Assembly (NCBI GenBank): GCA_051294905.1
Contig: CM119371.1
Location: 39,434,001 to 39,498,000 of the forward strand
Origin: Botryllus schlosseri
Taxonomy: Eukaryota
Direction of reading: 5' to 3'
Length of the DNA stretch: 64,000 nucleotides
Made by a program: the position numbers and the translations under genes. The notes under the pieces were generated by a model that saw nothing but the letters and a program-made list of their open reading frames with translations, was not told the DNA's origin and ran no database searches. Numbering within the stretch: position 1 is the first letter of the stretch; each line of letters starts with the position of its first letter. This document shows, one piece after another, positions 1-64,000 of the stretch.

Positions 1-80
1 GAAACTTATGAAAACTTATGAGACTTATGAAACTTATGAAAACTTATGAGACTTATGAAAACTTATGGAAACTTATGAAG
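1..80. repeat. 9-10 bp tandem array (AAACTTATG[A]); inner part of left TIR
   Basis: Direct reading: gaaacttatgaaaacttatgagacttatga... Confidence 0.95.
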
Positions 81-709
81 ATAAAGAGCTCTTGGATGAA
101 AAGCCGTTCAATATACAATTTAAGAATATCTTCCTATTGAAATGAACCCGATTATTTTCGGCTGAAACACGTCAGGGGTAATCGTCAGTAGCTAGTAGAG
201 AATTGAAAAGAACACTGTAAAGCAACAATCGCAATGACATAATGAATACAAGCGAATAAATATTCAATCAATTTTAGTTGAAACCGTCCAGATATGTCGT
301 ACCTTATTGTCATCGCATATGTGCTGTGTCGATGTTTGATATGAACGCATGGCATCCCGCACACCAATGCTACTTGGCCTATTTCATAGCGTAATGGTGA
401 GAATTCAGTATGCATACACCCGATTCATCTTATACCATAAACCTGACTGGAAAGAAAATTTATTTAACCGTGAATTATACTAGACTCATTCACCTTTACT
501 TTGCTTAAATTTATTTCGAATGCCAAGTGAAAACCGTTGGCGTTGTCAGTGTGCAATAGGATAACTCGGAAAATTTTCACATCCAGTTCTGGAAATTGAG
601 ATAAGTTCAGTTCATAACATAACAAGTCAGAGCTATTTGTCATAAGCACGAGAATGGCAAATGTCTGTACAGCAACCTCGGTTCGTTTCGGACTATACAG
701 TTCAGTAGT

Positions 710-1111
710 CATCGATCATCGCTCTATCAAATATGCCGGACCTGATGTGTGGAACAGTATCCCGCCGGCCATCCGACAGTCGACGAGCATGTCCACATTC
801 AAGTCGAAATACAAGCAATTACTACTAAATAAATACAGTCCATCCTCAAGATTACCGGACCACGACTGACCTATCGATCTCGCTTCCCATGACATGCCGC
901 CCTATTTATTGTCGCTTTCTTTTTTCTATACTATCTTCTTTACTTTCATTCAGTGTGCATGCCTCCTCTTTACATCGCCTAGGCCAAGGTGGGTGTCAGA
1001 TTCCATAGACTGCTCCTTGTCGCTTCGACATCTTCCTGTCTTTTCATTGTATCGCATTTTTTGTGGTGTATTGAACTGATAAAATTGCTAATAAACCAAT
1101 GATGATGATGA
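710..1111 (+). mobile_element. 5'-truncated LINE (L2/CR1-group) 3' end inside the MULE
   Basis: Translates to RSIKYAGPDVWNSIPPAIRQSTSMSTFKSKYKQLL, typical of the ORF2 C-terminus of L2/CR1-group LINEs, followed by a 3'UTR, AATAAA and a (GAT)n tail. A related 3'UTR occurs at ~15030-15255. Confidence 0.7.
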
Positions 1112-2303
1112 TAGTATTTTCCGGAAAACCAGAAGTAGATTAGATTCAAAACTGTAAAGCTTTGAAAAATATCAGAAATAAATTAGAGCTTACCAGCATT
1201 TCGCTCCAAGTAGACAATTATGTCGGAATCAGGGTATCTGGTATTCTCCTAAATTAACATTGCAATTTACATAAACACTGTTCGTAATTGTGGAAGAATT
1301 AAAGCTTCGTCCGGAGAGTTAGCATTTTTTATTTAATCTGTTGTGAAGAACAGAGAGTACATCAAAACAATGAGACGTCTACCAGCGCATCTGAGATATT
1401 GTGCACATTACGCAATCTTGAACTTTCCCGGCGCGGCAATCAAATTGGGTCACGCGTTAGCAACTTGGCATGTGAAGATTGCGACACAGTCGCGTTTGCT
1501 GATTGACGCTGAATTGGTATCTTGGAAATACTAGTCGACGTCAATGCCACTCAAGTATTTGGATAAACTATGCTTTAAGACAGCCTTTTCGGTTTGCGAT
1601 ATTATTGAAGATACTCGCGAAGTCGTGATACACTCATATGTGACGTATGAATATGTTGTTACTTATCGTTCCCAATGATTATGATTTTAAAAAATATATG
1701 TAGAATTGTAGATAGCATCACTGCACATCGACCAATCATCGCTGATGCGCGATTGCCCATTGCCATCCATCGTTGCTCTGGTTAAACCTCTAATGAGTCT
1801 AGTCTCGTTGTCTCCTGGCACCATGCAGTCACAGGCGTGTATCACCAGTACCAATATCCATGTCTGGTTAACGGGTAGGGTAACGGCAGAAACGAAATCA
1901 GCCGTGAAAATCGATCACTACTCAACTCGACGAGTTCTCATTTAGCGGATCACCGATCCGTTGGGGCAATTTCAAATTCAGGAGAATCCGAATTACGCTA
2001 TCTCATCCTTGACTCCTTTCGGATATTTTTCAGTTTTTAGTGAGATCACAAGTAAGCGAAAAAACATTTTATTGAAAGATATAGCAACATGTAAAACGAA
2101 ACTTAACTGAACGAACGTTTGCAGAAAGGTACGACGAATAACGGAAAGATGCCAATATAAACACGGCTATCATTATTTGGCAGACACTAATTCGAAACCC
2201 AGAAAATTTCCGCCGGTCGTATACCTAAAATGAAAATCGGAACTTGCAGCAGAATTCGAAGTACAAATATAAACACGGAATGTACAGTGCTATGATCCAC
2301 ATC

Positions 2304-5237
2304 TCACCGAACTTTTCGTTTACATTTAGTTTGTCCTGGTTTGCTACCACTTCGTTTAGAAGGATTATGTGCCAATAATTGGCCATCAGTGGATTGGGAT
2401 AAGGATTTTGTCAGCTTATAGACTGCCGGGGCGGGAAAAGCCATTAATTGCTGGAATGAACGGTCTTGCTCGTTTTCTGGCATGTCGTCCCAATCCCAAG
2501 GGGAAACCAAATACTTTTTACAATTCTCGGCGAGGGTAAATGTACCACGGCCCGTGATGCTCTTTCGCACATCCAAGTATTGTGAAGTGATCGCCGATTT
2601 TAGTAAATTAATTAGGTCCGGTAACTTTTTCTTTTTCCAGTCTGTCAATCGTTTGAGAACATGATTCATGCTCTCGCAGTTGTTGTTGGTGAACCATTGG
2701 TGTTCGACGCCCATAAAGCTACGCATACGCCAGACCTTGTTCTTCAACAAAGGTAGCAATCTCTTTTGTAGGTATGGATTAAGCGTTGGGCAGATGCCAT
2801 GGCACCTAGTCACTAGGTCTTTTTGTCTGCGATCAAATTCCATTTCGTCTTTGCTGAACAAAAGATTGAAGACTTGATTTACCAGGCTTTTTCTTAAATG
2901 CTTGCTTGTACCGATGTCGTGCTGAAGTTTGTCGACCAAATTCGTTTTTGAATGATTGACGCAGAGAACATGTTTGCAGTTTTTGAACGAGTTTTCGATG
3001 GCCGAGTGTAGTGCAATTTCGTCGTCTGTCCTCACGACTAGCCGATCAAAAGTACCTCCTATAGCGGAGCTGAGATGATTAAAGAAGTCGTTGAATGTCC
3101 CTCTATCTGAACTATGGTGGAGATATATTGGACCGATAAAAATAGGATTTTCCTGCGTTCTGGTGCTTATCATCTTCAGGTTTTTGAAAACTGCTACGGT
3201 AACGTACACATTGCCCAGGTTGTAAGTCTTATCAATTCCAAGTACGGTTTTTCCAGTACAACACATTTTTTTAATATCTGTTATTTGGTCATCGGTGTAC
3301 ATGATTATGCTAGATGCTTTCCCAGGAGAATGGATGACTCTTCTCACAAATCTTTCCGTGTGCATCATGTTAACGACATCCAAAAGTTCGTCTGCATAAC
3401 ATTTTCGCGGCAGGCTATTGTGCCCTTCTTTGCTGACCTTGTCCTGATGCTTAGTTTGGTGAATTTGATTTATATTCCGAGGCGTTTGCGAGATACTTTC
3501 AGATTCATTTTGAAGATCAACGTAAATGCGCTTTCCAGTTCCATATTTAACCTTTTCTTTTATCTTATCAATAACGCTCGGCGGAGTGCGGGTGTAATTC
3601 TGAAGATTGACAGAGCTGTTTCCATGTGAACCGCAGTCCCCAGAAATACCCTTGTACTCCACGACACACACATTACATGGTTCCGATGGTCCACTCTCAA
3701 TCCAGCTTATACGTTTTTCGTAACCAGGGTTGTTCTTTGATTTAGCGTAGTATCGCCCAACCGTGATAACGTCACCTGGACAAGGCTGCGGTGATAACGG
3801 CAAATACTCCTTCATCCGCAGTGTACAAATGGCACCGTTGTGGCAACGCGGCTTATATACGTACTTGAGTCGGTTGTCGACCTTCAAGTAATACGAATAT
3901 GTCTGCATGGTTTTCGTCCAAGCTCCCATGTCATCGTAAAATATGCGACGAATCTTGGCAGCCTTCCGTAGTATGTTCGTTGTGAAATCTATCATAATGT
4001 AACAATTGTCTTTCCGTCCTGAGGGCATCTTCGAAAGAGCATTTTTGCAATCCATAATTTTGTTAACTGCCTCCTCCGTACTCAAAAACTCGTTAAATGG
4101 CAGTTTTGTGATATTTGTTAATGTCTTGTTAGGTTTAACTGATTCGGGTTTGTCTCCGTCAGCAACTTCTCTCATTTCAGTATTCATCTGTTCACCATTC
4201 GTTTGGTCCATAGGCGAATCTTCACTCGGAATGGTGATGTCTGGCAGCGAATGCTTCTGTTCATTAGCAATTACATCGCCATGTTCGTTCCTATGAGATG
4301 TTTTGGAGTTGTCTGGTTCGCGTATAATCGGTTTGTCAATGTCGCTTTCCTGATCCTCCAATTTCAGTTTTGATTCGCATACAAGACCTGGATCACTTGA
4401 AGTTAGATCGCTGGTTTTGATCATTGGCACGAAGTGATTCGGTCGAAATGGATAACTTGTCGTAGGCACAGTCGTTTGTGTCCACATGAGAGTCGCGACA
4501 GGTCTGGCAGATTTCGATACACCGCGGCCGCAACATTTGCGTGAGAACGGTTCTGTCAAATATTCGTTTTCCGATGTTGGCGGATAATATGAGCGAATCG
4601 CGGAGCCAAGGGCTGCACTCAACGCGTAAATATGCATCATCTCGGACCATTGCCCCGGAATGCATGCTTTTTGTACCAGAAGGGCATAAGATGATGACAC
4701 AACTCGAATGTCATCTATGAGGTCTACGAATCCCTCTGCGTCTTCGTCATAATATTTTGGATTCTCAATAATTTCGAGCGCAGTCAGGAGCCTCAAGCGC
4801 AAGTGGTGTTTCGCAGTACCGTATAGGGCCAGCGACACTGCGCGATAAAAACAATTCCCATCGCCATCAACGCGCAAAACCGTGTGATCCGTGCTGATAA
4901 TATAATGAAACTGCTTCAAAATCGTCAATGAAACATCATCCACCAGTGCAGCCTCATTTGGCATGCTCCGATCAGGCTCGGGTACATTATACAAACGAAG
5001 TATTCGTTTTATAGCTGTACAATGTCCCGGATGGGCTCGAATGTGTTCCAATGTCCATCGATAATTGAATCCGCCTTCGAAGAATATACACGAGTGGCAT
5101 ATGAAAATCTGGCTTTTCCACTTGAAGTTACCGATCTTCGCACAAGAACAGTGAGAGTATCTGTTGCATTCGTAGCATTCGACGAACTCATCGGACTTTG
5201 AAAAATCCAGTCCGCACACAGTACAAGGATAAGTCAT
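2304..5237 (-). CDS. PHD finger + OTU-like cysteine protease + MULE DDE transposase (977 aa from the first in-frame ATG)
   Basis: N-terminal CTVC..CYEC..HCSC..CHSC (PHD); VDGDGNCFYRAVS...PNHFVP (OTU Asp/Cys/His); IDKTY..RTDDE..CVNH..TNNNCESMN (MULE D-D-CxxH-E). No internal stops. Confidence 0.9.
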   Translation of the reverse strand: MTYPCTVCGLDFSKSDEFVECYECNRYSHCSCAKIGNFKWKSQIFICHSCIFFEGGFNYRWTLEHIRAHPGHCTAIKRILRLYNVPEPDRSMPNEAALVDDVSLTILKQFHYIISTDHTVLRVDGDGNCFYRAVSLALYGTAKHHLRLRLLTALEIIENPKYYDEDAEGFVDLIDDIRVVSSSYALLVQKACIPGQWSEMMHIYALSAALGSAIRSYYPPTSENEYLTEPFSRKCCGRGVSKSARPVATLMWTQTTVPTTSYPFRPNHFVPMIKTSDLTSSDPGLVCESKLKLEDQESDIDKPIIREPDNSKTSHRNEHGDVIANEQKHSLPDITIPSEDSPMDQTNGEQMNTEMREVADGDKPESVKPNKTLTNITKLPFNEFLSTEEAVNKIMDCKNALSKMPSGRKDNCYIMIDFTTNILRKAAKIRRIFYDDMGAWTKTMQTYSYYLKVDNRLKYVYKPRCHNGAICTLRMKEYLPLSPQPCPGDVITVGRYYAKSKNNPGYEKRISWIESGPSEPCNVCVVEYKGISGDCGSHGNSSVNLQNYTRTPPSVIDKIKEKVKYGTGKRIYVDLQNESESISQTPRNINQIHQTKHQDKVSKEGHNSLPRKCYADELLDVVNMMHTERFVRRVIHSPGKASSIIMYTDDQITDIKKMCCTGKTVLGIDKTYNLGNVYVTVAVFKNLKMISTRTQENPIFIGPIYLHHSSDRGTFNDFFNHLSSAIGGTFDRLVVRTDDEIALHSAIENSFKNCKHVLCVNHSKTNLVDKLQHDIGTSKHLRKSLVNQVFNLLFSKDEMEFDRRQKDLVTRCHGICPTLNPYLQKRLLPLLKNKVWRMRSFMGVEHQWFTNNNCESMNHVLKRLTDWKKKKLPDLINLLKSAITSQYLDVRKSITGRGTFTLAENCKKYLVSPWDWDDMPENEQDRSFQQLMAFPAPAVYKLTKSLSQSTDGQLLAHNPSKRSGSKPGQTKCKRKVR

Positions 5238-6345
5238 AATCCAAGACGAACATGCAGCGTTGTTGCAAAAAAATACAATAATGTTTGCTATCCTCCCCAC
5301 TATTGACCTATTATACCTCAAATGATGACACCTGTCTGCTTGCTTCGATTACTGCCGCACGGGGGTAAGTTGCAAATTTTGCACAAATCTGAAGCGAGGG
5401 GACATTGCAATGAGGTGCTTTGATAACTACATGTTAACTCTCTGGTGACGTTGCGATTCTAGCTCAAGTACACGTAAGAATGTATCTATATGTGAATTGC
5501 AAAATCAGCGTAAGAGACAGCCAGTCACACACACCAGTCAATGGTCACACTAACGCTTATTCGGTTTGTACGACGAGTCCATGCCTACATAAACCCAAAA
5601 CACGTATGGGTAGGAATACTGGTGTCGACCTCAGCCTGACTCGAATTCACAACCTATTCATTTTGCAGCGGTGGCGTTGTGAATATATTCAGCGAAAATT
5701 TGAAATTATGCTTAAAATAACTGTAGTCTAAAGAAAACGATCAATAATCTAAATTATAATCCGTCGGTCTCGATGTGATGTTCATTTGTAAAAATATAAT
5801 TTCTGTCATGCCGACGACCAATATCCACGCGAACTCGGTTTACCAGACGTATCGCGTGCCGACAAGGGTTAATCCAGTTTTGTACGATGCGTTGATTGAT
5901 CGCAGACATACTGGCGCCTGTGAGACATTGCGGGTTTTCAAAACCTCATTGCCTTCCTAATTACCACCAAGAAATGAAGCGTCGTCGATGTTCAAGTTTA
6001 TAAATTCATATGGCAATCAGAACAGTCCCCAGCATTCTCTTATTAGGCGTGCTGGCACTTAGTTACCGCATGGTTTTAAGTATATTACAAGTAGGCAAAG
6101 CCTACTCGCGGACACCGAATAGGTAAAATAGCTTCGTCAGAGATCACCTCCGTGTGTCTATCGAACATCGGTGCTGTCAAATCTTCCGGTAGTTTACAGT
6201 GTGCTGCTAGCCGAAAAAGGTCGATAATGCTTGGGTGCCGCTGACTATTTTACATTTACAGAGGGTGCCGCGAGGTTGAAGATTTTGGCAACCACTGGTC
6301 TATGTAAATCTTGAATGCCATTATTGCAATCATGATTTAAAAATC

Positions 6346-6688
6346 ATAAGTTTCATAAGTTTTCATAAGTTTTCATAAGTTTTCATAAGTTTCATAAGTT
6401 TTCATAAGTTTCATAAGTTTCATAAGTTTTCATAAGTTTTCATAAGTTTCATAAGTTTCATAAGTTTTCATAAGTTTTCATAAGTTTTCATAAGTTTTCA
6501 TAAGTTTCATAAGTTTCATAAGTTTTCATAAGTTTCATAAGTTTTCATAAGTTTCATAAGTTTCATAAGTTTTCATAAGTTTCATAAGTTTCATAAGTTT
6601 TCATAAGTTTTCATAAGTTTCATAAGTTTCATAAGTTTTCATAAGTTTTCATAAGTTTCATAAGTTTCCATAATTTTCATAAGTTTCC
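6346..6688. repeat. 9-10 bp tandem array (TTTCATAAG[T]); right TIR of the MULE
   Basis: About 35 tandem units, inverted relative to 1-80. Confidence 0.95.
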
Positions 6689-6845
6689 TAGCACAAAATA
6701 AAGGCACCCATCAAAAGCAACCGCTGCCAAGCTGTGGCAACTTATACCGCTGATACAGCTGTGTTACAGATGTGCTACTTCTGATTGCGGGAGCATATGA
6801 TGATATCCAACATTGTGTATTTCACGCCATATTAGGATAGGAATA

Positions 6846-6960
6846 CGAGAGAGAGAGAGAGATGATATTCTTTCTCGCCTGCACCATCGAGATGCTTTGG
6901 CGACGGAGTTGCGATACGGCCCCATGAGGTCATCTAGTCTGCGCCCCCGTTTTTTTCTCC
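6846..6960 (-). mobile_element. CR1-like retroposon 3' end
   Basis: Minus strand GACTAGATGACCTCATGG motif (CR1-like 3' stem-loop) followed by a (CT)n tail; same motif at ~63880. Confidence 0.4.
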
Positions 6961-7227
6961 TCCATGCAATCTGTGATTGCTGTGATCACGAGTCTATAAA
7001 AGCGCCCGTTTAGCTGACTCAAAGAGGAGATTCATGTACTGTAAACCTCCATGCAAACGTTTTGAACAAACTGTGTATGGACAATATATCGTACGAATAA
7101 CTATCACAACAGTGAACCGGGAGCAGTCTCTGAGTTAAGTACCAGACAGCTCACAACCTAATATTGGATAGCTACTTTTTGAGTTATACTTCACAGAGAC
7201 ATATTCCGCATTTTCCGATAGTATATC

Positions 7228-7682
7228 TGTAGCGGTCGCTGCAACGACTTGTTGCAAGACACGCTGGTATAATGCTTGATTGGAGTCGACGCTACAACTA
7301 CAGTTCCCGTTGTACGCACTAGTTGACTGACTAATGACCGCTCTGAGTACTCTCGCAATCCTGATCACACACGCAGATCCAAGGAGCTTTCTTTACTAGC
7401 ACAGAACAGCCAAATAGTAGTAATTAGTGGTCAGAAACTTGTAGATTTACCAGGTTCAAATCATACTGCAACATATTAACGAATATAGAAAGAACAAAGT
7501 TAGATGTATCTAATTGTATGTGTACGACTCTGCGACTGACTCGCGAACACGCGCGCTACGGCGCTACACTGGTATTCTCTCAAAGCACGTGGCTTGTGCT
7601 TCGCAGATTACTTTATCAATAAGAGATTAAGGTCGTGGGAAAGAGGGAAGATTACTGGCACCCTGCTGGGACGGATCTTACA
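7228..7682 (-). repeat. 3' LTR (455 bp)
   Basis: Direct repeat of 10084-10523, preceded on - strand by the PPT. Confidence 0.95.
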
Positions 7683-8023
7683 TTCCCCCCTTTAAGGACA
7701 TTTTTGTGCAACACAAAATGTCTTAACAACTATTTTCGTAAACAATGTGGCTCCACGTCGGGGTATCGGACTTTTACAAACATTACATCGAACACAAAAG
7801 GAGAAATAGACCCTAACAGGCAACAGGTAACAAACAAAAACAGATGCTAATCACATACAACATATAGCGATTGTACAAAACAGACAGGGATAATATGAGA
7901 CCAAATCACAAATTATACTATCATCAATCACCCACAGTTTTATACTCGGACACTTCAATACTACAGCGGAAGCAGAGCACGGATGCAGGCTAGTTAAATG
8001 TAACTTTTCACATTTCACACAAA

Positions 8024-10033
8024 CTACGCGTTTTGGACAATTTTACCATGGTGCGTTCTAGTATATCTTTCCCCACATCCGTAACATAAAAACTTGTCAC
8101 GCATAAACGATATTCGTTCAGGATACGGTAAATTATCAAAATCCACACAATCTGGGATATGGTGGTCATTTTTTCCACAAAACAGGCAATTGTATTCGCC
8201 TGACATAACATTAGTTCCAAATGAAACACATGGCCTATCACGGCCATACTTTTGAGCAGATTCCGTGATATTACTATTTCGGTTTTCGTTCAACATTCTG
8301 AATTCTGGCATATTTCGACGTTCAGACTGATCTCTCACAAATGACACAAAGTACTCAAATGGAGGGTAGCAATTTACATCATTTATCTGTGCCTTGTACT
8401 TTGACACTTTACAACGCCACTTATCAATAAGTGACGGAGGTAACTTCTTCACAACGTAAACATGATTTGACGAGTAATCAAGAGTGCCTAACTCTGGCAC
8501 AAACACTTTGTACACAAAAACTTGCTCCAAGAAATCAGAGAATTCTTGCAGCCCAAGTCTATCATGTTCCTTTATATGACGCCAACCTTTCAATTTATCT
8601 ATAAAGGCCTGCCCAACAACGACAGGGCTTCCATATCTACTTCGCAAGTCACTTATTGCTTTTCGATAGGATTCCTCAGAACCACGCAGAAAATAACATT
8701 TCACAACTTTCAGCGGGCCCGGACCAAGATGTTGTTTCAACAAATTCATCTTTTCATGAACACAATACACTCTATCTTCAACTAACGCTTTAAACGAATT
8801 TTCCCATTCCATATAATTAGTTTCATCGCCATCAAAAACCCAAACTTTTATATCAGGTATTCGCGTCAACGGTTTCATGTTGTATTGACGATCAATTGGT
8901 ATATCGATAGATTGATTAACGGGCATCTTTACAAACGTGTTTCGGCCGGTTTCTTCCGGTTCAACATGTCGGACATTGTTCATTTGCACAGGAGTTTTAT
9001 CAATAACTGGGCCGTAGGATACGGGTTCACTAGATTTGACATTACATTGCCTTACTTCAGGACACACATGTGAGTTACTACTAATAAAGTTTTGTACCTT
9101 GGCTTCCGAATTCAAGACGGGAACCCAACTTCGTATTTCTGTAAAACTTGCTTCATCACGAACGACATCTTCGTCGTCATCAAGGTCAAAGGGGTTTTCT
9201 TCCCTTTCAATTTGCTTGCAAACTTTGATCATGGCTAGTTTTTCAGCTAGCTCAGTCTCCAGAGACAATTGCTTCAACTTTGCTTCGTTTTCCATTTTCA
9301 ATCGTTCCATTTCTGCTTTGCATTTAGTTTCCTTTTCGAAAGCCTCTCTTTTTGCTTCCGTTTCTCGCTTCGTAAATTCAAGTCTGGTTTTCAGAGCAGC
9401 CGCTTCTTTTTGATGATCATAAAATTGCTGTTTGTGACTGGTGCGACTGTTTCGCGTATGACGACTCGATCTCGAGCCGGCTCCAGATCTCGCGCGGCTA
9501 CAGACAGATCCATTTTCAGATGGAAGCTTCATAAAATCTATAACGTTTTGTCTGACTTTCTCAATTTTCATTTCAACCAACCTCAGACTTTTGGTGAAGT
9601 CCTTTGTTTCCGTATTTTCGGCGTACTTGGAAGTAATTTCTCCGGTAATTTTCCGCAATTCGTCTCTGTAGTAAGAAACACCTTTCATAGCTTCCCTTAC
9701 TTCTTCTTTATTTGCTGATTGCGTTATAATATCCACAACCACTTCGATGCGACTTTTAACATCTCTTTCTGTTTCACGGAACTGACGTTCAAGTTCAACC
9801 AATCTCTGATCGAATCCATGGAAAGTGCCGTCACTACTGGTTGGAACATCAGAACCCACTGACTTGCTCTTCCCGGGGATCTGGTCCACAATTTCTTTCT
9901 TGACACTTCCACGTCCGTCTTCAACACTCTCTGAACTTGGTGGAACTGGGCAGCCAGCACTCTCTGACGTTGCCACAGTTTTACTTTGTACGGCTGAGCA
10001 GTCAGCTATCTCTGACGTTGCTGCAGCTTCCAT
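8024..10033 (-). CDS. BEL/Pao Gag-like protein (coiled coil, DUF1759-like capsid region, zinc knuckles); frameshifted near the C-terminus
   Basis: FDGDETNYMEWENSF..EKMNLLKQHL..AISDLRSRYG; knuckles CLFCGKNDHHIPDC and LCYGC..HH; the continuation CPKRVVCVKCEKLHLTSLH lies in a shifted frame at ~8039-7983. Confidence 0.88.
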   Translation of the reverse strand: MEAAATSEIADCSAVQSKTVATSESAGCPVPPSSESVEDGRGSVKKEIVDQIPGKSKSVGSDVPTSSDGTFHGFDQRLVELERQFRETERDVKSRIEVVVDIITQSANKEEVREAMKGVSYYRDELRKITGEITSKYAENTETKDFTKSLRLVEMKIEKVRQNVIDFMKLPSENGSVCSRARSGAGSRSSRHTRNSRTSHKQQFYDHQKEAAALKTRLEFTKRETEAKREAFEKETKCKAEMERLKMENEAKLKQLSLETELAEKLAMIKVCKQIEREENPFDLDDDEDVVRDEASFTEIRSWVPVLNSEAKVQNFISSNSHVCPEVRQCNVKSSEPVSYGPVIDKTPVQMNNVRHVEPEETGRNTFVKMPVNQSIDIPIDRQYNMKPLTRIPDIKVWVFDGDETNYMEWENSFKALVEDRVYCVHEKMNLLKQHLGPGPLKVVKCYFLRGSEESYRKAISDLRSRYGSPVVVGQAFIDKLKGWRHIKEHDRLGLQEFSDFLEQVFVYKVFVPELGTLDYSSNHVYVVKKLPPSLIDKWRCKVSKYKAQINDVNCYPPFEYFVSFVRDQSERRNMPEFRMLNENRNSNITESAQKYGRDRPCVSFGTNVMSGEYNCLFCGKNDHHIPDCVDFDNLPYPERISFMRDKFLCYGCGERYTRTHHGKIVQNA

Positions 10034-10083
10034 TACTTTCAACTTCTCCGACTTTCAACTTTGTAACTGGTAAAGTTTCTGAC

Positions 10084-10523
10084 TGTAGCGGTCGCTGCAA
10101 CGACTTGTTGCAAGACACGCTGGTATAATGCTTGATTGGAGTCGACGCTACAGCTACAGTTCCCGTTGTACGCACTAGTTGACTGACTAATGACCGCTCT
10201 GAGTACTCTCGCAATCCTGATCACACACGCAGATCCAAGGAGCTTTCTTTACTAGCACAGAACAGCCAAATAGTAGTAATTAGTGGTCAGAAACTTGTAG
10301 ATTTACCAGGTTCAAATCATACTGCAACATATTAACGAATATAGAAAGAACAAAGTTAGATGTATCTAATTGTTTGTGTACGACTCTGCGACTGACTCGC
10401 GAACACGCGCGCTACGGCGCTACACTGGTATTCTCTCAAAGCACGTGGCTTGTGCTTCGCAGACTACTTTAGGTCGTGGGAAAGAGGGAAGATTACTGGC
10501 ACCCTGCTGGGACGGATCTTACA
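10084..10523 (-). repeat. 5' LTR (440 bp)
   Basis: By eye differs from the 3' LTR by 3 substitutions and a 15-bp indel. Confidence 0.95.
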
Positions 10524-11328
10524 ATATCATAGCCAATTGATGAAACGCGCATCAAAGTTGTTACGACAATATGGCGGGTAAGGTCTGTTACTATCGCACG
10601 CTTTACTATTCGCACAAATTAATTATACCCCTTTGGCATCATTTGTTCACAGGTCAGCATTGATTCCGCAATGTGTGTTCAGTTTAGCAGCAGTATGATA
10701 TCCAACTGCCTGCTGAGATAGTCTCGCAGTCGTGTTGTATTGAAACGGTGTAGACCAGGGGTGGGAAAATTACGGCCCGCGGGGTGCATGGGGCCACGCA
10801 ACACCATTTTGTGCAGCCCGCGAAAGCCTCAAGAAACGTTGTAAAAAATTGAGAAAATGCGTACAAAAATCAAATTGCTGTGGGTACTTGATTAAACTTT
10901 TTCCCAATATATTTCAACATGATAATGATAATGTTATATTCTTACAGGGAATTTTTCGCGCTTCGCGCGTTAAGAAGAAGCAAGCACTAAAAGGATACCC
11001 AATGTATATGATAAGTAGGGGCAAACAGCGTATATTGCAGAAGTTCGGTTTATCACCTTATGAGGGGGGCCAAAACCAATGTTCTCGGGGGTCTGACGAA
11101 GTGCCGTTACGGTCCTGATGCTTATCATTGTATTTTTTTATTCTATTGATGGCGCGATAGCCCGACCTCGAGACCCATGAATTTTGCAAGGTTTCAATTG
11201 CTCACAGAAAGTGAAGGCAAATGACTTAATTCGGACAGCGAGTGTGATTTTAGATTGGCAACGCGAGCAAATTCATTTATTTTAGTGCTAGACTTGAAAA
11301 ACCCGATTCGCGAGTGCGTTATATAGGC

Positions 11329-12671
11329 CAGTGGTTCTCAACCGCCGGTCCGCGACGACATTTTTGCCGGTCCGTGAGGTAAATTAGGATTTTATACCTT
11401 AATTTCAAGATGCAATGTGTTAAAGGCTTTATCACTCATCAAATTGTAAACTCATTCAGAACTGCGTGAGGTAACATTAGGGATCGAAACATGTTCGATT
11501 TGACTTGAAGTTCGAGATCGCTGGTGACGACATATACGAGCGGAATCGTTAAACCGCTTAGTTTGCACGATCATTCGTTTTCGATTCATTCATTTTGTGG
11601 ATGACTAGGTATCGATGCTGCCTGCTATTTTACTCTCGGCATAGCAATTTTACCTGACTCAGCAGACACACTACCGTAACATCACATGAATACCATCATG
11701 AACATATTTAATTACGAAAAATCCCTCGAAATGTCACTCTCTAGTGCAGGGGTGGCCAACCTGCGGCCGTTGCAGAAAATTTGTGAGGCCGTCGACACGT
11801 ATTTCAATGAGAACGTGTTGGCGGCCGTCGACAAGAAAATTGAATTTAAAAATTGACTCCCGATTAAACCCGCGATTCAATGCGATTTCATTTTTCGATT
11901 TTAATATCATAGCCCCCCCCTTTGCAATCGGAGCCCCACAGTACAGATGTGAATATTAGAGGAAAATGGTGCGCCCTAAAAACTGGGAATCGTGTGCTCC
12001 TGACGAAAGAAATTTGTTTCTGTTGCGTTTGGGCGATTTCAATATCTTTTCACTTTGACCGACAATCCTGATGGGAGGTCAAGTAAAGTAATAACAGCAA
12101 AGAAGTGACTGTAACAGCAATAGGCCTACCAGAAAATGCATCATCATTTATAATTTGCCCTACATTTTTGAAAACACTCTCTCCATCAACTCTACTGTTG
12201 AATCTGATTACATAAGCTGAAAACGGATAAATGTTTGATAGTAATATCTAATATGTAGAACTGCTAATATTAGACGAAATGCATTCGTGGATCTGAAAAA
12301 TATTTCGCGCTTCGCGCGACCAAAGCCGTATAGTACGTATAGTAAGGCCGATATGAAAAACTAGATTAATCCGGAGTTCAACGGAAATGGACATGAACAC
12401 TGCATGGTGGGCAGTTAACATGAGTATTTGGCGTCCATGCAGTTACCTCACTACGGATATGCCCAGGTATGGGCCGTAGGCTAGATAAGAAATATAAATG
12501 CGGCCGCCAATAGCAAAAAGGTTGTCCATCCCTGCTCTAGTACAATACTTGCAAAAAACGGTTGCATACCTTACATTTCGGGTTTATTTCAATTTTGGAA
12601 GGTCCGCCGGTTCGCCAAATATTTTTTGAAATTTTAACGGTCCGTGAGGTCAAAAAGGTTGAGAACCACTA
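11329..12671. mobile_element. non-autonomous hAT (Charlie-like), middle element
   Basis: CAGTGGTTCTCAACC...GGTTGAGAACCACTA termini; TSD ATATAGGC (11321-11328, 12672-12679). Confidence 0.9.
11747..12534. mobile_element. non-autonomous hAT, inner element
   Basis: CAGGGGTGGCCAACC...GGTTGTCCATCCCTG termini; TSD CTCTAGTG/CTCTAGTA (7/8). Confidence 0.85.
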
Positions 12672-13198
12672 ATATAGGCCATATCTCTGTATGTGAAGAA
12701 GTATTTATATTTATAATATTTATATATTGTAGAGGCGTAATGATAGTCATGATGCTGTCAGCATTGTGTGTCCTGGAGTTGAACTAAAAGTATAATCAGC
12801 ATAGCATATATCTATGAACAGATCACTGCTCATAGACTCAATTTTACATCCATTTTCAAGAATCGGTACCACCGACTTTCATATCTAATTTTGACCATGG
12901 GGACAACCAGCTTATAAATTCTCGTCAATGTTTCTAACGCGTATACGTTATCCTCAAATCAATGTTTGGTTTGTTTTGAATATACAAATACATATATATT
13001 ATTTCCATGTCGTCGGTCACGATATAATCATACAACAATATTGGATTTGCGCTTAGTGTCGCAATTTTATATTGTGCGGCCCGCAAATGGATTCAAATGC
13101 TGAATGCGGCCCGCGAGCTAAAAAGTTTGCCCACCCCTGGTGTAGACTAATAAACGATCGAGATCCTGGGATAAATTGGTAAACAAGTGTAGCGGGGT

Positions 13199-13408
13199 GG
13201 CGAGATAGCGCAGTGGTATAATCCGCGGCTGCAACACCAATGGGTGCGGGTTCGAGTCCGACCGAGGTCGTCTTCCGAATTCCGATACCTAAGTGTTGGA
13301 GGTTTACCTAGGCTCCTCCTCGCCACCTCATCCGCGTCAGCGGTGTCTTACAAAAGCCTAAAGGTGGGCCGTGCTATAAGTCGGCAATTACGGAAAATAA
13401 GAAGAATA
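13199..13408 (+). mobile_element. tRNA-derived SINE
   Basis: Pol III A box TAGCGCAGTGG and B box GGTTCGAGTCC, tRNA-unrelated body and A-rich tail; second copy at 57868-58049 (-). Confidence 0.75.
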
Positions 13409-13729
13409 TCGGCCTGGTGTAAATGACCTTAGTAGTCGACAAACACCATGAATACCCCAAAACAAAAAGAAAACAAAAAGTGTGGCGGTGTAACCCCTCT
13501 TAGGCTTTTATACGAAACAGTATTCACGAAACAGCAGGCTGACAAGACAACACGGCATTGAATGGAGAGTATGGGCCGTCCGGCAAACACACAGCGCGTC
13601 TGACAGCAGGTTTTAAAACTAAATGTTTGTCTAGCCGAGCTGCGTAGCCTACATAAGCAACGATTTTCAGTACTCGCTATTATAATATGGACAGACTTGT
13701 ACACACTACCCATTTAGTTAGTTGAATAC

Positions 13730-14400
13730 CAATACTTTTAGTTTAGTTCTACTTGCGGATTTCGAAAACTTAGTAGTTTTAGTTGTAGGTCTAGTCGTGA
13801 ATTTGTAAAAATGAGTAGTTTTACTTCTAGTTCCAGTTGCAGATTCTGAAATGTCATTCGTTTTAGTTCCAGTACATATAAATATAATAGTTGCAGAACA
13901 ACTAGGATACACATCCCTTCATTTGGCTGAAATCGTGATACGGGTGTTTTGTTGTATGATAATTTTGCAGCCATTGCTAAAGAGTTATCAACGCTTACAG
14001 TGGCGTAGCCTGCTGGTGGACCATCTTACATATGTTGGCTGACTATCGCTCGAGTATCAAACTAGACAACCTACATAATTATGGGTTATTAGCGTAAATT
14101 TGGACCCATTTTGAGTAGCTCTAGTTCCAATTGCGGATTTTGAAAATTGAGTAGTTCCATCTCTAGTTATTCTCGCGTTTTAAAAATTAGTTCTAGTTCT
14201 GCATATGGATTATCCAGTAGTTGGTACAAGTCTGAATATGGAGCTACGCAAGAAATGGAGTTACGACTTCATTCAAGTAATTGGAAACAACTCCCGGAAG
14301 GAGTGCACCCTAAATTCGAGCTTGTTTAAGGTTTTTGCGAATTCAGTAGTTCGGAATACAATCCATATCCAAGTAGAACTTTAGTTATGCTTCGAATCTA
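13730..14400. repeat. dispersed repeat family rich in CTAGTTCTAGTTGCGGATTTTGAAAA motifs
   Basis: Also at ~17870-17965 (same strand) and ~31830-31960 and ~32950-33260 (opposite strand); no termini resolved. Confidence 0.6.
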
Positions 14401-15029
14401 ATTTGGAAGAAAATTACTGCTATCATTTTAATTATTACGTAGAATATTTTGGGAACCTGAAAATTTTCTAGTCAGCTTATAGGACGATTTGAGTGCTCGA
14501 ATCCGTATGCAATAACGACGATACTGATTCTAGTGGAGAAGAGAGAGCCGGTATATTTCAGCAAACTGAAATTATGCGCCACTTGACCCAAAAGGTTTGA
14601 GCTGGGCAAGATCGTGGATACATTTCCCTGCATCTAGTGTAGGCCTACCACCTGCAGTATAGCCACAAAGCGCAATGCAATATTTATATGTTCGAAAAGC
14701 AACAAATCAAATTCAATGCGCTGTATCTCAGTATTTTTTTCTCTTATGAGATCTATCTTTCAACTTACCATTTCTTTATACTGCTATGACGTCGTAATGG
14801 TGCGATCCTTGAGCCAAAGCCTAATATTCGATTCGAAATTGAATCACTTGCAAAATACCGTTTTTTTGCGTCGTATTCAAATGGTTTTTGTCTACTTGCT
14901 CATGTAGACATGTTTTTTTTGTACTACTTCCATTTGTCATTGGAGAATATTATTAGTCAAAACCACCTAATTTTAGGACCTTGGTTGTTGTGTAACGTAT
15001 GATTGCATCAATACTAGTCAGGGGTCACG

Positions 15030-15255
15030 TTTACCGGAACACGAACTCTCATATCGATCTCGCATTCTGTAACCTGTCCTTTTTATCATCTTCCTTTACA
15101 TTTAGTGGACATGCCCACTTTTTACATAGCCTTGACCTGGTGTGTGTCCGATTTCAAAGACTAATTGAAGTCGTTTCGACACCTTTCTATCTTTTCATTG
15201 TATCGCAGTCTTGTGGTGTTTTGAAATGATGTAATAGATAATAATAAATTGAAAC
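15030..15255 (+). mobile_element. LINE 3'UTR fragment related to 710-1111
   Basis: Shared block ...TCGACA..TCTTTTCATTGTATCGCA..TTGTGGTGT.TTGAA.TGAT..AATAAA. Confidence 0.6.
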
Positions 15256-15744
15256 TACATAAATGTAATATGCAAACAAACTGAGCAAGCCGCAATGCCA
15301 CAACATCGACCTCTACTTTCGAAAATGCCTTCGTTTCATATTGTCAATAATCTGCTTTTGTGCCGATTCAAAGCAGTAACTCCCGAACAACGATACCGAA
15401 AGTATGTCATTCCTCGACAAAATCTACCATTACAAACAACTTACTCGAAAACTTTTCATGCGTTACATTTTCTTTTCACGTGTCTTTGACATCGTTATAA
15501 CTACTTGTACTCCACTCGGAATCAAGCCGTTACACTTCTTCTCGTGTACCAACGTGACTCCTTTGCATCTTAGGTAGCACTCGAAACTAACACTATTATA
15601 TTTCCTCAGACTTACACCATTGAATAGCAGCGAGATCTGTATTGAACCAAATCAACGATAATGATTTGTGACGATCGAGTTAACATGACAAGACATCACG
15701 CAGCATATCTAGTTGCCGAGTCCGGATCAAAGCAGAATTCACCA

Positions 15745-17560
15745 TTCATATACTTTTACTTCCGTGGACGCCCGAATATTCACCATACGAACTGAGCGAT
15801 CTTTTGGATCTGTCTCCTTCATCATTTTCACTCGGCTACGTTACGTTCCAATCGTCCAAAGCGAGAGTGCACACATGTTGTTTTATAGAGATAAAACCCA
15901 ACTGTTCGTAAATCGACGAGTCGGAAGTGCGGAAAAAAATACATCAAACCTGGCCGCTCTTCGGTGGCAATCTTCGTGGGTTCGTGGAGCACATAACACT
16001 CAGGCTACGATTGATAAGCAATTGGCATTGATCGAGAGCAGGTACCGACTGAATCAATTTAAAATTCTCTCGTATCCCAAACTTCAGTGTTTATGATCAC
16101 TTCTAAACCATTTGACGGAATACACCGCTGACGGCATGGTTGAACTCATCAAATCCATGTACAGGAAACGTCTGGTGCCTCCGGACATCCCAGAAACACC
16201 CGCCGCTTAGGACTAACCGGTCGTCATACGAAAACGTGGCGCGATGTTTTGGTGGAAATACTACTGGTTGTCTTCTATATAGGTATCAGCTCTAACGTTA
16301 TTTCCGTAGGTGTTGTTATCAGAGCCAGTGTTGCGGTCATAGATAATTGCTTGAGTTGAAATACTCGTGGAGACTATTTTGTCTTGCACGGTCATGTGAA
16401 ATTCGACGTCATCAATACTGTCAAAAGTTACCTTTATGTCAAACGTATTGTCCATATAGCTAAACGAACACAGTTGTGGGAGCACCAGTTGGACGACAGG
16501 GTCAGCATCACATCTCCGGCGTTCGAGGGTTCGATGCTAATAATGGCCGAATCAAAAACTCTTGTCTTGATGCGATCTTCAAAGTTTGACGCTTTGGGGA
16601 AGTTAAAATTTCCAGAACTGTCTCCGAGAATCAGCTCGCAATCGTCGTCGTGACTGAACGTAATAGACGAGAAGCGCTAATTTCGATCCCTGGTAGGCCG
16701 GATCTCCCCAGCAGATCTGAATCGGCTGTAAATCATTCTCAATTTGTGCCTCATACCGCCCCATTCAGGATAAACCCCTTGTCGATCACAGTGTCGTTTT
16801 CGGATGTTGATCGATGCTTCAATTTTGTTCATAAGCTTGGAGCAACGGTGGCGAATGAATAGAGAAAACGGGGGCATAGGTGCTACCGGATTTCGACTTT
16901 TGGAGTGTTTGTGATTGCTGCATTCCTCGATGAGAGAATTGAGAGTAACACACCGAGCGATATCATTTTCTGCAATAAACCTTTTGCTAGTTTCTAATTT
17001 TTTCACATATTGATCCATGAATAAAAAGTTATCATCTGCATCTGGAAAAGCCTCAACCCAAAGTGTCCTGCGAGGATCCGACAAAACAGACAAATATAAA
17101 TAATCAGCAGAAAGTCCTCATAGTCTCCGAGGCAACATTACTTGTCATCACATTCTTCCAGTAAGCGTCGAGTGTAATTGCTCTTCTCGTTACGATTCTT
17201 TCCAAGAGTAACTTCACTTCGTTGCAAAACTTGACGTGTAGCTGTTTGCTGTCTTTGCGAATGGGCTTCAGGATAGCTTCATGTATTTTGCTGGTCAACA
17301 CGTGAAGCTTTGGTGAGATCTCACGCAGTGGACGGTATTCGGCAAATCTTATGAGCGCTTTACAAGTAGAGTAACGGGTTTCGTCTGCCGTACGTACCGG
17401 CTTCGTGACACCTAACAAAGATAGCAGGGTGTTCAAGCCATCTGCCTGCCGAATGAGTTTCTTTAACTTCACGTTTCTTCTTGTTACATCATGGTGCAGC
17501 ATGCACTTTGAAAGGTTCACGTCCGGATGCATAATAGTGTTGATAACAAGATACGATATC
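15745..17560 (-). pseudogene. DCAF1: DCAF1/VprBP-like pseudogene fragment (end of ARM region, LisH, WD40), apparently intronless
   Basis: Manual translation across frameshifts: GLNTLLSLLGVTKPVRTADETRYSTCKAL..HVKFC; TLNSLIEE..RNPVAPMPPFSLF..H.C; IYSRFR; DSAIISIEPS; AIIYDRNTG; ATFSYDDRLVLSGGCFWDVR..FDEFNHAVSGVF/SNGLEVIINTEVWD/SVPALDQC; FRT. These match the remembered vertebrate DCAF1 sequence in order. In-frame stops (16677, 16261) and several frameshifts. Confidence 0.88.
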
Positions 17561-17564
17561 TCAC

Positions 17565-17658
17565 ATATCCTCCACAGTCATATCTTTCAAAATCTGGCAG
17601 TAGTCCACATTCCGGACAGCTTGATCGTCCCATACTTTGGAAGACAAGAGAATAGCAC
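17565..17658 (-). pseudogene. CCNY: CCNY exon 8
   Basis: ttcag|GT GCT ATT CTC.. = [33 protein letters not shown]|gtgaga. Confidence 0.95.
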
Positions 17659-18460
17659 CTGAACACAAAATCGACCAAATTACCAGCTATAAATAGTCAA
17701 TCAAATGGACCAAGTTATCATAATTAAATAAGGGAAAGCAAAAATCGTGATATAGCGAATATATAACGAAACACATTCTCATTAATAGCATATTGCCACA
17801 GTGTAAAGACCTGGCTCGCCTGCACAAACCACCAATGTCGTTTCGTTGAAGGTTAACTAAATACTGTTTTTTGAGTGGTTCTAGTTCTAGTTCCGTGTTT
17901 TGAAAGAGATTTCTTCTAGGTCTTGTTCTTTAAAAAAAGGAATTAGTTGCGGAACAACTAGAAAGCCAGTAGGGCGATTTTTTTCCACACGTTGAAATTA
18001 TGTCAAAATTGTAGCGTTAGGTCACAATATGAACTTTCTTTCTCTATTCTTGACAAGATACTTAGTAAGGCATACACTTTCTACCCAATAATGTAGGAAA
18101 TTATATTTTGTTGTGCTACAAAATTTTCTCATTGTTCCTACCATAATGCGTAATCTAACTACTGGAATTCTTCACATGGGTGGATTTTGTTAAATTGATA
18201 TTTTTTGATGTAAAAATTTGTCAGTTTTTGAGGCAAAAAAAGTTTTTTTTTTCAGGCCGAACCACTTCGTTAGGACAGACATTTCCAACCAGAAATGAAG
18301 TTATAAGTAGTACAATTCTAACATTAGGTGGGAAAACGCCTAATTTGCATACGTTAGGTAAAATTTAAGATTTTTCAAGGTAAAAAATGTCAAATTCTGA
18401 TTTTTTAGGTGAAAAAAATCGCCTACTAATGACTATCATGCAGTTAACGAGTGCACACAC

Positions 18461-18533
18461 CTAGCACGATACGCTTCCAATTCCCAGGTCATAAAATAAT
18501 CTCCGGGTATGCTAATAACCTTTTTAAACAAAC
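18461..18533 (-). pseudogene. CCNY: CCNY exon 7, copy B
   Basis: [24 protein letters not shown]. Confidence 0.9.
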
Positions 18534-20259
18534 CTGAAAAGAGGAAGAACCAAGTCACTAATGGCACCAATAATCTATCAAAGGATCATTGGCAGCGTAC
18601 CAAGAAGCAATCGATACAATAAAGAACTGATTTGAAGTTTGAATATAAAAACTGTGTATGGGAGTGGGATATAGGGGCATATATATTGATGTATATAATT
18701 TTTCCGCTGATGAAAATATGCTATGTTTAAAAAATGGATGGGGACTGAGGAATATTAATAAGACAATATGAGAGAAAATCATTTTAATATACTGGCGTTT
18801 GTCTCATTCTTGATGAAGTAGCGGTGTGCTTATTAGGACTGTTCAAAAATAACATTTTTTTCAAATGTTACGGCCCACTTAATAAAACTGTTAGATTGCC
18901 TGAAAAAAGAACACGCTGCAAACCAATTTTGGCACAATTCCAACCAATAGAAGCATTGCAATATAAGAAAAAGTATTATATTTATTTAATAAAGATCAAT
19001 ATAAAAATATTACTGGCAACCCCATGAAATTGTTAGGTTGCATGAAGAAAAAATGCACAACAAGTTTGGCTTAATTCCAACCAGTAAAAGTTATTAGAGT
19101 GCAAAATTTTCGGATTTGTAAAAATAGTATTTATAGTGGAATAGTCTTCAATTATTTACTATGGATATTTCAGATTATTCATGGCTTATAATAGTATTTA
19201 CAGTGAACAGCTAGTCTGTGTTGCTCGTAAATACTATCACAAGCAATCAATAATTGAGATTTCATGAAGGAATAGATTGCACTTCCTAAATCCTATTTTA
19301 TATTAACCATACTGCTTCAAAGTACATTTTGCAATAATTTTTGTTTTGTGGAAACGGAACACCACATTGATTTTCAAGTCCCTCCCCCCCTGGCTTTATA
19401 TCATCAGTAACATTTTCCATCGAGTTTAGAGCAAAAAAGTTGATTTTTTCCAATTCCGTGACTGGACTCGAGTCACGATTTTCTGATGACTCGACTAGAG
19501 TCATTTCTCAAAATACGGAAGTGACTCAACTTGAGTCAATTTGTGTGTTGACTCGGCTTGCAATCGAGTCATTGCTCATGACTTGAACCAAGTCCGATGA
19601 CTTGAGACTCACACCGTCACCTCAAGACCGACATTTCATTTTGAGGAATAGTAAAATAACCACACTATTGGGATTTCGTCTATCGGTACTGGTACTTGAA
19701 AATGCGACCAGAAAATGCTAAAAGTGAGGAAAATTAGTATATTATAAATGCGAATCATTCAATATCACCAAACAGAGTTATAAAAGTGGGTTTAACAAGA
19801 CTTTAACAAGAAACTGAGCAATCAACACAATGACTTGGACTCGACGCTCTGCTCTCTGACTTGGACTCAAACTTGACTCGGTGGTGAATTGATAATGACT
19901 CAAATCGAGTCAAAACTATAAAAGTGAGATTGACATGCGACTCGGAGCCTTGTGACTTGGTTAAAACCCAGATAGCCAGTAAAATTTAAGAAATATTTAG
20001 GGCTGTTTTTCCACAGCCAAAATTGGATCTCAATTTCCATCAAGCAGCCAGTAAAATCAATAAAATTTCAACAGCCTTATTGCAGCATGTCCTATAAATA
20101 AATAATACATGAAATCAGATAAAAATATACGGTATTTCTTCTACTGTTACCGGAGAAATGATTTTAATCACTTCAAGCGTTTCATTGTTTCAGGAATTCA
20201 ATTTTATCGGTAGCCTAATTGATGACAAGACGTTGATGCACAAAGTTCTTTCAAAATCC

Positions 20260-20777
20260 CAGGGTTGTAACCAAGTCACAAGTTTCCGAGTAACAAGTCA
20301 ATCCCACTTTTATAGCTTTGACTCGAGTCATTTTCAATTCACCACCGAGTCAAGTCCGACTCCAAGTCAGCTAGCCGAGGGTCGAGTCCGAGTCATGGTA
20401 TTATGACGAGTCTGACTCCAAGTCATTGTGTTGAACGCTCAATTTCCAGTTAAAGTCTTGTTAAACCCACTGTTGTAACTGTTTTGGCAACATCGAATGG
20501 TTCGCATCTATAATATACTAATTTTCCTCACTTTTAGCAGTTTTTGGTCGTATTTTAAAGTACCGGTACCAGTACCAACAGACAAGATATGAATGGTGTG
20601 ATTATTTAACTTTTCTTCGATATTACAATGAAATGTCGGTTATACTTGTTTGAGTCTCGAGTCATATCCTTGGTTCGAGTCATGCGTAATGCCTCGAGTC
20701 CAAGTCGAGTCAATACACAAATTGTTCGAGTCAAGTCGAGTCATCGGAAAATCGTGACTCGAGTCATTACAACCCTG
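20260..20777. mobile_element. hAT MITE, CAGGGTTGTAA family (GACTCGAGTC-rich)
   Basis: CAGGGTTGTAA...TTACAACCCTG; TSD CAAAATCC/CCAAATCC. Further copies at ~19440-19970, ~22598-22980 and ~40215-41322. Confidence 0.85.
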
Positions 20778-20916
20778 CCAAATCCCATCTAGTCACCGAC
20801 GATCACCCCCCTGACGAGTGTCAGCCGAAAATAGTCGGATTCATATAAATAAGAATACACTATTCAATAGTACCGCATGTCGAAGTTCTTTCGGCTGCCT
20901 GCAAGCAAATCCTTAC

Positions 20917-21036
20917 CAAAGTAACTATTGCACATTCCGCAGTCAATTACGCCGCGCTAAATAACGTCCTAATGAAGCGATAAATATGCCGATGCTCCGA
21001 CTCTCGCTTGTCGTAATCTGACAGCACATGATCGCG
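20917..21036 (-). pseudogene. CCNY: CCNY exon 6, copy B
   Basis: [39 protein letters not shown]|gtaagg. Confidence 0.92.
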
Positions 21037-21199
21037 CTGAAATGAAGATCGAAAAAACGCAGTTTGTAAGTCTTGTTATCGTATTATTGAATCAAGCATT
21101 GGCAGTTTACTCGCAAGCATTTTCGGTCATCAAAACACAGCGCAGACTTGGGCAACAAATTTTCAGATTTTCTATATCAGATAGAATTATTGCTGTACA

Positions 21200-21780
21200 G
21201 TACACTGTACAGCCTTAATCCAAATTGGACTCGAATTAGAATTATTGCCACACGGTTTATTTCAAATTAGAATAATCGCTGCACAAGTTTTTTCCAAATC
21301 TGACAAGAATTAGAATTGTAGCCACACAGTTTATTCCAAATTTGATTGAAACTAAGAATAATAGTTGCATGCACAGTTTTTTTCATAATTAAACTAGAAT
21401 TAGAATTATAGCCACACAGTTTAGTCCAAATTAGATTAGAATTATAGCAAGAATTTTTTCAACTCAGATTAGAATTAGGATTATAACTATTTTTTTTCCA
21501 AATTACGTTGGAATTAAAATTGTGGCTACGGTTTATTCCTAATTAGATTAAAATTAGAATAATAGCTATACAGTTCATTTTCCAAGTTAGATTAGAACTA
21601 GAATAATAGCTAACATTTTTTTTTCAAATTACATCACAATGAAAATTGTGGCTAAAGTTTATTCCAAATTAGATTAAAATTAGAATAATAGCTATACAGT
21701 TTTTATCTAAATTACACTAGAATTACAATTATCGCTAGTTTTTCCTTCAAATTAGGTTAGGATTAAAATTAGAGCCTCAG
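21200..21780. repeat. degenerate minisatellite (AAATTAGA.TAGAATTAGAATTATAGC..ACAG)
   Basis: Imperfect ~40-45 bp units; paralogous array at ~26650-27530. Confidence 0.7.
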
Positions 21781-22166
21781 TTTTCTCCACATTCGAATTC
21801 CTGACACAAAAACTTGTAAATTGAATGGAGTTTGTTGATATCAAATCGGAGGCACGAGAATTGCAAATGTCTGTGTACAGAAAACTCGGCTCGCTTTGCA
21901 GTGTACAGTTCTCGTGTATAGCAGTTTCAGGTAAACCAGAAATTAGGCCAATATCATAATTACAATTGGATCGTAGAAACATTTTACAAATTTAACTAGA
22001 ATTAGATTGATGGCATCTGGCTTTAGAATTAACTAATAGTTCAAGCTTGCTACTAAGGATCTTGATATATGTAAAAATCTATTTCGGGTTTACAGATTAC
22101 TGGCGTCGGACATAACACAAGTCCTCAAACAATGCTACGAACTATTACAAATCGAAAACATCTCAC

Positions 22167-22256
22167 ATTCAAAGGATGCTTTTTATCATCGAAAATTCCT
22201 TAGTCTTCTTTCCACTGCTCCATTTTTCGATGAGGCTATAAACGGCTAATGCCACG
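22167..22256 (-). pseudogene. CCNY: CCNY exon 5, copy B (1-nt deletion)
   Basis: VALAVYSLIEKWSSGKKTKEF/DDKKHPLN; 90 nt vs 91 nt in copy A. Confidence 0.85.
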
Positions 22257-24255
22257 CTGTATAGACAAAAAATACGGGTGGCAACATTATTGGGTAACGG
22301 AATTAGTTTCAACTTGTGCCTGATATTGCAAATTGATCATGATTGACATGAATCAGAATTGACTGTTAATTCTAATTTATGGAGTCGTATAGCGAGAGAT
22401 GAGATTTGAGAGAACTGAATCATCAGCTCCATGCCACCGAGAGTTAATTTATAAGCAATCATAGTTTCAACACTATTTTCCACTGGGAAAGGCTGTAACC
22501 CTAGATTGCTCGTATCACAGCGTACGAAATTGTAATTACTATCGAATGTAAACATGGAATTGCCGAATCTGCTGCTGGAAACTGGAGGATTTCCGGCAGG
22601 GTTGTGACCAAGTCACAAGGTTCCGGGTCACAAGTCCGTTTCAATAATATAGTTTCGAGTCAAGTCGAGTCATTTTCAATTCCAAACCGAGCATAAGTCA
22701 GTGAGTAGAGGCTCGAGTTCGAGTCATACTGTTCCCTCCTGCTCCCGCCCAATCACTGTGTTCACTGTTTAGTTTTTAGTTCAATCCTGTTCGACCCACT
22801 TTTTTCAACTATGTGGGAGTAACATATAATGGCTCGCATTCATAATATCGTGATTTTCCTCAGTCCTAACAGATTCTGGCCCTATTTTCCGAGTATCGGG
22901 ACTGATAGACGAAATGTCATGTGAGGACTTAAATTCTTCGAAGTCACAATGAAATGTCATACGACTTAGTTCGAGTCATGCACAATGCACAATACAAAAA
23001 TTGATCCACCCTGAACAAGGTTCCGAGTCACAAGTCCATTTCAGTCGCTGTCCCAAAACAATTCTGATCCAGGACTCTAAGCTGCAATATCACTACTTGC
23101 CATCCCATGTTAGCATTCGATAGTATTACAAAGCCTGGTACTTTAGTGGAAATAACCCATTTGTGAAAAGGTGATAGACCCACAGCATTGTCACAAAGTG
23201 CAATGAAATCGAGGTAGTCTCGAAAAAAATTCAAATATCTTTTAATGAGATAATAGCTAGAACTGGCATTATTATATCTTTGGTAGTCGCATTAAAGTAC
23301 CTGGACATAATTGAACTTTTCATATCATTCATACAGTCATGTTCGAATGCTCAACTCGACGCACTTGATTTCACTCAGCTCTAGTTGTCAGTAAATAGAT
23401 TTAGATTACTGTGCAAGTGCATGCAGACTATGGCTGTTCAAAAAACAATTTTTTTTTCAAATCTCACTGGCTACGTGATAAAATTGTTAGGCTGGTAAAA
23501 ACAACGCTGCACATCAACTTTGGTTCAATTCCAACCGGTAAAAGCGAAATTCCTGCAGTAGAAAGTTTTGAATTTATTATCGAAAAATCTTCTGTCAACC
23601 CCACACAATCGTTAGGCTGTCAGTAAAGATGATGCACACCAAATTTGGCTCAATTCCAACCAGTAGATGCAAAGTTATTGGGGTAGAAAAATTTGGATGT
23701 GGTTAAAATAGTATTTACGGTGACTAACTCTTTAATTATTTACTATAAAATCATGGAAGTAGAAATTTTTCTACCGCAATAACTTCGCTTCTACTGGTTG
23801 GAACTTCGCTAAATTTGGTGTGCATCATCTCTACTGACAGCCTAACAATTTCGTGGGGTAGGCAGAAAAAATTTGAAATTTTATTTTTATATGATAGGCC
23901 TAAATTCAAAACTTTCTACGGCAAAAATCTCGCTTCTACTGGTTGGGATTGTGCCGAATGTGTTGCGCAACGTTGTTTTAACCGACCTAACAATTTTATC
24001 ACATAGCCAGTGAAATAGGAAGAAAAAGTTTTTTTTTTAACATCTCTAATGAGCACTGTGCAGTTACACAGACATACAATTGGGACAAGCAGGCATAAGC
24101 TGTTTAAGAACTCAAAAACTATTGTGTTACTGTGTTAATTTGCCTACATTAAGTCAAAATTACGATTTTAAAGGTAACAAATGTCAAAATTCTGATTTTT
24201 AGGTAAAAAAAATTGCCGTGCTAATGACAATCATGCAATTAACGAGCGCACCTAC

Positions 24256-24328
24256 CTAGTACGATACGCTTCCAGTTCCCAGGACATGAAATAATCTCTG
24301 CGTATGTTAATAACCTTTCCAAATAAAC
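24256..24328 (-). pseudogene. CCNY: CCNY exon 7, copy A
   Basis: [25 protein letters not shown]; 73 nt, open. Confidence 0.92.
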
Positions 24329-25122
24329 CTGAAATCAGAAGCAACCAAGTTACTAATGGCACCAATAATCCGTTCAATGATCATTGATAGCGTACGAAGA
24401 AGCAATCAATACAATCAAGAAGTGATTTGAAGTTCAAAATATTTTTTTTAAAAATTTATCGGATTAGGATATCGACGCATGTATATTGATGTACCGGTAT
24501 ATAGTTGTTCAGCCGATGACAATATTTACCGGTTAAATGGATGTGGACTGAGGAATATATAATTACAACAATATCGAAGAAAATCATTTTAATATACTGG
24601 CGTGTCACTCATTCTTCATGAAGTAGCGGTGTGCTCATTAGGACTATTCAAAAAAAACATTTTTTAAAAATTTACGGCTTTCCTGATAAAATTGTGTGAT
24701 TGCCTGGAAAGAAAAACGCTACGAGCCAATTTTGACACAATTCCAACCAATAGAAGCATTGCTATATAAGAAAAAATACGGTATTGGATATATTTAATAA
24801 AAATCAATATAAAAATGTTGCTGTCCACCCCATGAAATTTGAAGGTTGTATGAAGAAACGATGCTCAAAAAATTTGGCCCAATTCCAAACAGTAGAAGCA
24901 AATTTATTTGAGTACAACATTTTTGGATTTGTAAAAAGTAGTATTTACAGTGGAAAACTTTTCAATTGTTTACTACGGTATGGATCTACCCCCTTGTAAA
25001 TACTATGTTTTGAAATCCAAAATTTTGACCATCAAAAACTTCGCTCCTACTGGTTGGAGTGTAGCCAAATTTGTTGTGTTTCGCTTTTTTTAGACAAACT
25101 GACAATTTTCTGACGTAGCCAG

Positions 25123-25692
25123 CAGGGTTGTAATGAATCGAGTCATGATTTTCTGATGACGAGAATTGACTCAATTCATTTACTCTAAATACGGAAATGA
25201 CTCAACTCGAGTCAATTTGTGTATTGACTCGACTTGGAATCGAGTCAATGCGCATGACTTAACCAAGTCATAAGAATCGAGACTCAGATGGCCAAGAGTG
25301 ACATTTCATTTTAATATTGAAGAATACCGTACTGCATTAAAAGTAAACACAGTATTGGGATTTCCTCTGTTGGTACTGGTGGTAGCCTTCTTGAAAATGT
25401 GACCGGAAAATGCTAAAAGTGAGGAAATTGGTATATTATAATTGCGAACCATTTGATATCACCAAACAGAGTTATAAAAAGTGGGTTTACCAAGACTTTA
25501 ACATAAAACTGAGCAGTCAACACAATGACTTGGACACGAGACAAAATACCATGACTCGGACTCGACCCTCTGCTCGCTGACTTGGACTCGAACTTGACTC
25601 GGTGGTGAATTGAAAAAGACTCAACTCGAGCCAAAACTATAAAAGTGAGATTGACTTGTGACTCGAAGCCTTGTGACTTGGTTACAACCCTG
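25123..25692. mobile_element. hAT MITE, CAGGGTTGTAA family
   Basis: Terminal inverted repeats; degenerate TSD GTAGCCAG/GTAGTCGG; shared with duplication unit B. Confidence 0.8.
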
Positions 25693-26111
25693 GTAGTCGG
25701 TAACATTTGAAAAAACTTAGGGTTGTTTTTCCACAGCTTTCTTCTTATATAGCAATGCTTTCATGGGTTGAAATAGAGCCAAAATTGGACCTAAATTTTT
25801 ATTAAGCAGCCAGTAAGATTTTAAAAAATTTGAACAGCGTTATAGCAGCATGTCTTAAAAATCAATAATATATGAAATCAAGTAAAAATGTACGGCCTTA
25901 CTCCTACTTTTACCGGAGAAACGATTTTAATCACTTTTAAGTGTTTCACGAATGCAATTTTACCGGTAATCGATGACAAAACGAATCAACTTGACAACGT
26001 GTTCTGTCATGGGGATCGGAAAGTAAGGTAGAGCAAACAAAGCAGTCTCCCAGGAATTACAACTATTAGATCTGCTATCGTATGACCATTGATCAGCGGG
26101 CTGATAGAAAT

Positions 26112-26370
26112 TTGAATACTATATTCATATTGGAATAAAGCCCAATATTTTTTTGGCTGACACTCGCCAGGGTTAATCGTTACGAACTAGTAGAGATTTC
26201 AAAAGAAGTTTGTAGTTTATATCAACAATCGTGATGTCATAGTTAGCGATACCGGTACAATCGTTGATACACAATGCTCTTTCCAATTCTCTACTAGTTG
26301 CTGACGATTACCCCTGACGATTGTCAGCCAAAAACGTCCGGGTTCGTATTAATATGAATATACTATTCAC
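26112..26370. mobile_element. palindromic MITE (..TATTCATATT..GGCTGACACTCG.CAGGG..CTAGTAGAGA family)
   Basis: Long imperfect TIRs; related copies at ~125-220, ~20790-20870, ~38270-38810 and ~42385-42535. Confidence 0.65.
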
Positions 26371-26387
26371 GAAAAGTAAATCCTTAC

Positions 26388-26507
26388 CAAAGTAATTATT
26401 GCACATTACGCAGTCAATAGCACCGCTCTAAATAACGCCCTGATGAAGCGATACATATGCCGATGCTCCGGCTCTCACTTGTCGTAATCTGACGGCACCT
26501 GATCGCG
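26388..26507 (-). pseudogene. CCNY: CCNY exon 6, copy A
   Basis: RDQVPSDYDK*EPEHRHMYRFIRALFRAVLLTA*CAIITL; 120 nt, two stops. Confidence 0.9.
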
Positions 26508-26695
26508 CTGAAATGGAGATCGGAAAAAAACACGTATTAATAGATCGAACCTTGGCTGGTTACTCGCAAACATTGTCGATCATCAAAACACAGCGCACAC
26601 TTGGGCCACAAATATTCAGATTTTGTAACTTAAATAAAATTATTCCTGTACAGTGTTTATCCAAATTAGACTCGAATTAGAATTATGACCACACA

Positions 26696-26865
26696 CAGGC
26701 GCGTATCCAGGGAGGGGTTTCGGGGGTCGTCAACACAAGGAGATTCTGTAATCGCCATTTACGCATGTACATAACCCTAATCAATTGACGCTATATTAGT
26801 AAATTTGAAACACCTCCCTTTCATTTAAAACCCATCTCCTTATTTTTAAGCTGGCTAAGCGCCTG
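26696..26865. mobile_element. small hAT MITE
   Basis: CAGGCGCGTATCCAG...CTGGCTAAGCGCCTG; degenerate TSD ACCACACA/GCGACACA; absent from duplication unit B. Confidence 0.7.
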
Positions 26866-27946
26866 GCGACACAGTTTATTGCAGATTAGATTAAAAGCGA
26901 ATTAAAATTATAGCTACAGTTCGTTCCAAATTAGCATAAAAATACAATAATAGCTACACCTACACAGGGTTTTTACCAAACTAGACTGGAATTAGAATTA
27001 CAGCTACTGTTCCAGGAAATTACACTAGAATTATAGCAAACAGATTTATTACAAATTTGACTAGATTTAGGATCATTAGTTTTTTCTTTGAATTAGGTTA
27101 GGATTAAAATTACACCTACGCTACAGTTTATTCCAAATTAGATTACAATTACAACAATAGCCACACAGTTTTTTTTTTAATTAGACTAGAATTGGGATTA
27201 TAGCAACACAGTTTTCTTCCAAATTGGATTTAAGTAGAATTATATATACTAGATATTTTCCAAATTACATTAGAGTTAAAGTTGTAGCTACGATTTACTC
27301 CAAGTTGAATTAGAATTAGATTTACGGCCAACATTTTTTTTCCGAATTGGACTAGAATTAGGATTACAACTATTTTTTTCAAATTACTTTGGAATAAATT
27401 GTGGCTAAACCTTTTTCCAAATCAGATTAAAATTAGAATATCAGCTACAGTTTTTTTTTCAAATTAGACTAGAATTAGAATTATGACAAGTTCTTTCATT
27501 GAATTAAGTTAGGCTTAAAATTTTAGCTACAGTTTTTTCCAAATTCGAATTACTGACTTTGCTAAAACTTGTAAATTGAATGGAGTTTGTTGATATCAAA
27601 TTAGAGTGCTTTCTCATAAGTACAGGAATTGAAAATGTCAGTGCACAGAAAACTTGGCTCGCTTTGCAGTGTATAGTTCTCGTGTATAGCAATTTCAGGT
27701 AATCCAGAAATTCGGCCAATATCATAATTACAATTAGATCGTAGAAACATTTTACAAATTAAACTAGAATTAGATTGATGGCATCTGGCTTTAGAATTAA
27801 CTACTTGTCCAAGTTTGCTACTAACGAACTTGATATAATGTGTAAAAATTTATATCGGGTTTGCGGATTGCATGTGCCGTACATAGCACAACAAGTCTTT
27901 AAACAATCTGCCTACTATCAACTATTAAAAATCGAAAATATCTCAC

Positions 27947-28037
27947 TGTCATAGGATGCCTTTTTTCATCAATAATTTCCATAGTCTTCTTTTCCCTGTC
28001 CCATTTTTCGAAAAGGTGATACACGGCTAACGCGACG
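27947..28037 (-). pseudogene. CCNY: CCNY exon 5, copy A
   Basis: C-VALAVYHLFEKWDREKKTMEIIDEKRHPMT|gtgaga; 91 nt, open. Confidence 0.85.
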
Positions 28038-28914
28038 CTGTATGGACAGGAAATACGGGTGGCAACATTATTGGGTAACGGAATCCGTTTCAACTTGTCC
28101 CTGATATTGCAAATTGATTATGATTGACATGAAGAATTGAGTAGTAATTGTAATTATCGAAGTCGTATAGCGAGAGATGAGATTTGAGAGAACTGAATTA
28201 TCGAGTCATAGTGTTTTGACTCGAGCGCGAATCCACCTTTTTCAACTATGACCGAGTGATATAGAATAGTTCGCACTCATAATTTCGTAATCTTCTTCAG
28301 TCCTAACAGTTTCTGGTCTTATTTTCCGAGTATCAGGACTGATAGACGAAATGGCAATCATGTAAGGTAATTCTTCGAAGTTACAATGAAATGTCTGTCT
28401 CATCTGTCCTAGTCTTGAGTCATATGACTTGGTTCGTGTCATATGGAGTAGGCATTGACTCAAGTCGAGTAATCAAAAAATCGTGATTGCCCTGATTTCT
28501 GGCAATCCAAAAGCTAGCCTATCGTTCAGAGTGCAGAATTTGTCGAGTCTTGTCTTGATCGGAAGCTACTGTCGCACTAATTCCGAAAAAATAAATCAAA
28601 ATATGGATTCCGGATTCCATCCATTCACTGATTAAATTGTCAGGTTACCCTGAAAATTGCTGCACACAAATGTTGGCTCAATTCCAACCAATAGAAGCGA
28701 GATTATTGCAGTAGAGAATTTTGAATTAATATTAATATGAAAATGTACAGTTATATTTCAAATTTTTTCTGTCTACCCTATAAACATGTTAGGCTATCAG
28801 TAGAGATGATGCAAACCAGATTTGGCTTAATTTCAACCACTAGAAGCGAAGTTATTGCTGTAGAAAAATTTGGATTTGAATAAAATAGTATTTACGGTGA
28901 CTAACTCTTTAAAT

Positions 28915-30730
28915 CAGTGATTCCCAAACGCGGCCCCCAGCTGGCCTTCTTGCGACCCCAAAAAAATATTGAGAAATCGTGTTATGACATGACAAAACAT
29001 AAAATTTATATTTATAAAACACTCTTGCTTGGCTTGGAGTCTGAAGTTTATCATTGGGATCACAGGAAAGTAATGAGTAGACTGCTATCGTTTCGTCACT
29101 GCTGTTTCGATGCAATGTGTCATAACTAGTGCAAGTTTTTGCTGCAGTTACATCCGCGGAAAGTTGCATTTAGTTATTTATTTTTGACAAAAGTTGCGAA
29201 AGTTGCACTAAAAGACCACATTTTGCTCGGTTGACTAAAAAAAGGTCAATTTACCGGCTCAGCTCCCGAAATGCCCGTACTACGGTGCTGATTTACGGTG
29301 TTTCAGTCGAATTTGGCCGTGTATTTCACCAAAACAGAAAATACTTCCATGAAAAGTCGAAAAAGTTGCAAAATGTTGCATAGAGTAGCATGAAAAAAAT
29401 GGACAAAAGTTACACTATAAGATTCCTTCAAACAGCATTCTACATATCATACGAGTATTTATGAAGCTTCCGGAATCTGTAAAAAAAGTTGCAAAAACTT
29501 GCCCTAGTCATAACTTTCCAGTTGATCGAGCAGTAGCTATAAATATAGATATAGAGAGGGCCATAACTGCGGCAGGCCAAACCCCTATGGGAGGCGGACG
29601 AGGTCAAACGGGGCTCAAAATTATTTCGTGAATTAGCATAAATTATAGAATATTTTTGGAAATTTGATGCATCTCTTTCAATTTTTGCTCTAGACGTGAT
29701 CTCATGCTGGCAAATATCTGGATTTCTGAGTACTCATCTCCAAGAAAAATGTGTAAGATTTATAGAAATGGGCTCGCGCCACGACGCACCAATACATACT
29801 CAAGTTTTAGGCCATGTAGCATGCGACTCCAAGAAGTGTGTCAGAACGATCGGCAGCGAGGAAACCTTGGCCAAACAGGACTGCTCTTATGCTGACCAAA
29901 AACTTCGTTATACATACAAAATACTCTCTTGGCTATCTGAACCACACGAGACAAATACCATCCCACAGGGAAAAATTATATTCCAGTGAAGAAATACCAA
30001 TTTGAAATCGTGAATGTCTCTTAGTTTAGAAGCCTACGTACGGGCGATTCTATAATTTTGGGATATAGCAGACAGGTCACGAAATAACATGTTACGGAAT
30101 CATACTAATGGGCCCTACAGTTTCCAAGACACCTCACTCAGCTCTACCGGTAAATCTGATTGCGTGAGCAGTGAGGACAATAAATGGATAGTAATATATA
30201 GCCTATGCAATTCCCGATCGTATTGACCGATTTTATCAAGAATTATCAAAAATTTTTACGCTTTGCGCATGCTCGCTTAACAGTACGCTGATTTCGTGGC
30301 AAAAGCGAACTAGGTGTTACCTGATACGGGTAGGTTTATCACCTATGGAAGCCCAAGACCCAAGTTTATTATTTTTGGGAGGGGCGCAGACGAAGTGCTG
30401 TTTCGTTCCTGCCAACGGGTATACGCACGAAGATGATTAATTATTATGGAGAGGCCCTACCTTTTCAAACACACCTCCCTCGCCTCTAACTGATTACGTG
30501 AGCAGAGAGAGGATAAAAATTGATGGCAATATATATGCAATAAATGCCTGAAATGCAGAAAATTTTCACGCTTCGCGCGTCCACGCGATTGATTGCCATT
30601 GACGTCATAAGCGATTGATCGGAACGATGCCAATTTCCATATTTTGATGACTATTTTGGGTCCGTTTCATTGTCATGGACTCTGAAATTCTAAATTTGGC
30701 CCTGATACCGAAAAAGTTTGGGAATGATGG
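28915..30730. mobile_element. degenerate non-autonomous hAT element
   Basis: CAGTGATTCCCAAAC...GTTTGGGAATGATGG termini; TSD not preserved; present only in duplication unit A. Confidence 0.5.
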
Positions 30731-30845
30731 AATTGATAAATTTTCCTACTGCAATAACATCGCTTCTACTGGTTATAATGGAACCAAATTTGATTTGCAG
30801 CGTTGTTTTAGCCAACATCAACATTTTATCACATAGCCTGTGCAA

Positions 30846-31430
30846 TAGGGCTGTTCAAAAATACGGTAGCTTTTTTTCCTGAATCTTGATGGTTACGTGA
30901 TTAAATCGTTAGGTTGCCTTAAAATACGACACACACCAAATTTTAATTCATTCCAACCAATAATCGCTGATTTCGTACAGTTGCAGAGATGCAAAAAAAA
31001 TTTTTGTCAGATTTTTCTGTCAACCCCATGAAATTGTTGTGCTGTCTTCAAAGACGATGCATAACAAATTTGACTCAATTCCAACCCGTAGAAGCGGAGT
31101 TATTTCAGTTTTTCTTTGCTAATTCTTAGATTATCCACTGATCTAAGATAATCCCAGAATTATCGAAGAAAAACTCCAATAGCTCCGCTTCTATGGGTTG
31201 GAATTGAGTCAAATTTGTTTTCCATCGTCTTTGAAGACAGCGCAACAATTTCATGGGGTTGACAAAAAAATCTGACAAAATTTTTTTTTGCATCTTTGGG
31301 TAAATTCAAAATCAGCGATTATTGGTTGGAATGAATTAAAATTTGGTGTGCGTTGTTTTTTAAGGCAACCTAACGATTTAATCACGTAACCAGCAAGATT
31401 CAGGAAAAAAAGTTTTTTTGAACAGCCCTA
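30846..31430. mobile_element. foldback MITE with ~260-bp TIRs (TAGGGCTGTTCAAAAA family)
   Basis: TAGGGCTG...CAGCCCTA; perfect 8-bp TSD CTGTGCAA (30838-30845, 31431-31438); inserted in an older copy of the same family. Confidence 0.9.
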
Positions 31431-31636
31431 CTGTGCAATTTGAAAGAAAAAATTGTTTTTGAACACCTCTACTGTGTGTACACGTCGCTGTGCAGTTCCA
31501 CAGACATAGAATCGGTACAAGCAGGCAAAAGCTGTTCGAGGACTCACAAAGAATTCTGCGTTACTCCACCACCTACGTGATTTCTCACTTTCACTGGGTG
31601 AGGGCCAAATATCAAGATCTATACCCAGTTACCCAC

Positions 31637-31734
31637 CACTTGATTGTTGCATTCATGTTCGGTTGGCTCACCGTGCTATCATCGATATATATGGTCAAGC
31701 ATCAACTATATCTTTTGTGTACTTTGTTTGATAA
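31637..31734 (-). pseudogene. CCNY: CCNY exon 4
   Basis: LSNKVHKRYS*CLTIYIDDSTVSQPNMNATIK-TG|gtgggt. Confidence 0.9.
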
Positions 31735-33412
31735 CTGAAAAATAGGTATGATATTATAAATAGGCTACCTTTATTCGAGAGTGTTAACCCCAGTTGCAAA
31801 GGCGCCACAGGGTATGGCGGCAGACTTGTACAAACTAGACTACTGAATTTTCAAAGTTAGCAACTAGAACTAGAACTACTCACTTTTCATAGTCCGCAAC
31901 TAGAACTACAACTAGATTTACTAAAAAAACCATTAGTTAGTTGACCGTCAACTAGCTAGACATATGGGTTGTAAAATTCTGTACGAGGCCATAATCTGAG
32001 TTTTCGATACATCATGGGAATCTCAATTGGTCGCATCGCAGAATCCAAATATGAAGCACTACATTAGGAATATCCACAGAAACGACATTTCTGCTATCAA
32101 CAGCCCAGTATGGTAACAAAAAACATAATGATATGAGCAAAATTTATTATTGGCGATATCTAACTAGCACTAAAATGCACGTGTGAAAAATGTGCATTAG
32201 GCCTATTGAATTTGTTGAGCTGTTCTTACTGTTATCAAGTCATAATGAGTGTTATGCTTCAGCAGTGATTCCCAAACTTTTCCAACTTGTGGCACACTGG
32301 GAAAGTTGTAAAACTCTCGCGGCACACTTTAGGCGAGAAAAGATGTTCTATTTTGCACGAGCAGAACACATAAAATAGAAAGGAGGTCGAATTGTTCACA
32401 AACTTACCCGCATTTTGTAACGCAAAAGGCTAGATACGAAAAGGATTTTTGGATGCGGCTAACAAAACCGCTTGCGTCGAAATCGCCACACAAACTCAGT
32501 CATTAATTGCAAGCGGTGTCTCTCGTTTACAGCTTTACAGCTTTGAATTTCCTCAAAAAAGAAAAGGCATGTCCTCCTTGCCATGAAGACTCGAATTTTA
32601 ACAGGATATTGAAATTTTTGCATCGATTGTGGAATAGGATTTGCTAGTGGACAGCTAAAAATCACACAACTTCATTTGAAGAAATCGCTTTTCATTTTCG
32701 TAAATCAATCAGCTGCTCTTTCTGCGGGAATATTGCTTGATTTATTAGGATACCATGTCTGATTTTCATTGTCACTCGTGCATATTGATCAGCTGTTAAA
32801 GAAGTTAAACCGTCTGTAAGTCGCGTATATTAGTCTTCAGGCCTTTTTCAAAATATTTATAAAGTTCTTCTTTTGCAACACCTTTAAAATTGTTGGTGTC
32901 ATACCTTAGATTCTGTGGTGGCACACAGGAATTACTGAGCAACAGACTCAATACAAACTACTGTATTTTCAAAATCCGCAACTAGGACTAGACTACTCGC
33001 TTTACAAAACTCACAAACATAGAACACAAACTAGAACCCACAACCTTTGAAAATCCACAACTAAACAAGTAAGTAGACTCAAGTCTAAAGCAACTCCTTA
33101 ATTTCCATAATAGCCTAACGGTTTTGCACGCGAGTACAAGTTTAAAATGAGAGTTTCGACCCCCGAAAGCTATACCCAGTTATGCCACTGTTAATAGTGA
33201 TGACTCTGAGCTAGAAATGGCTGCAAGAACATCACGCAACAGAACAATGGTTGAGCATAATAACAGCAGCTAGTTCACCGTCAAAGAACTAGATTGATAG
33301 TTTGTACAAGTCTGGTCGTGTCCAAGTCTACATGGATTGAATGTATGTTTGGCATCGGACAGAGTTTTATCGAGATGGCATTGATACATAAACAAGGAAT
33401 CTGACGACCCAC

Positions 33413-33444
33413 GACTGTGTTTGCGGCTTTCTTCTTTTCAAAAT
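33413..33444 (-). pseudogene. CCNY: CCNY exon 3 (32-nt microexon)
   Basis: tttttccag|ATTTTGAAAAGAAGAAAGCCGCAAACACAGTC|gtgggt; phase fits the neighbouring exons. Confidence 0.55.
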
Positions 33445-33501
33445 CTGGAAAAAGAAATCATTCCCGCACGCCGATAACTAAAAAATATCGTTCTGCACTT
33501 C

Positions 33502-33570
33502 CCTTTCACTCTGAACACGTGCAAAAAATGGTTTCTGTTTGCGGGTGGTCGGAAGGGGGATGGTCAAAAT
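33502..33570 (-). pseudogene. CCNY: CCNY exon 2 (donor degenerate, 3' boundary approximate)
   Basis: ttgcaag|AT TTT GAC CAT CCC CCT TCC GAC CAC CCG = DFDHPPSDHPQTETIF. Confidence 0.75.
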
Positions 33571-33813
33571 CTTGCAAAAATATAAAGATAAATTCAATAA
33601 CAATATAAACAACAGCGAACGTACCACTTTACTATGTCGCTACCTTCGAGTCAAAAGTCATTGCACATTTTGAATCGAGTCAAGTCACTAGTTTTTTGGA
33701 GTTGACTCAAGTCAAGTCAAGTCAAGTCACCAGTCAAGTCAAGATTCAAGTTAAGTTGAATTTTAGAAGTATGAGTGATGATGCTAAGTGATTACATTTT
33801 GTTAACTGGTTGA

Positions 33814-34662
33814 CAGTATTGGGATGACTCGAGTCATGACTTGACTCGAGTCAGACTCTAGTCACCTTTTTCGTATGACTTGACTTGACTCGAGTCACTT
33901 TGCTAAAATGACTCGACTTGACTTGACTCGGCGTCTCATAAATGTGGATTGACTCGTGACTTGGAGCAAAATTCACGAGTCAATTTCGAGTCATCAAGAA
34001 ATCGATATCGATAAAAATCATTGTATCTTGCTTCTTGCATATGTTCGGATTGTACGCGAAACGGTGGTGTAACCCATGAGAGCAACCAATCATTAAATGA
34101 TCGTGCGTTTTACTGAGCCTCCATTGTTCTCTCACAAATATATTGATCTCACACTAAGGTTATATAGTCAACAACCACAGGCGCAGGCCGGAATTGTATC
34201 ATATCAATTTGTAAATAGGTAATGTATTGCATCATATCAATTCGTTTCTCTATTCTCTATTTTGGCTGGTAGGCCTAACTATAATCCGAGGTCATGCAAT
34301 TACTTACGTAGTTAAGCATTTCTACGTATATGTGAGCAATAAAGCCCCTTCTTGCGTTTATATTCAACTCTATATTCGTTCATAGGGTCAGAATCAATAA
34401 CCACTCAATCTGTATCTTAGACAGTTAGCAAAATGCAATGTCGTAATCATGCCTCATACTTTGAAAAGGCAACTTGACTTGAATTGTGACTTGACTCGTG
34501 ACTTGACTTGACTTGACTCGACTTGACTCAAGTCACCTCCAAAATTCGAGTGACTTGACTTGACTCGAGTCACCTTCGAAAATCGATTGACTTGACTTGA
34601 CTCGAGTCAAAATGTGCAATGACTCGAAATGACTCGAAGGTAGTGACTTGATCCCAACACTG
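33814..34662. mobile_element. hAT MITE (CAGTGTTGGGAT family, GACTT/GACTC pentamer arrays)
   Basis: CAGTATTGGGAT...ATCCCAACACTG; perfect TSD CTGGTTGA; nested in an opposite-orientation copy of the same family (~33635-38070). Confidence 0.88.
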
Positions 34663-35244
34663 CTGGTTGAAGGGTAGATTTAATTGACCATTTATCTTGA
34701 ATCAAATAACGAATACGGTATATATAAATTTAAATAGCCTATACAAGCAAAATGACGTTGTATAGATCACGCACCCCAAGAACTGATGATAAAATACATG
34801 AATAACTGTATACCTACATGCTAGAGTCTGTTATTATCAGTCGATATATAGGACCGAATACGAAGCCACGAGAAGTTGATCAGATTAGTTTGATTAGTTT
34901 GATTAGAGTTGTTAAAGGTGAGCACTGCGCAATGTAAGCACTGAGTCGTCTAAGAAACAGAGATACGTTTTTATTAGAATAATATATTGCTACTACGACA
35001 AAGTATACTGTGATTGTTTCGTTTGTGGTCAATTTATTTGTGATGTAACAATGGATGATCAGCAAGACGTACAATCAGTGAATGACTGGTTGCTCTTACA
35101 AGTGACACCGGCATATTGCAAACAACTCGAACATACATAAGATTAAGTGATTCAATCGACACCGTTTACTTAATGACTTGAAATTGACTCGGACATCTTG
35201 CTCAAGTCACGAGTCAATCCACATGTTTGAAGCGCACGAGTCAA

Positions 35245-37968
35245 TAGTGTGGAGTGAAAAAAAAATAAATTTGAATTTCAAAAAGTGCCTCTGATATTTG
35301 GCCCCAAATCAAAAATGAATAACTTCTATCATAATTTCAGGCTCTTACACCCTCTAGTGGCCGAGCTTATTCACCAAACGAGTCGAAAATAGCTAATTTT
35401 GCCATATCCTGATAACCGTTTATGCTAGAAAGCCAGTTTTGGGTTTAAAATCTGTGGAAGCAACATGTTTCTATCCCACTTCCATAGAACTTTGTCCTGA
35501 AAATGTACAGAAAAAAAGTTACAAGCAAATTGTCGATTTTTAGACCGCCATTAAAAGTGTTGGATGTTTGTACCAAATTTGCAATGCCGATTAGCATGTT
35601 ACTGTTTGTTGCATTGCTGCTTTAACAACGAAATCTTGTTTGAAGGACTTATCAGTTGATTTTTATATCAACCAAGTATAATTTGGATAGTAGAGAGCAT
35701 GATTGAACTTTCTTCATAGTTGCAAAGGAGCTACATGACCATTGGATTTGGTGCAATGTATTTTCCATAAATGAGTTCCTATTGCGCGAAAAGTCAAACT
35801 GATGTTGAAATTTAGTCAACTAACTCGGTATCACTTACAGGAGCTGCTGCTGCAACTTGTGTATTGCAAGATGTTGGAATAATCAACTAAAAAAGTGATT
35901 CGTTTGTGGTAGATCACGGCAAATTACGAGGAGAGAGAGAAAGGTGCAGAAAAGAAATACAAAGAAGAGAAGCAGAAAACATATATCTTGTGTATGGACT
36001 CTACTTCGATGGAAGAAAAGATGACACTTTGAATATGGTTGAGGCACCCGCTGGAAAATGCTCTATGACAACAGACCTGGAGGAACATATTGTTTTAGTA
36101 GGATAACCAGGTGAGTATTAGCTCTGTCACTTGTCACCTCCCAATGGAAAAGGTCGTATTTTGGCAAGAAATATATCGGTTTATTTCCAAACCGACCTCT
36201 GCAAAATCCCAGCTGTTGTGAGATCAGACGGTACAGCTTCAATGACAGGGAGATTCAAAGGCTGCATTCGTGCAATGGAAGAAATTTTACAAAGACCACT
36301 TCAATGGGCTATCTGCTTGCTTCATGATAATGAGCTGCCATTCTACATATCCGCCTTGAAAGTTGTATTGTAATATTGTATTGCGTGTTTGAATTACGCA
36401 TTGCTGTGAAAACATATCTTAATGGCAGCTCATTAACATGAAGCAAGCAGATAGCCCATTGTAGTGGTCTTTGTAGAAGTTCATTGCACGAATGCAGCCT
36501 TTGAATCTCCCTGTCATTGAAGCTGTACTGTCTGATCCCACGACAGCTGGGTTTTTGCAGAGTTTGGTGTTGGAAATAAACTGATACATTTCTTGGCAAA
36601 ACACGACCTTTTCCATTGGGAGGTGACAAGTGACCGAGGTAATACTGACCTGGTTCTCATACTAAAACAATATGTTTCTCCAGCTCTGTTGTCATAGAGC
36701 ATTCTCCAGTTGGTGCCTCAACCATATTCAAAGTGTCATCTTTTCTTCCATCGAAGTAGAGTCCATACACAAGATTTAAGTTTTCTGCTCCTCTTCTTTG
36801 TATTTCTTTTCTGCACCTTTCTCTCTCTCCTCGTAATTTGCCGTGATCTACCACAAACGAATCACTTTTTTAGTTGATTATTTCAACATCTTGCAATACA
36901 CAAGTTGCAGCAGCAGCTCCTGTAAGGTCCAATACATTATACCGTTCACAAACTCTTGCCAAGTTGATCCCCAACACATGGTTTTGGTTTGATGGTTGAG
37001 CACCTCCCATAAAAGTTGAATCATTACCAGAAGATGTTGATTAAGATTGCATTGACTCTGAATCACTTTGAATAAAGCTGAATTGCCGAATAGAAGTGCT
37101 GGCAACTGCATTAGAATCACCGGTTGTTGGATTGAGCTTGACTGCCTTCGAAATCTTTCGTCAACTGATGAAAGAGGCACAGCGTCAACCAAACATTTTC
37201 CCTTGCGCTCTGCTTTCTGATCTTCAAATCTTTCGGTGCAATCCTTAAGCCACATTGGAGTGCAATTTTATCTCTCTGTTTGCTATCGCAGCAGAAGATG
37301 CCAAAAAGCCTATCAATATCTTGCAAGAACGTAGTTTCCATTTCTTTATAAGAATTTGATGTTCTAAATTTCTTGTGATACCGAGTTAGTTGTCTAAATT
37401 TCAACATTAGTTGATTGACTTTTCGCGCAATAGGAAACTCATTTATGGAAAATACATTGCACCAAATCCAATGGTCATGTAGCTCCTTTGCAACTATGAA
37501 GAAAGTTCAATCATGCTCTCTACTATCCAAATTATACTAGGTTGATATAAAAATCAACTGATAAGTCCTTCAAACAAGATTTCGTTGTTAAAGCAGCAAT
37601 GTAACAAACAGTAACATGCTAATCGGCATTGCAAATTTGGTACAACCATCCAACACTTTTAATGGCGGTCTAAAAATCGACAATTTGCTTGTAACTTTTT
37701 TTCTGTACATTTTCAGGACAAAGTTCTATGGAAGTGAGATAGAAACATGTTGCTTCCACAGATTTTAAACCCAAAACTGGCTTTCTAGCATAAGCGGTTA
37801 TCAGGATATGGCAAAATTAGCTATTTTCGACTCGTTTGGTGAATAAGCTCGGCCACTAGAGGGCGTAAGAACCTGAAATTATGATAGAAGTTATTCATTT
37901 TTGATTTGGGGCCAAATATCAGAGGCACTTTTTGAAATTCAAAATTTTCTTTTTTTCACTCCACCCTA
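35245..37968. mobile_element. hATm-like transposon rearranged into a palindrome of two left halves
   Basis: TAG(T/G)GTGGAGTG termini, 9-bp TSD ACGAGTCAA (35236-35244, 37969-37977). Both arms encode fragments YGLYFDGRKDDT..EEHIVLV..SDGTASMTG..RPLQWAICLLH.NELP, facing inward. Confidence 0.88.
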
Positions 37969-38896
37969 ACGAGTCAAGTCAAGTAATCTCATTTCAGCAA
38001 AGTGACTCGAGTCAAGTCATATGAAAAATTTCACTCGAGTCAAGGGATGACTCGAGTCATCCCAACACTGCTATGATCCTACTCTACACCAGCCAATTTG
38101 TGAGTTAGGAGCATCGAATTTAAACTCTGTATACTTTACGAATAACGCCATAAGATAAAAATTTGTTAATCAAATTATGGAAGATCTACTTGCAGCTATG
38201 ATTGATCTTGACATTGACTTTGCGGACTTGACTTAAGCCTATTCAAAAATGAGAAATTTAATAAATGTATTTTGAATACAGATATTTTCGACTGACACTC
38301 GGCCCTGGTAATCGTCAGGATCTAGTGGAGAATCGGCGGGGGGGTATTGTATATCAGCATTGTATCATAAAATATGACGTCACTAGCATGAAAATTCAAA
38401 TGATCCAGCCAAATGTCTGGCCCAAGCTCAATGTACTATTTTTTAGACTATGTTATACACTGCATTGAATCTCAGCCCTTTGTTGAAATAGGCACATATC
38501 TTGCATGATGGGAACCATTCTCAAGTGACAACTAAGATTATTGATTTAAAATGTCTTTGCTCACTGTTAACAAGTGACACAGTGCAAGTGCTTTACCAGC
38601 AGACTATCAGTCAACAAGTCCCGGTAAAAACATGAGGTCAAAACATTATACACTGCACACCAATTACAATATAGTGACTAGTGACGTCATATTTTGTGAT
38701 ACGATTGTCGGTATACGATGTTCTTCCCAATTATCTACTAGTTGCTGACGATTAAATCTGACGAGTGTCTGCCGAAAATATCAGGTTTCAGTTCAATATA
38801 TGAATAAACACTACAGTGTTCAATAGAATGCTAATATTATTATGAACCTTCAATTCGGTACAATGTAAATAGAATAAGTTCTAAAATCAATCTTAC

Positions 38897-39032
38897 CATC
38901 AAGAGCCTCTCTTTCGCTGATGTGCGACAGAACTGACACTGAAGGTAATTCGTCGTCATCATCGTGATTAGCGTTCGATGTTATGAGCCTGTTACAGGCG
39001 GTGCCCTTGGTGATTTAGGATTTATTTCCCAT
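38897..39032 (-). pseudogene. CCNY: CCNY exon 1 (MGN.. start, stop at codon 6)
   Basis: MGNKS*ITKG...SVLSHISEREALD-G|gtaaga; 136 nt. Confidence 0.75.
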
Positions 39033-40671
39033 TTTTCAAAAGCTTTTTCGCAGGAGTCTTGATAGGCTTTGAAGACTCGTTCATGTCCTTACGGAAACAT
39101 TCACGGAAAACGTTGCAACGTAACTTCTTGATTATTTCACCGTGCAGAAAGGCATTGTCGCATGTTGAGCCAAGGTAAGCTCTGTGCATGTGGAATCGCG
39201 AACAGATATCAGTTCAGGATCTGCATTAGAAATTACCGTATTCTCTGTATTGATAAATAAACCATTAGTGGCGAGGAGGGTCTAATTTCAATACTCTAAA
39301 CCATATTTCTCACTAATCGACTGGAATGGGCAATTATTGTGCTTGTGCCCATTTCTAACCATATGATGGTACTCGTGCAGTGCCGTCGGAGTCGGCCAGG
39401 CGGGTGCAAATATGCTCACCACTCATGAGCCACACTGGAAACAGTGGTTGTTTTCGGCAATGAGTTGAGCTAGACAGAGGGATTTCTTACATAGAATATT
39501 TAAATAATTAAACAAAAAGTTGCGGGTGACGTTGCCATCAATCCCACTCTGGCTCATCAATCCTTATCGAATAATGATACCGCTTAATATCAATTGTACA
39601 ACTGAGTTAAGATACAGTTCTGCATTAGAAGATCACGAATTGTATCTATGGAATGAACAGAAGCAAATAGTACAAAAATTGGAATTTTAATGATAAGAAG
39701 GTTAACGCGAAGAGACAACGCTACCAATTTGAAGTAAGTGTGAGAATAAAAGTGAGATATCGGATCAGAAGCAAATGAAAAATGATATCGATTATTAGGC
39801 CATGGTTATATATAACAATCAGGCATTTAATCATATTACCCAATATATATCAAGAAGAAGTAATAATAGTAGCTAGCTGGTAACCATGGAATTGTACAAT
39901 TATGAGATATGGTAGTCAATATTGGATCATCCGCACTCTGCCCAAAAATGCTGGAAGGCGCGAAGGCCCATTCAGTAGCAACTTGCTGAAGCTTAGGCCT
40001 ATAATATCTTTGGTCAATCAGTTCAAAGCTTGGAGCATGACGCTAATAGTCGAGTCGCACAAAATGTCAATAATAGCACCATCCTCAAATTAGGTCACTT
40101 AGTTGTCCAAATTTCCTCTCCAGTCTTGCCGACCCGACCGACTTGCCGACCCGACTTGCTGTATCCTTGGCCTTTTGGATATGGTTTGTAAGGTGCATAG
40201 TACCACTTGAAAATTGGGTTGTAATCAAGTCACAAGTCAATCTCACTTTTATAGGTTTGACTCGAGTCAAGTCAAGTCATATTCAATTCAGCACCGAGTC
40301 AAGTCCGAGTCCAAGTCAGTGAGAAGAGGGTCGAATCCGAGTCATGGTATTATGACTCGAGTTGAGTCCAAGTCATTGTGTTGACTGACCAGTTTCCAGT
40401 TAAAGTCTTGCTAAATCAATTTTTATAACTCTTTTCGGTGATATCAAATGGTTCGCATTCATAGTATACAAATATTACTCATTTTTATCAGTTTCTGGTC
40501 GCACTTTCAAGTACCAGTACCAATAGACGAAATCCCAATAATGTGGTTAGGCTACGGTACTTTACTATTCTTCAACATTACATTGAAATGTCGGTCTTGG
40601 CCGGATGAGTCTCGAGTCATATGACTTGGTTCGAGTGATGCGCAATGACTCGAGTTCAAGTCGAGTCAATA

Positions 40672-41216
40672 CACTACAAAAAATAAGACAAATTTAGTCT
40701 TATGGTCTTAAAGTGACTTTTTATGAATAAAGTCAATAAGAATTTTTCGTCTCAAAATTAAGACCATTTTCGCTTGAAGCCAAGAGACAAATTGCATGTC
40801 TTATAAAGAGGAATCAGTATTAATTTCAAGACCGAATAATCTTGACAATTCAATATGGCCTTAAAAAGTTTGATTAGTCCTAATTTTAAGACCGAATAAT
40901 CTTGACAATTTAGTATGGTCTTATAAAGCTGGAACAGTCTTAATTTCAAGACCGAATAATCTTGACAATTCAATATGGCCCTAATTTTAAGACGGAATAA
41001 TCTTGATATGATTCAATATGGCACCGTATCAAAAAGCTGAATCAGTCTTCATTTTAGGACCAACTAATCTTGACGATTCAATATGTTCTTGAAAAGCTGA
41101 ATCAGTCTCGATTTCAAGACCTCACTTCATCAGTAAGACTGAATTTGCTGAAAATGAGACCAAATCCGGGAATGTCTTAAATTTGAGACAAAAATTGCAA
41201 ATTATTTTTTGTAGTG
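40672..41216. mobile_element. CACTA/EnSpm MITE
   Basis: CACTACAAAAAA...TTTTTTGTAGTG, 3-bp TSD ATA, ~60-bp internal repeats (AAGACCGAATAATCTTGACAATT); inserted in a CAGGGTTGTAA MITE. Confidence 0.85.
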
Positions 41217-42772
41217 ATACACTGATTGAGCTGAGTCTAGTCATTTCCGTATTTTGAGAAAAAAATACTCTCCAGTCACGTTGAGTCATCACAAAATCGT
41301 GACTCGAGTCATTACAACCCTGATTGAAAACTTGAGGTGTTTGATTTGCATTTGAACATGGCAATTATTGCAATCAGTCAATCACCAATCATCATTCAGC
41401 AGAGCCAGTGTCCCATAAATCAGGTTGCAACCACTCTACACTTCACTCTTTCTGTGCTATCTCTCATGACGTCGACTTTCCTCAATCCATTACAATGGAC
41501 AAACGAAACTCAGACAACGGAATCACAGTTGAAATCGACACTCAGACAAAAGGTTACTAGTAATCTGCTCACACCTCAGAGCTCAGACGAAGAGTTTCAG
41601 CCACGCTCAAAAGACATGATGCATCACTAACGCACTGATCAACACTCCTTGGCGTTGAAATTCAAATTGTTTAATGGTATCTCGTTCAAATAATATAGAA
41701 AAGCACCATAATTAGGGCTGGTCAAAAGTGACTCAATCACTCAAAATCGAGTACCTGAGTGATTTGATTCTGAAATCTGAATCACGTATTATGCTTCAAG
41801 TCGAGTCTAGTTCAGTGATGAGCGGACTGTAATATTTTTCGGTCCAAGTCCGATCCTGAAAATTTTTATTTCAGTCCTAGTCCATCCTGATCCAAAAATA
41901 TTTTCCAAATTTACTGTCCAAGTCCGGTCCTGAAAATTTTCAATTCAGTCCTAGTCCATCCTGATCCAAAAATATTTGCCAGATTTTCAGTCCAAGTCCA
42001 TCCTGCTCCAAAAAAATTTCAAAATCTAAAATCTACAACTGAAAAAACAGAAGGACATGTTATAGGGCGGTTATAAACACTGAACATCTAATTCGATTCA
42101 ATTCCAGCTTGTAAGAAGCGTAGTTAAAACAACATGAGAATTTTCAATATACTAAAAAGTATACACATTTTAGATAGTGGCTGCCCGTCCCTATGAAGTT
42201 TTGTACGAAATTGGTGCATTACGAGTTTGATTCAATTCCAACCAATGGAAGCGTGAAAATCGTATTTACTGTGGGAAATTCTGTCATCAATAATTAGAGC
42301 TACAACCCTATTTTGAACAGCTTCTTGGAGGTACAGAACTTGCATATACAATATATTCATATTGAGATTTACCCATACATTTTAGGCAGACACTCATCAG
42401 GGACAATCGTCAGCGACTAGTAGAGAATTGGAAAGAACCTTGTATATCAACAATTGTATCACAAAATACGACAGGCGAAAATATGTCATCCGAAAATATC
42501 CGGGTTCATTCCAATATGAATATACTATTCAACACTACACTCGGGGCCGTGCATTACTAAATGCAGAGTGACTAGAGTAACACTCATGGATGCCAAGTTT
42601 GAGGAGGCTCTCGGAGCCAAAATATCTTGTGACAAAATAGTGCCAAATTATCTAAAGTACGGTGATGTGTTGCAATAGGCATTAAGCATTGCATTACCAT
42701 CAAGTTTACGGTACTTTAGGCTGCAGAAAGAAGATTGTACCACCACGACTTGGTAGAATTCGTGCTCTTCTA

Positions 42773-44218
42773 CACTACAAAAAAAAATTAGACAAATTTG
42801 GTCTCAAATTTAAGAAATGAGGATGATTTGGTCTCATTTTCAGCAATTTCAGTCTCACTGATGGTCTCATTTTACCCACTCACCATAAATGCTATTTTCG
42901 ACTCAGACAACCATATATATATTGATCTGAATAGCACATGTGAGTAGCCTATATGGAATCTCTGTCCATTTTTTGAAATAAATCCTGCGTGATGAGAGCT
43001 TTTCTATATAGAATAATTAAGGAATTAAACAGAAAATCCGGCACTTCTTCGTTATTCCCCACACATCCAGAAGTGATCACCATGAAACCAATAAATGATT
43101 CCCATGAACATGTGAAATTTTATAGACGTCAAAATGAATTGTTTTTCGCGTTGGGGTGGGATAGACGGATATTAGGGTTGAGGAGAGGGGAGATATTAGG
43201 GTTGGGGGAGAGGGGGATGTTAGGGTTAGGAGGGTTAGGGTTAGGTTAGGGTTATGATTAGGGTTAGGGGAGGTGGGATATTAGGGTTAGGGGAGGTGGA
43301 ATATTAGGGTTAGGGGAGGTGGGATATTAGGGTTGGGGGAGGTGGGATATTGGGGTTAGGTTAGGGTTAGGGGAGGTGGGATATTAGGGTTAGGGGACGT
43401 GAATATTAGGGTTGAGGGAGAGGGTGATGTTAGGGGAGGCGGGATTTAGGGTTGGAGAGAGGGGGATGTTAGGGTTGGGGAGAGGGGTGATATTAGGGTT
43501 GGAGAAGAGGGTTAGGGACATGATATCCCACCTCCCCTAACCCTAATCATAACCCTAACCTAACCCTAATATCCCACCTCCCCTAACCCTAATATTCCAC
43601 CTCCCCTAACCCTAATATCCCACCTCCCCTAACCCTAACATCCCCCTCTCCCCCAACCCTAATATCTCCCCTCTCCTCAACCCTAATATCCCCCTCACGT
43701 AACCCTAATATCCCCCTCTCCCCCAACCCTAATATCTCCCCTCTCCTCAACCCTAATATCCGTCTATCCCACCCCAACGCGAAAAACAATTCATTTTGAC
43801 GTTTATAAATTTTTCTGTTTATGTTCATGGGGAAACATTTATTGGTGTCATGGGGATCATTTTTTCGATGTGTGGGGAATAACGAAGAAGTGCCGAAAAT
43901 CCTGCGTGACGTTGCCACCAATTCCAACCAGGGTGAGTAGTAAGTGGCATGTACCTTGATAACTATATCTAGTGAATACCTTGTAAACTTAGTACAGGAT
44001 CATCTCAACACTGCAATTTCTGGTCTCTCTCATCCTGCCCCTCCTCCGCTCAGACCCCTAACACTGAAAAGGATGCCCCCAAGGCACTGCTACTATTTTC
44101 GATCAATTTCTGGCTTACTTTTGAGACATAAAGTACTTGGTAAGACTAATTGGTCTTTAAGACTTTTTTTTTGTAAAAAATCGATTTGAGACCAAATTTG
44201 TCTGATTTTTTTGTAGTG
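42773..44218. mobile_element. CACTA/EnSpm MITE (same family as 40672-41216)
   Basis: CACTACAAAAAAAAATTAGACAAATTTGGTCTCAAAT...ATTTGAGACCAAATTTGTCTGATTTTTTTGTAGTG; flanked by TA/TA. Confidence 0.8.
43040..43894. mobile_element. palindromic MITE with inward-facing telomere-like arrays (Merlin-like termini)
   Basis: GGCACTTCTTCGTTATTCCC TIRs, 8-bp TSD GAAAATCC (43032-43039, 43895-43902); TTAGGG-containing ~21-bp units to ~43517, then CCCTAA units from ~43525. Confidence 0.85.
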
Positions 44219-44904
44219 TACTATAGGGTTGAATTCAACTCAAGTTAAATCTAGAAGTCTACAACAGCAAAAGTGGCACGAATATAGCATACGAACTAGG
44301 CAAACTTTTCCTATAAATCAGCAAACCTAGTAGTATCTTGACTCGACCTAAATCAATGTGTCCAAGAAAGAGAAATATAATAGGTAGTAGCCCAGATGGC
44401 GAAGGATTGTTAACATTATACAAACAGGCTGTTGCACTAGCGCCACTTGCCACCTTGGCAGCAGATAAAGTGACCTCGACCTAAGATTTCGATATGCACC
44501 TATATGCGAACATCAATTCCATATTTCTACAATTCTAACATCAAATACCGGTAGTTCCTAAGGTGCTCACGTAAACAACACTTGATAAGATCTAATACCA
44601 AAGGGGATCACAGCCTCGGAAATCCAGCCTCGGAAAATGACGGGGGATCCGAGCCTCGAATCGGTGAATGCACGCGTACACACTCACGCGCAGGCTAGAT
44701 GCCAGTTTACCGCGTCATTGTTATATAGATACTCGATTTTGATGGACGAATTACTACTCCGCAAATTGAGACCCAATAACGAAACTCATAACAGTGTTAG
44801 CCAACATCATTAAGGTGTAGCATACCAAATTTCGTCAACCATTTTAGGATGAAACGCCTTCAAAACCAACGCCGTCCAAAATCGACTTTTCCGTTACATC
44901 TGTT

Positions 44905-46145
44905 TGCGGTAGCGTAGCACGCACCTATACGTAATCAACTTTAATATCGAAATTTGCCATTTCCCCAACTCGAAATTTGGTACGCAGTTGTAGGACATTA
45001 TGACAATGCAACATACCAAATTTCGTAACATATTTTATGTCGGAACACCTTGAAAACTAACGCAGTTCTATACCGACTTTTGCGTTAATCTATTTTACGG
45101 GAGCATAGCACGCACATTACACAGTCAACTTTAATATCGTTACGGGACTGTAGCACGCACCTATACATAGTCAACTTTAATATCGAAATTTGCCATTCCC
45201 CCAACTCGAAATTTGGTACGATGTTGTAGGACATTATGACAATGCAACATACCAAATTTCGTAACATATTTTATGTCGGAACACCTTCAAAACTAACGCA
45301 GTTCCATACCGACTTTTGCGTTAATCTATTTTACGGAAGCGTAGCACGCACATATACACAGTCAACTTTAATATCGAAATCTGCCATTCCCCCAACTCGA
45401 AATTTGGTACGCAGTTGTAGGACATTATGACAATGCAACATACCAAATTTCGTAACATATTTTATGTTGGAACACCTTTAAAACTAACGCAGTTCCATAC
45501 CGACTTTTGCGTTAATCTATTTTACGGGAGCGTAGCACGCACATATACACAGTCAACTTTAATATCGTTACGGGACTGTAGCACGCACCTATACATAGCC
45601 AACTTCAATATCGAAATTTGCCATTCCCCCAACTCGAAATTTGGTACGCAGTTGTAGGACATTACGACAATGCAACATACCAAATTTCGTGACATATTTT
45701 ATGTTGGAACACCTTTAAAACTAACGCAGTTCCATACCGACTTTTGCGTTAATCTATTTTACGGGAGCATAGCACGCACACATACACAGTCAACTTTAAT
45801 ATCGTTACGGGACTGTAGCACGCACCTACATAGTCAACTTTAATATCGAAATTTGCCATTCCCCCAACTCGAAATTTGGTACGCAGTTGTAGGGCATTAT
45901 GACAATGCAACGTACCAAATTTCGTAACATATTTTATGTTGGAACACCTTTAAAACTAACGCAGTTCCATACCGACTTTTGCGTTAATCTATTTTACGGG
46001 AGCGTAGCACGCACATATACACAGTCAACTTTAATATCGAAATTTGCCATTCCCCCAACTCGAAATTTGGTACGCAGTTGTAGGACATTATGACAATGCA
46101 ACATACCAAATTTCGTAACATATTTTATGATGGAACACCTTTAAA
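44905..46145 (+). repeat. subterminal tandem repeats (~190/~235-bp units), left arm
   Basis: Recurrent ATTATGACAATGCAACATACCAAATTTCG units; inverted counterpart at ~49485-50125. Confidence 0.92.
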
Positions 46146-46384
46146 ACATTTCACAATTAGATTAGAATTAGAATTAGAGCATAACAACATTTAGAAAATT
46201 AGATTGGAACCAGATTACTTGGCATTTTGCTCGATTTTAGCGAAATTACACAACTATAATTATCTAGTTGTCCAAATCTGATACATACTCAGCTTTCTTA
46301 AGGGGCCACTTAACATAATTAGCAATAAACAAAACAATGGCGTAACCGAATGAAGACGTCTCGTAATTATACGGGTGCCATTAT

Positions 46385-48968
46385 ATGAACGAAGAGATGT
46401 TAATGCTTGTAAATGCTTGTGATAACACTGTCAGGGTTACAACAATGGACGGTATACTTTACAATGTACAATATCACGGAGAAATTAAACATCGAGGAAG
46501 GAAAGGAAGAAAAATGAAAAATGAAAATAGGAAACAAATGATCGATGAAATTGAATACATCACGCCAAGAGTCTTGTATTTGAAAAAACTGAAAGCTGTC
46601 GACACGGAAAAATATAATTCGGGAAACAGAGATGGTATTCCATCGAAAGATGTTTTCAAGAAATTAAGACATGAAGCTCTTAAAATCGACCGGAAAGATG
46701 AAAACATCTGGACGTCACTGACATTGTTGAAATGCGAGCAACAGGACATGGAAACGGAAAAAAAAGAAACGAATTAAAGGAACCTTACAAAAAATAATTA
46801 CTAGTCCACCAGGCATCATTTTGTATTCTGAGGAGTCTGTGCGTATATACCATGACATAATTAAATGGGATATACTGTATCTAGACGCTACAGGTGGTAT
46901 ACAAAGCCCCCTTCCTGATAAAGCTCCATTTTACATTTATGAGGCAGTGGTTCGTCATCCCCAAGCGGGCAAAGCCCCGTTTGCAGTTTCCTCCTTTGTA
47001 TCGAATAAGCATACTGTTGCTTGTATCACAGACTTTCTTCAGCAATTAACAATGGCGGAATCGAGTCTATTCCGCGATGCTTCAATCAAACCCCGCTTGA
47101 TCATATGCGATGGCAGCATGGCCTTGATCATTTCAATCATAACTGCGTTCATGGGCGAGTCTCTTGCTGAGTATGCTTCACGTACATACCATGTTGCAAC
47201 GGGAGCTGCCACCCCAGCAATGCTGAAAAAGCCTTTTTTGAGACTATGCTACAGTCACATCGTCAACAATTTCAGACGGATGTGTGCCAAGTTTACAACC
47301 AAGCAACAATTCTCAAAATTACCAATGCGACCAAGGGAATTCATGAGCATCTTCTGTTGCATGGCCCAAATGGGTTCACTAGATGAGTTGAAAGTGTATA
47401 TCTACCATGTTGTTCGTCTTTTCAACATCAAATCATCGGCCCTGGCTGAGGAGCCGACTTGGGAATGGTTGAAGAACAAAGTGGATATATCTTACCTATC
47501 TCTTCCTGAAACCGTTCCTAGTGACATTCCTGATGACGTGTCAGATGATGTGTTTGAGGAGCAGCTGGAAGTTAAAAATCCATTTACAATTCTATTCAAT
47601 CAATGTATGAGCAATGCATTGGTGTCAATAGTTGACGATACGGACATTGTGACGAATGCTTTTTATTGTCCGGAACTGGTGAATGGATTTCTCAAGAAGC
47701 AATTTCCAAAAATTTCGTTTTGGACCAGTTTGATGACCGGAGACCTTGGTCGATTTGGTGATAACGCAGTCTATGCTGCATTTTCATCGCAATACAAGGA
47801 ACTTGCGAATTCGAAATTTCAAAATATCACCACCAACAACAAAACGCAAGGGATAATGGAGAAAAATCAACAGGAATTGAAAAGAGCTCGCTTGGAAAAC
47901 CGTCGCTACAAACGTCTTGACGAGATTGCTACCAAATATCACTCTCTCAATGAAGCACTGTTGAGAGAATTCAAAGAGAGTTTGATGTATCCAAAACGAA
48001 GATACAAAAAAGAACTGACCGAAAAATGGCAAAAAAGGAACAGACATTCGTTGCCAAGCAAGAAGATTGGGAAATACTCTCAGAAACCCAAGAAGCCAGC
48101 ACTCAAGGGTCCGTGCAGAACAAATAATTTCAGCAGGAAAACTTGTACGAACGAAATTCAAATTACGGGATATGTTGCCCCGCCGGGTCTGACAGCAAGA
48201 TTCGGGATCTTGAATAAAACGTCTATAATAACAAGTATGTTGCAAGAAGACTTCAAACTTTTGACAGGCAAGGGGAATTGGCTCTGCACAGTTCACATCG
48301 ACTCATCCATGCAAATCTTGAAACAGATGTATCCAGACATTGATGGTCTCCAGAGTTCCAGTGCTTACAGTACAACGGAGTGTGCTGTTTACACACCAAA
48401 GGAAAAATTCATTCAAATCATCAACGTGCATCGGAATCACTGGGTCACAGTTTCAAACATATTTTCACTTCCAACTATTTGCGAAACAGTCGATGTTTTC
48501 GATAGTGCTCCAGCCACTTATGACGAATTTGATATTTTTCAAATAACAAAATTGCTTCGGCCAAGTAAAGACAAAGTCGAGATCAATTTCCCACATGTTC
48601 AGATGCAGACGGCTGGCTTAGGAAACTGTGGACCATTTGCAATAGCTTTCGCAGAAGCCCTATGCCGCGGAAAAAATCCCACAACTTGCTGTGTCAGTGA
48701 AACTGATATACGCGAATTAATTGCAGCGGGATTCAGGGATAAAACTCTGATCAATTTGTCCTCAGAAATGACCGGAAGAGTCAAAGAGCCTCGCGAAAAA
48801 CTGTCGGTCAACTTATACTGCAAGTGCAGACTCTCGAACTACGGTTCCTATATTCAGTGTTCAGATTGCAACAACTGGTATCATCCATCATGCACAAAAA
48901 ACAAGATACCAAAAGATGTTCAAGCATCGGTTTGGAAATGCGAGAACTGTACAGACCAAGGACACTGA
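46385..48968 (+). CDS. MULE transposase + Ulp1/C48-like protease + PHD finger; one frameshift in the A-run at ~46758-46765, probably 5'-incomplete
   Basis: LYLDATG..ICDGSMAL..LCYSH..TQGIME (DDE with CxxH); NWL..HID, NHWVTV, VFDS, QMQ..NCGPFAIAFA (Ulp1 His/Asp/Gln/Cys); YCKCR..IQCSDCNNWYHPSC..WKCENC (PHD). The 130-aa and 715-aa ORFs join via KRIKGTLQKIITSPPGIILYS. Confidence 0.88.
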
Positions 48969-49484
48969 TGACATTTTGTTTCTATAAGTGTGATTCAATA
49001 TTTTTTTCTTTGGTAATATTTTCATTAAACATTGATTACACAGTGTGTGTTATCGAAGTATTTACACTTGTAAAGGTACACGCTATAGCCTCTACGACCT
49101 GGCCTAACCAATTATAACAGATGTACGAAGATAGCTGCCTTTTTCAGATGCACAGAACCTAGATGATACTTCAGCGTCAGACCAATAGCGAAATTAGGAT
49201 TGTCTTACATAGCTATAGCTATCTGGCTTCACGCTACTTCGTCATACATGTTCGCCTCGCGCTCGCGAGGATTTTTAAACTTTGAAAGTCGCTTCTCAAA
49301 TCCCACAGCAGCTTACGAGCGGATATAATCACTAAAGTATTTTGCAACATCTCTTTGTTCATATAATGGCACCTTCATAATTACGAGATGTCACATTCGG
49401 CTTTGCCATAATTTTGTTTAACGCTAATTGTGCTAAGTGGTTTTATGTTATTAAAGTTGAGTATGTATACTGTATAGGTATACA

Positions 49485-50125
49485 AGCTATGCTCCCGTAA
49501 AATAGATTAACGCAAAAGTCGGTATAGAACTGCGTTAGTTTTAAAGGTGTTCCAACATAAAATGTGTTACGAAATTTGGTATGTTGCATTGTCATAATGT
49601 CCTACAACTTCGTACCAAATTTCGAGTTGGGGGAATGGCAAATTTCGATATTAAAGTTGACTGTGTATATGTGCGTGCTATGCTCCCGTAAAATAGATTA
49701 ACGCAAAAGTCGGTATGGAACTGCGTTAGTTTTCAAGGTGTTCCGACATAAAATATGTTACGAAATTTGGTATGTTGCATTGTCATAATGTCCTACAACT
49801 GCGTACCAAATTTCGAGTTGGGGGAATGACAAATTTCGATATTAAAGTTGACTATGTATAGGTGCGTGCTACAGTCCCGTAACGATATTAAAGTTGACTG
49901 TGTATATGTGCGACTGTGCGTGCTATGCTCCCGTAAAATAGATTAACGCAAAAGTCGGTATGGAACTGCGTTAGTTTGCAAGGTGTTCCGACATAAAATA
50001 TGTTACGAAATTTGGTATGTTGCATTGTCATAATGTCCTACAACTGCGTACCAAATTTCGAGTTGGGGAAATGGCAAATTTCGATATTAAAGTTGATTAC
50101 GTATAGGTGCGTGCCACGCTACCGC
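49485..50125 (-). repeat. subterminal tandem repeats, right arm
   Basis: Reverse complement of the 44905-46145 units, fewer copies. Confidence 0.92.
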
Positions 50126-51578
50126 AAACAGATGTAACGGAAAAGTCGATGTTGGACGGCGTTGGTTTTGAAGGCGTTTCATCCTAAAATGGTTGACGAA
50201 ATTTGGTATGCTACACCTTAATGATGTTGGCTAACACTGTTATGAGTTTCGTTATCGGGTCTCAATTAGCGGAGTAGTAATTCGTCCATCAAAATCGAGT
50301 ATCTAACAATGACGCGGTAAACTGGCATCTAGCCTGCGCGTGAGTGTGTACGCGTGCATTCACCGATTCGAGGCTCGGATCCCCCGTCATTTTCCGAGGC
50401 TGGATTTCCGAGGCTGTGATCCCCTTTGGTAGATCTAATGCGCTGTTGACAAATTTACACTGCTCTGATTGAAGAAATTCGAAAGTGCCAATGTGCCATA
50501 CGTGCATCCCTAAAAGACGGACCAGCGGAAAGAGCGGTGCTAACCAGCATGAAAATTTGCAAAAGTTCCGTAATTTGGCTTCTAAATGCGTCAGGCAACA
50601 CTTGCAATAATTCTTCTCTCCAGCCGCCCCTCACTTCTGGTTACGAAACCAACGTGCCCGAGTCCGGATTTCGAAAATGCTCAAAATCCAAGTCCAACCT
50701 ATTTTTGAAAAATCACAATCCGGATCCGACATTTTTTTTCAAAATCACAATCCGGTCCAATCCGGTACCGACGAAAATAACCTATAATCCTGATCCTGTC
50801 CAATCCAAGTCCAATCCAATGCTCATCTCTGGTCTAGTTCGAGACTTCGAGTATCAATCATTATGACGTCACAACAGAATGTACTATGTCAAAGTTCAAA
50901 TATGTATTACTTTTATGGCTCCACAAAAAACATAATGCCTGTTATCCATCACATTAAAGATACTTTGGTATTTTCTCGACCATACCGATTACATTGCACC
51001 TCTTGACAATATTGTGGGATATGATCATGACTTCGGAAATGTGTTATTTCCATTAACGTTCGTAGCTTCGTACTATGTCTCGTCCCAGCAAACACAAAAC
51101 CGTAAAAGGATCATCCGGGATCATCTCGATTAGGTTCTGATTTTCTAAGTGTCGAGGGAATGTCTAAAATACGTAGTAGGATGGTCTTGTGGTTATATTC
51201 AATCAGAATAAATTCATACTCGGTGTTGTTCCATCTCATGCATTAGGCTTCGTTATATCCGGTAGTTAACCTAATAATGCAAATTTTCTATCTCTCGCTG
51301 GTATGACTAAAATACGTAGAAAGGATGACTTTGTCGGTACATTCAATCACGATGAATTCCTATCCGGTTTTGTTCGATCTCATGCGGTAGCTTCGTTTTA
51401 TCCATTAGAAAACAATGTTCTCCCTTCGTTTTATTGCGTGAGGATGTCACCGGTGTTGTATATTCGTGTTGTTGCTCTAAGGTCGAACAGTTTTGTTTTC
51501 TTCTGATATATATGATCTTCATTATATATATATTCGCTCTTTCGGTAATCTCGCATGTTCAACGAGTATGGCTAATAG

Positions 51579-51599
51579 CATAGCCTTTACAAGGCTATG
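51579..51599. other. P-type excision footprint (fused TIR stubs between 7-bp TSDs)
   Basis: CTAATAG-CATAGCCTTTACAAGGCTATG-CTAATAG. Confidence 0.7.
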
Positions 51600-51894
51600 C
51601 TAATAGTTTTATCATAGCAATTTACAACGTAGCTGGCATGGAGACTAGGCTTTGAGAGCTCGCGATGTTGTGACCGACAGCACTACTAGTGGGTGGGTAA
51701 CATACTCGCGTAACAAGCAGCCTGTTCAGCTTTATTATTACGTTGCTGTAGGTTCTAATAAATGTTAGATGTAGGTATATTTCGTCTCGAATGCCTGTAT
51801 TTGTGCAAGTAGATTTTATAATCTGTTTTTTATGGATATATTTTTCATATAGTTGATCTCAGTAACTCAGAATTGCGGTAGTGAAGGCTAGCCA

Positions 51895-54855
51895 ATGGCT
51901 CCAGATCGCAAGAGAAGCAGAGGTGGTAAATATTGCTGCCTTCCACATTGCAACAGCTCTAGTACAGGCAAGAACAGATTGTACAAGATTCCAACTACAA
52001 CAGGAATGAGGTTTGGGATGCCGACAAAAGATTGGGCTGAAAAGTTTCACCAGGCATACATTGTATTGTATTGTATTGAGTTATGTAGAAAAGATTATTC
52101 GTTTGTCAGTAGGAACTAGGACTTTATCATACTCAGTAACGATAATTTTTTTATTATGCCAACAAAATGAGTTTTTTTAAATTTTATTTACAGATCATAT
52201 TCAAATTACGGTACGACGTGGTGTTCAAGAAGAAAGTGCTAGACGGATTGACTTTCATCTGCTCCAGACATTTCAAGGACTCTGATATTCAAAAAAATAG
52301 TTGTAAAAGTTGTATTAAATTTGGATCCCTCCCAACGTTAAATTTACCACAAAAATCTCACACATCAAAATGTCCCAGCGAAAGGCGATTAATTGCAAAG
52401 TATTCACCTCCTATAATCAATTCGAAACCATCCATTTGCTCTATCGGTGATATTGTAAATTCGTGGAAAACATCAGCAACTGATGGTTGGCGTATGTTTC
52501 AGTTATCATCCACTTCAATTCACTTATCGTATTATAGCGATAATATTCTGCATGCATCACCATCCGCAAGCATACTTATTAATGACGTAGACGGCATGAT
52601 CAAATTTTGCATTGCATACGGTGGCGTTTATGCAAGTAATTTGTCAACCTCGTTCAAATTTGAAAACAACACTTTGGAGCAAATGCTGCGCAAAATCCTA
52701 AGCGCAAACGTGTGCTCTGGTTATAATGAAGTTCACGACAAAAACTCTTGGGCATGCAGAAATGTTGTCTCTGCACAAAATGGCAGTAAAGTATTCCAAA
52801 AAAGGTACTGGCACTTGAGTTAATATATATTATCATCCTTGCCAACAATGTATTATGAACAGATTCTTCAGTCAAGATTGTGAAGTGGCTTTTCTAGGGC
52901 ATACAGCGATTTGTACCTCGTGCATGGCCTTCCATGTAAGATGCGCCGAAAACCTTCAACGTAAATTAAAGAGGAAGGAAGAGACAGAGTACTTGCCATT
53001 GAGCAGCAATGCTCCCTTAACCAGCTGTAGCAAGGATAGATTGAAATTAACAGTTTGCCAGTACAGATCTAGGTATGCTGTTTTAGTTATATTGGTATGG
53101 AATTTGTGTACCGTTTCGTTTACTTACGATTCGTCCAGATTCCGTCATCTAGAGAAAGAGTGGAAAGAGCATGGTTTGACTGTGTCCGAGAATCTGGAGG
53201 AATTGATGGTGAATGTTTCGACAGATGATGATTTTTTGAAAGAGTGGTGGAATAATCAGCGACGCTTGCAACAGTCTGAAAGCTTCCATGGCAGACGATA
53301 TCCACCTTCAGTGATTAGGTCAGTTCTTGCATGTGTACCATTATGAATTTTCTCATTTTTCTTATATTGTAGATATTGCTTGATGTTATACGCAAAATCG
53401 CCAGCCGCTTACAGGTTGGTTCAGAAAGTGATGGTATTGCCGTCAGCAAGGACACTTCGCCACGAAAAATCGAAAGCTTTAAATAGATGTAAAACCGGAT
53501 TTCAGGATGGTGTTGCCAAGCGAATTTCCGCTATCAATAAATCCTCAGAAAATTTTCATGAACAGTTTGTTGTATTATGCTTTGACGAAATGACCATCAA
53601 AGGTGGCTATTGTTCAATTATGTGATGTATAGGCCTACTACAATCTTTGTCTTCTTATTGTAGAGGATCTCGTGTTTCAATCATCAAGTGGTAATGTGAT
53701 AGGCTTTGTGGATTATGAAAATGAAGATATCAATTGCTTATCGTCATCATCTTCAAGAGTGGCTTCTCAAATGCTGGCTGTGTTCATCAGAGGTATTATC
53801 GTGACCTTCTATCCTTGAATTAAAATATGTAAATACTGTTTCCAGGTATCACAAACCAGAAGCTAGATGGCGTAGTGGCCTTTTACCCAACGGTTGGGGC
53901 ATCAACAGAAGATTTATTTATGATATTGAGCAACTTGCTGGTTGAAATTCCTTATCGCACACAGGCTACAATTATAGGAGTGGTCTTTAAGTTACTTTCC
54001 AAAATTATTGAGGCTGTTCTTATTCGTTGTATTACCATCGCGGTACTTTGGATTTTTTTCTTTGTCAAGGTGATGGTTTGCCTGCTAACCGGTCAGTCAT
54101 GAAACTGTTATGCAATGCCGAGGTAGATGGCAGCCCACCATATCGGATGAATAACCCCGTCGAGCCTTCCAGGTGGAAATTCTTGAGCAATTATCATTAT
54201 GGGTTCACACCTTGTTCAATCTGTTTGCTCTATTCTCATGTGTGATGCACCTTGCAGTGAGATGAGATAAGTACAGGAACATTGACTCAATTGTGTATTC
54301 AGGTACATCTATTTTGTGCCAGACCCTCCACATCTGCTCAAAACTGCACGCAATAACCTATTGAACTCGAAGAGGTGCATGTGGAACGATGGATTTATAG
54401 TGATGGAGCCCATCAAAGAGTTGGTAAGGGTGAGTGAAAGTCTGTTTTGGAAATGATGGTATGATTGCATTTAAAGTTACAGGCAGATATCGCTCGTGGT
54501 GATTTACGGTTCTATCCGCATTTAACGGAGTCGCACATTTCTCCAACGCCTTGGGAGAAAATGAATGTCCGACTGGCAGCGCAGACACTTTCATTTACAT
54601 TAGGTGACGTATGAATTTGAACAAAATTCTTCGTTCGCAATTAAGTCTATTTGGTTTCCATAGGTACAGCCATAAGAGATAATGAACCCGCCCTGTCCAA
54701 ATTTATCCTGCATATGGATAAGTGGTTCGACGCGATGAATTCGGGATTTCAAGGATCAAAATTCAAACCTGATCGTCGACCATTCTATTCCGCAGATGAC
54801 GACCGTTTACATTGGCTAGAGAATGACTTCATTAATTACCTGGATCAATGGCATG
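51895..54855 (+). pseudogene. multi-exon THAP9/P-element transposase, 3'-truncated
   Basis: THAP domain (CCLPHC..P..W..CSRHF..PT, split by intron 52054-52193); YAKSPAAY..LPSARTLR; LCFDEMTIK; DGLPANR; DPPHLLKTARNNL; EKMNVRLAAQTLS; MDKWFDAMNS. About 10 short introns; the last catalytic segment (QDxxE) was not found. Confidence 0.9.
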
Positions 54856-54925
54856 TATGGCATTAAGTTACGTTTTTATTGTAAAATTTTTATCAAATAA
54901 AGATTAGCATTTCAACTTAATTTAA

Positions 54926-55733
54926 CTAGGACTTGTGCAAATCCTTCAATGATTTTCGGAGGGATGAAGTAGATTTGCGACTTTTGGACTTCGCTAGCTT
55001 GCTGTATTCGAGGACCCGCTTCCAGTGCATATGCGATCGTGCACGGATAAAACGGGTGATCAGTAGTTGCATGACGGAGTTCCAACTTTCGGCTTTCTTA
55101 TGCAGGTTGTTGATTATTTGATGCTCGTTGACTGATTTGGAGGAAATCAATCTTCGAAGTGAGTATTCTGCCTCCACTATCAGCGCGAAAAAGGACTCTT
55201 TTGGTGCTAGCAAATATCCTCGGTCAATTCTTGAGAATTCATATGGTAATGAACTGTCTGAGGATATTTGCGACCGAATCCAATTTGCATCTTCACCCGA
55301 GCTATTCCGCAGTCCCCACTTCAGTAACGCGCCTGCCATATATTTTAAAACCTTCTCGTCATCACTTGTAATGGAAATATCTTCAATGGTGGATTTTGAA
55401 GAATTCGAATATTTTGAATTCATCCGTAATTGAATTATTTTTGGGGCGGCAGTTGTTATTATTCGCTTTACTGTCATTTCAGATGGTGTAGTACGACTTC
55501 CACAGTATGCTTTGCGGAGCATTTCCGAGTACTGCACCAACATTGTCGATTTTGATCCACGTAACTACGTTGTAGATTGCTATGCTAATATCTACTGGGA
55601 GAAAGAATGATTGCACATGAGGCTGCCGCTGCCTATAGACGTTTTAGGAAGCAATTACGAATGCATTTCGAGAGCGAGATAGGCTACTCACGTCATCGAA
55701 TATTCTTAGCAATTCTTCTTCGCTGAATTCCAT
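54926..55733 (-). pseudogene. convergent second gene of the P element (YMAG / DRGYL..P motifs), disrupted by a TIR remnant
   Basis: Putative exon 1 MEFSEEELLRIFDD|gtgagt (55733-55692), acceptor near 55592, stray TIR at 55565-55584, then a 205-aa ORF with KYMAGALL..IDRGYLLAP..F..AE..FIRARSH..SLRKSLK. Confidence 0.65.
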
Positions 55734-56999
55734 ATCAATCAACTTAATCTGATTATACTGATATCTGATACTCTATATATCCTGATCAACTTACAGCAAA
55801 TCCGCATAACATCGCCCCTGACATTGTTAGTAACACTGTCATTACGCATCCTCTATTATGTCATATTTGTATTGGGTTACCCACCCACTAGGGGGAGCTA
55901 TAAACCACAAGTTCACATATTAAGTCTCCATGCCAGCTACCCTACGTTGTAAATTGCTATGGTTTTATTCAGAGAATAACTAAATAAGTGAGATGTTGTA
56001 CGTTTAGGAATATGATTATCGATGCGTGACTTCTAGAATATTTCGGCGATTCAAATTTTACGTCATCGACTCATCGCGCCGGACAAAGATTTGACGCGCA
56101 ACAGGTCGCAGCCAGGCATAGTTCGCTCCTTCTGTATGGTAAATGCCGTAAATATATAGGAATTGTGACTGACTGAGGTAGCGGGTTGAAGGTATAGACG
56201 CAGTAGCATATAGCTTATGGGGTATTTTGAATTGCCTGTAGTATATGACGCCTAGAGCTGTTTGACTTTCTGCAAAACAGGTGTAGACAACTATAGAAAA
56301 GTTTCAGCTTTTCCAGGCTTGGTATTATTATAGAGCTAAACCGTTTTTTCCGAATTAGATTACAATTATATTGCTGGCATTTCGCTCTAATTTAGTGAAA
56401 TTAGACCACTATAATTATCTAGTTGTCCAAGTCGCTTCAAACATCTGAATTACCGGTACCTATACCTATGGCATATCATAATATTTATGCTTGAATTTTC
56501 TAGGTATATAAGTCATATATAGATACATACCTGTAGAACACTGATTCGTGATTTTATAAAAGTTGGTGCAAGAATGGACATTTTCAACTTGATGTTGATT
56601 AATGGAGCAAAATTTGATATTTGAGTGCAATTATACCTCGAATCCAGTGACAAGATTATTAATCGTTGAAACCAAACGCAGCTTGTTTATGTTGGCCCAG
56701 TGAATTTGGCTAGCCAGACCATATTGATAGAATATGGTCACAGTAAGATAATATTTTGGGCTAATATACATGAACTTTCCAACATTTGATTTGATATGTC
56801 CGCTAAAACAGTTGTTATTCTGCTTTCGAATAAGACCTAAATTGCTGATTTCAATGGTAACTGTGTTTGTCAAAGGCTGTAAAGGTAATTTTTTTTCATG
56901 TTAGATGTTTGTTTGTTTGTCTGTGGTGTTCATGGTGGTGGTTCGACTACACTGGTCATTTTACACCAGGCCGGTTCTTATTATTAATCATTCCGTATC

Positions 57000-57860
57000 T
57001 GCCCGATTACCAGTGAACTCGGCACTTAGTGAATTCGGCCGCACAAACTCGGCACTTGGTGAATTCGGCCGTGGTAGATCTCGTAGTGGTACCGGTCACC
57101 ATGATTGGTTACTGGAATGTTTGCCGGTGAACTTGGCACTTTGAGTGGTTGTCAATGTTGTACGGGGGTCAGGGCATGCGTAGATCACACAGTCACGGCG
57201 TGATTAGATCACAGATTGCGTAATCACAGGAAATAACGCGACGCTCTTCACTTGGTGAACTCGGCCCTTGGAGGAATTGGCACTAGAACACCTTCGCATT
57301 AGAAATGCATTTAATATGAATGAACAGTATCAAAAAGGAAATTTAAACGTGTCGTGGCTCGCGGTAGATCTCGTAATCTTGGGATCCTTCAACCCTGTTA
57401 TCGAGACACCCTAACCCCAGAGTTGAATCGTCTCTCCAAAGGCAAAAAATAATTTATTTTGACGTGATCATGCGAAACATTTGTTGATGAGGAACACTGG
57501 CTTGTGATCGATAAACGAAGAAGCGCCGCTTGATCTTCCACAGTTTCGATCTCACATACAACGCCAAGATCCATCTTCTCAAAACTTACATTACACAGGC
57601 CCGTCACTCACGCCATCGATTCCAAGCAGACCGCGCGTGGTCGGTATATGAGCGCTGCGTTATTTCCCGCGGCTACGCAATCCGTGATCTAATCACGCCG
57701 TGACTGCGTGATCTACGGATGCCCTGACCTCCTTACAAGATTGACGAATCACTTGATAATACTATTATTAGTTTATTAATTCATATTAATAGCTGTTCAT
57801 AGACTTCATTACACAATTTCCCGAGGGCCGAATTCACCAAGTGCCGAGTTCATCGGCAAC
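57000..57860. mobile_element. nested inverted-repeat MITEs
   Basis: GTGAACTCGGCACTTGGTGAATTCGGCC repeats, inverted at 57826-57860; inner inverted pair ~57167-57242 / ~57655-57730. Confidence 0.6.
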
Positions 57861-57867
57861 CATCTGC

Positions 57868-58049
57868 CCACTTATAGCACGGCCCACTCCTAGGCTTTTT
57901 AAGACATGGCCATGCGGATCAGATGGCGAGGAGGAGCCTAGATAAACGGCCAACACTTCGGTAGGAATTATGGAGTCGACGTGTCAGGCTCGAACCCGCA
58001 ATTCATTGGTGTTTAGCTATAATGGAGGGTACCACTACGTTACCTCGCC
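57868..58049 (-). mobile_element. tRNA-derived SINE (same family as 13199-13408)
   Basis: Reverse complement shares GGCGAG.TA.CG.AGTGGTA..GCGGGTTCGAG..AAGTGTTGG..TAGGCTCCTCCTCGCCA..GTGGGCCGTGCTATAAGT. Confidence 0.75.
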
Positions 58050-58736
58050 ATACCTTGTAAAATGGGACCGTAGCATTTGGCAGTTCATGTGGCAATTGAC
58101 TTTTGTGTGGAAAATTGTGTTCGTTTTAGAACTTATCCGAAACTTTTATTCCGCCATAGATTGTATATGATAAAACGAAGCCACTCACCACAAAGGAGGA
58201 TTTAAAGAAGTTTGATGACATATTGAATGAAAGCAAAAGCCTTTGCAAGAGATGTGGTATGTTGAATCTGTTTTGATATTTTCAAATGCTTGCCGATAGC
58301 AGACGGTATATATAAACGTAAGATGTGGAAGCTATCAAGGTGTTATGTTTATTATTTTTAGAAATTCAGTCAGTCAAAGTGGACGATCGTATTGCTTGGA
58401 TTATATTTAGGCTTATTTTAGCATCTTTGAGATGCAACTCTGAACGTGGACGGTCATGAACAGTCAACTAATTCTGTTCCTATATTGACATATCAGACAT
58501 TTGCACTCGTACCGTTGGCGGCGACAATATTGGTCAGTCAGCAAAAAGCATGAAGAAGGTTGCCAGTCTGGTGAAATTATAGCAGAGTCGGAAAGAATGG
58601 GAAATACGCTTTCATCAACCTCCATTTGAACAAGATCACATATAGTAAGAGACATTCATGATATGCTGCAAATGTCACTGTGTTCTTTGTCTAGTCACCC
58701 CGTCACCCCACTCATGTAACTATTGAGGCTTCATGC

Positions 58737-59217
58737 CAGGGTTGTAACCAAGTCGCAAGGCTCCGAGTCGCAAGTCAATCTCACTTTTATAGTTTTGACT
58801 CGAGTCATTTTCAATTCACCACCGAGTCAAGTCCGAGTCCAAGTCAGCGAGCAGAGGTCCGAGTTATGGTATTATGACTCGAGCCAGAGTCATTGTGTTA
58901 GCTGCTCAGTTTCCAATTTAAGTCTTGTTAAACCAACTTTTTATATGTTTTTTGTGATATCGAGTGGGTCGCATTTATAGTATACGAATCTTCCTTACTT
59001 TTAGCAGTTTCTGGCCGCATTTTCAAATACCAGTATCAATAGACGAAATCCCAATAGCGATTTGCTGTACTATTCTTTGAAATAATCATGAAATGTCGGT
59101 CTTGGCCGTCTGAGTCTCAAGTCATGCGCAATGAGTCAAGTCATTTCAGTACTTTGAGAAGATGACCTGAGTCAAGTCGAGTCAACAGAAAATCCTGACT
59201 CGAGTCTTACAACCCTG
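58737..59217. mobile_element. hAT MITE, CAGGGTTGTAA family
   Basis: TIRs plus perfect TSD CTTCATGC (58729-58736, 59218-59225). Confidence 0.9.
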
Positions 59218-61994
59218 CTTCATGCAATGAGCATTTACTTTGAAGATAAATAGTAATTAAATAACTGGTTGGTGGTACAAAATTTTAATACTGTGTTCAA
59301 AAGTACCTTCATGATAAACGTTATTGAAACCCGAAGAACTTTTCGCGTGCCTATGAAAGAGCTACCGGCACGATAAAGGAAGCAAAACAGAGTTGAATTC
59401 AAAACCAGATGGAGAATTAAGACGCATTAATGTCGAATTTAGAAATAACATCAATGGAGCCAGAACACAGCAACAATGCAGTGCATAACAACGGTTGCGT
59501 AAAACAGTATGACAGCGTGACACAATTCTTTAATTATTTATTATAGTGGTGCCCACCGTAAATACTATTTTATTAAAATCCGAATTTTTCGATGGCAATA
59601 ACTCCGCTTCCACTTGTTTGAATCGAACCAAATTTGATAAACATCGTTTCTATACATAACCTAACACTTTCATGGGGTGAACAGAAAATTTTCAAATTTT
59701 TTCTATTTATTTTTATATATTAAATAGAAACTTTCTTTTCCTGTAGCAATGCGGCTACTGGTTGGGATTGAACCAAATTTGGTGTGTAGGCTTGAATTAG
59801 GTAACCTAACAATTTTATCAAGTAGCCAGAACGATTTGAGAAAAAAAGTCATTTTTTAAGAGCCCTAATGTCCATGTCGGAGAAACGTTTTAGGGTAGGC
59901 CTACTCACATGTCTCGCAGCGTTCTCTACATAATCGTCAATTGCGATACAAACTGTTCGCTTGTATTGGTAAAGCCATCCAGCTTCGATTTGTAAAATGT
60001 TGGGAGTCTTGATATCAAATTTTTAATTTTTGAAAGGTGCACTTTGAAAAGATTTCGGAATCTGTCAAATTATACAAAAAAATTTACCAAATTCTTTGAC
60101 ATATTTCATTCATTTGGGACTCGATCAACGTAAAAGAATTAGTAATTATTTTATACAATATATTGTATTTGTAGTTGAAGTATAGTAATAATTGTTATGG
60201 TTACCGCACTTGTAACGATTCACGGCCATAACTGGAATAATTAGAATGATGTAACTTTCAAATTGCCATGCATTTTGCAACAACATTGTTCTCAATTTTC
60301 AAGGTGCTGACCATTGGAGGAAGAATCACCCTTAAGCTGGGAATTCACGATCCGTAAACGCGGCCGACTGTTTCTCTCCTCAAGAGGAAGGAAGAGAAAA
60401 AGGGAGCAGAAATAGCAAGACTGTGACAAGTCGCGTCCATTCGCTTTAATGCGTATTTCTATGCGCGAAGCGCGAAGTAGTAGGTGGGAAAACTAATGGG
60501 CGTTTGGATTGCGCTTTATAAGGTTGACTCCAGCGCTGTATTTGCTAAATGTTGCGGTGAAATAGGGGTGGTGTCATTTGGTATCAATATTGACTATTAA
60601 AAGACCATTTGTTAGTGGTCATGGATTTGTTCGGCCAGTATGCAGTAATTTCTGATGGTCACTTCCCGGGCTTCTGTTCTCTAACCCCTCATGATTGTTA
60701 TTCTGCTTCTAGTAAGACTGTCGATTCTAATGTTTTATCATATCATTTGTCGGAGGTTTCGCTCGCTTTTTTTACAACGTTTTGCTCTCTGCTTAGGTCA
60801 ATTACTCGTTGAGTATCACTACAGCCCACGAAACTGCACTAATTCTCATTTTAATATCTTGCTGGTTATCTTGCTGTCAATTCTAATAATTTGTTAATGT
60901 CTATACCAGTGCTGCCACTCAAATGTTTTGTTCTCTGTACACAATATTGTTAGGTCTTCAGCTTTCCAGGCAGAGTATCATTCCACTTTCTAGACTTGAG
61001 TATATATCTCTCCAACTAGCTGCCAAATAACTGATTCATTTGGATTGTTGAATTGATCATTTTTGACAGAATGTGAAGAAATTTTAGTCAAGAATTCTTT
61101 TTGTGTTAGTGGCTGTTTTCAAAGATTGCTGAAGTAGTCATCGTTGATCTTGATAATCAAGTAGAAGTGGCGATTGAAGTCAGTTCTCTAGTGATATAAT
61201 AATAAAAAATATAATAATAAGAACTTTAAAACTTGAGTGGAAATAGTCCAGAATCAAATCCATTTTAGTAAGTATGGGTGAAAAAAATGTAGGAGTCATT
61301 CATTACTCGCTACCTGTGCCATTTTCGTAGTACCGAATGTCTTAGCTAATAATCATCATTTTCATTTTATTTCTACAGCGTGTTGAAAAGAAAACGCCAG
61401 AGGGATTATCATCATCAGACGATGAAACCTTCTGAATACTGACTGTTCTCATAGTTGTAGCCCTACAAGTAATTTCGTTCGTTTCATTTTTTACACCGGC
61501 ATTATTTACTTGCCAATTCGTTTTGAATTAAATTACCGCAAGTGTGATTAATATGTAGTAGATAATGTGGTGTGTGTGTGTGTACGCAGCCGTGATCAGG
61601 TTATGCCCGGTGGTAGAAAACAGGTTATTATATCAGGATGTTCTTTTAATGTAGGATCTACATCCTACTCACCATGTTTTAAGGCTGTAGCATCTGCATA
61701 ATATTTACATTATTGAAGGACATGGAAAAGACATTGAATTGAGTCGACACAAAATCCCCCTTTCTACGACCTGCCGAGATCTAATATCTACTATATCGGG
61801 CTCGGCTTTCTACATCTTTGGTCTGTACTGTGTTTACTGGGGTATGCTGCAACACGGCCAATCTAGGTTTCAAGGATTCCTTAGTGGAAAATGGTACCTT
61901 TCAGTTGCCAGGATTCCTCAGTGGAAAATGGTACCTTTCAATTGCCAGGAGCGTATGATTTCAATCCTCGAAAAAATCATATTATACATGCATC

Positions 61995-63602
61995 CACTGG
62001 CGTAGCAGCATGTGCTGCCGCCCCTGGCTCTCGCTCAAAATGCCGCCCCCTAAGTAGACCGCAACTAATATCAATATAGATTCATGGCAAGAAATAGCGA
62101 ACGAATGTATTATGCAAATAGAAAATCAATAGCCGTCTCAAAACTTAACTTTTCGGGCTTTGCCGATGCAAAATCAGCGATAATATCCTCAAATTCAAGA
62201 TTTTGAACATAGACTCTTTCTATAGACTAGTGGTTCTCAACTGGGGGTCCGCGGACCCCTGGTGGTCCACGAAGCATTTTCAGGGGGTCTGCGAAGCCTC
62301 TGGTCATTGTAGGCTAAAGTCATTGGTAACCTAATTTACATTTTTTAATTAGGAAAAGCATGGGACAGTTTTCGCTTCGCTTCATAATTACTAAAACTTT
62401 AGGACTCACGTCATTAAAATGGTCGTCTGAGATGAAATATCCGACTGTGCAAACTCATTTTATTGTCAACTTACCATAATAGCATGCTGATGCAAACATA
62501 TATTACTGTTTATAAATGTTTTGTTAAGGTTTCTGAAAAATTAAATGTTGGAGATAGCAATTTGGATTTGCAGTTGTCAGTCGCAGCAAATTTGTAAACA
62601 TTCGTTAGAAATAGAAGTTCCTGAACTTTTTTCCTGGTATGTCCCAATGAAGGAATTGAAACCGCGCCGTCACGAAATCCATTTTCTTCTGTGATATAAT
62701 CACTAAATACCTTCAAGATGAGATGCTAGATAGAAATGACTATATAAACATGATGACATGATATGTTCATAACAAACACACACCAAAAGCTATCGTCGGA
62801 AGCGTTACGCGTTATTATTACATTCGCCACCAATATATCTTTGTGGAAATGGACTTTCGGCACACGTTCATATGCAATCAAAGACGAGAATTTTCAAGAC
62901 AATAAATACAGGTGGAAAATTCGTTTCGAAATATTAAAAGTCTACCCAATTTCGACATATAGTGTGATGTTATTTGGAATAAAATTCATTTTCTGACTGT
63001 TTATTACTAACCTAAAATCAATGTTTGCACGAGACAGTTGACGGTTGCACGATAATTGAGATAATTTTGAACGAAAACTTGCGGGGGTCCACGGGGGTAT
63101 GTGGCGGTCCAAAAGTGGTCCACGAAGACAAAAAGGTTGAGAACCACTGCTATCAATAGAGCTGATAGCCGATCATCATTCATGGTAGAACGTAAATAAG
63201 ACTTAATCAGTTTGAGTTTTGAAAAGCTCGCGCAGCTCTCAATTGAAACACCAATGGTCAGATGAAGTTCCAGACACGAGTATAAATATAGTGTCGAATG
63301 AAGTAGCTTTGCATTAACTAACCAACCAACCATAGCTAGGAACACGCGGCCTTGGCGGCTATTTCGGAATGGTTCCATTGTCATGTTAACATATTAATTC
63401 GTGTTTTCGGAATTAGCGTGACACTAGCTTTCGTTGAAGGCCAGTTTGATTCAATTTTAGCTCACGGGACGCCAGCTATAGGACTAGCAATTACGCTGCT
63501 TTAGCCGGCTGTGTACACTGCGTTAGCCTCATTTTGCCGCCCCCTTGGAGCCTGCCGCCCCTGGCGCAGAGCCAGAACCTCCAAGTGGCTGCTACGCCAC
63601 TG
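61995..63602 (-). mobile_element. deleted hAT (Tip100/ZMYM1-like) element with dimerization-domain remnant
   Basis: CA(C)TGGCGTAGCAGC...GCTGCTACGCCACTG, TSD CATGCATC/CATGCAGC; SFSKLKLIKSYLRSTMNDDRLSAL/SIERVYVQNLEFEDIIADFA split by an insertion. Confidence 0.82.
62228..63149. mobile_element. Charlie-like hAT MITE inside the previous element
   Basis: TAGTGGTTCTCAAC...GTTGAGAACCACTG, GGTCCGCGGACCCC motifs; TSD only partly preserved (CTAT). Confidence 0.8.
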
Positions 63603-63766
63603 CATGCAGCTTGAATGATATCATCGCCAAGGCATCATTTTAATAATATTCATGCATTTAATATAAATATATGACTCCAGAAAGTTACTTGTATATGTTT
63701 GTATGCATATTCTTATTTAATTGCTGACGCAGAGTCCAAGTCCACACTGGGACTACTTTCTCACAA

Positions 63767-64000
63767 GAGAGAGAGTCTTTATTTTCATCGAACCAAAATA
63801 CGTAACAAACGGCAGTGATGGTGGTACAGAAAATATGCGTGCACAGTATTCGGTATTAGATAGGAATGATCGATAAGACCATGAAGGTCATCTAGTCTGA
63901 TCACACCAGCATCAAACAGATACACTTGACTCAGAACAGTCTGGCTGTAAGAAATGTTTAGTTAGGAAAGGAAAATAGAAAAAAAAATTAAACAATGGTA
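63767..64000 (-). mobile_element. CR1-like retroposon 3' end
   Basis: Minus strand GACTAGATGACC-TTCAT-GGTC stem-loop, then AATAAA and a (CT)n tail. Confidence 0.5.

Follow-up and report, generated by a model that had tools for sequence, protein, structure and literature searches.

The analysed window, a 64,000-nucleotide stretch of the Botryllus schlosseri genome (contig CM119371.1, positions 39,434,001 to 39,498,000), contains a single-exon open reading frame (ORF) of 977 amino acids on the minus strand (2304-5237), which is open over all 977 codons, in agreement with the uninterrupted frame given in the preliminary description of this DNA. The ORF sits in a foldback-type Mutator (MULE) DNA transposon of 6,985 bp with an 8-bp target site duplication. 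The left end of the element lies outside the window, 276 bp ahead of position 1 (contig coordinate 39433725), and the right end is at position 6709. The inverted tandem arrays between which the ORF had previously been placed (1-79 and 6344-6686) are indeed present and turn out to belong to foldback-type terminal inverted repeats (TIRs), of which they make up the inner portions: the first is the inner end of the left TIR (1-79, plus strand; a 9/10-bp tandem array), the outer end of which lies in the 276 bp beyond the window, and the second forms, together with a terminal stretch at 6687-6709, the right TIR (6344-6709, minus strand). The right TIR is followed by the 8-bp target site duplication (6710-6717, plus strand), the partner copy of which lies at the left end of the element, outside the window. 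An insertion of about 400 bp with an (ATG)n tract at its end (709-1112, strand unassigned) is found in this copy only.

A DNA search of the 495-Mb assembly identified 41 places that match the ORF, 15 of which were taken with their flanks for comparison. The complete ORF, from the PHD finger to the end, is present at nine of these 15 loci, comprising three ORFs of 977 aa (subfamily A, to which the studied copy belongs) and, for subfamily B, six with a length of 991 aa. Elements of both subfamilies have the same 16-bp motif at their termini; inward of it lie tandem arrays of ~300-500 bp, inverted between the two ends. The exact terminal 16-mer occurs 271 times in the genome vs. once for the reversed control. 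Among the 13 loci examined for target duplications, 12 had both ends, with an 8-bp duplication in 9 of them, a 9-bp duplication in 2 and no exact duplication in 1; among 15 further end-pairs without a transposase match, the corresponding numbers were 5 (8 bp), 3 (9 bp) and 7 (no exact duplication). Terminal inverted repeats thus combine with duplications of 8 or 9 bp in 11/12 loci and 8/15 end-pairs, within the range of 8-11 bp tabulated for MULEs (PMC6446971). Sequence identity is 99.93-99.97% among four subfamily B copies and 98.3-99.2% among the subfamily A copies, compared to about 87% between A and B. Given the near-identical sister copies, the shared ends and the target duplications, we conclude that this transposon family has been recently mobile in the B. 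schlosseri genome. The family is also widespread outside this genome, and a search of cluster representatives yielded 4,059 matches, of which 384 had E-values of 1e-30 or better. A chance ORF or an assembly artefact is ruled out by the multiple copies, the target duplications and the purifying selection on the protein. The ratio dN/dS between subfamilies A and B is 0.12 in the DDE core, 0.22 in the OTU domain, 0.23 in the DNA-binding domain, 0.36 in the PHD finger and 0.65 in a variable, weakly constrained linker at aa 276-377 (4107-4412, on the minus strand, as are all parts of the ORF described below).

The PHD finger occupies aa 5-50 (5088-5225) and was delimited by family alignment and profile as a C4HC3 finger of the Pygopus type. 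Pfam makes no PHD call on the 977-aa protein; among 15 relatives scanned, it calls a PHD finger in 4 (E-values from 2e-5 to 4e-3). Despite the missing call here, the N-terminal PHD finger that had been read from the sequence is borne out, all eight C4HC3 zinc ligands being invariant in 16/16 aligned PHD-bearing family members and the top five matches of the family PHD profile being Pygopus PHDs (E = 4.5e-12). Among 65 proteins that combine an OTU domain with a MULE part, the region ahead of the OTU is long enough for a PHD finger in 24 (16 with a full match to it, 5 with a partial match and 3 with none), and 41 begin too near the OTU domain to tell. Pygo1 binds methylated H3K4 via W366, Y341 and D352, with A356 forming the pocket base (PMC2726290). 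The position of the cage Trp (W366 of Pygo1) is held by Tyr27 in the studied protein and by Trp in the other 15 of the 16 members; in our alignment, Phe18 of the studied protein is at the A356 pocket-base position, and the Tyr of Pygo1 is kept. The cage Trp is also present in the other families of the same genome wherever the finger exists, and most PHD-bearing members have an aromatic residue ahead of the first Cys pair. Judging from these residues, histone reading by the PHD finger of the family appears likely, and the case is weaker for the studied subfamily, and for this subfamily only, because of Tyr27 in place of the cage Trp and Phe18 at the pocket base.

The finger is followed by a helical extension (aa 56-99; 4941-5072) and by the OTU domain (aa 100-275; 4413-4940), the latter delimited by Pfam, fold and alignment. 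In the predicted model of aa 1-280 (pLDDT 95, pTM 0.92), the PHD finger, the extension and the OTU domain form one folded unit. The Pfam OTU match on aa 125-216 is above the cut-off (24.5 vs. 23.3 bits), and the Cys and His residues that the preliminary description had assigned to an OTU-type domain correspond to Cys129 (4851-4853) and His268 (4434-4436). Structure prediction likewise agrees with an OTU fold: the best fold match of the OTU model is OTUD3 (Z = 15.5, rmsd 2.0, 132 residues aligned), all fold matches listed (Foldseek, VIA) are OTU domains, and those to VCPIP1, A20, Cezanne and TRABID extend over part of the N-terminal extension. We collected OTU relatives from 199 stored proteins, of which 107 match the OTU profile and 96, with >140 aligned residues, were retained. 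The catalytic Cys and His are kept together in 93/96 of these relatives, and the Cys and the His position are kept in all 10 other family ORFs of the same genome that were aligned. The residue two positions after the His is acidic in 0/96 and Val in 86/96, whereas 86/96 relatives (with 6 gaps) retain Asp100, which precedes the Cys by 29 residues, and 93/96 retain Asp126. Because there is no acidic residue after the catalytic His, and because Cezanne offers the precedent of a Cys/His dyad with Glu157, located 37 residues ahead of Cys194 (PMC11776055), Asp100 is a candidate for the third catalytic residue, alongside the Asp126 named at the first reading. The conservation of the Cys and His, the purifying selection and the OTU fold make a working protease likely, and we predict with good confidence that the domain is a catalytically active isopeptidase.

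The same observations bear on the possibility that the head is neutral captured cargo, which the frequent capture of host fragments by MULEs (PMC6446971) could bring about: with a dN/dS of 0.22 in the OTU domain and with both catalytic positions preserved among the relatives as well as in the ORFs of the same genome, this explanation appears very improbable. A full OTU domain is absent from 36/78 long relatives in the core tree, some of which are evidently truncated gene calls that still contain remnants of the OTU, so that real loss of the domain cannot be counted in this set. Similarly, the presence of the OTU domain is no more clustered on the DDE tree than in shuffles (67/500 as low), a comparison that is uninformative given the many short gene calls.

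Beyond the linker, aa 378-560 (3558-4106) likely form a WRKY-GCM1-like DNA-binding domain. In the predicted model of aa 378-977 (pLDDT 91), the region of aa 378-593 matches the folds of SSR4 (Z = 7.4), GCM (1odh; Z = 7.1, rmsd 3.0, 101 aligned residues) and NAC (Z = 6.2), which are middling scores, in the range that the tool calls common; when solved structures were searched by sequence with the C-terminal profile, the one match obtained was a chance match. The Mutator DDE core with its helical insertion spans aa 624-941 (2415-3368). The Pfam MULE match on aa 665-764 (E = 4.7e-5) is below the cut-off in this protein (24.2 vs. 27.6 bits) and above it in relatives. All residues of the complete D-D-CxxH-E core described previously are present, namely D669, D738, C759-x-x-H762 and E855, each of which is found in 89-90 of 92 aligned proteins. 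The predicted model of this region has an IS256/Mutator-like RNase H core with a helical insertion, and its best fold match is ISCth4 (6xg8; Z = 13.3, rmsd 5.2, 234 aligned residues), followed by Hermes (9.5).

Comparison of the studied copy to its siblings lists 12 differing residues. One of these, R736, is private to this copy and replaces a Gly that 86/92 proteins have two positions ahead of the second catalytic Asp; another, S763, is seen in none of the other aligned proteins (92 in total). Both are absent from all 8 other full-length copies compared. The characterization of the protein as an intact transposase is therefore accurate with respect to the open frame and the catalytic residues, and has to be qualified with respect to R736 and S763, given which the studied copy, though not its family, may be impaired in the DDE core even with its frame intact.

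Expression was assessed by placing the reads of four RNA runs on positions 1150-6300. One single-cell run contributed 50 reads, partly derived from other copies, which are scattered across the ORF on a single strand that is likely the sense strand under the assumed library chemistry. Among the remaining runs, one touched a single ORF bin, one contained no ORF reads, and one contained no reads at all and hence provides no test; none of the runs listed as containing the sequence is recorded as RNA. RNA support for the ORF is thin and weak.

The N-terminal place of the PHD-OTU head is taken by a Ulp1 protease in two relatives, which, in a quick tree, group among OTU-bearing cores (SH-aLRT 95). 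Other carriers also bear this OTU subtype, which is found on 2 proteins of hAT and 5 of Helitron elements, and on 18 in which the transposase-like region is of a different kind. The nearest named Atlas clusters of the latter are DUF7869 (score 0.93), and the motifs of these DUF7869-like carriers may be reminiscent of Sola elements. Among these other carriers, the position of the OTU domain differs between N- and C-terminal. Within the B. schlosseri genome, the OTU matches are, where placeable, all MULE-linked or fragments. The OTU tree is a quick tree only. One reading of the OTU domain that these relatives help to assess is that of a processing protease, which would cut the head off in the linker and thereby release or regulate the transposase. 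This idea has been put forward for Medicago MULE OTUs (PMC1702500) and would suit the loose linker between head and transposase; however, both the swap with a domain of the Ulp1 family, which acts on ubiquitin-like modifiers, and the shift between N- and C-terminal positions on other carriers fit deconjugation better, so that we regard a processing role as quite improbable.

The distribution of the OTU subtype is also relevant to the proposal that the head reads and erases histone marks, with the PHD finger on methylated H3K4 and the OTU domain removing ubiquitin from H2A/H2B, which would steer insertion to open chromatin or undo silencing. The family PHD profile, which ranks the H3K4me readers Pygopus, MLL, DIDO and BPTF highest, is consistent with this proposal, as are the cage Trp in 15/16 members, the aromatic residue that most of them have ahead of the first Cys pair and the prediction of PHD and OTU as one unit. 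Conversely, the cage Trp is replaced in the recently active subfamily studied here, and the hAT, Helitron and DUF7869-like carriers of the same OTU subtype show no match to the PHD-plus-extension profile of the family. On balance, we consider such a dedicated action on histones unlikely.

The explanation that we favour, with a probability of roughly 0.55, is that the head is a chromatin-tethered deubiquitinase that acts at the site of transposition. By analogy with the Mutator family, the DDE core would cut and paste the element, and the GCM-like domain would bind the terminal arrays. The PHD finger would anchor the head to histone tails or to proteins of chromatin, where the OTU domain could strip ubiquitin from the transposase and adjoining proteins, and this removal might protect the transposition complex against turnover or silencing. 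The VTD deubiquitinases carried by Helitrons show activity in vitro and have been proposed to counteract proteasomal loss (PMC9741609). A different timing has been suggested for the OTU and Ulp1 domains of Ginger1 (PMC2836005), in which case the OTU domain would act after cutting, tuning DNA-repair ubiquitin signals at the break such that the host survives transposition. The presence of the module on carriers of different chemistries is compatible with such a role, which, however, overlaps with the chromatin-tethered deubiquitinase to an extent that sequence cannot tell the two apart; taken by itself, we judge it improbable.

The preliminary description also likened the OTU domain to that of vertnin and suggested that elements of this kind may be related to the origin of vertnin. 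In human vertnin, five HTH domains follow a catalytically dead OTU-like domain (PMC10318531), and an IS3-like HTH in vertnin was reported in 2011 (PMC3024977). Both vertnin and the protein studied here thus contain an OTU-like domain, whereas that of vertnin is catalytically dead and accompanied by the five HTH domains, with no PHD, GCM-like or DDE region described in the accessible parts of these two sources. In a by-eye reading of the alignment in PMC3024977, pig vertnin keeps 11/11 non-catalytic positions picked as conserved in the MULE family (D59, G83, S91, R105, E111, Y119, A178, P192, M221, W222 and F237); its residues at the catalytic Cys and His positions are Leu85 and Tyr236. Counted by hand, the Cys position of vertnin and the equivalent of His202 are at a distance of about 90, compared to 65-78 in 65 MULE OTUs, 63 in 5 Helitron OTUs, 96 in 2 hAT OTUs and 81-110 in 18 DUF7869-like OTUs. 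Two invertebrate relatives are labelled VRTN-like or Vertnin by NCBI and UniRef, and there is no vertebrate vertnin among the matches of the homolog searches with this family. By eye, the vertnin OTU appears to share this subtype and, because its distance of about 90 is outside the MULE range of 65-78, to be nearer to the long-insert hAT/DUF7869 forms than to the MULE form.

The likeness of the two OTU domains thus stands at the level of the subtype, whereas the lineage to which the studied element belongs makes a poor direct ancestor: its OTU domain is without the insert of vertnin and of the hAT- and DUF7869-borne OTUs, and no PHD, GCM-like or DDE region is described for vertnin. We lean slightly towards a derivation of the vertnin OTU from some transposon and consider a derivation from this MULE lineage improbable. 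We found no paper proposing a transposon origin of vertnin in a search that covered literature other than subscription journals and Repbase. Should this link hold, the ancestry of a gene associated with vertebral number would lead back to a transposon enzyme, and what the dead domain of vertnin once bound could be seen from the active relatives. More broadly, and only tentatively, one mobile, active OTU deubiquitinase module may have been handed from one to another of the Mutator, hAT, Helitron and DUF7869-like carriers, being welded here to a Pygopus-type PHD finger as a chromatin reader-eraser, with vertnin descending from the long-insert form as a domesticated gene whose OTU is catalytically dead.

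Transposons have repeatedly acquired ubiquitin/SUMO proteases, and this family bears on why they did so; a paper of 2022 described the OTU domains of transposons as untested (PMC9741609). The compact, well-folded 280-aa head and the near-identical young copies make the role of a transposon OTU directly testable.

Among known systems, MuDR-6_HM of Hydra (MULE group 14; 5,227 bp) is, to judge from its listing by Dupeyron et al. 2019 (PMC6446971), likewise a single-ORF animal MULE with an OTU domain (listed as an 'Ovarian Tumour Gene' motif), but is listed with neither TIR nor zinc finger, in contrast to the foldback TIRs and PHD finger found here. Rehavkus, compared by its description in the same source, resembles the present element in having one ORF, a transposase that contains a PHD finger, TIRs of 26-400 bp, a 9-bp duplication and a minisatellite near one end; it differs in that no OTU is listed for it, and was used as the MULE outgroup (PMC6446971). 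Medicago MULE transposases unite a WRKY-GCM1 DNA-binding domain, the Mutator core and an OTU domain within a single chain, as the protein studied here does for core and OTU and probably for the DNA-binding domain, but are plant proteins with a C-terminal OTU, which here is N-terminal, behind the PHD finger (PMC1702500). Ginger1 and Helitron elements belong to other transposase superfamilies and share with this protein the fusion of a transposon protein to ubiquitin or SUMO deconjugases of the OTU, Ulp1 or VTD kind (PMC2836005, PMC9741609); one Ginger1 carries Ulp1 plus PHD, and Mutators carry Ulp1 as well (PMC2836005). Phantom and Tm1 (Mutator/Foldback) have similar foldback-like tandem-repeat TIRs around a MULE transposase, with a 9-bp duplication, whereas their protein contains a FLYWCH domain, and the accessible text mentions no OTU (PMC3169594). 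Membership in Phantom was rejected for the present element, which has no FLYWCH among the Pfam matches up to E = 1 and the N-terminal finger of which is a PHD finger. The available portions of PMC6875170 and PMC13359780 contain no mention of OTU fusions that we could find, and the N-terminal PHD-OTU-MULE order was not encountered in the literature searched. The novelty of the architecture, which had been made dependent on its being uncatalogued, is accordingly partial, with OTU on MULEs already listed (MuDR-6_HM, Medicago), as is the PHD finger for Rehavkus, and the exact PHD-OTU order having no counterpart in that literature. Taken together, these comparisons indicate that OTU-on-MULE fusions are a known class, to which the present family adds the N-terminal order, the single-unit head, the spread of the OTU subtype over four carriers and the refined vertnin link.

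Several further, more divergent PHD-OTU-MULE families were identified in the same Botryllus schlosseri genome (loci L039, L042, L044, L045 and L048), with OTU identities of 29-59% and open frames of 1,048 codons in L044 and 1,006 codons in L045. In two related MULE proteins (P0008 and P0009), the core is the same as in the focal family, and an N-terminal Ulp1 domain replaces PHD-OTU.

The 3' region of the focal element contains an insertion of about 400 bp (window 709-1112), ending in an (ATG)n tract, that is lacking in sibling copies of the element and may be a retroposon end. Elsewhere in the window, direct repeats at 7227-7682 and 10083-10523 (98-99% alike) flank a 669-aa ORF with DUF1759 (8024-10033, minus strand); the segment 7227-10523 resembles a shortened LTR retrotransposon of the BEL/Pao type. 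Telomere-like 23-bp units form two inverted arrays (43167-43512 and 43523-43761), which possibly mark the termini of a separate element, and inverted arrays of 191-245-bp units (44821-46147 and 49486-50114), located about 3.3 kb apart, may form another foldback element.

In the focal transposase, the PHD finger is followed by a conserved stretch (window 5056-5072, minus strand; aa 56-61) and a further helix. A low-confidence alignment matched this conserved region with BCL9 HD1 in constructs that fuse Pygopus to BCL9; the region may imitate the Pygopus partner within the protein itself, or the likeness may be due to chance.

The OTU subtype of the focal family is also found on other carriers. 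In the DUF7869-like, transposase-like proteins P0167-P0188, the OTU domain is C-terminal with Cys/His intact, and two of these proteins are named VRTN-like or Vertnin in public databases. In the hAT transposases P0190 and P0191, the OTU domain is N-terminal and of the long-insert type; judged by eye, these two are the most vertnin-like among the proteins compared.

Follow-up and report, generated by a model that had tools for sequence, protein, structure and literature searches.

Most animals keep one or two conserved copies of DCAF1. Unprocessed pseudogene fragments in segmental-duplication clusters are partial copies with flanks, show microhomology fusions, are amplified after death and decay neutrally. 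DCAF1 (VprBP; Mahjong in Drosophila; human protein in PDB 7v7b, 7okq and 6zx9) is a CRL4 substrate receptor that is described as essential and as a target which Vpr and Vpx of lentiviruses hijack (PMC8591539, PMC11360348), and for which roles in fly cell competition (PMC11763709) and in oocytes (PMC6821201) are reported. In the human protein the LisH dimerisation motif is assigned to residues 846-878, and the acidic C-terminal tail is reported to bind Merlin and p53 (PMC8591539); the helix-loop-helix of the H-box, which precedes the WD40 domain, is assigned to residues 1050-1079 (PMC6821201).

The DCAF1-like piece described here lies in a window of 64,000 nucleotides (G000:C1:39434001-39498000, G000 being the assembly searched). 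Compared with DCAF1/VprBP the window copy is half-length and frameshifted. It resembles the unprocessed pseudogene fragments mentioned above and differs from them in its single-exon donor, so that the fragment mimics a processed pseudogene. In itself the window copy is an ordinary duplicated pseudogene fragment; the interest rests with its family of origin, which consists of fast-evolving single-exon DCAF1 genes that lack the tail and whose function is presumed from sequence. The features of the locus are as follows.

14177..15801, minus strand: 3' flank that the window copy has in common with the intact paralog on C12, comprising remnant codons of the tail, the 3' end and ~1.3 kb of further flank
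15802..17519, minus strand: dead 3' half of a DCAF1 paralog (PDB matches, alignment to C12, motifs)
17517..17519, minus strand: junction of the cyclin Y intron and the DCAF1 piece, with a 3-base microhomology (TGA), common to four of the seven dead copies
17520..17564, minus strand: the 45 bases at the start of a cyclin Y intron, with its GT donor at 17564; the intact cyclin Y gene at C1:39.23 Mb has a matching intron
17564..17659, minus strand: cyclin Y pseudo-exon (GAILL...EDM) that agrees with the exon of the real gene in 88 of 96 bases
18459..31716, minus strand: remainder of the cyclin Y 5' part, dead and duplicated internally, with six pseudo-exons, four of them with stops
18459-18533, 20914-21045, 24254-24328, 26385-26516, 27947-28069 and 31639-31716, minus strand: these six cyclin Y pseudo-exons

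The DCAF1 homology of the window copy is real. Two ORFs of the window match human DCAF1 in PDB (E 1.4e-10 and E 3.7e-11), and Styela clava DCAF1 aligns with positions 15700-17600 in four collinear segments that cover residues 692-1317 (best E 1.8e-55, 114 bits), as against a top score of 22.3 bits in a control with 30 shuffles. The initial annotation, which had proposed such an alignment as a check and had described about 1.8 kb, split over short ORFs, as collinear with the C-terminal half of DCAF1, is borne out by these matches. Relative to the intact paralog on C12 the window copy spans approximately codons 605-1213, that is, the end of the ARM repeats, a degenerate LisH, the H-box and WD40, with an identity of 77% at the DNA level and 66% at the protein level. 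The 1731 aligned columns run without a break along this single-exon paralog, in line with the observation that the copy is free of introns, and the four motifs noted as kept were all located on the minus strand (PPFSLF at 16874, SRFR at 16727, GLEVIINTE at 16109 and VPALDQC at 16045). The interval first given, 15745..17560, is correct for DCAF1 up to 17519; the bases from 17520 to 17564 are instead a remnant of the cyclin Y intron. A Pfam scan returned no DCAF1 family for the ORFs of the window or for the five intact paralogs, using a library that also missed the Pfam accessions precomputed for DCAF1 relatives.

Relative to the reading frame of its closest intact paralog, the window copy carries 11 frameshifting indels, one in-frame 21-base deletion and three in-frame stops (the overhang beyond the reference end being left out of the count), which agrees with its earlier description as dead. 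With the 5' half missing, and with these frameshifts and stops, no open frame runs through ARM, LisH, H-box and WD40, and the window copy gives rise to no DCAF1 protein. Searched at the DNA level with this region, the genome yielded 20 matches. Seven of them are long half-copies in a broken state, of which six cluster at C1 39.45-40.70 Mb and the seventh lies at C1 26.78 Mb; a match on C14 was ruled out as the parent gene and is another decayed fragment. In the tree the seven dead copies form one clade (100% bootstrap), which is joined by C12 against the other four paralogs (96%). Lesions compared over the seven copies include none common to all, so that the fused ancestor may have stayed open for a while. 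The DCAF1 piece in the window has accumulated ~0.09 substitutions per site since the cluster root (branches summed). DCAF1 starts earlier than in the window form, at codon ~539, in three of the seven, and in two of these three it is preceded by an exon of an unrelated multi-copy gene. This gene, whose exon stands before DCAF1 in the two dead copies, was observed at L069-L074 (G000:C1 0.27-3.7 Mb, 26.7 Mb and 39.3-40.5 Mb; 26 matches), and one of its frames, scanned with Pfam, gave no match.

The cyclin Y copy in the window is partial and internally duplicated, with stops in four of seven pseudo-exons; the intact cyclin Y gene is located at C1:39.23 Mb. The cyclin Y exon expected after the junction is missing from the window and is present only at the real gene. 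The junction is likely a deletion breakpoint, by which the window form would have arisen from the longer form that starts at codon ~539, and no capturing element was found at the junction itself. The duplicated unit spans more than 15 kb and includes cyclin Y introns. Six cyclin Y pseudo-exons compared with the real gene are 91.5% identical at the DNA level, which matches the ~0.09 substitutions per site of the DCAF1 piece, so that both parts have decayed for about equal time. The initial annotation had contrasted a much greater divergence of the DCAF1 piece with that of the adjacent cyclin Y exons; the strong divergence stands, but not a fast evolution of the window copy itself, since the cyclin Y exons are dead too and have decayed to a comparable extent. 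A cyclin Y-DCAF1 fusion protein was ruled out, as the junction falls inside the intron and an in-frame stop follows the exon. Two consecutive cyclin Y exons fused without an intron, and broken, were observed at L023:5054-5259 (G000:C3:34.385 Mb) and are likely a true processed cyclin Y fragment.

A search of the genome for intact paralogs, as suggested earlier, recovered five full-length DCAF1 loci, each a single exon with an open frame of 3.6-3.8 kb.

C12: full-length single-frame DCAF1 locus, 1213 aa
C15: full-length single-frame DCAF1 locus, 1196 aa
C1:17.78 Mb: full-length single-frame DCAF1 locus, 1255 aa
C11: full-length single-frame DCAF1 locus, 1249 aa
C3: full-length single-frame DCAF1 locus, 1275 aa

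The pairwise protein identity of the five is 51-66%, compared with 50% between fish and amphioxus DCAF1 in the same alignment; the paralogs are thus roughly as divergent from one another as the fish protein is from that of amphioxus. The intact paralogs are collinear with DCAF1 over the whole protein (E 1.7e-166), all five aligning in the N-terminal ARM region (in C12, residues 6-757 with human residues 9-857), and the motifs WDVR and WDMR are present in each of them. A model of the C-terminal part of C12, the one paralog folded (pLDDT 82.8), has the WD40 domain of DCAF1 as its top structural matches (E 4.9e-35). In the H-box region MIYSRFR is kept in all five and the first half is variable; the C12 model has two helices there, the first at pLDDT <50. 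By eye, LisH is recognisable in the alignment of C3 and worn in C12, C15, C1 and C11, and it is the region with the highest dN/dS (0.64). The acidic C-terminal tail is absent from all five, which stop at different positions, several of them with tail remnants behind the stop; 7-17 residues follow the last conserved YEVG-type motif, as compared with 74-107 in eight of the nine comparison proteins measured. In their whole-protein collinearity, the end of the H-box, the WDxR motifs and the WD40 fold predicted for C12 the intact paralogs resemble DCAF1/VprBP, from which they differ in being tail-less and only ~30% identical to fish and amphioxus DCAF1. The kept end of the H-box, the WDxR motifs and the predicted propeller fold suggest that they may be working CRL4 substrate receptors.

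In the assembly the C3 paralog is split near its 3' end by a young LINE with an open RT frame (L021:958-3285, G000:C3:36.546-36.548 Mb); one contig of run X15 joins both C3 sides without the LINE, so the insertion is polymorphic. Located 27 kb upstream of the C12 paralog is a recent fragment of its 5' part (L057:8035-8880, G000:C12:4.259 Mb), with 96% identity over 740 bases. Single-frame genes for a mitochondrial carrier, a BTB-kelch protein and a zinc-finger protein adjoin DCAF1 copies (L016:1014-1976, L031:4193-5953 and L012:647-1543, respectively), and long single-exon coding regions seem to be common in this genome.

The window piece had been read as a retrocopy, or as a paralog captured by an element, that was strongly diverged, intronless and dead. 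These three properties hold; its retro-origin is unlikely. The initial annotation had itself allowed that a parental region in one large exon would mean duplication at the DNA level, and this largely applies, as the nearest relatives are single-exon over this region. With single-exon donors, the missing introns are uninformative on the mode of copying, and more weight falls on the flanks. The window and the C12 paralog share ~1.6 kb of largely low-copy 3' flank beyond the coding part, to position 14177, so that the homology extends ~1.6 kb past the stop and well beyond the AATAAA in the 3' end of C12; no poly(A) run was seen at 15460-15760, the expected mRNA end. The C12 flank is interrupted by ~6 kb containing an LTR retrotransposon, with RT, RNase H and integrase found in the gap, and long matches to positions 14150-15060 occur only at C12, at C1:26.78 Mb and, shorter, at C1:36.44 Mb. 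The sharing with donor loci that is seen in the window unit thus comprises the C12 3' flank and the cyclin Y introns. All five intact paralogs have a pyrimidine tract and CAG ~50 bases upstream of the ATG, at the start of their mutual homology, which would represent an acceptor for splicing or trans-splicing; copies made from mature mRNA would not carry it, and the acceptor-like motif therefore favours a spread of the already single-exon coding region at the DNA level. The window copy is, on this sequence evidence, likely a DNA-level duplicate and not a retrocopy. A 5'-truncated retrocopy of a DCAF1 paralog, driven by a LINE with long read-through at the 3' end and later carried along by segmental duplication, would agree with the lack of introns, with the truncation at codon ~539 in three of the seven copies, with the active, polymorphic LINE in this species, and with the position of the five intact paralogs at five unrelated sites (four contigs plus C1), where they share merely ~60-80 bases upstream and ~300 bases downstream of the coding sequence. 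Given the donors without introns, the flank shared with C12 far beyond its AATAAA and the missing poly(A) run, this origin is considered unlikely.

The history regarded as probable, and held with good confidence, is that of a dead DCAF1 3' half, copied as DNA from a sister of the C12 gene, later joined by a deletion to the intron of the dead cyclin Y duplicate and decaying neutrally since then. The 3' half of a further paralog, sister of C12, would have landed, from codon ~539 and together with at least 1.6 kb of 3' flank, beside a partial cyclin Y duplicate on C1; the direct donor of the dead cluster was not found in the assembly. The resulting unit, whose seven copies form the single clade described above, would then have spread by segmental duplication, and in the ancestor of four of the seven a deletion at the 3-base microhomology would have put DCAF1 codon ~605 within 45 bases of the cyclin Y exon. 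A different beginning, in which the cluster ancestor was a working chimeric gene that carried the exon of the unrelated multi-copy gene in frame with the LisH/H-box/WD40 half of DCAF1 and died later, is suggested by the copy at 40.03 Mb, where an acceptor-like site and ~23 codons of the foreign exon read in frame into DCAF1, by the 26 genome matches of this exon (25 of them on C1), by the lack of a lesion common to all seven copies and by the dN/dS of 0.50 on the stem. An in-frame match is expected by chance in one of three cases, however, the copy at 39.60 Mb is out of frame at the foreign exon, neutrality (0.93 and 0.96) is already reached on the two branches that descend from the cluster root, and the value on the stem is accounted for by the time spent as a full-length paralog; such a chimera is therefore judged very improbable.

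The initial annotation had further assumed that the window copy evolved fast under selection before its death. Among the five intact paralogs (dS 0.43-0.83) the pairwise dN/dS is 0.34-0.56, and a single ratio of 0.55 fits far better than 1 (likelihood ratio 147). In branch models run on 679 codons, dN/dS was 0.59 on the intact branches and 0.50 on the stem that leads to the dead cluster, the latter significantly less than 1 (p=0.005); within the cluster it was 0.84-0.96, statistically indistinguishable from 1 (p=0.08 and 0.96), and no branch class exceeded 1. Relaxed purifying selection thus acted on the intact branches and on the stem (dN/dS 0.50-0.59), and the constrained stem followed by near-neutral branches means that the ancestor of the copy was a constrained paralog and that the copy drifted after its capture; the assumed fast evolution under selection before death is thereby largely contradicted. 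The window copy acquired its divergence before this drift, while its ancestors were still functional paralogs subject to such relaxed purifying selection, and its distance from textbook DCAF1 would have been inherited from the fast-evolving live family. Site models on all 1143 ungapped codons of the five paralogs favour positive selection (M1a/M2a p=3.6e-4; M8a/M8 p=3e-5), but the signal fades once codons within 5 of a gap (882 codons remaining; p=0.064 and p=0.009) or within 10 of a gap (665 codons; p=0.27 and p=0.085) are removed; the implementations of site and branch models were in-house and the site models are based on five sequences. Positive selection among the intact paralogs is accordingly weakly supported. 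That the window copy itself evolved fast under positive selection, for example in conflict with a virus, draws on this same site-model signal, which concerns the live paralogs and not the dead copy, and with a dN/dS of 0.50 on the branch to the dead copies it is extremely unlikely.

The nearest named protein to the paralog family is the DCAF1-like protein of Styela clava (UniRef, P0003), with an identity of 38-40%, which makes a styelid ascidian the likely host. In the tree the family nests in the branch with Styela, with the tail-bearing proteins P0002 and P0199 as sister, and the five paralogs of the assembly form a faster-evolving clade of their own together with the tail-less P0001 and the fragment P0224, so that the family may extend beyond this assembly. 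The Styela protein, P0002 and P0199 have retained the acidic tail and LisH as well as a longer linker, whereas the five paralogs do not keep the tail. A metagenome scan yielded 59 loci, the best segments of which are 31-63% identical to P0002, and a search for shorter proteins found 12, none above 43% identity. The titles and abstract openings of papers on DCAF1/VprBP in ascidians, on DCAF1 duplication or selection and on tunicate retrogenes, a set with few subscription papers, contain no report of a tail-less DCAF1 family.

A sixth, tail-bearing DCAF1 is indicated by sequencing runs with the same species label. In run X15 a contig of ~2x the depth of the others fits C12 in three patches only and continues into an acidic tail (two loose ends were assigned to this contig by matching lengths), and run X1 contains an identical N-terminal piece of a tail-bearing DCAF1; these pieces were found neither in the assembly nor in any of the five paralogs. 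Searches of the assembly with P0003, P0002, two short conserved stretches and two 30-base motifs revealed no intron-bearing or tail-bearing DCAF1 (the four protein searches scored 32 of 36, 33 of 39, 7 of 7 and 16 of 16 candidates). A conserved tail-bearing DCAF1 likely exists in the species and is missing from the assembly; a loss of the canonical gene, also considered, was dropped in view of the tail-bearing copy in the runs. The retrogene replacement described for SYCP1 in amphioxus (PMC5803294) is alike, as far as the account available goes, in that the assembly is dominated by single-exon copies where the gene normally has several exons; it differs in that tail-bearing DCAF1 is still present in runs of this species label, so that replacement is unsupported, and in that a retro-origin is the less favoured one here. 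Raw reads of RNA run X23 (~6% read) gave a depth of 0-2.8 on the C3 coding part, with zero in most bins, and 20 reads on the C12 stretch, none of which is at least 95% alike. Single-cell run X21 had no reads on the C3 coding part, and no RNA run is listed as containing the C3 stretch. Low-depth contigs from runs merely guessed to be RNA match C3, C11, C12, C15 and a dead copy, and may be explained by DNA. The RNA reads on C3 and C12 being very sparse, the putative function of the intact paralogs is deduced from their open frames and dN/dS.

Taken further, and only as a tentative and rather doubtful proposal, the ascidian lineage may have a birth-and-death family of tail-less single-exon DCAF1 receptors beside the tail-bearing DCAF1, in which docking to DDB1 was kept, the Merlin/p53 tail and the control by LisH were shed, and partial positive selection acted for new ubiquitination targets or for decoys against viral or selfish-element hijackers, possibly in the germline or in cell competition; the window copy would be a dead branch of it. 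Five tail-less frames kept across dS 0.43-0.83 would offer natural variants for the roles of tail and LisH and for the change of substrates in a CRL4 receptor. For annotation, an intronless copy is not in itself proof of a retrocopy, and the assembly is likely to be without the conserved DCAF1.

Several other features were observed in the window. A frame of 1014 codons at 2307-5348 (minus strand) has matches to an OTU protease and a MULE transposase, and a DUF1759 gag-like frame of an LTR retrotransposon lies at 8027-10054 (minus strand). A near-perfect palindrome of ~700 bases at 43100-43820 is built from degenerate 23-base repeats that contain TTAGGG, has unique inverted ends, and probably represents a foldback element or a MITE whose units are telomere-like. 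A transposon-like frame of 745 codons at 46731-48965 (plus strand), with matches to a PHD finger and, weakly, to a Ulp1 protease, is flanked by tandem arrays of 191- and 236-base units at 44.8-46.1 kb and 49.5-50.1 kb, and a THAP-like frame is found at 52146-52820 (plus strand). Outside the window, near a gag-like frame, the frame L046:3597-4745 (G000:C1:40.69 Mb) shows a weak match to herpesvirus glycoprotein B (E 0.0012, below the family cut-off) and possibly belongs to a retroelement with an envelope gene.
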